A DNA stretch of 58,819 nucleotides, filler included, from Dirinaria sp. TL-2023a (Eukaryota), in the NCBI GenBank assembly GCA_051941275.1. It is 7 parts of 7 records of this genome, joined end to end, with 100 filler letters (N's around TTAATTAATTAA, not from the genome) between each part and the next. Parts side by side here need not be neighbours in the genome. Positions count along the whole stretch, not along the records: positions 1 to 8,334 come from JAVEBF010001199.1; 6 more parts are not named here. One strand, written 5' to 3'. Below the pieces are notes generated by a model that saw nothing but the letters and a program-made list of their open reading frames with translations, did no database searches and was not told the DNA's origin. Shown one piece after another: positions 1 through 58,819 of this stretch (positions are counted from its first letter, which is position 1; each line of letters starts with the position of its first letter). The position numbers were made by a program, and so were the translations under genes.

Positions 1-1
1 C

Positions 2-247
2 GTCTCTGTTTTTCTGGTTCAATTTTCCTAGCAAATTCAAGAGAACGTCCTGCGTGATCGGGGTTCTCTCTTGGGTACTGGCCTCACCATTCCGCCTTCG
101 AATGCCAGCAATCACACGCTTCAATCTAGGATGCGTGAACGTCTCCAAATCATCTCGAATGAAACCAAGGTCCACGTGGTGTGACCGGAGCCCTACGAGG
201 TACGAACTAATTGTCTTGGCCCTCACTTTTCTAACCCCTAATAATGT
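2..247 (-). mobile_element. Fragment of a DIRS/Ngaro-type tyrosine recombinase (N-terminal core-binding region), running off the contig end
   Basis: Manual translation of a minus frame absent from the ORF track (no start codon): LGVRKVRAKTISSYLVGLRSHHVDLGFIRDDLETFTHPRLKRVIAGIRRRNGEASTQERTPITQDVLLNLL. This matches the 'TI.SYL..LRS.H.DLG...F.HPRL.RV..GI.R...R.PIT..L' pattern of fungal YR-retroelement recombinases. In-frame TGA at 248-250. Confidence 0.75.
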
Positions 248-468
248 TCAAGCAGATGTGTTGCCCCATAGTGTTATACCTAGAGTGCTGCCTGGCACTA
301 GCGTGATTGCCTCGGTGAGTTCTACCTTATTAGAACTCACCCACATACATTTATAGACTTTAGACAATGCTATGCTTCATGTATGCCACCAAGTGCATTG
401 CTCAGTGCTCCAACATAGCAACCCATCAGATCTGAAGCAAGCAATGCAGAGTTCAAAAGCGTACTGAT

Positions 469-1681
469 CTTTTTCGCCAAAGACGTTCTTCGTGACTTCG
501 CTCCGACGTAGATATTCAAGAGCAGGGGTCTCAATATATCCCACCATCTCAGCAACGTGGTGTGTTGCTGATACTTCTTGAGCTTGATCCAGAGCATGAA
601 ACAGATGTTGATCCTCAAATAGATCCCATATCTGGAAGGGATGAGTTAGTAGAAGGTAGTTTAAGTTCAGCGAAGACTACCGGGATAGGTAAACTTACCA
701 GAGCAGCGACATTCCAGATGTCTACACTACAGTCCCATTTCATGTTGAATAAAACTTTCGGGGCACGATAGAGTTCAGGCTGAATCAGGCCCTTGTGAGC
801 TTGACCAATCCGCGCCTCTCCAAAGTCACACAAGACGGGCTGGCCCCAAAGCGAGTTCTTCGAAAGACCAAATTTCCGAGAATCATAGATCGTGCGAGTT
901 TCATCGATGATTTTCGTCGGCGATGGTTTCTCTACTTTCGCTTGTTCAAATTCCGAAAGGAGAGACTCATCGTCAATGCTTAGCATGATGTTCGAGGGAT
1001 TGATATCTGTTTTGAACTAGTGAACTCAATGCTCAAGGTATGAATTAATTGCGAACGCACCGGTATGTATCACTTTTGCCTCATCATGAAGGAAAGAGAG
1101 CGCGCTAAGCAGATTGAAAAGAGTTCAGTTTAAGATTTGCTTGTTAAGACGTTTCGACGAATTCTGGCACTGAAGCTCTCGAATGGTCATATGCATTGAA
1201 GGCTGAACAAGACACAGATGCTTCCCAGTTGAACTGTTGATTTCGAATGTCTCTAAGAGACCGCGAATATATGTCTGACCATTATGTTGTGAGTTGAGTG
1301 AAGTGACATGCTCGTAAAATTTCAACTCTCGGTCATTTCGTAGAGATCCCATTCTATCCCGAGTACAGATTTTGACGGCTACAAAGCCAGAACCTCTGCT
1401 GCATCAAAAATGGTCCTAGGTGGATTTATTGACTTCAAATCTCGGCAGAGCCAAACCGTAGAGTAGACACCGTATCCAAGCTTTCCCACAACTTTGTACT
1501 TAGAGATGAATATATCTCCTAGATGTACGGGATAAAACTGATCCGCGCGATACCAGAGGAGTCGCTCCTCCTCAAAGGACTGTGAGTGGTTCATCCTGAT
1601 TGCTTGAATGCTTCTGGAATGCGGTTTTGAGAAAGATGACGTTTTGAGAAATTGACGAATCCAGCTCTTGGTTCCGATCAT
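469..1681 (-). pseudogene. SRPK-like (CMGC) protein kinase pseudogene, intron-containing, 3'-truncated
   Basis: Motifs KLGYGVYSTVWLCRD, FVAVKICT, HT/DINPSNIML, CDFGEAR, YRAPKV, SVDIWN, IWDLFE. Premature TGA at 1125-1127, APE>APK, last donor reads AT instead of GT (468), and no terminal kinase exon is recognisable. Confidence 0.85.
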
Positions 1682-2183
1682 CACACATAATTATTCGAAT
1701 GAATGATGAGACCGAAAACGTGTATCTCTGTCGCATGAGACTTTGAAACGAACGCGTAAGATTATGTGTTGATGGCTGAATACGAAACACCAACCACTGA
1801 GATGGGATGAATTGCTTTCCATTACGTAATGAGGTCAGCTGTGCCAAGAAGGTCTAACTCGGAATGGTTACAACAATCGGCTTTTCAAACTTCAAAAGTT
1901 CCCGCAAAATTTTTTATTGGACCCTGGTTGATCTTATCGCGGCGTTTACTTCTTTGTAACAGATAGGGAGACATGACTCTCGTCGCGATTTCTGAACAGA
2001 TCATAGAGTCTGTACTAGGCCTAAGAAGCTGCTACGCGTATCGGCTCTAAGACGAGGCCGGTGAGTATAAAATAGTAGCTTCGGTGCAGATAAAGCCTTC
2101 TTCAATAATATTACCTGCTTGCACCGTTCACAACCTCAAATCTCATCATAATCTCCACAATTTTGACATTCAAGTTTTCCATC

Positions 2184-2521
2184 ATGAACTCAAGCTCCAG
2201 GAGACTTATGCAATACGTTGGGTCAGTCAAGCTAGAAAGCTTCTCTAACGCGCAGCTCCGACAAACTGTTCAAGCATTTTGTGCGAAGCAAGAACAGGAG
2301 GCACGTGTGCTCAATTCTTATTATGCTCGGCATGACTAATACTGGACCAGAACTCAGAAGTGAAAAAGGCCGAAATAAAAGACACTCGTCTTCATCAGTC
2401 TCACGATGATCCGAGCGACAACAAGCCTGTCATTTCGGTGCGCTTCAAGGACGAAGAGGACAGATCACTTGGCACAGGTCATGTCCATGAGGATGGGACT
2501 GGATCTGTGAAGTGGAAGTAG
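2184..2521 (+). CDS. Small 95-aa hypothetical protein, two exons (2184-2300, 2351-2521), GC-AG intron
   Basis: TATAAAA at ~2066, ATC-ATG start, donor GAG|GCACGT, branch ACTAAT, acceptor CCAG. Spliced ORF: MNSSSRRLMQYVGSVKLESFSNAQLRQTVQAFCAKQEQE-NSEVKKAEIKDTRLHQSHDDPSDNKPVISVRFKDEEDRSLGTGHVHEDGTGSVKWK*. Not in the ORF track. Confidence 0.65.
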
Positions 2522-3522
2522 TATCTCACCAATACGACACGATCTTTGCCAAAGATCGAGCCACGTAGGTAACAGTGTGTAGCAGAAGCTTATCGTAGAA
2601 TCTGTAACGCCAGTCAAGTCTCACGCGCTGTAAGATATGAGCAAGTCTTCACCTACCAATCAATCTCGTTTTCTAACATTATCATAAAACTTTCGTGCAA
2701 GACCCGTTCATAGATATCTCATACATTAATTACCTAGCAAAGCTTCAGCCGATCGCTGAGCATCTTTGATGTCGTGTTCTACAGAGGTGATTCCTCTGCT
2801 TGTGTATTTCCAAGACTCAATGCTGCAATGGTATTGACATAGAGAGATGGAATTGCCTGAATATAACTCCGGTTCTAGCGAGTTACTGACACGGAGACTA
2901 GGATCGAAACCTCGAATTGATCGAAGTAAGATGACTTGAAAGTGAGACAATCATGGACTCGATGCTTGCTGCGAACTTTGTACCTGCGGCTCCGATAAGA
3001 AGCCTGCATATGAGAGTCAGTCAAAGACTTGCTAATCTCGTCAATTTAAACCCTGGTGTACAGAACGATGACATAGAAATTAAAAACGATGTAGGATGAA
3101 CAAATTGAAGCAAAATTCATAAATGAATGTTAAAACCTGTATGGTGAGGACTATAGAACTCGGTGTCCCAGGACCAGAGACATTGACTGGACCATGTGCT
3201 CATGCTTTTACCACTTGGTTTCAACAGCGTTTCGCAATGCAGATAGTCGGAATCCTTGTAACACATTGATTAAAATAGGGTTATCTGGTCAGGCGTGGAC
3301 AATTCGCTGACCTTGCTGCTTCTGGTAGCATCTAGCATGGGAAATGCCCCGAAGAAAGCAATTAAAGCTATTGAAGAGCTGGTAATCAAAGAAAGAGTTT
3401 TGACTGTCCAAGATGCAAACGCGGCCAGTACGACTGAATTAAAGGGTTAATAGTAAGCACGACTGCACCCGATTTTTGTGAAACAAATGATGCGATCCAT
3501 GAGTGCGAGACTGAGATTATCG

Positions 3523-3789
3523 TTAGTCGTCGACGCTTGCAGCACCTGCCAGCCCTTGATCAGGGTGAATGCGGTTATAGAAGTATAAGGCCAGCAAGAA
3601 CGCTGTAACGACGATCACGGGCATGCACGCTACGAAGGCATCGGAGAGAACATTCAGAACTGCCTCTTGAGTCGTCAATGCTTTCACTACCTGTGCATCG
3701 GAGGTCGTCTTTTCTGCTTCGGTAACCGTCACTTTTCCGGCCAATTATGCTTCAATAGAGGATGATAAGGTTGTATAAGATACCATCAT
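3523..3789 (-). pseudogene. Small single-TM protein gene with an in-frame stop
   Basis: ATG at 3789 gives MMVSYTTLSSSIEA*LAGKVTVT..., in frame with ORF 3523..3744, which has the hydrophobic stretch AFVACMPVIVVTAFLLALYFY. TAA at 3745-3747 is one transition from CAA. Confidence 0.45.
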
Positions 3790-4289
3790 GGTACGCAGAC
3801 ATGCACCTCTGAAAATATAGATAAACTAATGTTTTGAAACTCAGCTGGAACTGCAAGAAAATTAATATACTTTAGCAGAGGAGACGCGAGATATGAGGTT
3901 CACGCCAGATTGCATGATTAGGGCCCACAAGCTGAACAATCCAGATATGATCGCTTGGGTTTTGCCATGCGTTTGCAATTTTTCAGGCTATATGTGTCGT
4001 GTTTAGGCTATATGAGTGCCATGTTTGATGTTGCTGCTTCTAGCGTCGACGATCGCTCAAATCAACTAATTATATAGATTTCGTGTTGCGGTGCAGCATC
4101 GAAAGCGCTTGCTAAGAGCGATCATTAGCAACGTGAGTATTCTGAGTTCATGCCAGTAGCGTCGGACGATTCGAGCAAAGTATTGAGATATTGTCGATCA
4201 AGTCAAGATCCCTTAGGCGGAAGGATTCGAAGGCCAAATTGGAAACTTGTACTCGACTGACTGCGCAGTAGAAAGCATAAATCCACCCT

Positions 4290-5480
4290 ATGTTTGTCAG
4301 AGAGCACCGCGATAGTCTGTGCGGTAGTATCTGAAAGATTTTGAAAAAGCGATCGCAAGAAGACTGGTCTTATGAATTATAAGAGAGATCAGCTTCGAAG
4401 AGGCTGAGAGACGAGGACCACCATCATCATTATCTGCCGAATTTTGTTCGAGTACGTACGGCGAAGCCGATCATCAGCAGGTGATCTGCTGTCGCTGATG
4501 AGCTTCTTCGACTGACAAGAGATCTCTGAGTTCATGATCCGCCATCGAGCGCAGATCGAAGATGAAAGTCGAAGCAAAAATCAAGGTCAAGCGAATCTAC
4601 CGCAGGAAGAAAAGAGCATTAGGCAACGTGATCATGCCAATGCTATGTGACAGCAGAATGACCAGACCAATGGACGTATGGGTAATAATAATTGAGACCG
4701 CGGAGGCCGAGATGAAGCAAGACGAGCTGGCTAACAAGGTCGGAATTGGGATAGCTAGACAGGCATTGATGATGCTAGTTCTGGACGGGGAGATTATCCA
4801 GGCCGTGAAGATCGCGGCGGACGAGGCAATACACGGGGTGACAAAAGCAATCACACTGATGCCGGTCCATCTCAAAATTTTACTGAAGGATTTTGCGACA
4901 ATTGCAGATGTCATCATGACAATATCAAATGCATCAATTGCAATGAATTTGGGCATGGATGGAGATGCTGCTCCAAGAGAGGCCAGCAACAGAATTCGCA
5001 GCAAAATCGAGGGAATAACAACAACACCACAGGCAGCACTCAGACGTCATCTACATTCATAAGTATGCTCCGAGTATCAGTTTATGTTGAGAAGATTGTT
5101 ATTGGAAGCCAATCGGAATCCATTAGAAACGGTATTAATAGAAGATTCTGAAAACAATCGTGCATATATCAGATGATCGAAGTTTATTCAACAATCTCCG
5201 GCCTGCACATTCCATAAAGAAAGTAGCAGATGGCAGTACACTGAAAATCAGGCAAATGGGCGATGTGCCTATACGTCTGCCAAGGGAAAGCACACTGACA
5301 TTCACTAATGTGCTCTTTGTACCTGGTATCAAAGTGAATCTAATTAGCACGGTAACTATGCGAGAAAAGGGGATAGAATTTCAAGATTCGGCCGATGCAA
5401 CACCCCATCTTGACTATAAGAGCCAGCATGTGACTTATGTAGAAGTTGTTCAAAAGCAATTTCTATTGCGGACGAAATAA
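4290..5480 (+). mobile_element. Degenerate Ty1/Copia retrotransposon gag-protease remnant
   Basis: CX2CX4HX4C zinc knuckle CINCNEFGHGWRCC at 4930-4971 after an R/G-rich stretch with several stops. Degenerate protease motif (DSE for DSG, ~5145) followed by HISDDRSLF...VADG...GDV...NVLFVPGIKVNLIS, typical of Copia Pol. No integrase or RT follows. 5' boundary approximate. Confidence 0.85.
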
Positions 5481-5551
5481 CAGAAGCCCAATTGCTCAAA
5501 TTGTTGGTGGTCACAGGATGACGCAGATCTGTGAAAAGGTATTAGCAATGC

Positions 5552-6612
5552 TCACAATACATTACATCCGAGACCGGTCGCTGTGACACCGCCGATGGTG
5601 GCTATAGCTCTCAGCCAATTGGGAACCGTTTCCGATAGCATGACCTTCATTAACAATGAACACAATATCTGACACCAAAAGGAGCTTTGAGATGAGAAAC
5701 TGACCCTTTTAGATTTCAGGGTTTCTTGCTGCAGCACTTTCATTTCAAGTTCATCCTTAAGTTGCTCGACTTCCTCCATCAATGCTTGTTTGTCGGCACT
5801 TGCCTCGCTTAATTCTCGTTCCGCTGTCTTCAATTGTCTCTCGAATCTTTCGATGTCTTCCCTCTTGTCTTCGAATAGCTGCTTCCCTGCTGAAGTTTGC
5901 AAAAGTACACCGTGGGCTTCCTCCAATTCTTTCTGCATCTGCAATGCAATTACTTCTTTGTCGATTAGCATCCGTATTATTTCGATTGCCGTCGTCCCGC
6001 TATTGTCGTGCTCAACGACAGAAGCTCCGCCCTTAATCAAGTCATCCCAGTACTTATCCTTTCGCTGATCAACCTGTTTGACGCCAGCTTCGCGATCATT
6101 CAGACCGCTCCACATGGTGGTGGCAATTATAACGTGCGAATAAGCCTCCTCTCCGAGGATTTTCTTGAACAGACGCAATCGTCGGGTTTCGTTGCCTTGT
6201 ATTTTGTTGCCAGTAACAGGTTGTAGGAGAATCACTCCTGTAAGAAGCTTTTTATGGTTGTATGTTTGCTGTAAAAAGTCGCCAATGCTGTTAAGCACCT
6301 CCACGTCAGAGACGTCCGTGTCATCGAAACCCGGGGTGTCAAGTAACACTATGTCTGTGTTGGAGATCTTGAAGTTGATCGCGGAAATTTCTTTAGTGCC
6401 TGTACCGCAAAATAAGAGCGTCAGTGGAAATATCGAGTAGTAGTAGAATTCGTACATGATTCAATATCATGACCAATTTTGAGATCTGTTCGTCCGGTGG
6501 CTTTTGAGATGAAAGTCGTCTTTCCAGCACCTGTCACGCCCAGCAACGCAATGATAAGTGAATCTTTTTGCACATCGAATCGTGGGTCACCGGAAGTGAC
6601 TAGCTTCACCAT
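5552..6612 (-). CDS. P-loop GTPase of AIG1/MMR_HSR1 type with C-terminal coiled coil and CaaX box (CNVL)
   Basis: G1 GVTGAGKT, G2 SCT (formed across intron 6400-6455), G3 DTPG, G4-like TTMW, an E/K/Q-rich coiled coil, and a GLGCNVL* end. Possible second in-frame intron at ~5633-5704. Confidence 0.85.
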
Positions 6613-6791
6613 CTTATGGGTGTATGAATTGGCACTTCCTGGAAAGTCGAGATCACTTGATCAGACTGACAATTTGCATAGCGAGGAGACAATAGAAGCT
6701 GCGCTCCAAAGATACGATATTCATATACGATTGTGCCATGACCCACCCTCTCGAAGAGAGGTGACAGTTTTGCCGAAGTCGTTCTCCGATC

Positions 6792-6921
6792 CATTGATCT
6801 TGTGTCGCACAAGAGTGGGGTCTGATAAGCAAATAGCCACTCAGTGTCTTCGGAAGCATTGATCTTATGTCGCAAAAGACAAGGGTCTGATAAGCAAATA
6901 GTCACTCAATGTCTTCAAGAA
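6792..6921. repeat. 65-bp imperfect tandem duplication
   Basis: CATTGATCTT(G/A)TGTCGCA...GGGTCTGATAAGCAAATAG(C/T)CACTCA(G/A)TGTCTTC starts at 6792 and again at 6857. Confidence 0.9.
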
Positions 6922-7264
6922 CCACACATGCATACGAGTTGATGTCATGGACGAAGAAGCTAGATATCAGTAATGTTAGGCTACCAGTAAGCGCACCCCC
7001 AGTTTCAGTCAACACCACAAAAATGGTTGAGTACCAAGGTGCACGTTCTTATGGGTAGAAGCAGGATGCCTTGTTTTTGGAGCAGAAGCTCCAGCTAAAA
7101 TACTAACTATCGATGATGACTAATTAAATGACGACACGGGGGTCGCACCCCGCTCCTTCCACTTCCTCAACCACCCCCAGTTTCGGTAAATGCACGCCCA
7201 CCTCTAGGGCTAGCATATAACCCTAGGGGTACATGTTATTTTTCCTAACACCAGCATTTTCACA

Positions 7265-7306
7265 CCACCTTCCACCTTCCACCTTCCACCTTCCACCCTC
7301 ACCTTC
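7265..7306. repeat. (CCACCTT)n heptamer microsatellite
   Basis: Four perfect copies plus degenerate copies of CCACCTT. Confidence 0.85.
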
Positions 7307-8113
7307 TACTGCATTCTAACATCACTGCAATCATCACCATCATCTTGTCACGATTTCACATTAGCTACCCGGGTCAAGTGTTTACACTATGAATGTTGTT
7401 CACCTCGCTACCCGGCATATGGTAGGGGTGCTGATTATGGATGGTAAAAGGGTTGATGGTTCTAGCTACTGGATGGTGATCTAATATACATGCGGTTGCC
7501 ACGGTGACAAATAAGCCACCGTCCATGGTGGTACTTTGGCAAGTACCACAATCAATGGTCCTAACAACCGGGTCATAGCAACCGTAACATGTTTGCGTTC
7601 CTACTATCAAATCAAGCAAGGAATAGTAAGCTCCCAGGAACTGCTTGAATTTGGGGTGATACCTAAACGGTTTCTAGAAGGAATCCTTGGAGAGGACTCT
7701 GCAATGCCAAGAAATGTTAACGCTAATAGCTTGACATTGTATCCTTAGATTGACCAGATAAGAATACTACTACGTAATTACCTACAGTGTTATGCTACGC
7801 TTCTTATTAAACCAACTGTCTTATAAACTACCTTAATGACTTACTCAAGCCTATCGCCACTCTGAACTACATGATATTATACTTTCACAAAGCTCAAAAA
7901 GATAAACTTTATTAACCCTAAATGAACCCTATAAAGCGTGCATAGGGGGGTGAATCTGAGTAACGGCGGGGTCGAGATGAGCGCTAATCGTCATGCATCT
8001 TGTCAACACTCTCGCGCTCTTTAACTATATTATCTCCCTTTCATTCCTCTCACACCACTGTTCCAAGCTAGTGGCTATATGAACACATTTTCTATTCTTT
8101 TATTTCAGTCGAC

Positions 8114-8334
8114 ATGGCTCGCGATCAAGCAAAACCAAATATTAAGAATAATCGACGCTAATCTTTAATATTAAAGAATTAAGATGAAATATTCGAAATT
8201 CGTATTTTTAGTATCTGAGCTGATCAACTATAGAGAGACGATTTCAGAGTATCAAAAAACAGCAAACTCTTTGTAAAAACTCACATCTGCAAGCAGTAGA
8301 AAATCTTCGCAAGCAATTTACATCTAAAAATAAT
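8114..8334 (+). pseudogene. Heavily mutated AT-rich ORF start, probably a transposon relic
   Basis: ATGGCTCGC... reads MARDQAKPNIKNNRR*SLILKN*... with several stops one transition from CAA/CAG/CGA; AT-rich; at the contig end. Confidence 0.35.
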
Positions 8335-8434
8335 NNNNNNNNNNNNNNNNNNNNNNNNNNNNNNNNNNNNNNNNNNNNTTAATTAATTAANNNNNNNNNN
8401 NNNNNNNNNNNNNNNNNNNNNNNNNNNNNNNNNN
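8335..8434. other. Artificial contig spacer
   Basis: N44-TTAATTAATTAA-N44 (stops in all six frames). Confidence 0.99.
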
Positions 8435-9024
8435 GGTCAATGGCGAGGAGGGAGGGGGGAAGAAGAAAAAGCAGAAGTTGAAGGTACTTGGATGAAAGCT
8501 GGCCAATGAACTTGCGCTGTCGAAGGCTGGTCGAAGCGAGGCGTTTCAGATAGTCGGGCGTTGCTGTAGAACTTCGAATGGCGTGAAAAGGTTTACGAAA
8601 TGCAATGTGACCATAAGTGCATGTCCATGCAGGGAAGTGTTCCTAATGTTACATTCTATATAAAATTCTATTATTACAGCTTGATATAGCGATGTTGGGT
8701 ATTCTGTAGTAGTTGTGTTTGCAATATATAACTGCCGCTGTTGGGGGACTCTGACTATCACACCACAAAGCTAAGCAACCAACGCCAGGCCTCCAACCTA
8801 GTCGCCCTTTCTGAACTTCGACCATCATGGATAGAAGTTGACGACTGTCATATCTGACGGATTTTCCAGCTTCGAAGCGACGGTCAGATATACGGTCAAA
8901 GTGCTGCAGATGATGCGTTTTGGTTCTGATCTGATGGGAGTTGGCTAGATCCTGGTGAGGTAGACTCAATCAACATGCAGGAAAGTCTAACGCTAACGAC
9001 TTTTGACCGGTTTCGAGGGCTGTA

Positions 9025-10896
9025 TCAACGAAGCATCTCGTCAATGTCAACCCTCCTCCTCTTCTTCTTACGCCCGCTCTGTGGACTGCCTTTCACTGGG
9101 CTTGCCTTGCTGGAAGATCGTCCGTTCCTGTGGTCTTCCTTCTTGCTGTCGTGCATTCCTGAGCCCGAAGTGCGTATTGGTGGCAATTGCAGATGTGCTG
9201 GAATACTGGTGGCTTCGTCATTGCGCCCTCTTTCGCTTCGCAGATGCTCAGGGCTCGTAGAGAGCCGATTCACGATGTACGGCATTGCAGCGTCTTTTGG
9301 GGGCGAGCGTTGGCTGTATTGTCCGACACTTAGACTATGTGATGGTTGCAGCTCCAATGATTGACCATGAGAAAATGTGGGTGACATTAATGGCAGGTGC
9401 TCGTTATACGAGTACGAGCGGACATGAGTTCCATTCGGCTGCACGGTTTTTGGGGGTTGGCGATCCAGAAGAGGAGCCCGCGTGGCCTGGGTTGGGGGGG
9501 AAGACAGTTGTTGATTACGCAGTCCCTCGGTTAGGCTGGGCGAAAGGACTCCCCTAGAGGTGTCTGGCCCCTGGATTAAGGTGAGAACAATGAAATGAAC
9601 GCCTGCCTCCGCCAGGGAGATTGAAATAGGGAATCCTCGGGACTGGTCCTTAGGGAGCCGGAAAGTCAAATATTCAGACCTCGTATGAAAACCAGCCGTA
9701 GCACGCCCTACATCGAGATTCTCAATCGCGGGCATGGATGCCCAAGAATCATACCTTCCATGAATGGGAGGGAGACGTGCTGCGTCAAGCAGCTCGGCTC
9801 GCAGCATGTTTTGCAGCCGATAGATTTTCTCTCTCTCAGAGGGAACAACGAGATCCACAAGATTCTGAGTCCTTGCATTGAAAGTCAAAGCCAAGGCTTG
9901 AGCAAAAGCAGAATTATGCTGGGCGACAACAAGGTCTGGTGTCAACAAAACAGTGGGAACAGAGTCCGAAAGGTAGAGCGGTGCACGAGAAGCTTGATGA
10001 CCTTGAACGTATTGCGCGTGGCCGTAGCCAGGGCCGGAAGTCTTTGGCCGCTGATCATGATTGCTGGCAAGGCCTGGTTGAGAGCGCAATTCCCGATAGG
10101 ATTTCGATCGAGGGCGCCCCGGTTGGGGAACAGTGATGATACCGCCTCGATTACTGAAATCCTCAACCTGCGTATAGCCTGTGCCAAAGGCTGCTTCTGG
10201 AAGGTTGTCTTCCTCTCGCAGTCGTGGTCTGCCACGCTTTTTGTGCTGGACATCAACACAGCTTGACTACGCAGGATCAGCTTTCTCGCTCACCCAGGGG
10301 AGTATTGCAAAATAGAGCGTACCTGTTTCCCCGTTTGAATGCAGCGGTTACAAGGACGTTTCGTCTCGCACGCCAAGTGCTTTCGCTTACAGTTGACGCA
10401 TGCAGAAGGTACATGCGCTTTGGCCCTTCTCGCGACACCGGGTGCCCCCGACGTCAAGTGCTGACTTTCAGGAGAATTCGTGGCATTCGAGGATAGCTCG
10501 TGGTGGGCTTCTTCGCGCAGTGCTGGAACACCAGAGCCGGACTGCACGGAGACTCTGGATGTCCTCGAGGCACCAATGCCAGAGCTGCTCGGTGGTGTGC
10601 TTAGGCCCAAAGGCTGGTCATTATACCTTACCTTGGGATTTGGGCGTAACTGGGAGCTGGCAGGACTATGCTTGCCCGACTCTGACCTGCCGGACTTGGA
10701 GGAATCTGAGTGCTTCCGATGATAACTGAAATGATGCTGAGGTGCGTTCGCAAACCTAGATTGAATAGGCGATGCTGACATAGGCGGAGACAAGTAGTAC
10801 CCTGATGACGGCAGATCTCGAGGTTCCGAGATCGGCGGTAGATGAATCTTCAGCTGTTGACAGTTGAGAGCGCACCGTGGAGAAGATACCAGCATT
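9025..10896 (-). CDS. Zn(II)2Cys6 transcription factor with a PAS-like central region
   Basis: ACVNCKRKHLACETKRPCNRCIQTGKQ / intron 10267-10322 / SSCVDVQHKKRGRPR completes the six-Cys cluster; long exon 2 to stop at 9025. Start uncertain (10896 or 10934). Confidence 0.85.
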
Positions 10897-13662
10897 GGAT
10901 GATTACGGTGGTTCGGCTCGTTCAGTGATTGCATTTGGCTGAGTTCAAGGCTCGGATGGTGCCCAAGTAAAGCCTCAGGATCCAAGACCAGCAGCAACAA
11001 AGGTGAAGGTGTTCCTTGCTTGAGTGCTTCTTCCCCTGAATCTCCCGCTGAATGTGCTCTCGGAGCGAGTCGCGAGAAGCTCGGCAAGGTCGTTTAAATT
11101 CCTTGTAGAGGCAACCTGACGGCGAACAAAATCAAAACTGAACCATATGACAACCAATAATTGAAGCTCCGAGGAACGGTTCCGGAGTAAGAGCAAGTGT
11201 TCGCGCTACGAGGACTTTTATATACTTTTTTGCGCTTTCCCCGAGTACTTATCATCGGGTTATTGCAAAGTTGAGACGACTCCACAAAACGTCCAAGCAC
11301 CAACACATTAGACTCGGAGAGCCATTATTGCTATTACTTGAGGAAATTTGGGCGATACTGTGTCGGCGGATGACAGATTGGCGCCATAATTTGAGGACGA
11401 ATAGATTGAGGAACAGAACTCAGAACCTGACCCAGGACTGGCGCAGCAATCGCAAGGTCTTCGCGTGCTAAGACGGACGCAAATTTCTATCTGTGCAATG
11501 GGTATTTCTGGTCCATCGGGGCCCCGAGGTAGCAGAGCCGCTGCCAATCATCGAAACATAGGGCTGGCATGAGGGTTTCATCGAGATGCGAATGATCCGA
11601 CACAACACAATCTTTCGGAGATTTACTACAGCTGTTGCCGCAAAAGCACCTCGTGGCAAGGCTATCAAAATTTGATCACTGCTAGAGCCTTAGGGCGCTA
11701 TGGCTGGCGTGACTATCATTTGAATTTCTTCGAAGGACTCCGTGCACCCGGCTAAAGCAGGATTATTGAGGCCCGTGCAAGCTCGAAAGAACTCATGGTT
11801 TATGTATGATAAGGTCAATTTTTTGGAACTGATTAAACCCCAATCCAACCACGGTCCAATCATCTTTTTCGCGGTGGAGGCGATCACTCCGCGCTCACCG
11901 TCTCACCACATCAAGAACAGTCCGAGTAAGAAGGCAAAGCTTGGGATCAATACACCCATTGGCCACAGGGAGTGGCTGGTGATGCCTTCTGGGATCGGAA
12001 CAATGGAAGCGCCCGACTATCCGCTCAACAGCCGAGATCACCGATTTGGCCTCCACGTATCGGAAGCTCCTTGCTCTGGGTTGGCAGGGGACGTTCCGTC
12101 CTTGAAGTAGTAGCGCAGCGCTGCTTCAGCAGATTACTCGTGACTTTTTGGGGGAGAAACGTGACGAAACGTGACGTGCTATGGCTGTGCGCTGTCAAGT
12201 AGCCAGGAGCAAGATTGACTTTTCCAATCGGATAGAGGATGGCAAGCTCCGTAAAATGATACTGCAAGTTGCTCATTCATCGCGAGGCTAATGACAGGGG
12301 AGAGGATCGTACATCAGGCCCTGGGTAGGATCAACAGAGTTCACCTCGTACATTGAACACGCCGACTACTGCTGCAGTGGGTTGGGCCCTGCAGTGGGGA
12401 GTGTCTGTGTTGTTTCTTGGATTGACAGTGGGTTTTTCTTTTTTTTTCTCTCCTTCGTATATGGAGTTATTTAGTAGGACCGAATATGCTGAAACGAGGC
12501 GCGTGAGATTATGTGGTGCGCTTATCGGAATGTCGGATCGACACATGTCGCTTTTCTAAAAGGGGACGCCGATCATCTGAAACTGCCCCAACCTGGTTAC
12601 GGTCTACCTCAAGGTAGCCTTGACATAAAGGTATTATTATTATTACGGTAGGGTGTAGGTACCTAGTTCATCTCGTTGGAGAGCAAACAGCCTCGAGGAG
12701 TCGAGGCCGAGAGATGGATCCTTGGCAATCTTTGCTAGTGATTTGCTAGCCAGTCATCTATGCCGATTTTGGACTTGACGTGATTTTGGTCGTTATTTTG
12801 GTTTTCATGTCGGTTCAAGATTCAAGACAGCCAATTAACCGGGTTATAGGTACATAGTCTAATGTGTAACTGGTGTGAGAGAGTGCAGCGATGCAGCAAG
12901 GCACCCTGCGATATGTGGGCCAGTGGAGCTTTTTGCGCACTAGGCCTAAGCTTGTCTGATTGTTTTCCCATGGCCCTCATCCTACCTTAGGTACCTTAGT
13001 CCTAGCACAAGACTGGCGTGTCTGGGGGGGGCAAGCATCATTTTTCATTCAAATGCGGGACCGGCTTCGAATCCGGGAATTGTTTCGAGATTGGAAGATT
13101 GCAGGGATGTGTCGGAGAATTTTGCACCTCATATAGAGCAAGAGATCGATCAGCGCTTGAAAGCATGTTGCTAGGAAATGCATACACGGTCCAGCAGGAG
13201 GTCATATCTCGTCGTCGCCATTGTTTCATGAAATGCAGGCCATTGGTCACGTTGGCATGCTTCCGTCGGAAATACTGGCAAAATTGCTTCCCATTTTGGG
13301 ATCGGTCGCGAATCGAATTATTTCTCGCTGCATCATCCAAGAAGCCTGTCGGATCAATCGTACAGAAACCGTTTTATGTGCATTTGCTTTGGTCTGTTGT
13401 CTCACAGGGAACAGGTCGTTTGCCGACATAGCATACGGTACGTCGTCCGAAGAGAACGCGACAGCTATCCTGGCTGTTGTGTGAATGATCATTGTCGATG
13501 CTGTCTCATATGAGTCGTAAATCTGGGGCAGGCCGGACACGTGTATGCAGAGAAGGAAACTCTATGCTTAAGCTCGGGCGCTGAGAGGATTCTGGATTGT
13601 TCCTTCGCTGTACCTAACGTTTTGCCAAGCGCGCGCCTTATTGGCCGCTACATGAGATTTGA

Positions 13663-15244
13663 TCAGAATCTCCGGAATCTCCAATTTTGAGTGTTTCCTA
13701 CTTCGTCCAGGATAACTTCCTGTACCTTTTCCCTTACCCCACTTACTTTGCCAGCAACTCCACTGATCCCGGATTCCATCTCTCGCAACACGGCGGCCAA
13801 TTCCTTCACTTGGTCCTCAACGCTTTTCGAGCCACCTTCTTCTCCGTGAGCGAATATCAATTGTTGCATCCTGTTTACCATGCTGACTTCAAGGCCGTCC
13901 AGATAAGCCTGAACCTCACTCATGCGGCCTTTATGACTGTTTAATGTTTTGGTTAATTCATCCGCCTGGTTTGAGAAGTAAGATAGGAGACTGGTGGGTG
14001 CTCCTTCCACGTCGTCATCAATCAATGAAGGAGCAGTCAAGTGAGACGTGCCGGGAGCGTACCAGGCAGTAGAACGCTGAAACTGCTGTGGCAGTCTCAA
14101 TGTTGCAACGGCGTTGAAGCTTAATTTGGCATTCGAAGCATCTGCATTGCTCAGCTTCTTGACTTCGTCTATAGCCTGTGCATCATTTTCAAGCGCTTGC
14201 TGTACAGCATCGAGTGCCGTCTGGCAATTTTCTACTTCATTTGGGACAGGCCTCGAAGCATCTTCAACATCCTTAATTGCTGTTTCGCATTCGCTTTGAA
14301 ACCTCATCTGGTCAAGGACAAAATTATCAATGTTTTCAATGATCTTCTGGAGCTCTTCGTGCAGATCATTGAAGCGGGTCGTCGGTCTTAGTTCGTTGAC
14401 ACTGACCCGTACGCCAGGTACTGTCTGCTGCTGCTGGCTTAGTTGTCCAATGCTGCTGGTAAAAATAGAAGGTGCCGATGGAGCTTGAGGCTGTGTTTGG
14501 GTTTGTGCTTGAGGTTGGGTTATAGTTGATCCACTGCTACCGTAAGCTTTGACCTAATGTACATACGTAACAGCTAGAATGGGATCAGTAGACCTACAAT
14601 AGTGGGGTTGGCTTCTGTTGAGAACTTGGGTTGCCAAAGATGCCGCTACTGCGAGCTTGTGAAGCTTGGTTTTGCATCTGACCAAGGGAACCAAAGAGTC
14701 CCCCACTCTGGTTTTGTGTATTCCCAATAACACTATTACTTTGTGCCGAGAGGCTCCCAGAAAGTCCTGTGCCTTGGTTTTGCTGGTTGCTCGACCCCTG
14801 AGCGCCGGAAAGGCCTGCGCCAAATATATTGTTACTTTGCTGAGGTTGGGCTGCTGTTGACGGCGTACCGAGCAAGCCCCCGCCTTGCGTCGTGCCTGCT
14901 GTGCCGAAAAGACCGCTGCCCTGCGATTGAGATGTGGTTGTGGTTGGACCAAACAAACCTCCACCGGAATTAGTGTTTGCCGTGCCAAAAAGGGTATTCC
15001 CAGTCGATTGAACCGCTGGATTAGACGAGCCAAAGCCCGTCGACTTCGGTTGTTGCTGTTGCTGTAAGGAGCCGAAGAGCCCTCCAGACTTTGGTGGCTG
15101 ACTAGAGCTATTGGCACCTCTGTTTAAAGGGAGTTAGCAGTCGCGAAGGGCATTAATATACGGAGTAGGCGCTCACAACGCATTCGCTGAGCTGGTGTTT
15201 ATGCTCAGGCCCCCAGGCCCTGACTGAGTACGGGAACCGAACAT
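13663..15244 (-). CDS. NUP49: GLFG nucleoporin Nup49/Nup58-like
   Basis: GGLFG/NIFG repeats, then ELRPTTRFNDLHEELQKII and a coiled-coil C-terminus; two introns; ATG at 15244 (MFGSRTQSG). Confidence 0.85.
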
Positions 15245-15439
15245 TCTCGCTTTTCTGCGATTGTTCGGTAAGGACTGTGTGGAGTGCGGTACATAAATAA
15301 TAATGTACAGAGAACGCGGTCGAGTGTACCCAATGAAGCCGAGGCAATGCTCTAACCGAAGGAGGAAGCTTAAGCGAGAAAGCAACTACGCGTCACGCAA
15401 GACTCAAATATATACTCTCAACAAGCTTGTGCTGCAAGT

Positions 15440-16585
15440 ATGGAAGAAGAGGAAGACGAGGACATCTACGCGCCTACAGACATTGACAATGGGTCAAGTG
15501 CCAGGATGGATGGAGTGGACACTTCAGCTGTCGCCCACACAGCCGGCGCAGACCTAGAAGAAGGCGAGGAGGAGGGTGAGGAAGTGGAGGAGGATGACAC
15601 TGACTCGGTATCGCTTAGCAAACTACGCTCTTCGCAATTTTTCAAAGTTTGCTGACAGTTGATAGGATATCGATATAATTACAGAGCGAAAAGATGTGCC
15701 CAAGCCTGAACCGGGGTATAAATGCGCCCATGCTTTCGATCGAACACGCATTGACTGAAGCGCTAGTCAGACTCAGCGGTCAAACACAGTAAAGCCGTCC
15801 GCTGTGAAAGGAGTAGCCAGCGAGCATGCTCGACCGTCGCCATCTCCAACAATCAAGATCGAAGCGCAAAGTAGACCGACAGCAACACCACCACGTTCAG
15901 GCGCTTCATATCCAGCTGTTAGGACTTCGAAGATAGATGTGGATGTAAAACCTGTGTACGAGGCTAATGGCAAGCCTATCACACAGATTGACATGGATGC
16001 GGGTATTTCCTATCTCAATGCATCGTCCGACTCGTTCGAAGCTCACCGACGTGCCTGTTAGACTTTCCGGAAGATGATAAACCGTGGCGACGGCCTGGCA
16101 CCGATATGACCGATTATTTCAATTATGGCTTTGACGAATTTACATGGGCTAGCTACTGCCTGAAGCAAGAGTCGGTTCGCAAGGAGGTCGCCGACTCCAA
16201 AAAGCAAATGGATGACATGCAAAGCTTCCTAGCAATGCCCGGAGGGATGGCTGGAATGCCAGGAGCCGCCTCGGGAGCCATGCCAAATATCGGCGCGCCA
16301 GCGGACATGCCGCCAGAAATGGCACAGATGATGCAACAGATGATGGCAACAGGCATGGATCCCTCACAGATGAGTCCGGAAATGTTCATGCAGTATATGA
16401 TGCAAGGCGGTCAAAATGCTGGTGGGCAAGGTGGCATGGGAGGAGCGCAAGGCTACGGACAACAAGGGCAGGGCCACCAGCAAAATTATGGATATGGTGG
16501 TGGTGGGAGTGGTGGCGGCGGGACAGGATGGCTCCTTCAAGGGCGGCAGTTCACGTCCGCGATGATCCTCTGGGCGCTGCAGTGA
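15440..16585 (+). CDS. FIP1: Pre-mRNA polyadenylation factor Fip1; 3' end replaced by foreign sequence after ~16522
   Basis: Acidic N-terminus, Fip1 motif [31 protein letters not shown]-rich tail; three introns. Confidence 0.92.
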
Positions 16586-16765
16586 TATCTGGCTTTTTCG
16601 ATCAGCTGCCGCCACCTCGCTTCGATGCTGTCCGATCTTGGTATCATCATCGATCACACTCCCCTGTTCCGTTGGGCGCAGGCCCATGCCGCCAGGCTGG
16701 AACAACGGGTCCGGCGTCATCTGCGCCTGTGCATCGGATCCTGTCGGGTGGATGCGACCTACATC
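16536..16765 (+). mobile_element. Degenerate bacterial IS6-family transposase N-terminal fragment
   Basis: FK(G)[73 protein letters not shown] parallels the IS6 pattern FKGRQF...ILWAVRWYL...SYRDL..ML..RG..VDHTT..RWVQ.YAP..EKR.R......SWRVDETYI. It has a frameshift and a stop, is GC-rich and intronless. Confidence 0.9.
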
Positions 16766-16865
16766 NNNNNNNNNNNNNNNNNNNNNNNNNNNNNNNNNNN
16801 NNNNNNNNNTTAATTAATTAANNNNNNNNNNNNNNNNNNNNNNNNNNNNNNNNNNNNNNNNNNNN
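16766..16865. other. Artificial contig spacer
   Basis: N44-TTAATTAATTAA-N44. Confidence 0.99.
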
Positions 16866-17308
16866 ATTTTATAGATATGGTTCTCGTCACATCAAGCATG
16901 TTGCATCGCGTTTCGAGTCATGGTTTTAGCTGTTGCGCCCGAATATAATTGGGTTTTCTATGTCATGCCCAAGAAGGAGGCCTGTTTACCGAGCGAGCCA
17001 AGAATAAATAGCTCCTTTTTTTTTAAAAAAAAAAAGAAAAAATTTGACAAAACAAAAACAAGCCAGACATATCATGCAAGCTACTTAGAGCTCCAGAAAA
17101 ACGCTCAGGACTATGCATTGGAAAGAGGCAGGGCAGTGTAGAGCCCACACCGCCTGAAGCCAAATTGGTTATCTGAGGAGAGAAGAAAGAACTACCTTTA
17201 CGGCAAAATGCCAATTTCGTTTTTTTTTTTCTCGGCCAAGATGGGTAGGAGGTGGTGGGTTAGCAGCGATCGGAAGTCACTCAATCAAGCAAAAAATGGG
17301 TTCTGACT

Positions 17309-19741
17309 TTATACGACCTTCAGCCTGGAAGGATTCGAACTGTTGTCATCGGCGGTGCCCTACAAAACAGAAGCTTTGTGGTCAGGAACATTGTACCGGT
17401 CAATCTGATGAAAATGCATGGGGTGATACTTACACCTCCTCCCTTTCGTTTTCCCAGCACCGAGTCGGGCGTCGATGTCCGCATTGGTGTATTCCCGCCC
17501 TCACTCTTCAATTCTACATACTCGGAAGCGTGGTAGACCCGGGTCCCAACTTTGACTGCGTCTTTCCAGACCCAGTCGCTAATGCTGTCATCATACGATT
17601 TTTGGAAATGCTCTTGGCATATGGGGCATGGAGCGTTAGCCAGGGCATGATCATCAGGCACGAGGATATATTGATTCTTGGGGTCCTTTTGAGCTGCCTC
17701 GGCTGCTGCGGCAGCTTGTGCCTGAGAGCCTTTTGCTCCGCCAGGCATCACATCTTCGCCTTCCTCAGTCGTCTCTTGCCATCTAATCCACTCCTAAGAG
17801 CCACATTAGTACCACAAAACCTGGTCTCAAACGCGACTAGATCAAAATAACGTACCAGTTCCGACACATACCAACTCCGACTCTGGCCTCGTTTGGCGGC
17901 GTCTTCTCGCTTGATGCGTATTCGAAAATGCCAGTCAAGATGCCGCTCCTTCTTTTTCTTTCCTTCAGGCGTAGACAGGAACCGCTTTCCACAGGTGGAA
18001 CACTGGTTTGGGAATGCTTGGTATAATGATGCGATCAGATGCGGTTGGGGTCTGGCGTCTGTTAGTAACGTTTATATCGGTGGCGAACGAAAGGATGTAC
18101 ATCTTCAATGACGCTGATGTTAGCTCTACGTCGTTCTTCGGTGCAGCTGTGGCCGGCTGTTCTGTAGTCGGAACGGCGTTGTTCGCATTTGTTTTCAGGC
18201 CTTGCGGATTGGGGTATTGGTTTGGTGGCGACTGGTTCACAGCGCTATTGACGGGAATACTCCCTTCGGGCGGTAGTACGCCGGCAGCCCGTAATGATGC
18301 AATGAGTGAGGAAGGTTGCGCAGGTGCTACAGGTGCCGGCTCTGAAGCAACAGGAGGGGGGCTATATTCAGGTGAAGGTGGAGGTATAGGAGGCTGCACG
18401 ATCCCTTGTGGAGGCGCTGACTGCTGTGCTGTGACAGAAGCCAAAAGGTCAGCCAAAGCATTCGATCCCAGAAGGCTGGAAATATCCGGCTGTGGCGGAC
18501 TTATTGGCGGAGGAAGACCGGACGTTGCCGGAGGAGGGCTATAATGTGATGACGTTGGGGTGGAAACATATGTAGAGGGGCTCATTGGAGGGACATAGGG
18601 CGCCGGAGCCGGTGGAGGAGTAGCTGTATAGTGACCTTGAACAGGTGTCGATGGGGGTATGACTGCGATCTGTGCAAGTTGAGCTCGGATCCCCTCAATG
18701 TTCGGAACGTCTTGGGTCCGCAATATTGTCTGAAGTTGCAGCAGAGCTTGCAACTTCGTCCTCGTATCCGAATCACCAACGTTAGTCGCAAACGAGTTCT
18801 TATAGTAATCGATGAGGTTGTTGATATCCCTGAAGAGTGCTTCTAGGGCCGGTGAATTTTGTGCGGGTGGCTGGTAGGCCGGCTGGCCCGGATACTGTGC
18901 TTGCGACGGGGGAGGATAATGTTGCTGAATTGTTGCCGGTCCGCCGGGTGGTGGAGAATGCTGTGGGTGGCCCTGATATAAATTTAAAGACTAATATGAG
19001 TGAGCAATGAGCATTCGAACATGTCGGACTACGTATGGCTTACTTGGGCATGGCCATTCATCACTGGCTGTGGGGGATAATTGTGCATAGGAGGCTGTTG
19101 ATAGCGATTGTAATTTTGCGGAGGGGTTGGAGTATTGCGCAAAGGCGCCCCCATAGGGCGCCCAGCTCTGAATAGATCTTGCTGGTTCTTCTGTTGCATC
19201 TGAACGTGCATCGTCCGCCATTTAATCAAGGCATTCTCGATGGGCCGTATTATTTCAGGAGCAAACACAGGCCTCGAGTCTAATGATCCAGGCACTGGCT
19301 GTTTCCACGTAACAAGCATCTCATCAAGCTTCTTGCGGACGCCAGCATGCACTAGACTGTACGCACCCATAAAAGTCTTGAACAGATCTCTGCCCAGAAA
19401 GATGGTGTATGGTGTACCAACATTCTTCACTATCGAATCGAGGACGTAGAGAGCGGGGAGCTTGCGTTCCGAAGTCGTCTGAGACTCTATTAGCTTGGTT
19501 CTCCCGGAATAGATGAATCGATCGCGGTGCAATGCTTGACGGGGTCTGCAAGTCCTCGCCTGCTCAGACTTACTGTACGGATGTGGTTTTCTAAGACTTT
19601 GGAGATTGCCATGGCATGCTCAGTGTTCTCGCGCGCGATAACAGTAAGGTTGTTAATCTCCCACCTAGTATTGGTCACGAGGTCTTCCAGAGAGCTTTTA
19701 TAGTCTTCAGCTACCTCGTCAGATGCCGGAGCGACAGACAT
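17309..19741 (-). CDS. PCF11: mRNA cleavage factor Pcf11
   Basis: CID domain (DYKSSLEDL, KLPALYVLDSIVKNVGTPY), Pro-rich middle, and zinc-finger parts (QCSTCGKRF...HLDWHF; CPICQEHF...WVWKDAV...YHAS); multiple introns. Confidence 0.92.
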
Positions 19742-20432
19742 GACGGAAAGTGCAGGGCCCGGTGTAAAGGGGACCACGGGTTTGGACTTCGAAGAAAAGA
19801 AATTGCAGAGATGTCAGGATCAGAAGCACAAAGCCACAGCGCAAACGCCAGAGAAGAGAGCTTTGTTTCAGTAGGACGTGAAACGAATCTGTTCAATAGT
19901 TTGGCACGTCCCCACAATGGGTATTACCACTATTGTTTGAGTGGCGGCTATCTAACCCTCCGCAGTGAAGCCTGTTTATGCCATCGCTAATTAGACATCC
20001 CCACCTTCACCAGCAGCCGATCCATTACCACCACGAGACAGAGTGTTGTTGCGAACTGTAGCCCAATGCTACCATGGACGGGATTATGGAGACGTTGTTC
20101 AGCCCAAGCTTGATGGCAGGAAGACAAACGAGCTAGGTTTTAAAGAATGGAGAAGGGCAGGTATGATCTAGGTAGTCCTCAACCTGTCTCGAAAGGGTTC
20201 ACTGAATATGTGAAGGTGAAGTAGGTAGAGAAGCCGCTCTATTTAATGTCCAAGGTAAGGTAATGTACCTTACTGCTTTTGTGCTAGTTCAGCCGAGTCC
20301 GGTTAGCGAGACTGTTCCCTCGAGCCGCTTAGTCACCATCCTGGCATGAAACGAAACGTCAAGGTCAAGCGGCTTTGTTCACTGTCTTGTCCATCATCAG
20401 CTCCAATAGCTCATCCATCCACCGCCCGCATC

Positions 20433-20889
20433 ATGAAGTTAAGCAATCTCTACGCAATCTCCGCAGGGCTAGCTTTAGGCGTCACAGCGGCCTCACCGCA
20501 GAAGCAAGTCCTAATCACCTATCCGACTGATACACCTGAATCGGCACTCATCCAAGCAAAGAACTCTATAGAGAGCGGCGTAAGCATGGCGGACCCAGCT
20601 ATACGGCTGTTGCTAACGCAATCACATTCAGGGTGGGCAGATACTACATGAATTTGGTGGGTTTTCTGGTTCAAAGCTTCGTTAAGCAAAGCAGCTGACG
20701 GGTCTGGAATAATGTAGAACTTCTGAAGTAAGCTCTCGTTAGGCCTCGAAAACCCTCTGGGCATGCTTCTAACCGCTCGTTAGGGGTTTCATAGTCAAGG
20801 CTTCCGAACACGCAATCGAATCTATCCATGCGCTTTCCGAAGAATACAAACCTTTGATCGAGGAAGACCAGACTGTCACCACCCAATAA
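20433..20889 (+). CDS. Small secreted peptidase-inhibitor I9 (subtilisin-propeptide-like) protein
   Basis: Signal peptide MKLSNLYAISAGLALGVTAA. Spliced product ...KNSIESG/GGQILHEF/ELLK/GFIVKA...IEEDQTVTTQ* fits the I9 pattern; three introns including a 10-nt exon at 20718-20727. Confidence 0.8.
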
Positions 20890-21668
20890 ACAGCTATCGT
20901 GACGAGGTATGGGGCTTGTGAGTCATTTGTGTTTCACGATCCACGGGTCCACCAAACACAAAACCTCAATTGTGGAAAACGAGACGTTATCATCGAATAC
21001 TATACCTTCCAAAGTAGGATTCTGTGAGCTTTTCACGAGCTCCGTGGTCTGCAATGATGCTTCAGGCGTAACGCGCAATAGACACTTCGCTGCCTTAGGA
21101 GGTTGTGATGCATTTGTCGGAGCAGGGCCTTCTTTATTGCGCTTGTACTGTACTGCCAACCACCACTATGCAGACCTCAAACAAGCATACGTCTCGCCAG
21201 GACGAGGTGGCCTTGGAAGGCCAGGCGTGAAGTCTTCCCAAAGTAAGCACTTGGTGATAGACGGGTTGGAAGTTTGGACAGTCGCAGCGCATTTGGGAAG
21301 ATCTTAGACATGCCTTCGTAGTAATGCAATTCATGAGATGCTTTGCCGAGCGATCCCCTAGTTCCGAAGGAGGCGAGAATGTGTGAGTACGCGAAATTCT
21401 TTCGGAACAATAATGAACAATGATAATAGACTCGCGCGGGACTGCAGCTTTTATCAGATCGCGCTAGTGCGGGACCTCGGAGGCTTGAGGGACAGGGATA
21501 ATTCAACATTCATTGTTTCGCGCCGCGTTCGTCAAACCACAAACCCTTCTGCTTCCAGATGCAGTGTTGGCATCGCCAAAATGAGTATTACGGAGTTATC
21601 GATTGATGTTTTACATCTAACAATTACTCCTTGGTCCAACTCCTGTCCTACCGAACATTACATACGGC

Positions 21669-24600
21669 ATGGATTCAGATACGAAGCAAGCGCTGACAGA
21701 ATGGGTACGTCGGAAGCGTCTGAATAATCATGAACATGCGTCTGCTAACCTCGATGCAGGTGAACAGTTTCCCACTCAACGAGCAAGCGACAGGAATAGA
21801 GCACATCAGTGGTGGCGAGATAATCTGGGAAATCCTCCGTATGTTGACACGCCTATTGAAGGAAGAGACCTGTGCTGAGTGTTGGGTATAGGTGATATTG
21901 ATCCGTCATGGTTCGCAGGGAGGCTTCCCGAAGCCTCCGACAATTCAGGCAAAAAATGGCTTGCAAGATGGGAAAACTGTGAGTAGTATACTGCTGGGTC
22001 TTCCTCACAAACCGCACATTAATCTAATGTGAATGCAGTGAAACATATCTACCACAGTTTGACAACGTACCTAGTAGAGGTCGAGAAAGACGTTCCCAAA
22101 GGCTTTTCGCTTCTCGACCTCAAAAAAATCGCCATGGAATCAGACGCCGCCGAGTCCCTCAAGGCGAGTCTAACAACAGCTCTTTTAGGCCTACCAAGAA
22201 ATGCTTACACATTGTAGCTCATGAAATTGGTCCTGCTGGCAGCGATCAGCTCACCCCGCGCAATGGAATTCATTAGCAAGATGCCTGAATTGAGTCTTCC
22301 GACGCAAAATATATTGAAGGAGTGGATTGTTGAGGTACTAGAAAAGCCATGTTCCAGTCTGCTAGAGCCTGCTGACAACATTTAGATTGGTGAAAGCCCC
22401 CAAGATGAGCCCAACGGTCTCAATGAACATTACAATGGCGTTTCTACCTGGCCAATGGTTGATCAAGAGCTTTTGTTTGAAGAGCGTTTCGGCAGGCTCA
22501 AGGCAGAGACCGATAAGCTCAAAAAGGAAAGGGAGGATTTGCGAGATGTTGTTGAAAACCTCGAAGACCGCTTGGAGCGTTCTCAAGAGAACGGAGTAAG
22601 TTGAATGGAAGCCACCAGCTATGGAAAGGTACTGAGCGGTCGCGACAGTCGCTTTTGGAACATAGACTCGCAAAAGCTGATGAACGCATACGCTCCAATC
22701 AATCTACTCAGGAAGCACTGAATTCGAACAAGTTCCTGGAGTCAAGAGTGTAAGGTCAAACAATATCTTCCCAGAAGTCAATCGTTAACTGCTCTTCAGG
22801 CAGCAGCAAGAAGAAGTCATTGCACGTTTGGAGTATGAGCTCTCTGAAGCACACTCAAGTAACGTGTCAATCAAGACGGACGTCGAGTCAATGCAAGTAG
22901 AGGTTCGCCTACTCGCTACGTTCTGTACGTGCTATTGAGCTTATCTGGTATGCTAGATCGACAAACTACGTACCTCCGCTAGTAAAACGCAGGAGCTTCA
23001 GGATTCACTTGACGTGATGAAAAGTGAGCGAGATGAACTTGCTAGGAAAGCTAACGCCGCGGAGAAGTATAAGCAAAAACTCCAAGCCGGCAATGACCTC
23101 CAGAAGGAGAATATTGACCTTCGGGAGCAGCTAGAAGAGGTTCGCCAAGAACACGAGGCAGCTAAGAAGACTCAAAAGCAAGTGGCTAGCTTTCAGCTGG
23201 CCGTGGAGGAGTACAAGCGTGTTCTACCAAAGATCGAGCAAGAACGGCATGAGCTGCAGATGATGAAGAAACAGCTTGAGGTCGACAATGCTACCCTAAC
23301 GCGGCGTTGCAATAAAGCCAGTGAGCAACACTTACAAGACCAAGCCACTATAGCAGGATTAAATGAACGATTACGGCTCTTTGACCCCAACACGACCCCT
23401 TCGACACCATCAGCTCGGGACACGGGAGATCTCGACTCGGAACTGAGCGCGGGCGCAAACAGCCAAGAGCGGCTGCAATCGAAGATAGCGGAGCTCAAGG
23501 ACGTAAATCATAGGTTAAAATCTTCGTCCGCAAATTCAGAAGCTGAAAAATCCATGCTACAACAAATGCTGGATGATATTAGGGAGCAATCAGAGGAGCG
23601 AGAAAAGAAGCATCTCAAGAATTACCAGGAGAAGCTTGTGCTACAATCTTCCTTTGAAGCACTTCAAAAGGGAAACAGTATCCAAGAGTCCGTACTCCCT
23701 GCCCTTGTTAGCTGCTTGTCCTGACATTTACAACAGTACGGAAATCTTTCAGCAAACGCAGGAACGATTAGAAGATGAACAAAAAGGCAAAGCCGCTCTA
23801 GAGGCCCAGTTGAAGGCCGTCCGCGAAGACCTTCAAAGATCGCAGAACGAATGTGGGTCGCTTGAAACCCTGTGTCAACCCGTGGTCCATCAAAATTCTG
23901 ATCTATTCCTAGTATCTCTAATTGATGTCGACAAGCTTGAAGCAGCTCGAAAGGTGAAGGAGCAGCAATCAGCTGAACTGACTAAAGTCCAGAGAGAAAA
24001 TGAAGCCTTGAAAAAACGGACTGTTGACCTCGAAACCGATCGAGTAGGCCTTGAGACGTTGTTGAAGGATAATCTAAGCGCGAAACGTAACGAGCGCGAC
24101 GTCGTCACCAACAAGAGTCTCCAGAACTTCCTTGATAACGTCATCAGCTCTGGCCAGAAGCAGAAGTCTCAAGATAAAGAGGACTTGCAGAAGAGAATTG
24201 ACAGAATGGCCAATGAGATACGAGAGGGCAATGCGAAGATAGCAAAACAAGAAGAGGTACAAGCAAAAACCAATAAGTTTCCTCAAAATCTTTCAAGCAC
24301 AAGTCTCCCACAACCATCTCCAAGCACACATGTTCAGCACCAAGCACACAAGCAGCAGCAGCAGCAGCAACCCTCAGACACAAACCCAGATCGTCGAAGT
24401 CTCGGCAATAAACTCTCAACATTATTCCGTTCGGGCAATGCTGACAATAAACAATCGAATACAGCAAATCCGAAAACAGAACGCCGACCTTCAAGAGATG
24501 CAACGATCTCAGGCTTCCCCTCCACAACCAGACAAGCCTACTCCAGCGCAGACTTCAAACACCTCCACCAGTGAAGAAGTAAGTCTCACATGTCCTCCTC

Positions 24601-24833
24601 CGCCTACTCACAGAAGATCTAACCACGCTGCGGTATGGTAGTTGAAATCTCAAGCGGAGTATATCGCCAACCTCGAGCGCGAAACCCGACTCATGGCATC
24701 GGCGTATCACACTCTGGCAGGGCGGCTGCAGATGACAAACGTGACGTTGCAGCGAAAGGTGGAAAACCCAAGTACGTGGCTCAACAGGCAGCGGAGACTG
24801 GTCGATCAGCAGGCTGCTGTGCCTGGCTTGTAA
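21669..24833 (+). CDS. hookA: Hook-family coiled-coil dynein/early-endosome adaptor (HookA/Hok1-like)
   Basis: N-terminal ALTEWV-NSFP Hook domain, long coiled coil, C-terminal LERETRLMASAY...RLQ...V.LQR...TWLNRQR; many introns including a GC-AG intron at 22164-22217. Confidence 0.8.
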
Positions 24834-25194
24834 GGTCAGGATGGTGATCATCACGTTGCTGACTCGGGTGGTCTCGAAAACGCTGTCTTGTTCTTTGAAT
24901 CCTTTTTTTTTTTTTTTTTTCCCAGCATAGCGGAAAGGGAGTTTTTACAGTTTTCTGATCGGGGTTGGATGCTTGATACCCAATGTTTTTGATTTATTTT
25001 TTCCCCCTCGAATATTCGGGCGATAATGAATTAATAATATTCTGATGTCCAGCGGTTTCGGAGGGCGAAGTAACTGCTTACCTTACTTTACACATGCATC
25101 GATACGTTTCAAGCCACATATCAATCGATTTTGTAAGCGATGCCAGCGAAATACTATATCGCACAACAAAAGTAACGATCATTCAATACTAATA

Positions 25195-25294
25195 NNNNNN
25201 NNNNNNNNNNNNNNNNNNNNNNNNNNNNNNNNNNNNNNTTAATTAATTAANNNNNNNNNNNNNNNNNNNNNNNNNNNNNNNNNNNNNNNNNNNN
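25195..25294. other. Artificial contig spacer
   Basis: N44-TTAATTAATTAA-N44. Confidence 0.99.
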
Positions 25295-25824
25295 AAGGTA
25301 GGGAGGGGTTTTATTTTTGTTTTTTCCTTCGTTTTGTTTTGGTAATTGTTGTTTTTTAAAAAAGGGATCGGATAGGAAAAGAAAGAGGTTTGGGATGCGG
25401 GTCACTTATAGAGCTATCCAAGTAAGGTATATATAATGTAAGTACAGTTTCTATGACAAGTTATTTTTTCGTGGTTATTTGTCGATGGGGCTTTACCCCA
25501 CTCTTACTGCGGTCTTATCTACATATGATATAGGGGGTTCTGATCATCACCTTAGCTGCAGGCAGTATCCTACCTAATTTGATTGCGCCTACTACTACAT
25601 AAGGTAAGGTAGTATTAGGGAAGGTTCAGATCTAATACAGATTTTTTTCTCGTTTTTTATTGTAATTCAGATCCCTTACCTCTAGCGGAGACTGGGGAAG
25701 AGGGAGATCCATTCATTGTAGGCCACATATTCTTGCTCCCTTATGTACATTTTTCAGACACAACCTCCCGCCGCGAGAGCACAACTGCGGAACCGATATA
25801 TATATCTAAGGTAGGTACTGTATC

Positions 25825-28036
25825 CTAAAAGGTCTGCTGCGACACCTGATACGGGGCGATCTCGACCACAGGGCCATGATACACTTTCCTTGCGTAGAGG
25901 TAATAATACGCCACCGCGAAAATCATGATCGTGCCCGTCATCAAGCAGCTGAAATTCATATGCGCCGCATCCGGATTGACCGTTTGCGGGAAGAAGCTGA
26001 ACACGAAGACGATGATGCCGTAGCCGACCGCGAAGGCATTGAGCAGAATGCCCCATATGCCCGGCACGTGGAAGGGGCCCCAGACCAGCTCGTTGGCGTG
26101 CCAGGTGCTGCCTGCCATTTGCTGCGGGGAGCGGATGGTCCCGCGGATCCGGTGCCACAGAAGGAAGGCCTCGGTCAGCACGTAGGACGCATACAGGCTG
26201 CTGACGCCGACGGAGATGACGTCGTTGAAAGCGGTGGCGGAACCGATGTTGATCAGGCCGATGGCGCAGGAGACGCCCGCCATGACCATGATTGCATACA
26301 TGGGGACGACGGAGTGTGATTGGACCTATATAAGTATCAACTGGCGTCAATCTCTTTTGTGGAAACTGCTTTTGATCGCGGTCTAGACAGGCATTACCTT
26401 GCTCATAGTTCGCCAGAACGGAAGACCGCGATCCCGGCCAAAGGCCCAGACGATGCGAGATGAAGTGGCCAAGAATGCGATTGCGGCGCAAATATCCATG
26501 ATGATGATAATGCAGATCATGGTAGAAGCGCCTGATAGAGAGCCTGTGGCATCGTAGAAGATCTGCATGTACGGGAAACCGAGTTCTCCTGTGGGGCTTT
26601 GGAGCACGGATTCAATGTCCACGGTGACGAATAGCACGACTATGACCATGGCAAAACCCAAAATCCCATTGAGGAGTGTCGTTGACAGCATGCACCAGGG
26701 GATGACTACGTTAGCGCCGCGGATTTCTTCGGCCATCTGCGAGTTCAGTTTCAGCTCAGTCGGCGAAGTATGAAAATTTGTAAGAAATTGGTGGTTGTTA
26801 CATGAACAGCACAGTCCGTACCTAAAGAACCAGATTAGTCAGATAAAGTCTTGATATTACTTTCAGCATCGATGACGCGTACCATATGTAGCGAAAACGC
26901 TACCCAAAAGCCCTACAAAGACCGATACTGTCGTAGATGGCCAACCTCCTCCATTCTCGAACACGGTGAAGACATCGTGAGCTGAAACTTTCTGTGGCGC
27001 CAACTGATTCCAATCAGCTGTCGAAGTGATGCCTTGACGTAGGAATCACCTACGCAGACCAACGGTATGAGAATGGCGAAGAAGCCCAGAATGTGGAGTA
27101 TCAGAATCGCGGATTCAAGCTTTGGCAAGATCTTACTGGCCGTGACGTTAATGAGTATGGCGACAACCATTACACCCCAGTACACCATTGTACCCTGCCA
27201 CAGAGCTGGGGTGTAGCTGGGATGGTTGAGCTGAGCGAGTGCTAATATCATGTTCCCGCCAAGGTATGCACTGCCAGCGAGGATTGCCTGCCAGCCACAG
27301 ATGACGAGCCAGCCTATCAGCCAGAATCAGCGTCTCGCCACTCGTTTTCTCGACTCAGAACACTGGAGTGTTAAATTCGTACCCATTATATAACTTGTGA
27401 ATTTCCTGCAAGCAGCCGGTGCCAGCATGGATACCCAGTGATACTGTCCTCCAGATGTGGGGGCCCTTGTCCGTATGTTAGCTTGCTTCCTCCCAATTTC
27501 GCCTTCGCTTGTTGATTCAGGTCAGCTTACATCGAAGCCAACTCGCCCATTGTTGTGAAAACAGCTATGCTGCCGATGAAGGAGAAAAGATAGCTATAGA
27601 TCAAGCCGGCAGCGCCACCGCTAAACTCGGAAAACGATCAATTTGCACTCTCTTATTAGAAGATCCACCAGCTACAAGACATACTTCGTCAAGCCCAGGG
27701 TGAAAACACTAGAGATCTTGTTAGTGAGATGGATTGAATGCTCCTCTAACATAGACCAGTATCTTACATTAGCTCAGCTTCCCATGTGATCAAGATTGTG
27801 CACGTAAAGCCAAGAATGGACATGAACGTAAATCGTCGCTACCGTTGTCAGACAAGATCGCTTGAAGAATCAGATCAAGATCTGCCGGTCCAGTATACCT
27901 TCAGAATAGGCTTTTTTCCAAGCCGAGCCAATGCTGCTACATCGCTGTCCGCCACTGAGGAGACGTCAATTTCAATGTTGTGCGGTGGTTTTTCCATGTT
28001 GACACTGCTGTTGGCCTTGACTGCGTGGGCGTCCAT
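25825..28036 (-). CDS. APC-family amino-acid permease (GABA/choline transporter-like)
   Basis: LARLGKKPILK, RRFTFMSILGFTCT, APTSGGQYHWVS, HMAEEI, TSSRIVWAFGRDRGLPF, multiple TM segments; many introns. Confidence 0.92.
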
Positions 28037-29258
28037 TGAGGCGCCCGTGAGTTGCGATGAGTGCCGTAGATCTAGGTAGTTCACAAAAGCCGGTCTGCAA
28101 TGGTGGAGGTTGGGGATGGATACAGTGTTGGTTGATGGAGCGAAAAATGCAATGAAATATTTTCTGTATTACGCTATATTTTCCGATCTCCCTAATTCCT
28201 CCTCATTTATTTCCCTTCGACGTCAACGATGCCGTCCAACAAGGAGAGCGGCAGCGAAAAGCTACCCTGCATCGAGGATCAAGCCAAAAGTGCGTAGACA
28301 AGGCTTTTAGCGTGGCACTGACAGCGTGGAGACAGGCCGCTAATGATAGAAGGCTAAAGGATTTCGCTAATTCCAGATTATTGTCGTTTGCATTAGTGGC
28401 AGTCAAACTTTAGATAGCGTCTCGTTACCTCGGTAGCGTTATGAAATGCCCTAGATGTAGCAAGTAAAGAGATTTCGCCCAAATCGCTCAATCTTCGAGA
28501 TAAATAGGTAAACTTTTCAATATCTTTCACCCTGCACAACCAGATTTCGGGAAAGCGACGAACATTGTTGAAGTAATGCGCAAAATTTTTCGAGTAGAGT
28601 GTAATCATAGAAATCTTTTGGGTGGAATTGACTACCTTTTGGCATTTCAGTGCTACTCTGAAGCTGATTGCGCCCACTGTGCAGCATTTGAAAGCGCCCT
28701 ACGGAGTACAGCATAGTGGCTGCACTGTGATATACTAGCTGTTAGCCTTGAGAACAAGGTAAGGTAGCGTGGGACAGTATTGCGGTGGGATGAGCGACAT
28801 GCCCCAAAACAACGGCGTTTTTAGTCATACAATAGGATAGAAACGATTCAGGACTGCTGCAATAATTCGGGCTTAGGAACTAGTCCATGCGAAGCAACGA
28901 CGGATACCATTGACGGGAGGGTGTGTAAGGTACCTATGCCCAGTGTAAGTGGGAAAAGATCAGTCCCAGTCCTACGTACTGTTATTAGGTCCTCAGGATC
29001 GAGCTTGGACTCAGTGATACTTGTGTCAACATCGATGGTCTTAGTTTCTCCAGTGGCTGCAACCGTGGCGCCCGAGTGACTCGCCGATACGTCCGCGACG
29101 ACAGTTCGCTTTGATTTCATACAGAAGGTGATGTTTCAACACAGTCCTTCATTGAAAGTGATTTTTAACCTATCGAAAATAACTGAATCGAAGATGTATA
29201 AGCTGAGGATGAAGTCCATCAATCCACAAAGTGGACGTGGGGGTTTCTAGGCAAATCA

Positions 29259-29313
29259 TAACCGTAGGTCCCCTACTAGGCATCCGGTTCATCTAGTAGG
29301 GGACCTACGGTTA
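29259..29313. repeat. Perfect 21-bp inverted repeat with a 13-nt loop, TA-flanked
   Basis: TAACCGTAGGTCCCCTACTAG (29259-29279) and CTAGTAGGGGACCTACGGTTA (29293-29313). Confidence 0.9.
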
Positions 29314-29773
29314 AACTCCTAGTAGGTAAACGAAATGAGCATTTGCGCCTGTGACGAAGTATGACTTGAATGTTATCACTGGCCTAAATATGATAATGCG
29401 GCCACTGCTACGAATCCTGCGGTTCAATTTAGCTCTAGGACAAGAAAGGTAGCTTGCAAGTAGGAGTAATACTTTGCTCAAAAGCTCTCACCTCAATGCT
29501 CAGCTGCTTTCTTATATGTCCTGACCGTACCAACGAGCAGCTAGACAGATTACATAACCCATAGGCGGGGAATGCAAAATGCCAAAAGAGGCTAGCGCGT
29601 CCTTGCGGAAAGATTTGCCGCTCACGATACTTCGTAGTCTCGTAACCTCTACTTGCAATCATCCTCCACTCAATGTATGTGATATAGTACAACACGATCA
29701 AAGCATCGATGAGGCACTGTTGATCAAGCGTGGCAGTGAATTCAGCCAAAGCCGTGGTCTTCCAACAAGCAAC

Positions 29774-32700
29774 ATGTCGGACGGTGAGCATCCATAGCCC
29801 AATCTCAAGGAGACCGACTGACTCATCTGCCAGCGCAAATCGAAGAGATCAGAGCTGCCCAGGCTGCGCGCAATGCTGCAGCTGCCGGGAAGAAAGGTTC
29901 AAGGACTTTCGATCCCTCCAACCAGCGCACTGACGTTTCGACCAAGGCTTCCCTGACTGAAAGCTTTGACACACAGCTTTATGATCGTAATGGAGATGAC
30001 AAATTTGCCGGATACAACACATCAATCGCCGCCAACGGCGATGACGAAGAGATGGCAGACGACCGCGTGGACACTACGGCACGTCTTGTGGGGCAATACA
30101 CTGCATCGAAAGATCAAATGAACGAGTTTGCTACTGGTGTTGGGGTCGAGGAGGAAGACATATTGCTTGGGCGTGAGAAGCAAGCCAGAATCGCTGATCG
30201 CGAGACTGACTATCAGAAGCGCCGTCTCAATCGAGGTCCTCTAACTCCAACACGAGCGGATCCTTTCGCCGCTAATCGACAAGCCGGGGTTGAAGATGAG
30301 GGACAGAGCTACCGTGAGATCATGGCGGCGAGGGAATTAGAGAAAGAGGAGGAGCGTGTGAAGAAAATCATAGCAGACAAGCAAGCGAACGGCGAGGATG
30401 GCATGACCGAGCATCAAGCGACGCTCAAGAAGGAGGACAGCAGCGATAAAGAGAACAAGGAGGCCGGAGCTACAGTCGCAGTCGCACTAGGACGGAAGCG
30501 TAAGCAACGATGGGATGTCTCTGCTGAAAGCACGCCTGCGCCAGAAGAGGCAAAGAGTAAGAGATCTCGATGGGATCAAACGCCAGCACCGCCAGGCGTT
30601 GAAGCTACCCCACGACGTTCACGGTGGGACCAAGCACCATCACTAGAAGCAGCCACGCCTGTTGGGCAAGCTGGCTTGGCTACTCCGATGCACTCTTCGC
30701 AAGCCGGTGGTGCCATGGTTCCCACTTCTTTTGGAACCGACATATCGTCACGGAACGCCCCTTTGTCAGATGAGGAGCTCGATCTCATGCTTCCCAGTGA
30801 AGGCTACAAGATTCTCGATCCTCCTCCTGGATATGCTCCAATTCGAACACCCGCACGAAAACTCATGAGTACCCCTGCACCCGTGGCCAGTGCTTCAGGA
30901 TATGGAGGATTCATGATGCAAGAACCGGAGAACGCTAGAGCTATGGGTAAACAGCTACCCACCGAAATACCTGGAGTAGGCGATCTGCAATTCTTCAAAG
31001 CTGAAGACATGGCCTACTTCGGCAAGCTCGTGGATGGCGGAGATGAGAATGCTATGTCAGTCGAGGAGCTCAAGGAGCGGAAAATAATGCGGCTGCTACT
31101 CAAGGTCAAAAATGGAACTCCACCTATGCGAAAGACTGCACTTCGACAACTCACCGACAATGCACGTCAGTTTGGTGCAGGTCCCCTCTTCAACCAAATC
31201 CTTCCACTACTGATGGAGAAGACTCTTGAAGACCAGGAGCGGCATTTACTTGTTAAGGTCATTGATCGTGTCTTATACAAGCTCGACGACCTTGTGCGCC
31301 CCTATGTTCATAAAATCCTTGTCGTTATTGAGCCGCTGCTCATTGACCAAGACTACTACGCCCGGGTCGAGGGTCGAGAAATTATATCAAATCTAAGCAA
31401 AGCGGCCGGTTTAGCTCACATGATTAGTACGATGAGACCGGATATCGACCACGTCGATGAATATGTCCGTAATACTACTGCTCGTGCCTTCGCTGTGGTA
31501 GCTTCAGCTCTGGGGATACCTGCGCTATTGCCATTCTTACGTGCGGTTTGCAGAAGCAAGAAATCATGGCAAGCTCGCCACACTGGAGTAAAAATCGTCC
31601 AGCAAATTCCTATCCTCATGGGATGTGCAATCCTACCGCATCTGAAAGGGCTGGTAGATTGCATTGGAGACAACCTGAGCGATGAGCAAGCCAAGGTTCG
31701 CACCGTTACAAGTCTTGCAATCGCTGCTCTTGCTGAAGCAGCGAATCCATATGGTATTGAAAGCTTTGATGATATCCTCAATCCACTATGGACAGGTGCC
31801 CGGAAGCAACGAGGCAAAGGGCTTGCAGGCTTCCTCAAAGCCGTTGGATACATCATCCCTTTGATGGACGAAGAATACGCCAATTATTACACCAGCCAAA
31901 TAATGGAGATCTTGCTAAGAGAATTCTCGTCGCCTGACGAGGAGATGAAGAAGGTCGTGCTTAAAGTGGTTTCTCAGTGCGCAAGCACCGACGGTGTCAC
32001 AGCAGGCTATCTTAAGGAACATGTGCTCAGCGAATTCTTCAAGAGCTTCTGGGTCAGACGAATGGCCATGGATAAACGGAATTACAGACAGGTTGTCGAG
32101 ACGACTGTTGACATAGGACAGAAAGTAGGTGTTGGCGAGATTGTGGAGAGAATCGTCAACAATCTCAAAGACGAGAGCGAATCGTACCGAAAAATGACTC
32201 TCGAGACTGTGGAGAAGGTCATTGCCAGCTTGGGCGCAGCAGACATTGGTGAGCGACTTGAAGAGCGCCTGATCGACGGCGTTTTACACTCCTTCCAAGA
32301 GCAAAGCGTCGAAGACATCGTAATGCTCAACGGCTTCGGCACCGTAGTCAATGCTCTTGGTACTCGATGCAAGCCATACCTTCCACAAATTGTCAGCACA
32401 ATCTTATGGCGTCTTAATAACAAATCCGCAACTGTCCGACAGCAAGCTGCTGACCTGATCTCTCGTATCGCAATGGTCATGAAGCAATGCGGCGAAGATG
32501 CGCTTATGGGTAAACTCGGCGTGGTCCTCTACGAGTACCTCGGGGAAGAGTATCCAGAAGTATTGGGGTCGATCCTTGGCGCCTTGCGATCTATAGTCAC
32601 TGTCGTGGGCATTAACTCAATGCAGCCTCCCATCAAAGATCTCCTACCTCGCCTTACACCTATCCTCCGAAACCGTCACGAGAAGGTTCAAGAAAACACA

Positions 32701-33598
32701 ATTGATCTTGTGGGAAGAATCGCAGACCGAGGTCCCGAAAGCGTCAATGCTAGGGAATGGATGCGTATCTGCTTCGAATTACTCGACATGCTCAAGGCTC
32801 ACAAGAAGGGGATTCGACGAGCGGCAAACAACACTTTTGGTTTCATCGCCAAAGCGATTGGGCCTCAAGATGTCCTGGCCACGCTCCTGAACAATCTACG
32901 AGTCCAAGAGCGCCAGTCGCGCGTCTGTACCGCCGTCGCAATCGGCATTGTCGCAGAAACCTGCGCTCCGTTCACCGTTCTTCCAGCCTTGATGAACGAA
33001 TACCGCGTACCAGAGCTCAACGTGCAGAACGGAGTCCTCAAATCGCTCTCCTTCCTATTCGAATACATTGGCGAGATGGCGAAAGATTACGTCTACGCGG
33101 TAACTCCGCTGCTCGAAGACGCCTTGATCGACCGCGACCAGGTCCACCGACAGACTGCAGCCTCAGTCGTCAAGCACGTCGCTTTGGGCGTGGTAGGACT
33201 GGGATGCGAAGACGCGATGCTGCATCTTCTCAACCTGCTCTATCCGAACCTCTTCGAGACATCGCCTCACGTCATCGACCGCATCATCGAAGCCATCGAC
33301 GCCGTTCGCATGGCCGTCGGGACCGGCATGGTCATGAATTATGTCTGGGCCGGCCTGTTCCATCCAGCGCGCAAAGTTCGCACTCCTTATTTTAGGTATG
33401 CAGCCCCTCCCCCAATCCCTCTACTAATTCTTCCGTCCTTGGACCCAAAAAACCGTGGAAATGGTATCATTGCTGACAACTTTTGCATCAAGGTTATATA
33501 ATGACGCGTACGTTCAAGGCGCAGATGCAATGATCCCATACTACCCCAATATGGACGAGGAGAGACTGAATAGGCATGAATTGGCGATCGTACTGTGA
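29774..33598 (+). CDS. SF3B1: U2 snRNP splicing factor SF3B1 (Hsh155/Prp10)
   Basis: RWD/TP repeats and HEAT repeats ([41 protein letters not shown]). 10-nt first exon at 29774, last intron ~33396-33491, stop at 33598. Confidence 0.97.
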
Positions 33599-33616
33599 GA
33601 GGGGTTTCTTTCCGAA

Positions 33617-33716
33617 NNNNNNNNNNNNNNNNNNNNNNNNNNNNNNNNNNNNNNNNNNNNTTAATTAATTAANNNNNNNNNNNNNNNNNNNNNNNNNNNN
33701 NNNNNNNNNNNNNNNN
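33617..33716. other. Artificial contig spacer
   Basis: N44-TTAATTAATTAA-N44. Confidence 0.99.
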
Positions 33717-34974
33717 GATGAGGGGGAGGATGGGGTGTACGTACTCGTTTGCCGATTTTCTCCACGGCGTCGTAGCTGTACGCGGATCCAAAAAAGTGCT
33801 CGCTGAAGTAGACGAGCTTGGGCTTGCCATGCTGGAAGCGGATGAGACTGTGCTCCCAGTCCCCTACGTGGTTGCCGAAGCGCACGTTCAGGACCACGTT
33901 CCCTAGGTTGTAGCTGTAGAAGTAGAACCAGAATGCATCGACGATGCCGTGGCCCTTATCGACTACAATCAGTACCGCTGGTGCGTCACTACGACCACCC
34001 ACGGGAGGAATCTTCTGCTTCAATCGAGGATTCGCGTGAGGATGCCTCCCATGCGCGGTGTTCGAGAATGGGTCTGCCGGTGTATCCGGGATATTTTTTT
34101 GGCCTCCTAACCAGTCTGGGCGTTCCTCGACGTTGTCATCACTCGTCAGGTAGACATTCCGGCCTTTGCTCCATTCGTTTAGCTGATCGAGGTTCGTCAA
34201 GTTCAGGTTCTCGGTTCGAGAGAGAATAGGTGTGTAATTGAGGTTCGGAGTTACGTGGTCGAGGTGGTCGGCGATGTCGCAGGGCCAGAACTCTTCGCCA
34301 GAGAATAGATGTACGAGCGGTGCGTAGTCGAAGACGTATTGTGGGATCTTGGATATGATGCGAGTATCGTTCGAGAAGTCGGACGGCCTTCTGAGGAAAT
34401 CGCTGCCGGTATCGCGCAGCCAGGCTTCGTCCATCTCCTCTTCAATTTCCGAAGCTGCAGAATTTGAGCAGGATGTTGGGATGAGTTTGCACCTCCAGCG
34501 ACCTGTATTCCCCAACTGTTCATCGCCGGTGTCGTGTGCATTGTCTGACGGCGGCGGTATCCGGCCATCATCCTCTACACAATGTGGGCGTGGCTTGGGG
34601 TAATGCGTTATGACCGAATACACTTCCTGGAGGTTCTGCCGTATGCTGGTGAATAGCCTCTGCAGAGTTGAAGCTGGTACTTGTGCGGCATCATTTATCC
34701 TACGCTCTGCCTCCACAGAGTCTCCCTTTGCATGCTGATTTTCCACGACACGCCTACTATGGAACCTGTTTAGTGCTTGTGCTCGCTTCAGGCGTTCTGC
34801 CACCTCAATCAAGACTGCGCTATCCTGTTGTGGCTCTGTTCCTGACGTTGGTGCAGGTATTGGTGCGACGAATTGAGGCAGAATTGTTGAGGGGACGGGC
34901 GATCGAGGAAGCGGGGATGGGTAGGATAGAAGAGGAGATTGAGCAGCTGGATAGGCTTGTAACGACATGGTCAT
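33717..34974 (-). CDS. VPS62: Vps62-like protein, 3' part cut by the contig end
   Basis: IPQYVFDYAPLVHLFSGEEFWP, VDAFWFYFYSYNLG, FGNHVGDWEH, YFSEH; intron donor at ~33744, then the spacer. Confidence 0.85.
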
Positions 34975-36186
34975 TACAGAACCTTGGTGATAGGGAAGAT
35001 GTCGTGTGTATCTAGAGGGGCTCGAGTCAGCGATTGGGCATTGCTTCTAGATTCATCGTCGCACTTGTGGCGAAGAAGACTTATGGCACACACCAGTTCA
35101 ATGTCATGCCGGTCGACGACGGAAGAATGTATTTATAAGGTCGCTGGTCCACGGCGAGTAGGGATAGTCAAGTACCTCACAGGTCAGAATGAGGGACGGG
35201 TTTGGGAAATGATATGTGTGCTGGAAGCCTGCTTCACAGCACGGAAGGTCGTGTGAGCATAGCTGGACTTATAATATACGAAGTAAGCCGATGCAGCCTT
35301 CAAGAATGTAGAGTGAGTTGCTGACAGACGAAGCCAAGCTGTACATCCTTAATTCTACCTAGGCCATGCAATCATGCTGCACAATCTAATGTAGAAGTAT
35401 GTACGCTCGGTACTTTAGTTTGGACAGGGTCCCCTCGGTCGTCGCTACCTTACCCAAGAGTAAGGATTCAGATTTCAGATACGCTCGATAGTCGATACCT
35501 TACCTATAGTATCATAAAGTACATGCATGTAAGATATCACGTCATCCCCAGATCCACCAATCAGTCATCGGCAGAGTTTCTTTAGTAAGGGACACCGTAA
35601 TTAAGTAATCTTACCATATTTCTATAGGTATGTACCTCTCGTAAGGTACTTTATCCTGTAGGTACAGCAGTCGAAAGAGCTCCAGGCCTTTTTCATTTTC
35701 TTCCAAGTTCCAAGTAAGATTGATGCCAATTAACAAGAGTCCTGCCATGTATGTATGGTTCTCTACCTCTGTGCAGTCAAATTTGGAATATGTCTGGCCA
35801 CTAGCAGCCGTAAACTACATACTGGACTTTTCTTTTCAAAAGCAAATTCACATATCACAATTCTTTTTTTCTAAGGGAACACTAGCGCTACACTACCCTA
35901 CCAAGCTCCCATACTACTCGCTACTACTTAACTACTAGTTCTTATCTACCTGTGCCTCTTTCACATTTCTATGGCCCACAGTTAGGATTCTAAAGTCATC
36001 TCATTTTCCTCCCTACTTTGGACATTTAACCACTGGCTTATTGGACAGTAACACCTTCACGGTGGATCAGCCAATCGTCACTTCATTGAAACGCTAACCC
36101 TGCCAGAGCAGAAGAATGAATAAACTTAAGCCGGAGGCATCAAGAGATCGGAGGCCTTGATAGACGCAAACGAGTAATGGGAAGGG

Positions 36187-36217
36187 TGGTGTGGCGTGGT
36201 GTGGCGTGGTGTGGCGC
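36187..36217. repeat. (GTGGTGTGGC)x3 microsatellite
   Basis: Direct reading. Confidence 0.8.
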
Positions 36218-36384
36218 TATTGGTCAACCTTGTGGAATGTTCTTTTTTTTTTCCCAAGGCTCTCACTCGCTTCGACGAATACGACAACAGCCCGATCTCT
36301 CTTGCATCGTCTTGGGAATGGTTTTGCGGCAAAGCCTAAACTTACGACAACACTAAACCCCTCAGAGTAGGCCCCTATCTCGAC

Positions 36385-38156
36385 ATGGCAATGTCTTCAT
36401 CTCCGCCTCCACCTCTGGAACAGTCCCGCTCTACCGGACCAGACTCGGACTCAGAGTGGGAGTACGAGTATTCTCCTACTGAAACCGAAGTGTGACTGTT
36501 CATCCTTCCTCTAATCGATCTTGCTGACAGTACTAGACTTTCTACGTGACGCTCGACGTGACAACGCATTCTTCATCGTTGGGACGACTCCTGAAGAAGC
36601 GAATCCCCTACGAGAAGAGAAAATCTAAGGCTGTTAACGCAATTGCCGACGCTCAAGAAAACGGAGACGAGACAGAGGCACCCGTAGTGCCTCTGGAGCA
36701 TGACGGACTTCAGCTGGAGGCTGCTTCTCCAGCGCAAGGAGAAAGTCCAGCGAAAGTTCAGATACTTGAATTACATAGCGAGAATCCTTTAATATCGTAC
36801 CAAGGAAGGGTCTATAGCTGTACTTGGAGCAAACCTCTCGGAACGGACGTTCTTCTCAAAGTCCCGTCATCTGTATTACAAGGTGATCTACGAGATGACA
36901 CAGACGAAGTGTCACCGATTGTAGCATGGTCAGATCTCAGGCTGATGGCAAAGCCTGTAGAACTAGTGCCCTATAATGAGAATAGAGCGAGTAAGGACAA
37001 TGTTCTCGCAGACGGCACTCATATGGCTAGTACGATCACCTCAATGAACAAGGATGAAAGCACAGAACAAGCGAGTTCCACATTGCAACCATCAGTACAA
37101 ACACGGGAGCCTCCCCTCTCTCCTCGCTCACCACACCGTATTGCAACACCTGATTCACCCGATCGGCGGTCGACATCTACAGATCGACGGCTAACAGACC
37201 AAGCAACAACGCCGTCCTGTCCGCAGCCTTCCGGACCCACGCCGAATAACAAAGAAAACACTGAAAACCATCAAGAAACCCAATCGCAGCGAATTCTAGC
37301 GCCAACGCCATCTCCTAAATCTTTATCTGATTCAGCCAGAACGAGTACAGTTCCAAATGCGCCATCGGTGAGCCAAGAAGTTGTAATTCCAGCTACATCT
37401 GCGCAGCCTCAACAATCAAACCCTCCATCGAGTTCGCCTTCCCAGCCGTTCGTACAGCTCTCCAATACCAACAACACAGTCTTGAGAGAGTTGTCCCCCA
37501 AAGATCAAGTCAGTATCCCGCTCGCTGACTATAATTCCGTACCTCGTCGAAACCAGGCATCCTTCCTTTCTCGCCTAATTGCAGCGAAGCGCTCCCGTGG
37601 TGAGACCGACGATGTGACTATATACGCGAAGAAGTCTTACTATGGAAGTAGCTGGCGAACGCAGCAGCGAGCTACAAAAGAGAGAGAAGCCAGCGGAGTG
37701 ACGTTGGTGGAAGAAGATATGAATGGCAACGGCGATAGCGGGAGCAGTAACGAGCACGGGGTGCCTATGTCGTCGTTACAGCGCCAAGCTAGAGGCAGAG
37801 TACGAAGAGTCGGTTTCACTGAAAATGGGAAGAAAATAGGAAGACCAAGGACGGAAGCATTCGGAAGCGGAAGAGGCCGAGGACGTGGGAGAGGTAGGCC
37901 CAGAATCTCTCGCGGCGGACGAGGGGGCGGAAACGCTGGGGCAGGCAATGGATTCCGTAGAGCGGAAACCACAGCAGCTCGGGAAGTGCAGGCTATGGAG
38001 GCTAGCCCCGGCGCAAGCCCAAATAGATCTGATGGAAGATCGCTCAATGTTCAAGAGCCGGGCATTCCAGCGGGCAACAACGCGCAAGCGCTGTCAGAAG
38101 TTGAAGGAAGGACAGCAGACCAGCCAACCACGCTTGATAATTTGAATCAGGAATGA
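36385..38156 (+). CDS. TFIIIC triple-barrel (TFIIIC_sub6-like) domain protein with disordered, AT-hook/RGG-containing tail
   Basis: SEWEYEYSPTETE/TFYVTLD (intron 36490-36536), VQILELHSENPLISYQGRVYSCTW...GTD; GRPR motifs near the C-terminus. Confidence 0.75.
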
Positions 38157-38369
38157 ACGAAAAGGAAGAGAGAGAAGCCAACCGTCCGATCAGAGTGCGT
38201 TGGATTTACGGGTTTGTCCGGAACACAGCTTGTTCTATCACCCAGTTCCATACCAAATGCAAGGTAAGGCCATCCATTAGACTCCAGCCAACGCTGCAGT
38301 CCGGATCAAGAACGATATCAAGCAAACCGAATCTCCCCATATACACTGGCTACGTTGCGAAGTGATATC

Positions 38370-39320
38370 TTATCGAGCTTTTCTACCTACTACACACGTG
38401 AACGGATTATCGATATACGATCCATTTTTGAACGCTTCATTCAGTTGCACGATCCACTCTTTTAGAGCTTCCACGCGCTCTACGCCTAGCAATTTGACAT
38501 CTGCAGCCGTATCTTCTAGTCCTGCCAGCAGACTCTGGGACCAGATATGGCGATATCGCTTCAACATTGGAATTCGATCGATGGCGATCACCTCGAGTCC
38601 TTGTTCACGATATGCCTCTGGAAGCCTTTCGACCCAGTCATAAGTGCTGGTGGGTTTTGGCTTATGCGACAGCGTTGCGTAACGGTCGACAGCTGGATCA
38701 CCGCAGTCTGGCGAGGGGTGCACCGCTTTCGCAGAAAGCGGCAAGGGCTCGAACCACTGAAGACGCCCACCCGGCTTTAGCAGCGAAACGAGATTCTTGA
38801 GAAAGTCTGCTGCATCTGGATCGTTCACCAGACAGAGCCAGAAGCGCGCATGAACGACATCATACGAGCCAAGGAACTCGTGAGGAAACGGTTTAAAGCA
38901 GTCGTGGACATGGAGATGTACGTTGCTGGGCCTTGATTGTGCCGGTGCAAATTGGTCCGCCGAGATATCAAAGCCATCAATTCTGACGGTATCCGGCAGC
39001 TCAGCGGCAACTTCCAGGGCCCAGATACTTTTTGGCACCTGGTTGTCAGCGAAAGCGCAGATCTACAGATCCGTTGACATGCTACACATACGTTGTGCCA
39101 GTACCGACGTCGGCAATACGGAGGTTCGGGTTCCTCGCTGGGATTCTGGGATGGATCAGGTAACCTGCGAGCTCCTTCATTAACCAATGATTGTAGTTGA
39201 GGCTTGCAAGCTGCTGGTCAGCACTCGCATATAGACATGGAGATCATTTGCATACCGGATCGAAGATCGAAAGTCTCGGTTGAACATGTAAAGTTCACGT
39301 TCTGCTTCGTTAGAGGCCAT
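38370..39320 (-). CDS. Class I SAM-dependent methyltransferase (LaeA-like family)
   Basis: RLNYNHWL, LRIADVGTGT/IWA, IDGFDIS, YDVVHAR, LLKPGG.LQWFE; two introns; ATG at 39320. Confidence 0.88.
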
Positions 39321-39996
39321 GTCTGTGGGGAAGATTTCAGCCTTTTCGATGGCTTGCAGCTGGTTGTCATTGACGACAGCGAGGAAGCACGAGCAGCAGA
39401 GGGTGTAGAGACACTAAGGTAGTGCCGGACATCAAATTCGCATAAGTAAATCTGCATTCGCCAAGTCTGCCTCTATCTAAGACATGCCGGGTTAGATTGT
39501 CCCATGGGTTGGATCACCAATTTTCCAAGGGCATGGAAATGGTCCCAGGTCTAGTGGGTAGACTCTCATAGACTCTCATAGACTCCCGTCTACTGCAAGG
39601 TAGATCAAGCGGGATCGATGGTGCTTCGTCGCCGCGTCGGGTGAACTTTGCGGGTCTGGCCGTCTCGGATTAAATACCGATATTCCCGATCGATACATTA
39701 TACATTGTATCTTCTTTGTCAGCAGGGTTTCTAAGCAACATTTACACATGAGAATGTGACACACCTTCCTCATATATTGGTTGTTCCCCTTTTTTTTTGA
39801 AGGTTGCTCGACAGCTCTTCGAGTGCTTTAGCCCTGTCCTGGAACCTTTTGCGAATTGGCGTTCCACCCTCTGAGAGTTGTGGGTACCATAGCCTTGAAA
39901 TCCTTGCCTGTCATCTGCGTAAGAGAAGTAGTGGGATAGGTTTGATATATAAGTTGAATCATTCAAGTCTTTCTCAGCGTGCAGCAAATATCTAAA

Positions 39997-41304
39997 ATGG
40001 CCGAAACAATGCGCGCTGTCGGTTCGCCTGACCCTCTCTCACTTCGTCACCACCAAGTCCAGATGTTCAATTACATACAGATATCAAGCCTACCGAGGGC
40101 CCCGCACCAGCCACGGCGCTCTGGATCAATGACCAAACGCCGAAACCGAAGCCGAAACCCGCAGATGCACTCGTGAAGGTCAAAGCTTTCGGAGTCAACC
40201 GAATGGATATAATGCAAAGAATGGGTAACTACCGTGTCCCACCACAGGCCCCGAGTACTCTCGGCGTAGAGTTCGCGGGAGTTATCGAAGGTTTTGGCGG
40301 GGACGAGGCGAAGGGGTTCAAAGTTGGTGATGAGGTCTTTGGGCTGGCGTATGGGGGTGGGTTTCCTCCATCACATGCATCCGCAATGCGTTGCTTCTCC
40401 CGCCCTGTTTAGATCCATATCACTTTCGACGACCATGTTTCTTGCATACGAAATTAGACTGAAGGTAGGAGCTAACCGGCGTAAAAGGCGCATATGCCGA
40501 GTATATTGCAGTATCAACTCATATGCTTCTTCACAAGCCGGAGTATCTGTCATGGGAGGAAGCAGCAGGCATACCTGAGGTATCATAATTTGCATCCTGA
40601 ACTCCAGCCTCCGCTCTAAGCACTCATCAGACGAAAGCATCATGCTAATTGGATTCCGCTATTGATATCTTCCTTAGACATGGATAACAGCCACCCAAGC
40701 TCTCTATCTCGTCGGTGAATTCTCAAAGGGCAAATCCATCCTCTGGCACGCCGGCGCCTCCTCTGTCTCCATTGCCGGCATCCAGCTCTCCAAAGCCGCC
40801 GGCGCCTCCGCCGTCTACGTGACCGCAGGAAGCCAGGCCAAAATCGATTTCTGCACCAAGGAGCTCGGCGCCACGGCCGGCTTCAACTACCGCACGCAGA
40901 AGTGGCCCGAGGAGATCCTCAAAGCCACCGGGGGCAAGGGAGTCGACATCATCGTCGACTTTATCGGCGCCAGCTATTTCCAGGGCAATCTGGACGCCGC
41001 GGGGAGGGATTGCAGGATCGTGCATCTCGGGATCATGGGCGGGACGAAGTTGGAGCCGGGGGTGGACATCAGCGCTTTCCTCTGGAAGAGGGTCCGGTTC
41101 GAGGGCAGTAGTCTGCGGAGCCGAGACGTGACGTATCAGGGCAAGTTACGGGATACGTTGGCGGAGCACGCCATGCCGCGGTTTGCGGATGGGAGGTTCA
41201 AGATCGTGGTGGATAAGGTCCTCGACTGGGAGAAGATCGTCGAGGCGCACCAGCTGATGGAGAGCAATACTATCCAGGGGAAGATTATCTGCACAATTAA
41301 CTGA
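39997..41304 (+). CDS. NADPH:quinone oxidoreductase, PIG3-like (MDR superfamily)
   Basis: VKVKAFGVNRMD, LGVEFAG, GDEVFGLAYGG/AYAEY, ILWHAGASSV, GVDIIVDFIG, MESNTIQGKII; three introns. Confidence 0.92.
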
Positions 41305-42020
41305 ACACCGTGCCAGAGAAGGAAAGGGCTCGATCAAGATTGGGAAAGAAAAGGAACCGGAATGAGAGAGTACTTCACATATTTCTTCGCATCATCTAGG
41401 CATGACTTCTGGGGATATAGGATCTACCTTATTAGTTCGTCGCAGTCTACAGAAACTTTATGTTTCTACTAAAAATCTTCCATGCATGCTGGGGATGGAT
41501 TTCAAAAAAAAAAAAAAAAAAAAAAAGGTCGGCCAACTGTATTAGAAAGCCCCCAAACCCTTCTACTAAGCTCTAGCACAGCTAAAGTAGCATACCTTAC
41601 CTATGTACCTTACCTTATGTGTCTTTCCTCATTCCTTTACCTCCCTAGGTAGGTACCTCCCACGATCCAAGCTTTAATCCTCAATACCTACCTTATCTTA
41701 TCTCATCCTAAATAACCCTACTCTACCAAAAACCACCTCTCAAAAAAAATGAGGTAAGATACTAAAGAACAGGGATTCCTACCTACCTTAGGTCACTAGG
41801 TAGAGTTCGTTGGGGGGTAGAAGTATTGATTAATTTTTTTTTTTTGAGGCCTGGGCCATTTTAACTAGAGAAATGCTTAGGAAATAACTAAGCGTTTTTG
41901 AGCAAGAAGCAGGGGCAGTTGATATTGTCTCTGTTTAATTGTACTAGGTAAGGTAGTATGAATAAAGTAAAGTAAAGTACTAAAAGCTAACAGATGGATT
42001 CGTATGTGTGTGTTTGGGGG

Positions 42021-42120
42021 NNNNNNNNNNNNNNNNNNNNNNNNNNNNNNNNNNNNNNNNNNNNTTAATTAATTAANNNNNNNNNNNNNNNNNNNNNNNN
42101 NNNNNNNNNNNNNNNNNNNN
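42021..42120. other. Artificial contig spacer
   Basis: N44-TTAATTAATTAA-N44. Confidence 0.99.
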
Positions 42121-42452
42121 GCCTCGGCATCCAGCTGACAGCGCCTTGGCTGTATCTTGCAACGGCTAGTCAAAATTTTACACTGCGAAACCGTCCGGTT
42201 TCAAGCTCCCTTATTTTAAGCATGCGAAAATACCCACGCCCCTAACCTTAGACACCAAAGCGTCTTGCAGTCGGTGAGGAAAATCTTTGCTACAACCCTG
42301 CTATATATATTGCGAATCATGAGCGTCACACCACCCTCCTCACTCACTTTTCATTTCATCTATCATCGATATCTCTCTAACGTCTCACTTCCTTAGAGAT
42401 ACGCTTTCAAAGTTATTTTTGAGTGGTCTACTATTTCGCATATCAATCCTCT

Positions 42453-42702
42453 GATGTCAAATACCCCTCACTTATCGATCTTTTATTAGGTTTAGGGTTA
42501 TTGATCTTTTTTCACCACATGATCCACCATCATGTCATTTTAATATCATCTACTGCTCCTCACTGTATTATTTGCATCTTTTAAGGGAGAAATTCCAAAT
42601 AATTCATGATGCTGAAAAGACAGTGGTATAAGTAGGGTAGTGAAAAGATGACCTTGATCCTAATCTTAATCGAAGCTCGATAAGTAAGGGGTATTCGACA
42701 TC
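42453..42702. repeat. Degenerate long inverted repeat (foldback/MITE-like)
   Basis: GATGTCAAATACCCCTCACTTATCGA (42453-42478) matches the reverse complement of 42677-42702 at 24/26; weaker complementarity continues inward. Confidence 0.65.
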
Positions 42703-42880
42703 CCAAGATATAAATCAGTAGCAAATTCAAGAATTGGAATGGAAAAAAAGGGCAAAGACTAGTACTAGACTGTCTCGTTACTTCGGAAATCAGGCGCTCG
42801 CGGCTTGAGCTGATTCGACTAGGGCTGTGACAGGGTTATTTAACTTTTCAAGTCATCTTTTACTTATCTTATGTTATGAA

Positions 42881-43473
42881 AGAAATGAGTCTGATTGGCC
42901 GCGCTGAATGCACTCTGAACACTGCGCTGTTGGAAAACCACGCTAGTTCGCCAGACGACGCTAACTACCTACATATGCATAAAGAGCCTTATGAATGCCC
43001 GACGCTAAAATCTAACAAAAATCGACTTTGCAACTCTTTCGTACAGGACACCCTTGGTCACCAGCCCTTCAGTCTATGTGCTAACAAATTCATCAACATT
43101 CCACGTTGCAAATATAATAATCTCCTACATAGAACTTCTTTTTCTTGAAGACCATGGTTACACTACTGGATGAAACTTTCTTTCCCAGGCACCGATTCTC
43201 GTGCGAAAAGCTTCGCGCTTAAAAAAAAAAACAAGGTTACAAATCATTCTCTAACGTAACACTCGCTTTATGGTCACAGATCAAGAGGCAAATTTTGCTC
43301 TACTCTACTGCTTTTGCGGAAAAAGCATGGAATGTTCGAATACATACTTCTTCTTCTAGGTTTGCGACAGGGTTAGTCAGAGAGGTGTTCCGTCACAGCA
43401 GAAACGAGTCTGATTGGCCACGCGGAATGCACTCTGAACGCTGCGCTGTTGGAAAACCACGCTAGTTCGCCAG
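42881..43473. repeat. Pair of 74-bp direct repeats (42881-42954, 43400-43473)
   Basis: AGAAA(T/C)GAGTCTGATTGGCC...GGAAAACCACGCTAGTTCGCCAG; 4 mismatches in 74. Confidence 0.9.
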
Positions 43474-43927
43474 TGTCTGCTTATCGTGCTATGTTGATGA
43501 GTTGTTAAGAGACACGCTACAGTAGTAGTAAGGTAAGGTACCTTACCTTAGGTTTGCAAAGACAAAGCTAAGCCCAATTGGGACAAACATCTTGTAACCT
43601 AAGAGCCGCATACGCAAAATCCGTTATAATATGCACAGTCATCAGAGTGAGGTTTACACGTGATAAAAGCCGCTTGGTTGCTTGCTCATCGGTTTAAGGG
43701 ATTACTTGTTGGATTGGATTGATGGGGAGAAGGAATTGATTTTTGATGGAAGGATGGAATGTCAGAGTGCAGGCTGTGGGAGAGCAAGGCTTTCATGGAA
43801 TGATGGAACATGGCAAGATCTTAGGTTTCGATATCATTATATCCAGCACGGCCAGAATCGCTGAGGATAGGTATTACTCTACTAACACTTATAAAAAAGA
43901 TTTTGATAGTACTATATATTATATATT

Positions 43928-44993
43928 TCAATTACTCGTCGACACTCTCGACTCCATGAACAGCGCCCGGTAAACCTTCCACCATCTTCTCCACCCTCTG
44001 ACTGGTGGCCGCGAACCTAAGAGCGCCTCTTCCTTGCCAGATAATGTGGCATCGTAAGCGTCCTCTGATGTACCATCCGCCATGGAAGCCTTCTTCCGTC
44101 GCCGAAGATAGATCATCGTCACGACTGCTATTACCATCAGGACAGCTCCTACGGAAACCGCAATACCAATGATGGCACCGCTCGATGGGCCTGTGGAGGG
44201 AGCTGGAGCTTGCCCACTTCCCACTGAAGGGGTCGCGATAGGAACCGTTGTAGGAGAAACCGTTGGTGGGGGAGTGCCTTCTGATCGAGTTGTACTTGTT
44301 GTACTTGGTTCGGCAGTACTGAACCCGACATCTCCTGTACTAGCTGTAATCGCACTGCTGAAGCTGAGGGCGCTGCTGGAGCTGGAATGTCGTTTTGTAG
44401 TTGCCACAGTACCAGTCAGTCTGGCCGTGAAGAGCGAGGTGACTTGGCTTTGAAAGGCTAGATTTTCGTTGCCGAGGACACGGCCACAGAACGAAGGGAC
44501 GTTGTCTGTCGCCTGACAAGGCACTCAAGTTAGCTCTGCTTGCTACCTTTAGCTTGTCAGACGGCGGTACGCTTACCTGGGTGCAAAGTGACAACATTGC
44601 AGCCTGATTGGCAATCCTGGCCTCCTCTAGTGCTTGCCTAGTGAGAGTGTTTGCCGTCTTTGCAACATTGAGCGACTGCACGGCGAAGACGCCAAATGCA
44701 ATAGCGGCCACAATCCCAATAACTTGCAGAATAAGGTTGATGAAGAATTCCCCTGGAGGCGGGGAGAGAATTGCATTTGTGATCGGATGATGGGGTTGAG
44801 TAGCTGCCGCAAAGGCTTGCTCTTCTTTCGTCGTGGATGGTTCCGCAGAGCGTGTAGAGTTCGAATGGCTGTGTCTTTGGCGCAGACTATCTGTGAGATT
44901 TGACACCGACGTCGCCTCAGCCGAAGTGACTGCTTCTTGAGCAGTGTTGGGCGATATGATCTCTGTAGGTGGACTTGAAATTGCTGAAGTCAT
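43928..44993 (-). CDS. Membrane protein with TM, Cys-containing linker, Ser/Thr-rich stalk and second TM (Mid2/Wsc-like tail)
   Basis: FFINLILQVIGIVAAIAFGVFAV; intron ~44513-44577; S/T/P-rich region; GAIIGIAVSVGAVLMVIAVVTMIYLRRRKK. Confidence 0.65.
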
Positions 44994-45325
44994 TCTGCCC
45001 TCGCTCGCTCATGTCTCGGTCGTCAACTGTCCGTTGCGTCTCCCGCGGCGGCAGTACTTTTATGATGGGGCGAGGCAGTAACACTGAATGCAACTTGAAA
45101 GGGGGCATTTTGATTGCGCTGCAGATAGTGGCAAATAGTAGTGAGCTGAGCTGTTCCACAGAGGGTCGAGGCCTCGGACGACGCGGCTACATGCTGAAGA
45201 ATGGTGTGACTACGGTCTAGACTTTCCCAAAGCGGTGCCAAGCCAATATCACGTACTTGCTCAGCCCTCCATATCTACAGTACCACATTACACAAGAATT
45301 CAATTGATGGATATCACAGTCGGTC

Positions 45326-46495
45326 ATGGATGACGATTTCGGCGATGAAGCCGATTTCACTGCGGCTGTCCAAGCTCTTGAGCGAACACATTCTGCACCC
45401 AAACCTTCAACCTCCAGCACCTCCACAGCAAAAGTGCAACAACCTAAGCCTCAAACCCTACCCAACCGTGCGGCTCCCTCGTCCATCCTCGTCTCCACGC
45501 GCCAGAAAGGCAACCCGATTCTGAACTCCATTCGGTCTCTACCATGGGAGTACTCCGATGTTCCCTCCGACTTTGTTCTCGGTAATACGACGTGCGCCTT
45601 CTTTCTCAGTCTCAAATACCACCGCCTGCATCCTGAGTATATCTATTCTCGCATCCGGGCTTTGGGTGGAAAATATAATCTGAGGATCCTTCTTACAATG
45701 GTGGATATCCAGAACCACGAGGAATCCCTGAAAGAGCTGTCGAAGACGAGTTTGGTCAACAACCTCACGCTGATACTATGCTGGTCAGCGCAAGAGGCTG
45801 GAAGGTATCTGGAGCTGTATAAGAGCTATGAACATGCAAGCCCAGCGTCGATCAAAGCACATCAGGCTACCAGTTATTCAGAGAAGCTGGTGGAATTTAT
45901 TACAGTGCCAAGGAGTATCAATAAGACAGACGCGCTAGGGCTAGTAGGGAATTTTGGAACTATCAAGAGCGCGGTGAATGCGAGGCCGGAAGAGATTGGA
46001 ATGATTGCTGGATGGGGTGAAAAGAAAGTGCAGAGGTGGTGTCAAAGCGTAAGGGAGCCCTTCAGATTGCGAAAGGCAGCAAAAAGAGGCATTGAGAGGC
46101 AGGACACCAGTCGTTCAATTGGGCTTCCGAGGGAAGAGAGCTCAATGGGCTTGAGGAGGGATGATAGCCTTTTTGATGAGGTCGAAGACGAAGATGGAAC
46201 AAGGCTCACAGCTGCGGAGTCTCCTCGCGCTCGAGCGACAAGCATTCCACCTAGCACAGTACCGGAAGAGAGAAATACGCTATTAAAAAGGACCGCGAAC
46301 CAAGTACCTCTTTGGCAACCAGGAGAGGACGAGGAGGAAGCGATGTTGATTGCTGCTGCTGAGGCAGATGGCCCCAATACGAAACCACAGTTCGCATCTG
46401 AAGCTTCTGAGAAGGAGCAATCCCAACAGCATGCGAGTAAGGATGTGATGAACGAAGGTATGGTGGCAGCACTGGCTAAACTAAGGGAGCAATAA
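45326..46495 (+). CDS. RAD10: ERCC1/Rad10/Swi10 excision-repair protein
   Basis: SILVSTRQKGNPIL, FLSLKYHRLHPEYIYSRI, LCWSAQEAGRYLELYK, HhH region GWGEKKV; intronless. Confidence 0.95.
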   Translation: MDDDFGDEADFTAAVQALERTHSAPKPSTSSTSTAKVQQPKPQTLPNRAAPSSILVSTRQKGNPILNSIRSLPWEYSDVPSDFVLGNTTCAFFLSLKYHRLHPEYIYSRIRALGGKYNLRILLTMVDIQNHEESLKELSKTSLVNNLTLILCWSAQEAGRYLELYKSYEHASPASIKAHQATSYSEKLVEFITVPRSINKTDALGLVGNFGTIKSAVNARPEEIGMIAGWGEKKVQRWCQSVREPFRLRKAAKRGIERQDTSRSIGLPREESSMGLRRDDSLFDEVEDEDGTRLTAAESPRARATSIPPSTVPEERNTLLKRTANQVPLWQPGEDEEEAMLIAAAEADGPNTKPQFASEASEKEQSQQHASKDVMNEGMVAALAKLREQ

Positions 46496-47204
46496 TAGCA
46501 AGGCTGTACGAGCAAGCAAGCGAGAGCTATAATTCGTCAGTCTACAAAGATCCGCCCATGACAGTTTAAGCATGCCACTTGCTTTGAACGGTATGTCTTC
46601 ATCCGCATTTGCTGTATTCTGCTAATGATTTAGCAAGGTATGACATAAGACTACTAAAATTCATGAACGAGAATTCCACTTGTGATGAAAAAGAAACATT
46701 TACATTTTCCTCTTTCGTGCAAAATGTTGCAACATGGCATTGCGCGAGCTATTTGGCGTGGATCTAACCTTGTCTACACCGAGGTACGGAGGTCGCACAC
46801 CACTAGGTCCTGACTAGCGAGATCAAGACCAATAGTGCGACTGATTAGAGCCATCCGGGAGACAGCCTAAGCTTATCACTCAAACGAGACAATTCGCCAC
46901 CTCTCATCCACCTGTATAACCAAATCGCCCCCATGGCCACCTGGACGACCCAGCGACGGTATTCATCGCGCTAGCCAGGGTTTAGTGTCTGTACCTCCGT
47001 ACTTGACCCTGCATCCCGATCCCGAGCCGCTCAATATCGTCATGCTGCAGGTCGCTCACCGAACCTAAGCCCGAGAGACATGGCTTTGCGCTGCCTATAT
47101 ATCTTCATTATAGTACTCTTCTCTTAAAGCGAGGTTGCACCTCTTCAAGGTCGAACCACTGGTGACCCTTACTCTTATAGCCAGATCTCAATTGAACAGC
47201 AGTC

Positions 47205-48361
47205 ATGGGCGAGCTTCCCCGATCCCTTCGAGAATCGGTTGACAGCTCCAAGGCAGAATACCGTCAGCTTGGCAAAAGCGGCTTACGAGTATCCGTGCCC
47301 ATCTTGGGAGCAATGAGCTTCGGAAACTCGGGCTGGATGGATTGGCTCCTTAGCGAAGACAAGGCACTCCCGATTCTTAAAGCAGCTTATGACCGAGGGC
47401 TCAACACATGGGACACGGCCAATGTGTACTCGAACGGCGAATCCGAAAGGATCATTGGGAAAGCGATCAGAGAATACAATATCCCGCGGCAGAAGGTAGT
47501 TATTCTCAGCAAGTGCTGGGGCTGCGTGGCCGAGGAGCCAGGCATTCGTACCAGTCTTGCGGACATTGGCCGACAGCTGCCCTACAGCAAGGATTATGTT
47601 AACCAATTTGGTATATGATTGGAGATGAATACTGGGAAAACACTACTAACTTGTGTCGATAAATGGGCCTCTCCCGCCAAGCCATCCTCACCGCCGTCGA
47701 GGCCTCCCTCGCCCGCCTGCAGACCACTTACCTTGATCTCCTGCAAATCCACCGTTTCGACGCCTCTGTGCCCATTGAAGAAACGATGCAAACCCTGCAC
47801 GACCTCGTCCGGTCTGGGAAAGTTCGCTACATTGGCGCCAGCAGTATGTGGACGTATCAATTTGCAATGATGCAATTCTGCGCTAAGAAGCACGGTTGGA
47901 CGAAGTTTATCAGCATGCAGAATCATTATAGCTTGCTTTATCGAGAGGAAGAAAGGGAGATGAATCGATATTGCAGCGAGTCCGGCGTAGGTCTCATTCC
48001 ATGGGCTCCTCTCGCTCGCGGCCATCTCGCGCGCCCGCGCTCGTCCTTTGGTAGCACCAACAGATCTGCAGGCGAAAAATCCGCTCCTCTCAATCCAGCC
48101 ATGGTATATCCTCCTCCTATAACGGAAGTAGATACCGTTATCATCGGGCACGTGGAGGAAATTGCTAGAAAGAGAGGATGGACAATGAGCCAAGTAGCGC
48201 TCGCGTGGATCAACTCGAAAGTAACTAGTCCAATCATTGGCTTCAGTAGTGTGGATAGAATAGAGGAAGCCCTAGCCAGTAGGGGCAAGGTTCTTGATGA
48301 GGAGGAAATCAAATTGCTGCAGGAGCCGTATGTGACCAGGCCAGTCAGCGGACATCTGTAG
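47205..48361 (+). CDS. Aldo-keto reductase (aryl-alcohol dehydrogenase-like); intron acceptor appears mutated
   Basis: LGKSGLRVS...[59 protein letters not shown]; intron 47611-47666 ends in GG. Confidence 0.88.
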
Positions 48362-48641
48362 CGGCTGTGGAAAAGAGGCGAGAGAGCCGACTAGGCTCAA
48401 GAGCTGGAACTCAACACACATTCTATAAAGATACGAGCCTCGTATTCGTTGCTTCGGTTTCCAGTTCGTTTCCGCCCAACCAAGGCTATTTTGTTCTCTC
48501 CTTCCTCGCTAGCACTTTTCCAGTACGAACGCCGAACCGTTTGCTTCTATCGTTTCTAAGAATTCAGACGTGAAATTTTCTTCGCACACGTGGATCCTAT
48601 ATGCTTCCTTGATGTTTACACCGACTCTAGCCATAGAAACC

Positions 48642-50168
48642 TCAGATCAAGCCATCCGGCTCAGCTGGTCCTGGAGGGGTTTCTACACCCCGACTAGAAG
48701 ACTGGTGTTCCTGCGTCGAGAGGACTACAATCATATCCTTTTCCTTGTGGAATGTGGGCGGGTAACGCTTGAGGACCACATCATCCAATTGTGGATGGCT
48801 ACTGTTGTTCCCACAGACTGCTGATAGCTTATCATAGGCCTTAATAAGGAGCGGCCGCAACAGCGGCAGATTAGCACAGAGCAAGGCCACTGCGGGTTCT
48901 GCAGTACTCCAACAACTGAAGCTTATCCCACGGCCATCTGTAGCAGCGTGTCATTTCAGCATATCGGATATAAAGTGAGGAGAACTCACTTGCGAACACA
49001 TTGACGTCTAGCAACACTGTTGCTCGTGCGACGCTGACCGCGACACCTCTAGAAGCCCATTATTCACCGACTTAGAAACTATGTTCAATGACTCACATTA
49101 AGCCGAGCGCAAACATCGCAGCAACGCCCACCTTTCTTCTAGAACTCAGATGCAGCATCCACACCATCCGCACCGGCAGCATCCAAATAGCAAGGTCCAG
49201 AAATACATTCAGAAACCCTCCTATCATGGGTGCCCTACTAGCTGCGCTATGAGTATCGCGACACGTGCGCGGATCGTGCAAAGCCCCATGACACTGCACT
49301 AGGAAACTTGTGGTCATCGCGACGAAGTAGGCGAGCGTGAGCGCTGTGCAAGACCACCATGCCACGCGGAACCATCCTCTGTCGAGGTTGAAGATGCGAC
49401 GGTAAAGCAATAAGACTGACAGACGGGCCAAAGTGATAAGCATGATGTAGTTGACTTGGCTTGCAATCTCCAGCTATGCAGCAAAGTCATCAACAAGATC
49501 CTGCCTAGATTACTACCGAAGGAAATCAGATTCGAATACATACCTGACCAAAGCTATTGATAACGCCTTTGTCAGGCGCTCCACCAGGGGGAATCATCCT
49601 CATATAGTGGGCCACTTCTGCATGTTAAATCTTCGGAACACCCACTGCCAGACAGACTTTGGAAGATAAGCATGCTTACCAAGGAACTGCTGTATGGATA
49701 AGGAGAGAAATGAGACCTGTACCAAGGCGATCAGTAAACGACCACTCGCGGGTTTTCCATACTAGCAAAGGTAGAGGTACGGACTAATGCCACAACTGCC
49801 ATCCAATCATCGGCTTCGAGCTTAACCCTCGTCATACTGCGCGCGCAGAATCGGCCTACCACTGCAGTGATGCATAACACTAAGAGCATACATGTCACGC
49901 CAATGACGATATCTGTACTTGTCTGGACGGCGCTCTCTGCGCCGCTTCCGGGCACATGGGCTGGATATCCATTAGGCAGTGGCTCGACTTGGGGAGAAGA
50001 TGTTGATGGTGCAGAAGCTGTAGTGGCTGCTAACGAAGTTAGAGTCGGCGATGTTTCTTGCAAAAGCAGACTTGACACTGCATATGCCGTAGCCAAAGCG
50101 GACGAGCTACCGCTAAACCCAGCAGTGCTGGTGACGCCTGGAAGCGGACCCTGAGGATACGCAGACAT
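48642..50168 (-). CDS. PTH11-like integral membrane protein (fungal rhodopsin-like domain)
   Basis: VVGRFCAR...KLEADDWMAVVAL, ARLSVLLLYRRIF, DLAIWMLPVRMVWML...RRKVGVAAMFALG, WSTAEPAVALLCANLPLLRPL; several introns; no CFEM domain seen. Confidence 0.88.
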
Positions 50169-50422
50169 GCTTCAAGCAGAGGCCTTCAGGTTGTAAAGAG
50201 TATATCACTGACAGCTCTAGCAAAGGCTATGAGAAGCGAAAGCCACAGCACCGAGGCCCCTCCCCTCTCGACTGGCTAATGCGAGATATAAAATATTGTC
50301 TCTTAATGCCCGCCTTGTGACATGTTTCCCGCCATGCCAAACACAGCCTTGGGGCCAGCACCATGGCGGCCGCGGATGCAGTTCCCCGTAGGTGCGTGTG
50401 TGGATGTGTGGGTATGGGTGGG

Positions 50423-50522
50423 NNNNNNNNNNNNNNNNNNNNNNNNNNNNNNNNNNNNNNNNNNNNTTAATTAATTAANNNNNNNNNNNNNNNNNNNNNN
50501 NNNNNNNNNNNNNNNNNNNNNN
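50423..50522. other. Artificial contig spacer
   Basis: N44-TTAATTAATTAA-N44. Confidence 0.99.
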
Positions 50523-50727
50523 CCCCTGGCACGTTCAGATCCCTTGCAACATTACATCCCATGCAAACGCGCATGCATGCACTCAAGGGGGTTTTTTAAT
50601 CTTTAATTTTTTTTTTTTCCTTTCGGAACACCAGACCGAAACTCTCTCTTTTCTATATACAATCTTCGTTCAAAACCCCCCTCTCCTGCCCTGCCGGAGA
50701 AAAGAAAAGGAAAAAGGGATAGATAGC

Positions 50728-53490
50728 ATGGGCCATACATTCTGCTCGCCGCCCGATCCTTGTTTATCGTCCTCTAACGACGCGACCGCCGCCCAAACGG
50801 CGCCGACACTGACTTGTAGTGGTTCCTCTCCTCCTGCTCCGCCGCCTCCTCAGAACGCGCCAGCAGCAGCAGCAGCGACGACAACAACGAAACGCAAAGC
50901 TCGGATCTCGGGCTACGTGCAAAGCAAGCCTCCTGGGCCGGCTGCACAGCAAGCGCAAGCAAGAGGAAGCGGGGAGAAGAAAACCCTGACCAGCTCGAAC
51001 CAGGACTTTGAAGATTTCGTGCGCCGGAAGAAATCCGCCGCGGTGGAGGAGTACTGGGACAGCGAGCAAGTGAACCGGGTGTGTGATTTGGTGCGGGAAA
51101 CGCCTCCTAAAGAAGTGGCTGGTTCGTCGCCGCAGCGAAGGCGGCGGAGAAAAAGGATCCTTGAGAGGCTTAGCCTGACACCGACAACGACGGCGGCGAC
51201 GGCGACGGCGGCGGGGGGAGGAGGAAGTTTGTCTTCTTCCACACACCGGCATCTGAAGCAGATGTTGTTACTGCGGCGATCGTCGTCGTCATCGGCGGCG
51301 GCGACTGCTGTGAGGCATGATGCTTTGAAAGACGCCGTCGCCCTGCAGACCACGTCGGACGGCAAGACTTTTTTTAAAATTGCTGCGAACAGCGCGATGG
51401 GTTCGTATGGACGTGGCGATCCGGCGCAATTTTACGGGCAGGGATATGCCCCCGTGGAAGTGGGTCATGGAGAAACATTTCGTGGCGGCGGGGACGGCGG
51501 CGGCAACCCGTCCGTCTACCGGGTTAATGAATGTCGAGAGGTTATTGCCCAGGTCAGCACCGATGGAAAGGAGAACGATGAACAGCGGCGAAAGCTGGGC
51601 AGGACCGAGAACAGTGGGGAAGAGCAGAGCCGACTGGAAGTGCCAGCGGAGAGTCGGAGGCCCCTTCTGCCTCCAATTTCATCTCTGGATAATAATGAGC
51701 TGGACTACTTTGATATAGCAGAGGAATACCTACGCCACAGCGCCGAGCATGATGACCAAACTGGTGCCCAGGATACTATACAATCGGGTGTCGCGTCAGC
51801 ACAGCGTCCCAATGCCCTTGCACCCTACGACCGCACTGCTCGGAATCCTAGCAGTGTGAGCTTCCCGAGACATGACAGTAATAGTAAGGCTACCGTGAGA
51901 CAGCGTGATTCCAGGAGGACTTTCATACCCTTGGGTCCTAGTCCGAGAAAAAGGCAGACCCACCGATCGCCCATTCGTGCCATGAAACATTCTTCTACAA
52001 CCTCCTCTAAGGCACTGAGTCCAAGTGCTACCGCGACGAGTCCACGCTCGTTGCAAAATAGGTCTCAGCCATATCCTCCTAAGACTCCGAGAAGCTCCAG
52101 TGAAGAAGCGAAACGATCGACCTTATCTTCTCCAAAATTGTACAGCCGGCCTCAAGCGTCGCCTGTGCATTCAAATAGCGAGTCTGTTGCCGAGGACGGT
52201 CAGTCCGAAGCTTCCGTTGGCATGGCACAAAGCGTAGAAGTTGTACGTCCATGCTTCTATAGCGCTAGTTCACACAAGTTTCCCAGGCCAGGGCCAGCGC
52301 CAACAGGAGCACTACCATCGCTGCCTGAGGGTCATGATTCCAAAACGTCAATTGTTTTGTTACCCTCGGTAGATGCAGAGACAGCAAGGGCAACACAAAG
52401 CCCTCGACAGTCTCCTGCCCGTTTCCCAGCCAGGTCTTTAGCAAAAGATCATCGGTACAAGCCTTCGGAGAGCGAGTTGAACGACAACGCAGGACAGCTG
52501 GTGAAAACTAGGCCGAAGTCACAAGCAAAGCAGCAGATATCTCAATCGCATCCAGCAGGGCAATCCGAAACACCGAACTTTGAAAGGCTTCATGAAAACG
52601 GTTCCCCGGCCCAGATCCACACGCAACCACAGGCGTTGAGTCGACAAGATTGGAGAGAAGAGCGCGCACGTTCTAGGAAAGAATTGAAAATGCGCCATTT
52701 AGATCGCCTTCGAGCTCAGCATGATTCTAGAGGTGCGGTGGATAGCCCAGTAACAGCATGGGCTCCAGTAGATGCAATCGGACATGATACTCAGGAATCG
52801 AAGATGAGGCAGTCGTATAGCTCGCCGGCACTGTTGGCCTCACGCCAGCCTGAGGTAGATAAAACGCCCGAGCAGGCAGCCACAGTGGATCACGACTCGG
52901 CTCGGCCGACCAGCGCCCTCTCCCCTATACTTGTGGTAGCTGAACAAGCACCTACCAGCATTGTCCAGTTTCCACCACAATCAAGCAAAGATGATTTGAA
53001 GGCCAAGAGGACGAGAAAGAAGCATCATACTCAGAAGTCAACTTATTCGAGTACAACCGCAGCTTCACCAGACCGAGATAGCCTCCCACTTCCTTCCTCA
53101 GATGACGAGACGGCTTACCGATCGCGCAGTAATGGCACGTTGAGGGGTTCTTCTGCTCGCCGATCCCATGCGCAAACATCCAGCACCCATCGGTCATCTG
53201 CTGTACCATTGCAAGAGCTCGAATCGCGCATTTCTGACCTTGAGAAGAAGAACGCTATGCTACTGAATGCTTTGATTGCTGTCATCAACACTTCTGCGGG
53301 ATTTTCTGCTAGATGTGATCGATCGAGCATGTTTAGTGAGCAGACAACTAGCCGCGCCAGCGGGCAGCGGTCGAGCGGACAGACATCGAGCGGACAAAGC
53401 GGACATAGAAATGGAGGGACGGACGTGGTGGGTGGCAAGTGTGCGACCGAAAGTGTGCTGATGCAGGGAGGTGGAGCTGGTAGGGCATGA
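50728..53490 (+). CDS. Large S/P/R-rich disordered hypothetical protein with a C-terminal coiled coil
   Basis: 920-aa uninterrupted ORF; PGPAPTGALPSLP and LESRISDLEKKNAMLLNALIAVI segments. Confidence 0.7.
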   Translation: MGHTFCSPPDPCLSSSNDATAAQTAPTLTCSGSSPPAPPPPQNAPAAAAATTTTKRKARISGYVQSKPPGPAAQQAQARGSGEKKTLTSSNQDFEDFVRRKKSAAVEEYWDSEQVNRVCDLVRETPPKEVAGSSPQRRRRRKRILERLSLTPTTTAATATAAGGGGSLSSSTHRHLKQMLLLRRSSSSSAAATAVRHDALKDAVALQTTSDGKTFFKIAANSAMGSYGRGDPAQFYGQGYAPVEVGHGETFRGGGDGGGNPSVYRVNECREVIAQVSTDGKENDEQRRKLGRTENSGEEQSRLEVPAESRRPLLPPISSLDNNELDYFDIAEEYLRHSAEHDDQTGAQDTIQSGVASAQRPNALAPYDRTARNPSSVSFPRHDSNSKATVRQRDSRRTFIPLGPSPRKRQTHRSPIRAMKHSSTTSSKALSPSATATSPRSLQNRSQPYPPKTPRSSSEEAKRSTLSSPKLYSRPQASPVHSNSESVAEDGQSEASVGMAQSVEVVRPCFYSASSHKFPRPGPAPTGALPSLPEGHDSKTSIVLLPSVDAETARATQSPRQSPARFPARSLAKDHRYKPSESELNDNAGQLVKTRPKSQAKQQISQSHPAGQSETPNFERLHENGSPAQIHTQPQALSRQDWREERARSRKELKMRHLDRLRAQHDSRGAVDSPVTAWAPVDAIGHDTQESKMRQSYSSPALLASRQPEVDKTPEQAATVDHDSARPTSALSPILVVAEQAPTSIVQFPPQSSKDDLKAKRTRKKHHTQKSTYSSTTAASPDRDSLPLPSSDDETAYRSRSNGTLRGSSARRSHAQTSSTHRSSAVPLQELESRISDLEKKNAMLLNALIAVINTSAGFSARCDRSSMFSEQTTSRASGQRSSGQTSSGQSGHRNGGTDVVGGKCATESVLMQGGGAGRA

Positions 53491-53983
53491 TGCGATGGAC
53501 AACCTTGTTGACTGGATTCAGCCGCATATGACAGACAGCACTTTCGATTGATTGCGAAGCAGACGAGGAAAGTCGGCTCGAGGATATAGAGGTTGTAGTC
53601 GTTCTACTGTTGCCTCTTTTCCGGGACTCAATATCACATCTATTAGGAATCGCCATACTCCTCTGCGTAGTGGTGCTTTGCCTTTCATTGAGAAATTACA
53701 GCCTTCAGCCTGTATCCCTTCTTTTTCTTCGTGTGCTTAGGTTCCGTAATGAACTCCTGGACTCTTTGGGAAAAACCACGAAGCTGTCTCAGTCCGCAAA
53801 GCCATAGATATCCCTAGATTCTGCAATGAGTGGCCTGAGGACCATTGAGGACCTCAGCCACACCCAGTTCCAATGGCAGGATGCTGTCGAGTCGGCATCT
53901 CAGTAAAACTTCCCACTCCATTGAGGAAGGCACACTTCTTCATCTTATTTCACTTACAAATAGCCGTTAAGCTTGCTCTTCTT

Positions 53984-54871
53984 TTAAGGTGGGATCTCCT
54001 TGCCTTGCCAGTCCCAGCATCGACCTCGGCCTTCCAGACCGACATCCTTGACCACATCCAGCAGCCTCTCCGCCGCGAATTCGGGGCTAAAAAGCTTTTC
54101 CTCTTTCACATTGCCCCAGAACTCGGCGCTCAAATCCGTCTTGACGGTGCCGGGATGCATGCTGATGCAAAACGCCTTCTCGCCGGCCTTTTGCTGCAGG
54201 TAAATATCGATGCTTTTGGCGATCGAGTTCACGGCAGACTTGGAGGCACGGTAAGAGTACCATCCACCCAAACGATTATCCGAAATGGAACCCACGCGGG
54301 CAGACATCAGCGCCAGGACGGCAGAAGTGGGTAATGCATCGCTTTGCTCATTGAGAAGAGGCGAAGGGGTTGAGCGGGTAGGCATCAAGGGGGAGAAATG
54401 CTTCGCGAGCAGAAGAGGACCGAGTGCATTGATGCGGAACGTGCTCAAAGCGTCCGTGGCCGAGATCTGGGCCGGCGACTTTTCGGGATGGAGGATGCCA
54501 GGGATCAGAAATGCGAGGTGTAGGTGTGTGGAATTGTATCTGGTCTTGCAATGGGAAGCGGCGACGGAGATGGTCTCTTCCTCTGTACGTAGAGCGTTGT
54601 TGATTGATCAGCAAAGGTTTGCAATGCCCAACTCGTGAGGGCATGTGATATGTTTCGCTAGATGGGGATAGGTACCTGTGACATCAATCTTCAGAACTTC
54701 AACTCTGTCCTCGTCCACGCCGAGACCCTCGAGGATCCGAGCTTTGGTTTCCTCTAAACCAGACCTCGCCGATGCTACGATGGGCAAATTCGTCACTTTG
54801 AGAAGGCGTCTGGCAAGTTGAAGACCGATGCCTCGAGACGCGGGAGATACGAGAATCCATGGCATGGCCAT
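53984..54871 (-). CDS. Short-chain dehydrogenase/reductase (C-factor/CsgA-like)
   Basis: ILVSPASRGIG, PGILHPEKSP, SARVGSISDNRLGGWYSYRASK, MHPGTVKTDLS, CWDWQGKEIP; one intron. Confidence 0.9.
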
Positions 54872-55330
54872 CACTCATGTCGTGCCGGCAAGAAATGGGC
54901 TGCCATCGACATTGAGCAGTCCTCATCATTGGCGCCAGACTCAACAATGGCGGACGGAATCATGAATGTCTGAGGGCGCCTCACTCGGTAGCCCGTGCCG
55001 GATGTAGTTCCATTACTATCGGCTATCCTTGCCCTGTAAGAGATCGTGGAAGCAGCATTACTTTAGGGTCGAGGGGGTACACATGTATTAGCTTGGATTG
55101 CCTTCATGGTACATATTAAACCTGATCACAGCGGAGTGCAAGGCAAGCAAGTGTTCAATAGCTTTCTCCAGGAGCTACCATCCGGTAGAGAGTCGATATA
55201 TAATTTTTCTGAAATGAGTAGAATTGTCTGCCCCTTGTTTTCGTAATAATGCACCCCAGCCCCGGTATATTGTCAAGATTACACCACGCTATGCTGCTCG
55301 ACACTGAATACTGTGTGGTGTTTGAATCGA

Positions 55331-57133
55331 TCAACCCCGTACCCTTTCTCTCCGATGGTAGTCCGAAGGATGCATCCCCCTTCCCTCGACAATTCTTGCC
55401 CTTTCCTTGTAATCTCTCCAGGCCGCATATTTTGCCTCTCTCGCTCTCTTCGATCTCTCCAGCCTCTCCCACCTCGATTCTCCTGGCAGGGGCGGCAAAG
55501 CACCGACGTCTCGCCAACTCCCACGGCTCGCATGACCTTGCTCTCCCCACATGCTCACTCTTTGTACTTTACGTAGTTTAGTCAAGCCGTAAGCGCACAC
55601 GATGGCCGCAAACACGAATGACCAGGTACTGACCCCAATGAAGCCCAGGTTAGACTCCTCGATGAAATTTTTGAGGTTCATCCCATAAAGACTTGCAATG
55701 AAAGCGCCGGATCCGATGCCCAGCGTGCCGATGCTAAATTTGAGATCTAGCAGCATCAAGGAATTGCGATTGGCGTCAAGGATGGCTTTTACTCTATTTC
55801 TTTTAGCAAGCGCAACGGTCCGAAGCATTCCATGTACTTACATCTCCTCGGTATTGCGAATATTACTGACAAGATTGCCGCTGACCTGAACAATCTCATC
55901 ACAGACTTTGTGATATGATTCCAACAGCATCTCGACTTCTGTGTGGTCGTCCTCTTCGCGAGTCTTGCCTTGTGCTCGCTCGCTCAAGTACATTGACACG
56001 AGGTCATCGTCCGCATCCAGGATGTCGTCAATGGCGTCACGCACAAGCCTAGCCTTCTGTTCGAATGTTCCTAGCTTCTTGGAATAGATCAACAGATGGC
56101 GCAACTTGTCTCTGTCGATATCTTCCTCCAACTCCCTCAACACTCTAACGACTGGCTCGGAAACCCCTTCGAATTCCGTTTCAAGTCCTGTCGTTACACT
56201 GATGAGGACGGCTTCCAGGGCACGGAACTCGTAGGGTAGACCTCCGGCTTGCCGTGAATTGTCTTTCTGTGCTAGCTTGCCTGACAAATCGTACATGAAC
56301 ACCGATTGGGTGTATGAGTCCGTTGTGCCGTAAGCGTCTAGGACAAGTACGCGGTCATATTTGATCAGGACTCGTAGATGTAGTAGGTTGATGAGAATGG
56401 CTGAAGGGCGGACGAGTATATGCGGTAGCAGGGAGGAGTCGATTTTCCTGAGATCGCGGGGGAGCAATCCATACTAGAAGGCGTTTTGTCAGATGGAAGC
56501 AAGCACTCATGATTTGAAGTCTACCTTGGCGATTAACTCGGTCTTCTTAAATTCTCCATTGACTAGCGTGACCTTTCCGTCTTCATTGAACTCAGTGCAG
56601 CGCAGCTTCAATTCGTTCGTTCCCTTTGCTGCTTTACTGCGACCAAGGGCAGTCCCTGCAACATCATCCAAGAAGCTAGGCAGTGGATGAGCTTCATCTG
56701 ACTTGGCATCAACTGCTTGCTTTCGTCGCCCGAGGATATGTTTCAAAAACGGTCTGGAATCTGTAGATGCATAACGCGGCACGGCCGATTTGTTCTTATT
56801 TTCACTAGGAATGCATGGCCATAGTCTATTGAAGGACGCAGGTATGACTTGGCTGGGCGAGACATCTCTCGTGTATGCGTTTTTGAGAGCATCAAGACCG
56901 AAAATGGAGCTCTGAACGACGGCTTTTGGATGGAAGGTCGTATTCAAATGTCTTCGAGAAGGAGGCAAGAGATTGAGTGACCTTCGTGACAAGGTACGAC
57001 GAGGATGCTGGGATATAGTGGCCCTAGAATTGGTGGTGAAAAAGCATACGTCCTCGTTCAGAGCACTTAAAAAACGTAATAGAGATGTTGACGGCGCGAT
57101 CACATTATGATTCGGAGCACGTCTCATCACCAT
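55331..57133 (-). CDS. MRS2: Mitochondrial CorA-family Mg2+ transporter Mrs2/Lpe10
   Basis: Presequence-like N-terminus, LRCTEF, LLPRDLRKID, LPYEFRALE, LDANRNSLM, LYGMNL (GMN motif), two TMs; two introns. Confidence 0.92.
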
Positions 57134-57513
57134 GTCCAGCGCTCTGGTGGAGTTCGGTCAAGGAACAATTGGAACAATTGGAACATGAAAAAGTCAAGGG
57201 TTTACCTCGGCCTGCGTCTGACGCTACCTAGATTCGCTTAGGTAATCAGCCTACCACCACCAGAGCAGCACCACTGTCTCAAGTATAACGGGAAAAGTAA
57301 AGTACTGTACTCTACATCCAAAGTTGCACAGATGCCTTATAACTACGGCCTTCCACAATTGACTAGTCTGTCATTCTTTACCTCCATCGTTAGCATCTTC
57401 CCAATCGCCTTAGCTCTGGTCCAGTTCTTCCCTCTTCAACAGGTTTCTCTACTCTTCCGAACGTTCCTTTCCGGGTTTCAAAATAGCAATATCCAGTACG
57501 CATCATCCAGGAG

Positions 57514-58819
57514 ATGCCTTCTGTGCTCTCGGAAAGCGACAAGGAGACGGTCAAAAGGACTGTACCAAAACCCGCCAACAAGATACACGCCGTTGCTGTC
57601 GCGCGGCTCTACATAGCTCACCCGAATAGGCAACGATGGAATTATACAGGCATACAAGGCGCCGCGGTGCTGGCAAACGATCTCGTTGGAAATACATATT
57701 GGATCAAGCTTGTAGACATATCAGTAAGTAAGCTTTGTCGGTATACAGTCGGCGATCCATTAACAGAGATCAGGGTGCCAACCGTGGAGTCATCTGGGAC
57801 CAAGAGATCTATGACCCGTTCTACTACAATCAGGACAGAACCTTCTTCCACTCCTTTGAGCTTGAAGATTGCCTCGCTGGATTTTCCTTTGTAGATGAGA
57901 AGGAAGCCAAGAAATTCAAGCAAAAGATGGACGATCGAGAGAAAAATGCCAGCAAAAGCACCAAAACAACCCCTTTTCAAGGCGCAGGTTTACAGCCTAC
58001 GGGAACTCTGACCAACGGAAAACCCCATCATAGTAGGTTTGGAGGCCTTGGGAGCTTACTGCACGGACAACGGTCCTCTTCCGCCCCGCATGTCCCTCAG
58101 CCACCCATGCCCCCGCCGCCACAGGCGCAGTCTGCAGTACCATTGCAAGAACAGAGAAGTCTGGCTCCACCGAGTCCAAGGCGAGACAGAGGGTCGTCGC
58201 TTGACGGGGTTGATCCGTCATGGCGAAGTTTATTGGGTGAGCTTCTGGATATGGGCATTACCGAGGACCAAATCGAGCAGAACTCGGATTTCATCAAGCA
58301 ATATATTGAAGCGAAGAAAGCCAATTCAGGGTCTGATACGGTGGCCGATGAAGCTATGTATGAAAGATCTACTGAGCGGCGACAAAAGGCGCCCCCTCCG
58401 CCGCCACCGTCTGCCCCGCCTAGCAAGATGGCGTCGATCAGCCCTCAAAACACTGGCAATACAGTGTCTTCGAAGAGAGGTCCCCCTCCTGCGCTTCCCC
58501 CATCGCGAAGAGCGCGTCCAGATAGTCAGCACACGATCATCGCGCCTGAACGTCAAAGTTCACCTCCAGCAGCGCTGGAGAGGACTCCGTCACCGCCTCG
58601 TCCGAAGTTCAAAGCACCGCCTCCGCTGGCAGATGCTGGGAAATATGCGCATACAGCAGCGCCTCCGCTCCCAGGTAGACAGCGAGCAAGCTCCAACCTT
58701 ACCAATCCAGGTCCTGCGCCGCCACCACGTCCCCCAAAGACGCCCATGGAAGAAGAAGTGGAAGTGAAGCCCAAATTCGGCGTGCCACCTCCGTTCCAAG
58801 GCGAGCGACACCAGTCTTC
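57514..58819 (+). CDS. LAS17: WASP homologue Las17/Wsp1, truncated at the window end
   Basis: WH1 domain (KETVKRTVPKPANKIHAVAVARLYIA, IWDQEIY...YNQDRTFFHSFE), LLDMGITEDQI, polyproline tracts; intron ~57724-57773. Confidence 0.93.

Follow-up and report, generated by a model that had tools for sequence, protein, structure and literature searches.

C-to-T changes confined almost entirely to CpC in a dead kinase gene of Dirinaria sp. and a proposed RIP-like origin

Which process can riddle a gene with C-to-T changes placed almost only at CpC, and why should it have struck one short segment of a fungal genome? The question is raised by a kinase locus of Dirinaria sp. TL-2023a (GCA_051941275.1) on JAVEBF010001199.1, which provides positions 1 to 8,334 of the window, i.e., the whole 58.8-kb stretch of DNA that was analysed; the case is a single locus on a single 8.3-kb contig of a metagenome-assembled genome (MAG), and the nearest relatives of both its kinase and its GTPase are lichen fungi. 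Canonical RIP in Neurospora crassa is RID- and DIM-2-dependent, among lichen fungi RIP is on record for Cladonia and Xanthoria, and surveys score genomes for it by CpA-based indices (TpA/ApT and a composite index).

The original prediction described a decayed SRPK-like kinase gene, and both the gene, which lies on the minus strand, and its coordinates were right (Table 1). The translated exons share 83% amino acid identity with P0178 and 80-86% with the exon ORFs P0194, P0196, and P0200; the homologues carry PF00069 and several are named SRPK or CMGC/SRPK by their sources, so that the homology to SRPK-annotated members places the gene in the SRPK-like (CMGC) family. Judged from its sequence, it is a dead gene (pseudogene): the broken translation reaches 29.5 bits against Pkinase PF00069, below the 31.7-bit cut-off, and lacks the combination of an intact ORF with conserved catalytic and activation motifs that marks a functional member. 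Specifically, a TGA replaces a conserved Trp, and the motifs are damaged by APE>APK, GAYS>GVYS, and PPMHM>PSMHM. Moreover, intron 1 falls 16 nt short of the 51 nt that P0224 reads through, a difference inferred from the read-through translation of that one homologue, and at this length it is probably unspliceable, while the last, C-terminal exon (~65 aa) finds no match anywhere in the 58.8-kb window at an E-value of at most 10. An apparent frameshift between exons 1 and 2 was rejected as a lesion and is a phase-2 intron (aa/gt..ag/c) by comparison with P0004 and P0234; likewise, the HTDINPSN catalytic loop, with Asn for the usual Lys, was rejected as a lesion and is native to the kinase subfamily. 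A 13-aa match of the C-terminal part of P0004 at 2416-2454 (E 3.6) was taken as chance.

Table 1. Positions of genes, elements, and individual lesions in the window.
Feature	Position	Strand	Details
Open-ended ORF outside the mutated block	2..247	-	ESM Atlas feature hits 0.93-0.96
Intron 4 start	435..464	-	intact GT donor at 464-463; family homology stops about here
SRPK-like protein kinase pseudogene	465..1681	-	tblastn with 7 homologues
Kinase exons	1681-1434, 1398-1061, 1006-699, 631-465	-	tblastn
CpC/GpG-depleted, TpC/GpA-enriched block, both strands	465..5000	.	approximate boundaries, dinucleotide counts
Intron 3	632..698	-	67 nt, GTAAGT..CAG
MEW>MKW	740	-	E in 18/30 homologues
APE>APK	758	-	E in 27/30 homologues
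CCG>TCG	1160 and 863	-	P in 15/21 and 31/31 homologues
AE>AK	938	-	E in 30/31 homologues
Intron 2	1007..1060	-	54 nt, GT..AG, in frame; read through in Prodigal-type homologue ORFs
TGG>TGA in-frame stop	1125..1127	-	G>A in GpG; W in 19/21 close, 76/89 wider homologues
CCA>TCA	1232 and 1199	-	P in 16/16 and 17/17 homologues
Intron 1	1399..1433	-	35 nt, aa/gt...ag/c
GCC>GTC	1467	-	A in 6/6 homologues
CCC>CTC	1557	-	P in 8/8 homologues
Small two-exon gene, divergent from the kinase	about 2184-2312, 2348-2518	+	tblastx
Ty1/Copia-type retrotransposon 5' fragment	4538..5480	+	gag Zn-knuckle-like ORF and Pol beta-barrel domain
AIG1/G-domain GTPase gene, intact	5555..6612	-	exons 6612-6456, 6399-5555; same-contig negative control

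Nine of the ten lesions that had been listed for this gene are supported by the homologues, and radical replacements (Pro>Ser, Glu>Lys, Gly>Asp) have struck near-invariant residues of the kinase. Two readings had to be given up. A donor mutation from G/GT to G/AT had been assigned to position 468; P0256 reads through intron 4, its QCAFELYPVCL aligning with QYAFELCIACF of the window, and therefore the donor lies at the intact GT just downstream (Table 1), while GGT>GAT at position 468 is a missense change (Gly>Asp) that retains the GpG context. A D>N lesion at CpG had also been proposed, and no such lesion was identified, LPKNS being common to the closest lichen relatives.

The mutational spectrum was read from 334 kinase columns with at least three close homologues aligned, a codon being counted as deviating when it differs from a majority of at least 60%; the ancestral codons were inferred from the comparison set of 40 homologues, which are 70-86% identical, and not from a sister copy. 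The 31 deviating codons comprise 21 G:C>A:T changes, 3 A:T>G:C changes, and 7 transversions. The G:C>A:T changes fall on both strands (9 C>T and 12 G>A), no assessed column requires a tandem change, and 17 of them lie in CpC, against 3 in CpT, 1 in CpG, and none in CpA. Since the 286 non-synonymous opportunities are divided into 74 CpC, 65 CpT, 58 CpG, and 89 CpA, CpC is strongly enriched (binomial P=2.0e-7, Fisher OR 15.5), and four alternative sets of thresholds give P values from 6e-7 to 8e-4; conversely, CpA is hit at 0 of 89 opportunities and CpG at 1 of 58. The CpC (GpG) dominance first noticed by eye thus stands under homologue alignment, and a tabulation of the kinase changes by dinucleotide and trinucleotide context, one part of the check that had been suggested, reveals neither CpA nor CpG dominance.

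Synonymous sites give an independent view of the same bias. At CpC-type third positions the kinase carries A or T at 57 of 75 sites (57:18) and the 16 control ORFs at 812 of 1481 (812:669), which gives an OR of 2.6 (P=3e-4); the kinase's A/T fraction of 0.76 exceeds that of every control (0.24-0.67), while third positions at CpA, CpG, and CpT are unchanged relative to the controls (OR 1.0-1.2). Overall, ~23-47% of the CpC sites, about a quarter to half, have been converted. The base on the 5' side has no clear effect on the events (A[C]C 4/17, C[C]C 2/19, G[C]C 3/15, T[C]C 8/23), and neither has the +2 base. A processive enzyme would be expected to cluster its events by strand. A label shuffle suggests such coordination (P=0.013), but a simulation that takes local opportunities into account gives no significance for all 21 events (6 runs vs 9.95 expected, P=0.06) or for the 17 CpC events alone (P=0.26), and strand-coordinated clustering was therefore dropped.

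The inference of events by majority rule was applied in the same strict columns to 40 metagenomic kinase loci from JGI, which reach at best 75% protein identity and were used to control the method and to compare synteny rather than to infer ancestry at the DNA level. In these loci, pooled, CpC accounts for 85 of 300 events (0.28), which equals its share of opportunities (0.28), compared with 9 of 12 events in the window kinase. G:C>A:T changes represent 12 of 15 events in the window against 300 of 913 in the controls. The control loci also show an excess of G:C>A:T over A:T>G:C (300 vs 105), so an excess in this direction has no diagnostic value by itself. On the kinase contig, the intact GTPase gene, which matches the annotated protein P0290 at 100%, yields 9 inferred G:C>A:T changes distributed over CpC (2), CpG (3), and CpT (4). 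Because neither this gene nor the 40 metagenomic loci display a CpC excess, the method is unbiased toward CpC.

The signature extends beyond the kinase: dense C-to-T changes, almost exclusively at CpC, mark the gene and ~3 kb beside it, as dinucleotide counts show. The block that contains both has rho(CC) 0.75 and rho(TC) 1.28, and its TC:CC OR is 1.78 (P 6.5e-18). Outside ORFs, the other six contigs (13.5 kb) have rho values of 1.00 and 1.06, and among 228 to 429 background windows of equal length none reaches its TC/CC ratio. On the left, the block begins where the homology to the kinase family is lost, and the flanks at 1-464 and 6800-8334 have background dinucleotides, also in a 400-bp profile. 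Since the flanks and the six other contigs are normal, the signature is local and not genome-wide, a regional limit that fits a targeted process over a general mutation spectrum of the genome.

Within the block, the small gene offers 24 conserved columns only, with 2 G:C>A:T events (1 CpC, 1 CpT), and its third positions show no significant excess; its homologues adjoin kinase homologues in 20 of 80 metagenome loci. The next ~2 kb (2520-4537) received no gene assignment in a Pfam scan, and no convincing E-value was obtained for 37 ORFs of at least 45 aa in 1-470 and 1690-5150. The Copia fragment was recognized by PF22936 Pol_BBD (E 2.7e-14) and by a CCHC-like motif read by eye, and the third positions of its ORFs show no CpC-specific excess (CpG OR 3.0, CpT 2.2, CpC 1.8).

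RIP is among the closest known counterparts of this pattern. The locus shares with it dense G:C>A:T transitions on both strands of a bounded segment of a few kb, which dominate the changes (21 of 31 deviating codons), the inactivation of a gene, and a TE-rich neighbourhood in a Pezizomycotina fungus. It departs from it in context, CpC being the least used in N. crassa and T. reesei, with CpA untouched; in the absence of strong AT enrichment (GC 0.44 on this contig vs 0.49-0.52 on the other six); and in the lack of a duplicate partner within the window, where tblastn finds no second kinase copy. Among the 24 and 120 homologues listed, the only protein of the same organism is the window fragment P0228. 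The indices are negative as well: the kinase has TpA/ApT 0.57 and (CpA+TpG)/(ApC+GpT) 1.31, against the classical thresholds of at least 0.89 and at most 1.03, and none of the 500-bp windows inside the block passes both.

In the published accounts, as far as the consulted extracts of each source extend, the context order of RIP is given as CpA>CpT>CpG>CpC in N. crassa, with CpC lowest in T. reesei (PMC5496416), so that CpC takes last place in every characterised RIP system, RIP-like defences across the kingdom are described as sharing a CpA preference (PMC12543289), and RIP with RID and DIM-2 homologues is reported in lichen fungi (PMC12542154; 10.1101/2025.11.25.690456). In the non-canonical systems, CpG and CpA are affected in Aspergillus, TpCpG in Microbotryum, CpT in Magnaporthe and Botrytis, and CpG in Tuber (PMC2621366, PMC4352252). 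These C>T mutators of repeats with lineage-specific dinucleotide preferences are a precedent for a shift in context, although they are reported as CpA, CpT, and CpG and the kinase locus as CpC. Full-text literature searches gave no report of CpC-dominant RIP-like mutation.

The reading that we favour, with a confidence somewhat short of even, is a RIP-like, locus-targeted cytosine deamination that prefers CpC instead of CpA. In this account, a ~4.5-kb segment holding the first four kinase exons, the small neighbouring gene, ~2 kb to which no gene is assigned, and perhaps the beginning of the Copia element would have taken a local burst of G:C>A:T changes on both strands, aimed almost only at the first C of 5'-CpC-3' (GpG>GpA). 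The trigger may have been a duplication or heterochromatin, and the agent a RID/DNMT-type or other deaminase preferring CpC, whose conversions would have produced the TGA at the conserved Trp and the radical missense changes. The enzymatic nature of the deamination, a dependence on repeats, and the timing relative to the structural lesions (intron 1 shortened, last exon gone) are inferred, and the kinase may once have been multicopy, as the original prediction proposed. More tentatively, the lichen-forming fungi of this lineage might possess a locus-targeted genome-defence mutator with this CpC specificity. Candidates would be a new guanine-directed mutator or a DNA deaminase, of RID/DNMT type or otherwise, whose target-recognition domain has been re-tuned. 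No C5-methyltransferase occurs among the 52 window ORFs scanned.

The context also matches a chemical origin. A methylating agent or metabolite that alkylates G after a 5' purine generates O6-alkylguanine, which pairs with T and causes GpG>GpA along with ApG>ApA, and a pseudogene would record such damage because nothing selects against the changes. According to the extracts consulted of PMC12556801, NpCpC and NpCpT are the contexts in which C>T arises in SBS11 and under in-vitro temozolomide/O6-meG mutagenesis; the split in the kinase resembles this COSMIC signature, 20 of the 21 events being at C before a pyrimidine, i.e., G after a purine, and the lack of a clear 5'-base or +2-base dependence and of significant strand runs is in keeping with it. 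However, SBS11 is genome-wide and exposure-dependent, whereas the pattern in the window is limited to ~4.5 kb: CpC is not depleted outside ORFs on the other six contigs (13.5 kb), the flanks of the same contig are at background, and the intact GTPase gene 4 kb away is unbiased. We know of no mechanism that confines alkylation to a 4.5-kb block, and we regard this explanation as unlikely; should it hold, the locus would record an unusual local history of DNA damage in a lichen symbiont. The hallmark context of O6-methylguanine had not figured among the alternatives of the original prediction.

Slightly less likely still is a slow decay without any burst, in which a silenced block, methylated at non-CpG, CpC-favouring sites in a MIP- or heterochromatin-type manner, lost its 5-methylcytosines by spontaneous deamination. 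Such decay would produce the same regional limit on both strands, the surroundings are TE-rich (the Copia fragment and a recombinase-like ORF), and other substitutions are few (3 A:T>G:C and 7 transversions). Nevertheless, the conversion of so large a share of CpC sites with little else changed demands a very large rate ratio, and to our knowledge no eukaryotic methyltransferase prefers CpC.

An artefact of consensus or assembly, e.g., a chimeric MAG contig or modified cytosines that were systematically miscalled, comes to mind for a short contig of a fragmentary metagenome-assembled genome whose GC departs from that of the other six, yet it is a very improbable source of changes that are context-specific, on both strands, and gathered in one block with normal sequence on either side; moreover, there are independent structural lesions (the shortened intron and the missing last exon), and both genes of the contig are nearest to lichen fungi. 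Ordinary neutral pseudogene decay, with CpC arising from chance, selective listing, or the make-up of Pro (CCN) and Gly (GGN) codons, is already disfavoured and has a negligible probability: Pro>Ser and Gly>Asp or Gly>Glu do contribute 8 of the 17 CpC events, and controls under majority-rule inference also lean to G:C>A:T, but the opportunity-corrected test allows for codon structure (P=2e-7), the synonymous-site bias is independent, CpA and CpG are nearly spared, and neither the 40 family loci nor the same-contig gene is biased.

Two other spectra with superficial likeness were rejected. APOBEC3G is a cytidine deaminase aimed, as here, at CC dinucleotides, and edits the 3' C (GG>AG). Here the 5' C is mutated, as seen from Pro>Ser in 5 events vs Pro>Leu in 1 and from Gly>Asp or Gly>Glu in 4 vs Gly>Ser in 1, and a preceding C is found in 3 of 21 events. 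UV light, to which lichens are exposed through the sun, causes C>T at dipyrimidines; its signature SBS7 affects the 3' base of the dipyrimidine whatever the 3' base that follows, with CC>TT tandems, and is genome-wide, whereas the window signature is regional, with hits at Y[C]R in 1 of 88, Y[C]T in 0 of 32, and R[C]C in 7 of 32 opportunities and in 0 tandem columns.

A CpC mutator, if true, would leave no AT-rich isochores of the kind usually sought, and the standard RIP indices, being built on CpA, would therefore miss it. Furthermore, TGG>TGA is the sole stop that CpC>TpC can make; stops are therefore rare, and genes with heavy damage can retain long ORFs and pass for intact in annotation. 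Should the signature recur on repeats in this genome and in its relatives, the specificity of repeat defence would be far more plastic than the reported CpA, CpT, and CpG; a natural variant would be available for mapping the part of a RID-type (or other) enzyme that sets the context, and the recognition of pseudogenes and silenced genes in lichen genomes would change.

Lastly, the open-ended ORF at the left end of the contig has background dinucleotides and no Pfam match, and its weak similarity to the kinase (E 0.028) was taken as chance. It may encode the N-terminal SAM-like domain of a mobile-element tyrosine recombinase, as some of its ESM Atlas hits are named 'Phage integrase N-terminal SAM-like'.

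The CpC-biased decay of the kinase gene put forward by the original prediction is real and statistically strong (17/21 events at CpC, P=2.0e-7; synonymous sites, P=3e-4), with one locus of one fragmentary MAG as its sample, and the data support the action at this locus of a CpC-specific C>T mutator. The 58,819-base window is not one locus: it consists of seven separate contigs, each about 8.3 kb long, glued by spacers; genes side by side on different contigs are unlinked, and no feature should be traced across the joins. Contig 1 exactly matches P0228 (137 aa, the kinase fragment) and P0290 (334 aa, the GTPase), annotated as hypothetical proteins in a MAG of Dirinaria sp. TL-2023a, a lichen fungus. 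The other six contigs, used as background, carry ordinary housekeeping genes (among them SF3b1, Rad10, Nup49, Fip1 and MRS2).

Coordinates of contigs, spacers and contig 1 features
Feature	Position	Strand	Remarks
Contigs	1-8334, 8435-16765, 16866-25194, 25295-33616, 33717-42020, 42121-50422, 50523-58819		
Spacers	8335-8434, 16766-16865, 25195-25294, 33617-33716, 42021-42120, 50423-50522		N-runs around TTAATTAATTAA
ORF running off contig start	2-247	-	ESM Atlas lead: phage-integrase SAM-like N-terminal domains, tyrosine recombinases
SRPK-like kinase	exons 1681-1434, 1398-1061, 1006-699, 631-465	-	start codon 1681-1679
Small two-exon gene, ~110 aa	2184-2312, 2348-2518	+	adjoins kinase; motifs like YVG.VK.E, VISVRF...GTGH.H.DGT
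Ty1/Copia-type element, incomplete	4538-5480	+	gag-like ORF with CCHC-like motif and Pol beta-barrel domain; adjoins GTPase 3' end
AIG1/G-domain GTPase, coiled-coil tail	5555-6612	-	relatives <=55% identical, mostly lichen-type metagenomes
Tandem duplication	6785-6914		65-bp unit, copies 85% identical; upstream of GTPase gene
(CCACCTT)x6 microsatellite	7265-7306		

P0178, encoded in a Letrouitia subvulpina MAG, is the closest relative of the kinase (83% identity), exon-sized ORFs of lichen-type metagenomes reach 80-86%, and several fuller homologues bear the source names SRPK or CMGC/SRPK. The kinase is a single locus within the window, with no second copy there, and among the homologues listed there is no other protein of Dirinaria sp. 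TL-2023a. Repeat targeting and a formerly multicopy kinase, both put forward by the original prediction, are conjectural. Four independent defects show that the gene is dead: a TGA (1125-1127) stands in place of a Trp kept in 19/21 close homologues; intron 1 has 35 nt versus 51 nt in P0224, the sole homologue with read-through to compare; the last exon, which should encode some 65 residues (WKGAGG...PWLEGAIP), has no match anywhere in the window (tblastn, E<=10); and near-invariant residues are replaced, as found by codon comparison with homologues. The splice donor at 468, predicted to be destroyed, proved to be misplaced: read-through of intron 4 in the homologue P0256 (QCAFEL... versus QYAFEL... 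in the window) puts its donor at an intact GT at 464-463, so that 468 is a Gly>Asp missense change, which lies in an unassessed column and would, by eye, be the eighteenth GpG event. The catalytic loop HTDINPSN was likewise rejected as a lesion, this form being native to the subfamily. Across the whole subfamily the loop reads HTD(I/V/L)N(P/A)SNIM (1004-978, minus strand), with Asn replacing the usual kinase Lys, and it is kept in nearly all of 13 aligned homologues (alignment A1); judging from the motif, the subfamily may be a clade of atypical kinases or pseudokinases.

All retrieved homologues were aligned to the conceptual translation, and the majority residue of each codon was taken from 40 homologues at least 70% identical. 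Among 334 columns with at least 3 such homologues, 31 codons depart from a residue that 60% or more of the homologues share, and a single base change suffices for all of them: 21 G:C>A:T (9 C>T and 12 G>A on the coding strand), 3 A:T>G:C and 7 transversions, with 3 ambiguous transversions left out of the context counts and 1 Leu>Phe (transition or transversion) scored as a transition. Sorted by the base that follows the mutated C, these 21 transitions comprise CpC 17, CpT 3, CpG 1 and CpA 0, and the null, every G/C in the same columns with a residue-changing transition, holds CpA 89, CpC 74, CpG 58 and CpT 65. CpC thus takes 81% of events versus 26% of opportunities (binomial P as stated; Fisher OR 15.5, P=5.6e-8), and the hit rate per opportunity is 0.23 for CpC, 0.00 for CpA, 0.02 for CpG and 0.05 for CpT. 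Four other threshold sets put 16/20, 11/14, 10/13 and 9/12 events at CpC (P 6e-7 to 8e-4). The base 5' of the mutated CpC matters little (A 4/17, C 2/19, G 3/15, T 8/23).

The synonymous test, which is independent of the first and in which third-position pyrimidines were classed by the next base and purines by the preceding one, took as controls 16 long ORFs of the other contigs, 6,834 codons in all. CpC-type third positions are A/T in 57/75 cases versus 812/1,481 in the controls (OR 2.6), and the kinase fraction of 0.76 exceeds that of every control ORF (0.24-0.67); this excess implies that roughly a quarter to half of the CpC sites were converted. At CpA-, CpG- and CpT-type positions the kinase does not differ from the controls (OR 1.19, 1.21 and 1.02, all non-significant). 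The context method is unbiased. Under identical treatment with 44 homologues, the intact GTPase gene of contig 1 yields 9 G:C>A:T (CpC 2, CpG 3, CpT 4) and no CpC excess, 34/125 opportunities being CpC (P=0.75). On strict columns, 40 metagenomic loci of the same kinase family give a pooled 85/300 G:C>A:T at CpC (0.28) versus an opportunity share of 0.28, and the window kinase gives 9/12. In these loci G:C>A:T also outnumbers A:T>G:C (300:105), so the 21:3 asymmetry of the window alone is not diagnostic; G:C>A:T makes up 12/15 changes in the window versus 300/913 in the controls, and what distinguishes the window is the CpC context together with how few of its changes are transversions.

CpC/GpG depletion and TpC/GpA excess, measured as dinucleotide odds ratios (rho), reach well past the kinase gene, and both strands are affected over 400-5200; 1-400 and 6800-8000 are at background or below.

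Dinucleotide odds ratios by region
Region	rho(CC)	rho(TC)
Kinase	0.81	1.41
1682-4537	0.70	1.23
465-5000, whole	0.75	1.28
Non-ORF DNA, six other contigs (13.5 kb)	1.00	1.06
ORF DNA, six other contigs	0.91	1.14

Between 465-5000 and the other contigs, the odds ratio is 1.78 for TC:CC (P ~6e-18, approximate because dinucleotides overlap), 1.08 for TA:CA, 1.20 for TT:CT and 1.20 for TG:CG. The TC/CC ratio is reached by 0/429 (kinase), 0/330 (1682-4537) and 0/228 (block) equal-length windows of the other contigs, the lower GC of the block accounting for part of this raw ratio, for which rho corrects. At the left, the edge falls together with the end of kinase homology in intron 4, where the unrelated ORF at the contig start begins; the right edge lies in or near the Copia fragment, part of which is missing (Pol_BBD, E 2.7e-14). 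Two results count against a uniform block: windows at ~3000-3600 are at background, and the Copia ORFs have no CpC-specific third-position excess (CpG OR 3.0, CpT 2.2, CpC 1.8).

Several known signatures were rejected. Classical RIP does not fit the kinase indices (TpA/ApT 0.57, (CpA+TpG)/(ApC+GpT) 1.31), and no 500-bp window within the block passes both classical thresholds. For UV, pyrimidine-C-purine is hit in 1/88 cases and Y[C]T in 0/32, yet purine-C-C in 7/32, and no kinase column needs a tandem change, which also goes against UV. APOBEC3G-type editing strikes the 3' C of CC, whereas in the kinase the 5' C is mutated (Pro>Ser 5 versus Pro>Leu 1). A genome-wide mutation spectrum is contradicted by neutral DNA elsewhere, with rho(CC)=1.00. 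Strand coordination is not claimed, with 6 runs versus 9.95 expected (P=0.013 by plain shuffle, P=0.06 with local opportunities modelled).

The favoured reading, held tentatively, is that the kinase locus would have undergone RIP-like targeted deamination of non-canonical specificity. The block resembles RIP in transition type, involvement of both strands, density, bounded segment and TE-rich setting, and RIP is reported in lichen fungi together with RID and DIM-2 homologues (PMC12542154; 10.1101/2025.11.25.690456). In contrast, its CpC context is the one least used by RIP: the order given for N. crassa is CpA>CpT>CpG>CpC, with CpC lowest in T. reesei too (PMC5496416), comparative work describes RIP-like signatures at CpA, CpT and CpG (PMC4352252; PMC2621366), and a 2025 kingdom-wide survey presents CpA preference as common to RIP-like defences (PMC12543289). 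Full-text searches of the literature brought up no case of CpC-dominant RIP-like mutation. Alkylation-type damage (O6-methylguanine) is an unlikely source of the pattern: 20/21 kinase events fall in the contexts described for its signature, SBS11, namely C>T at NpCpC and NpCpT (PMC12556801), but such damage should be genome-wide and the pattern is local. That a silenced block decayed slowly through 5mC is rather improbable, and an artefact decidedly so. Ordinary decay is scarcely credible.

The resemblance of the ORF at the contig start to integrases is feature-based. The last exon of the kinase may have given way to a mobile element, and this repeat may be the reason why the assembly breaks at the start of contig 1. 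The kinase family is patchily spread among the listed homologues (lichen fungi, Chaetothyriales black yeasts, Hortaea werneckii with many copies, Hypocreales, Pleosporales), a pattern that, as read from homologue lists, recalls the horizontal transfer of lichen Starships between lichen fungi and black yeasts reported in 10.1101/2025.11.25.690456. For the small protein beside the kinase no Pfam family was found; its homologues lie within ~2 kb of kinase homologues in 20/80 metagenome loci, in varying orientation (L008, L020, L021, L027, L028, L031, L036, L040, L046 and others), and the two look like a conserved gene pair. The GTPase family evolves fast, as its low identities indicate, and in the gene itself CpT-type third positions are enriched in A/T (OR 1.6, P=0.03). 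At 6800-8000, CpC/GpG is enriched (rho up to 1.3), opposite to the mutated block.
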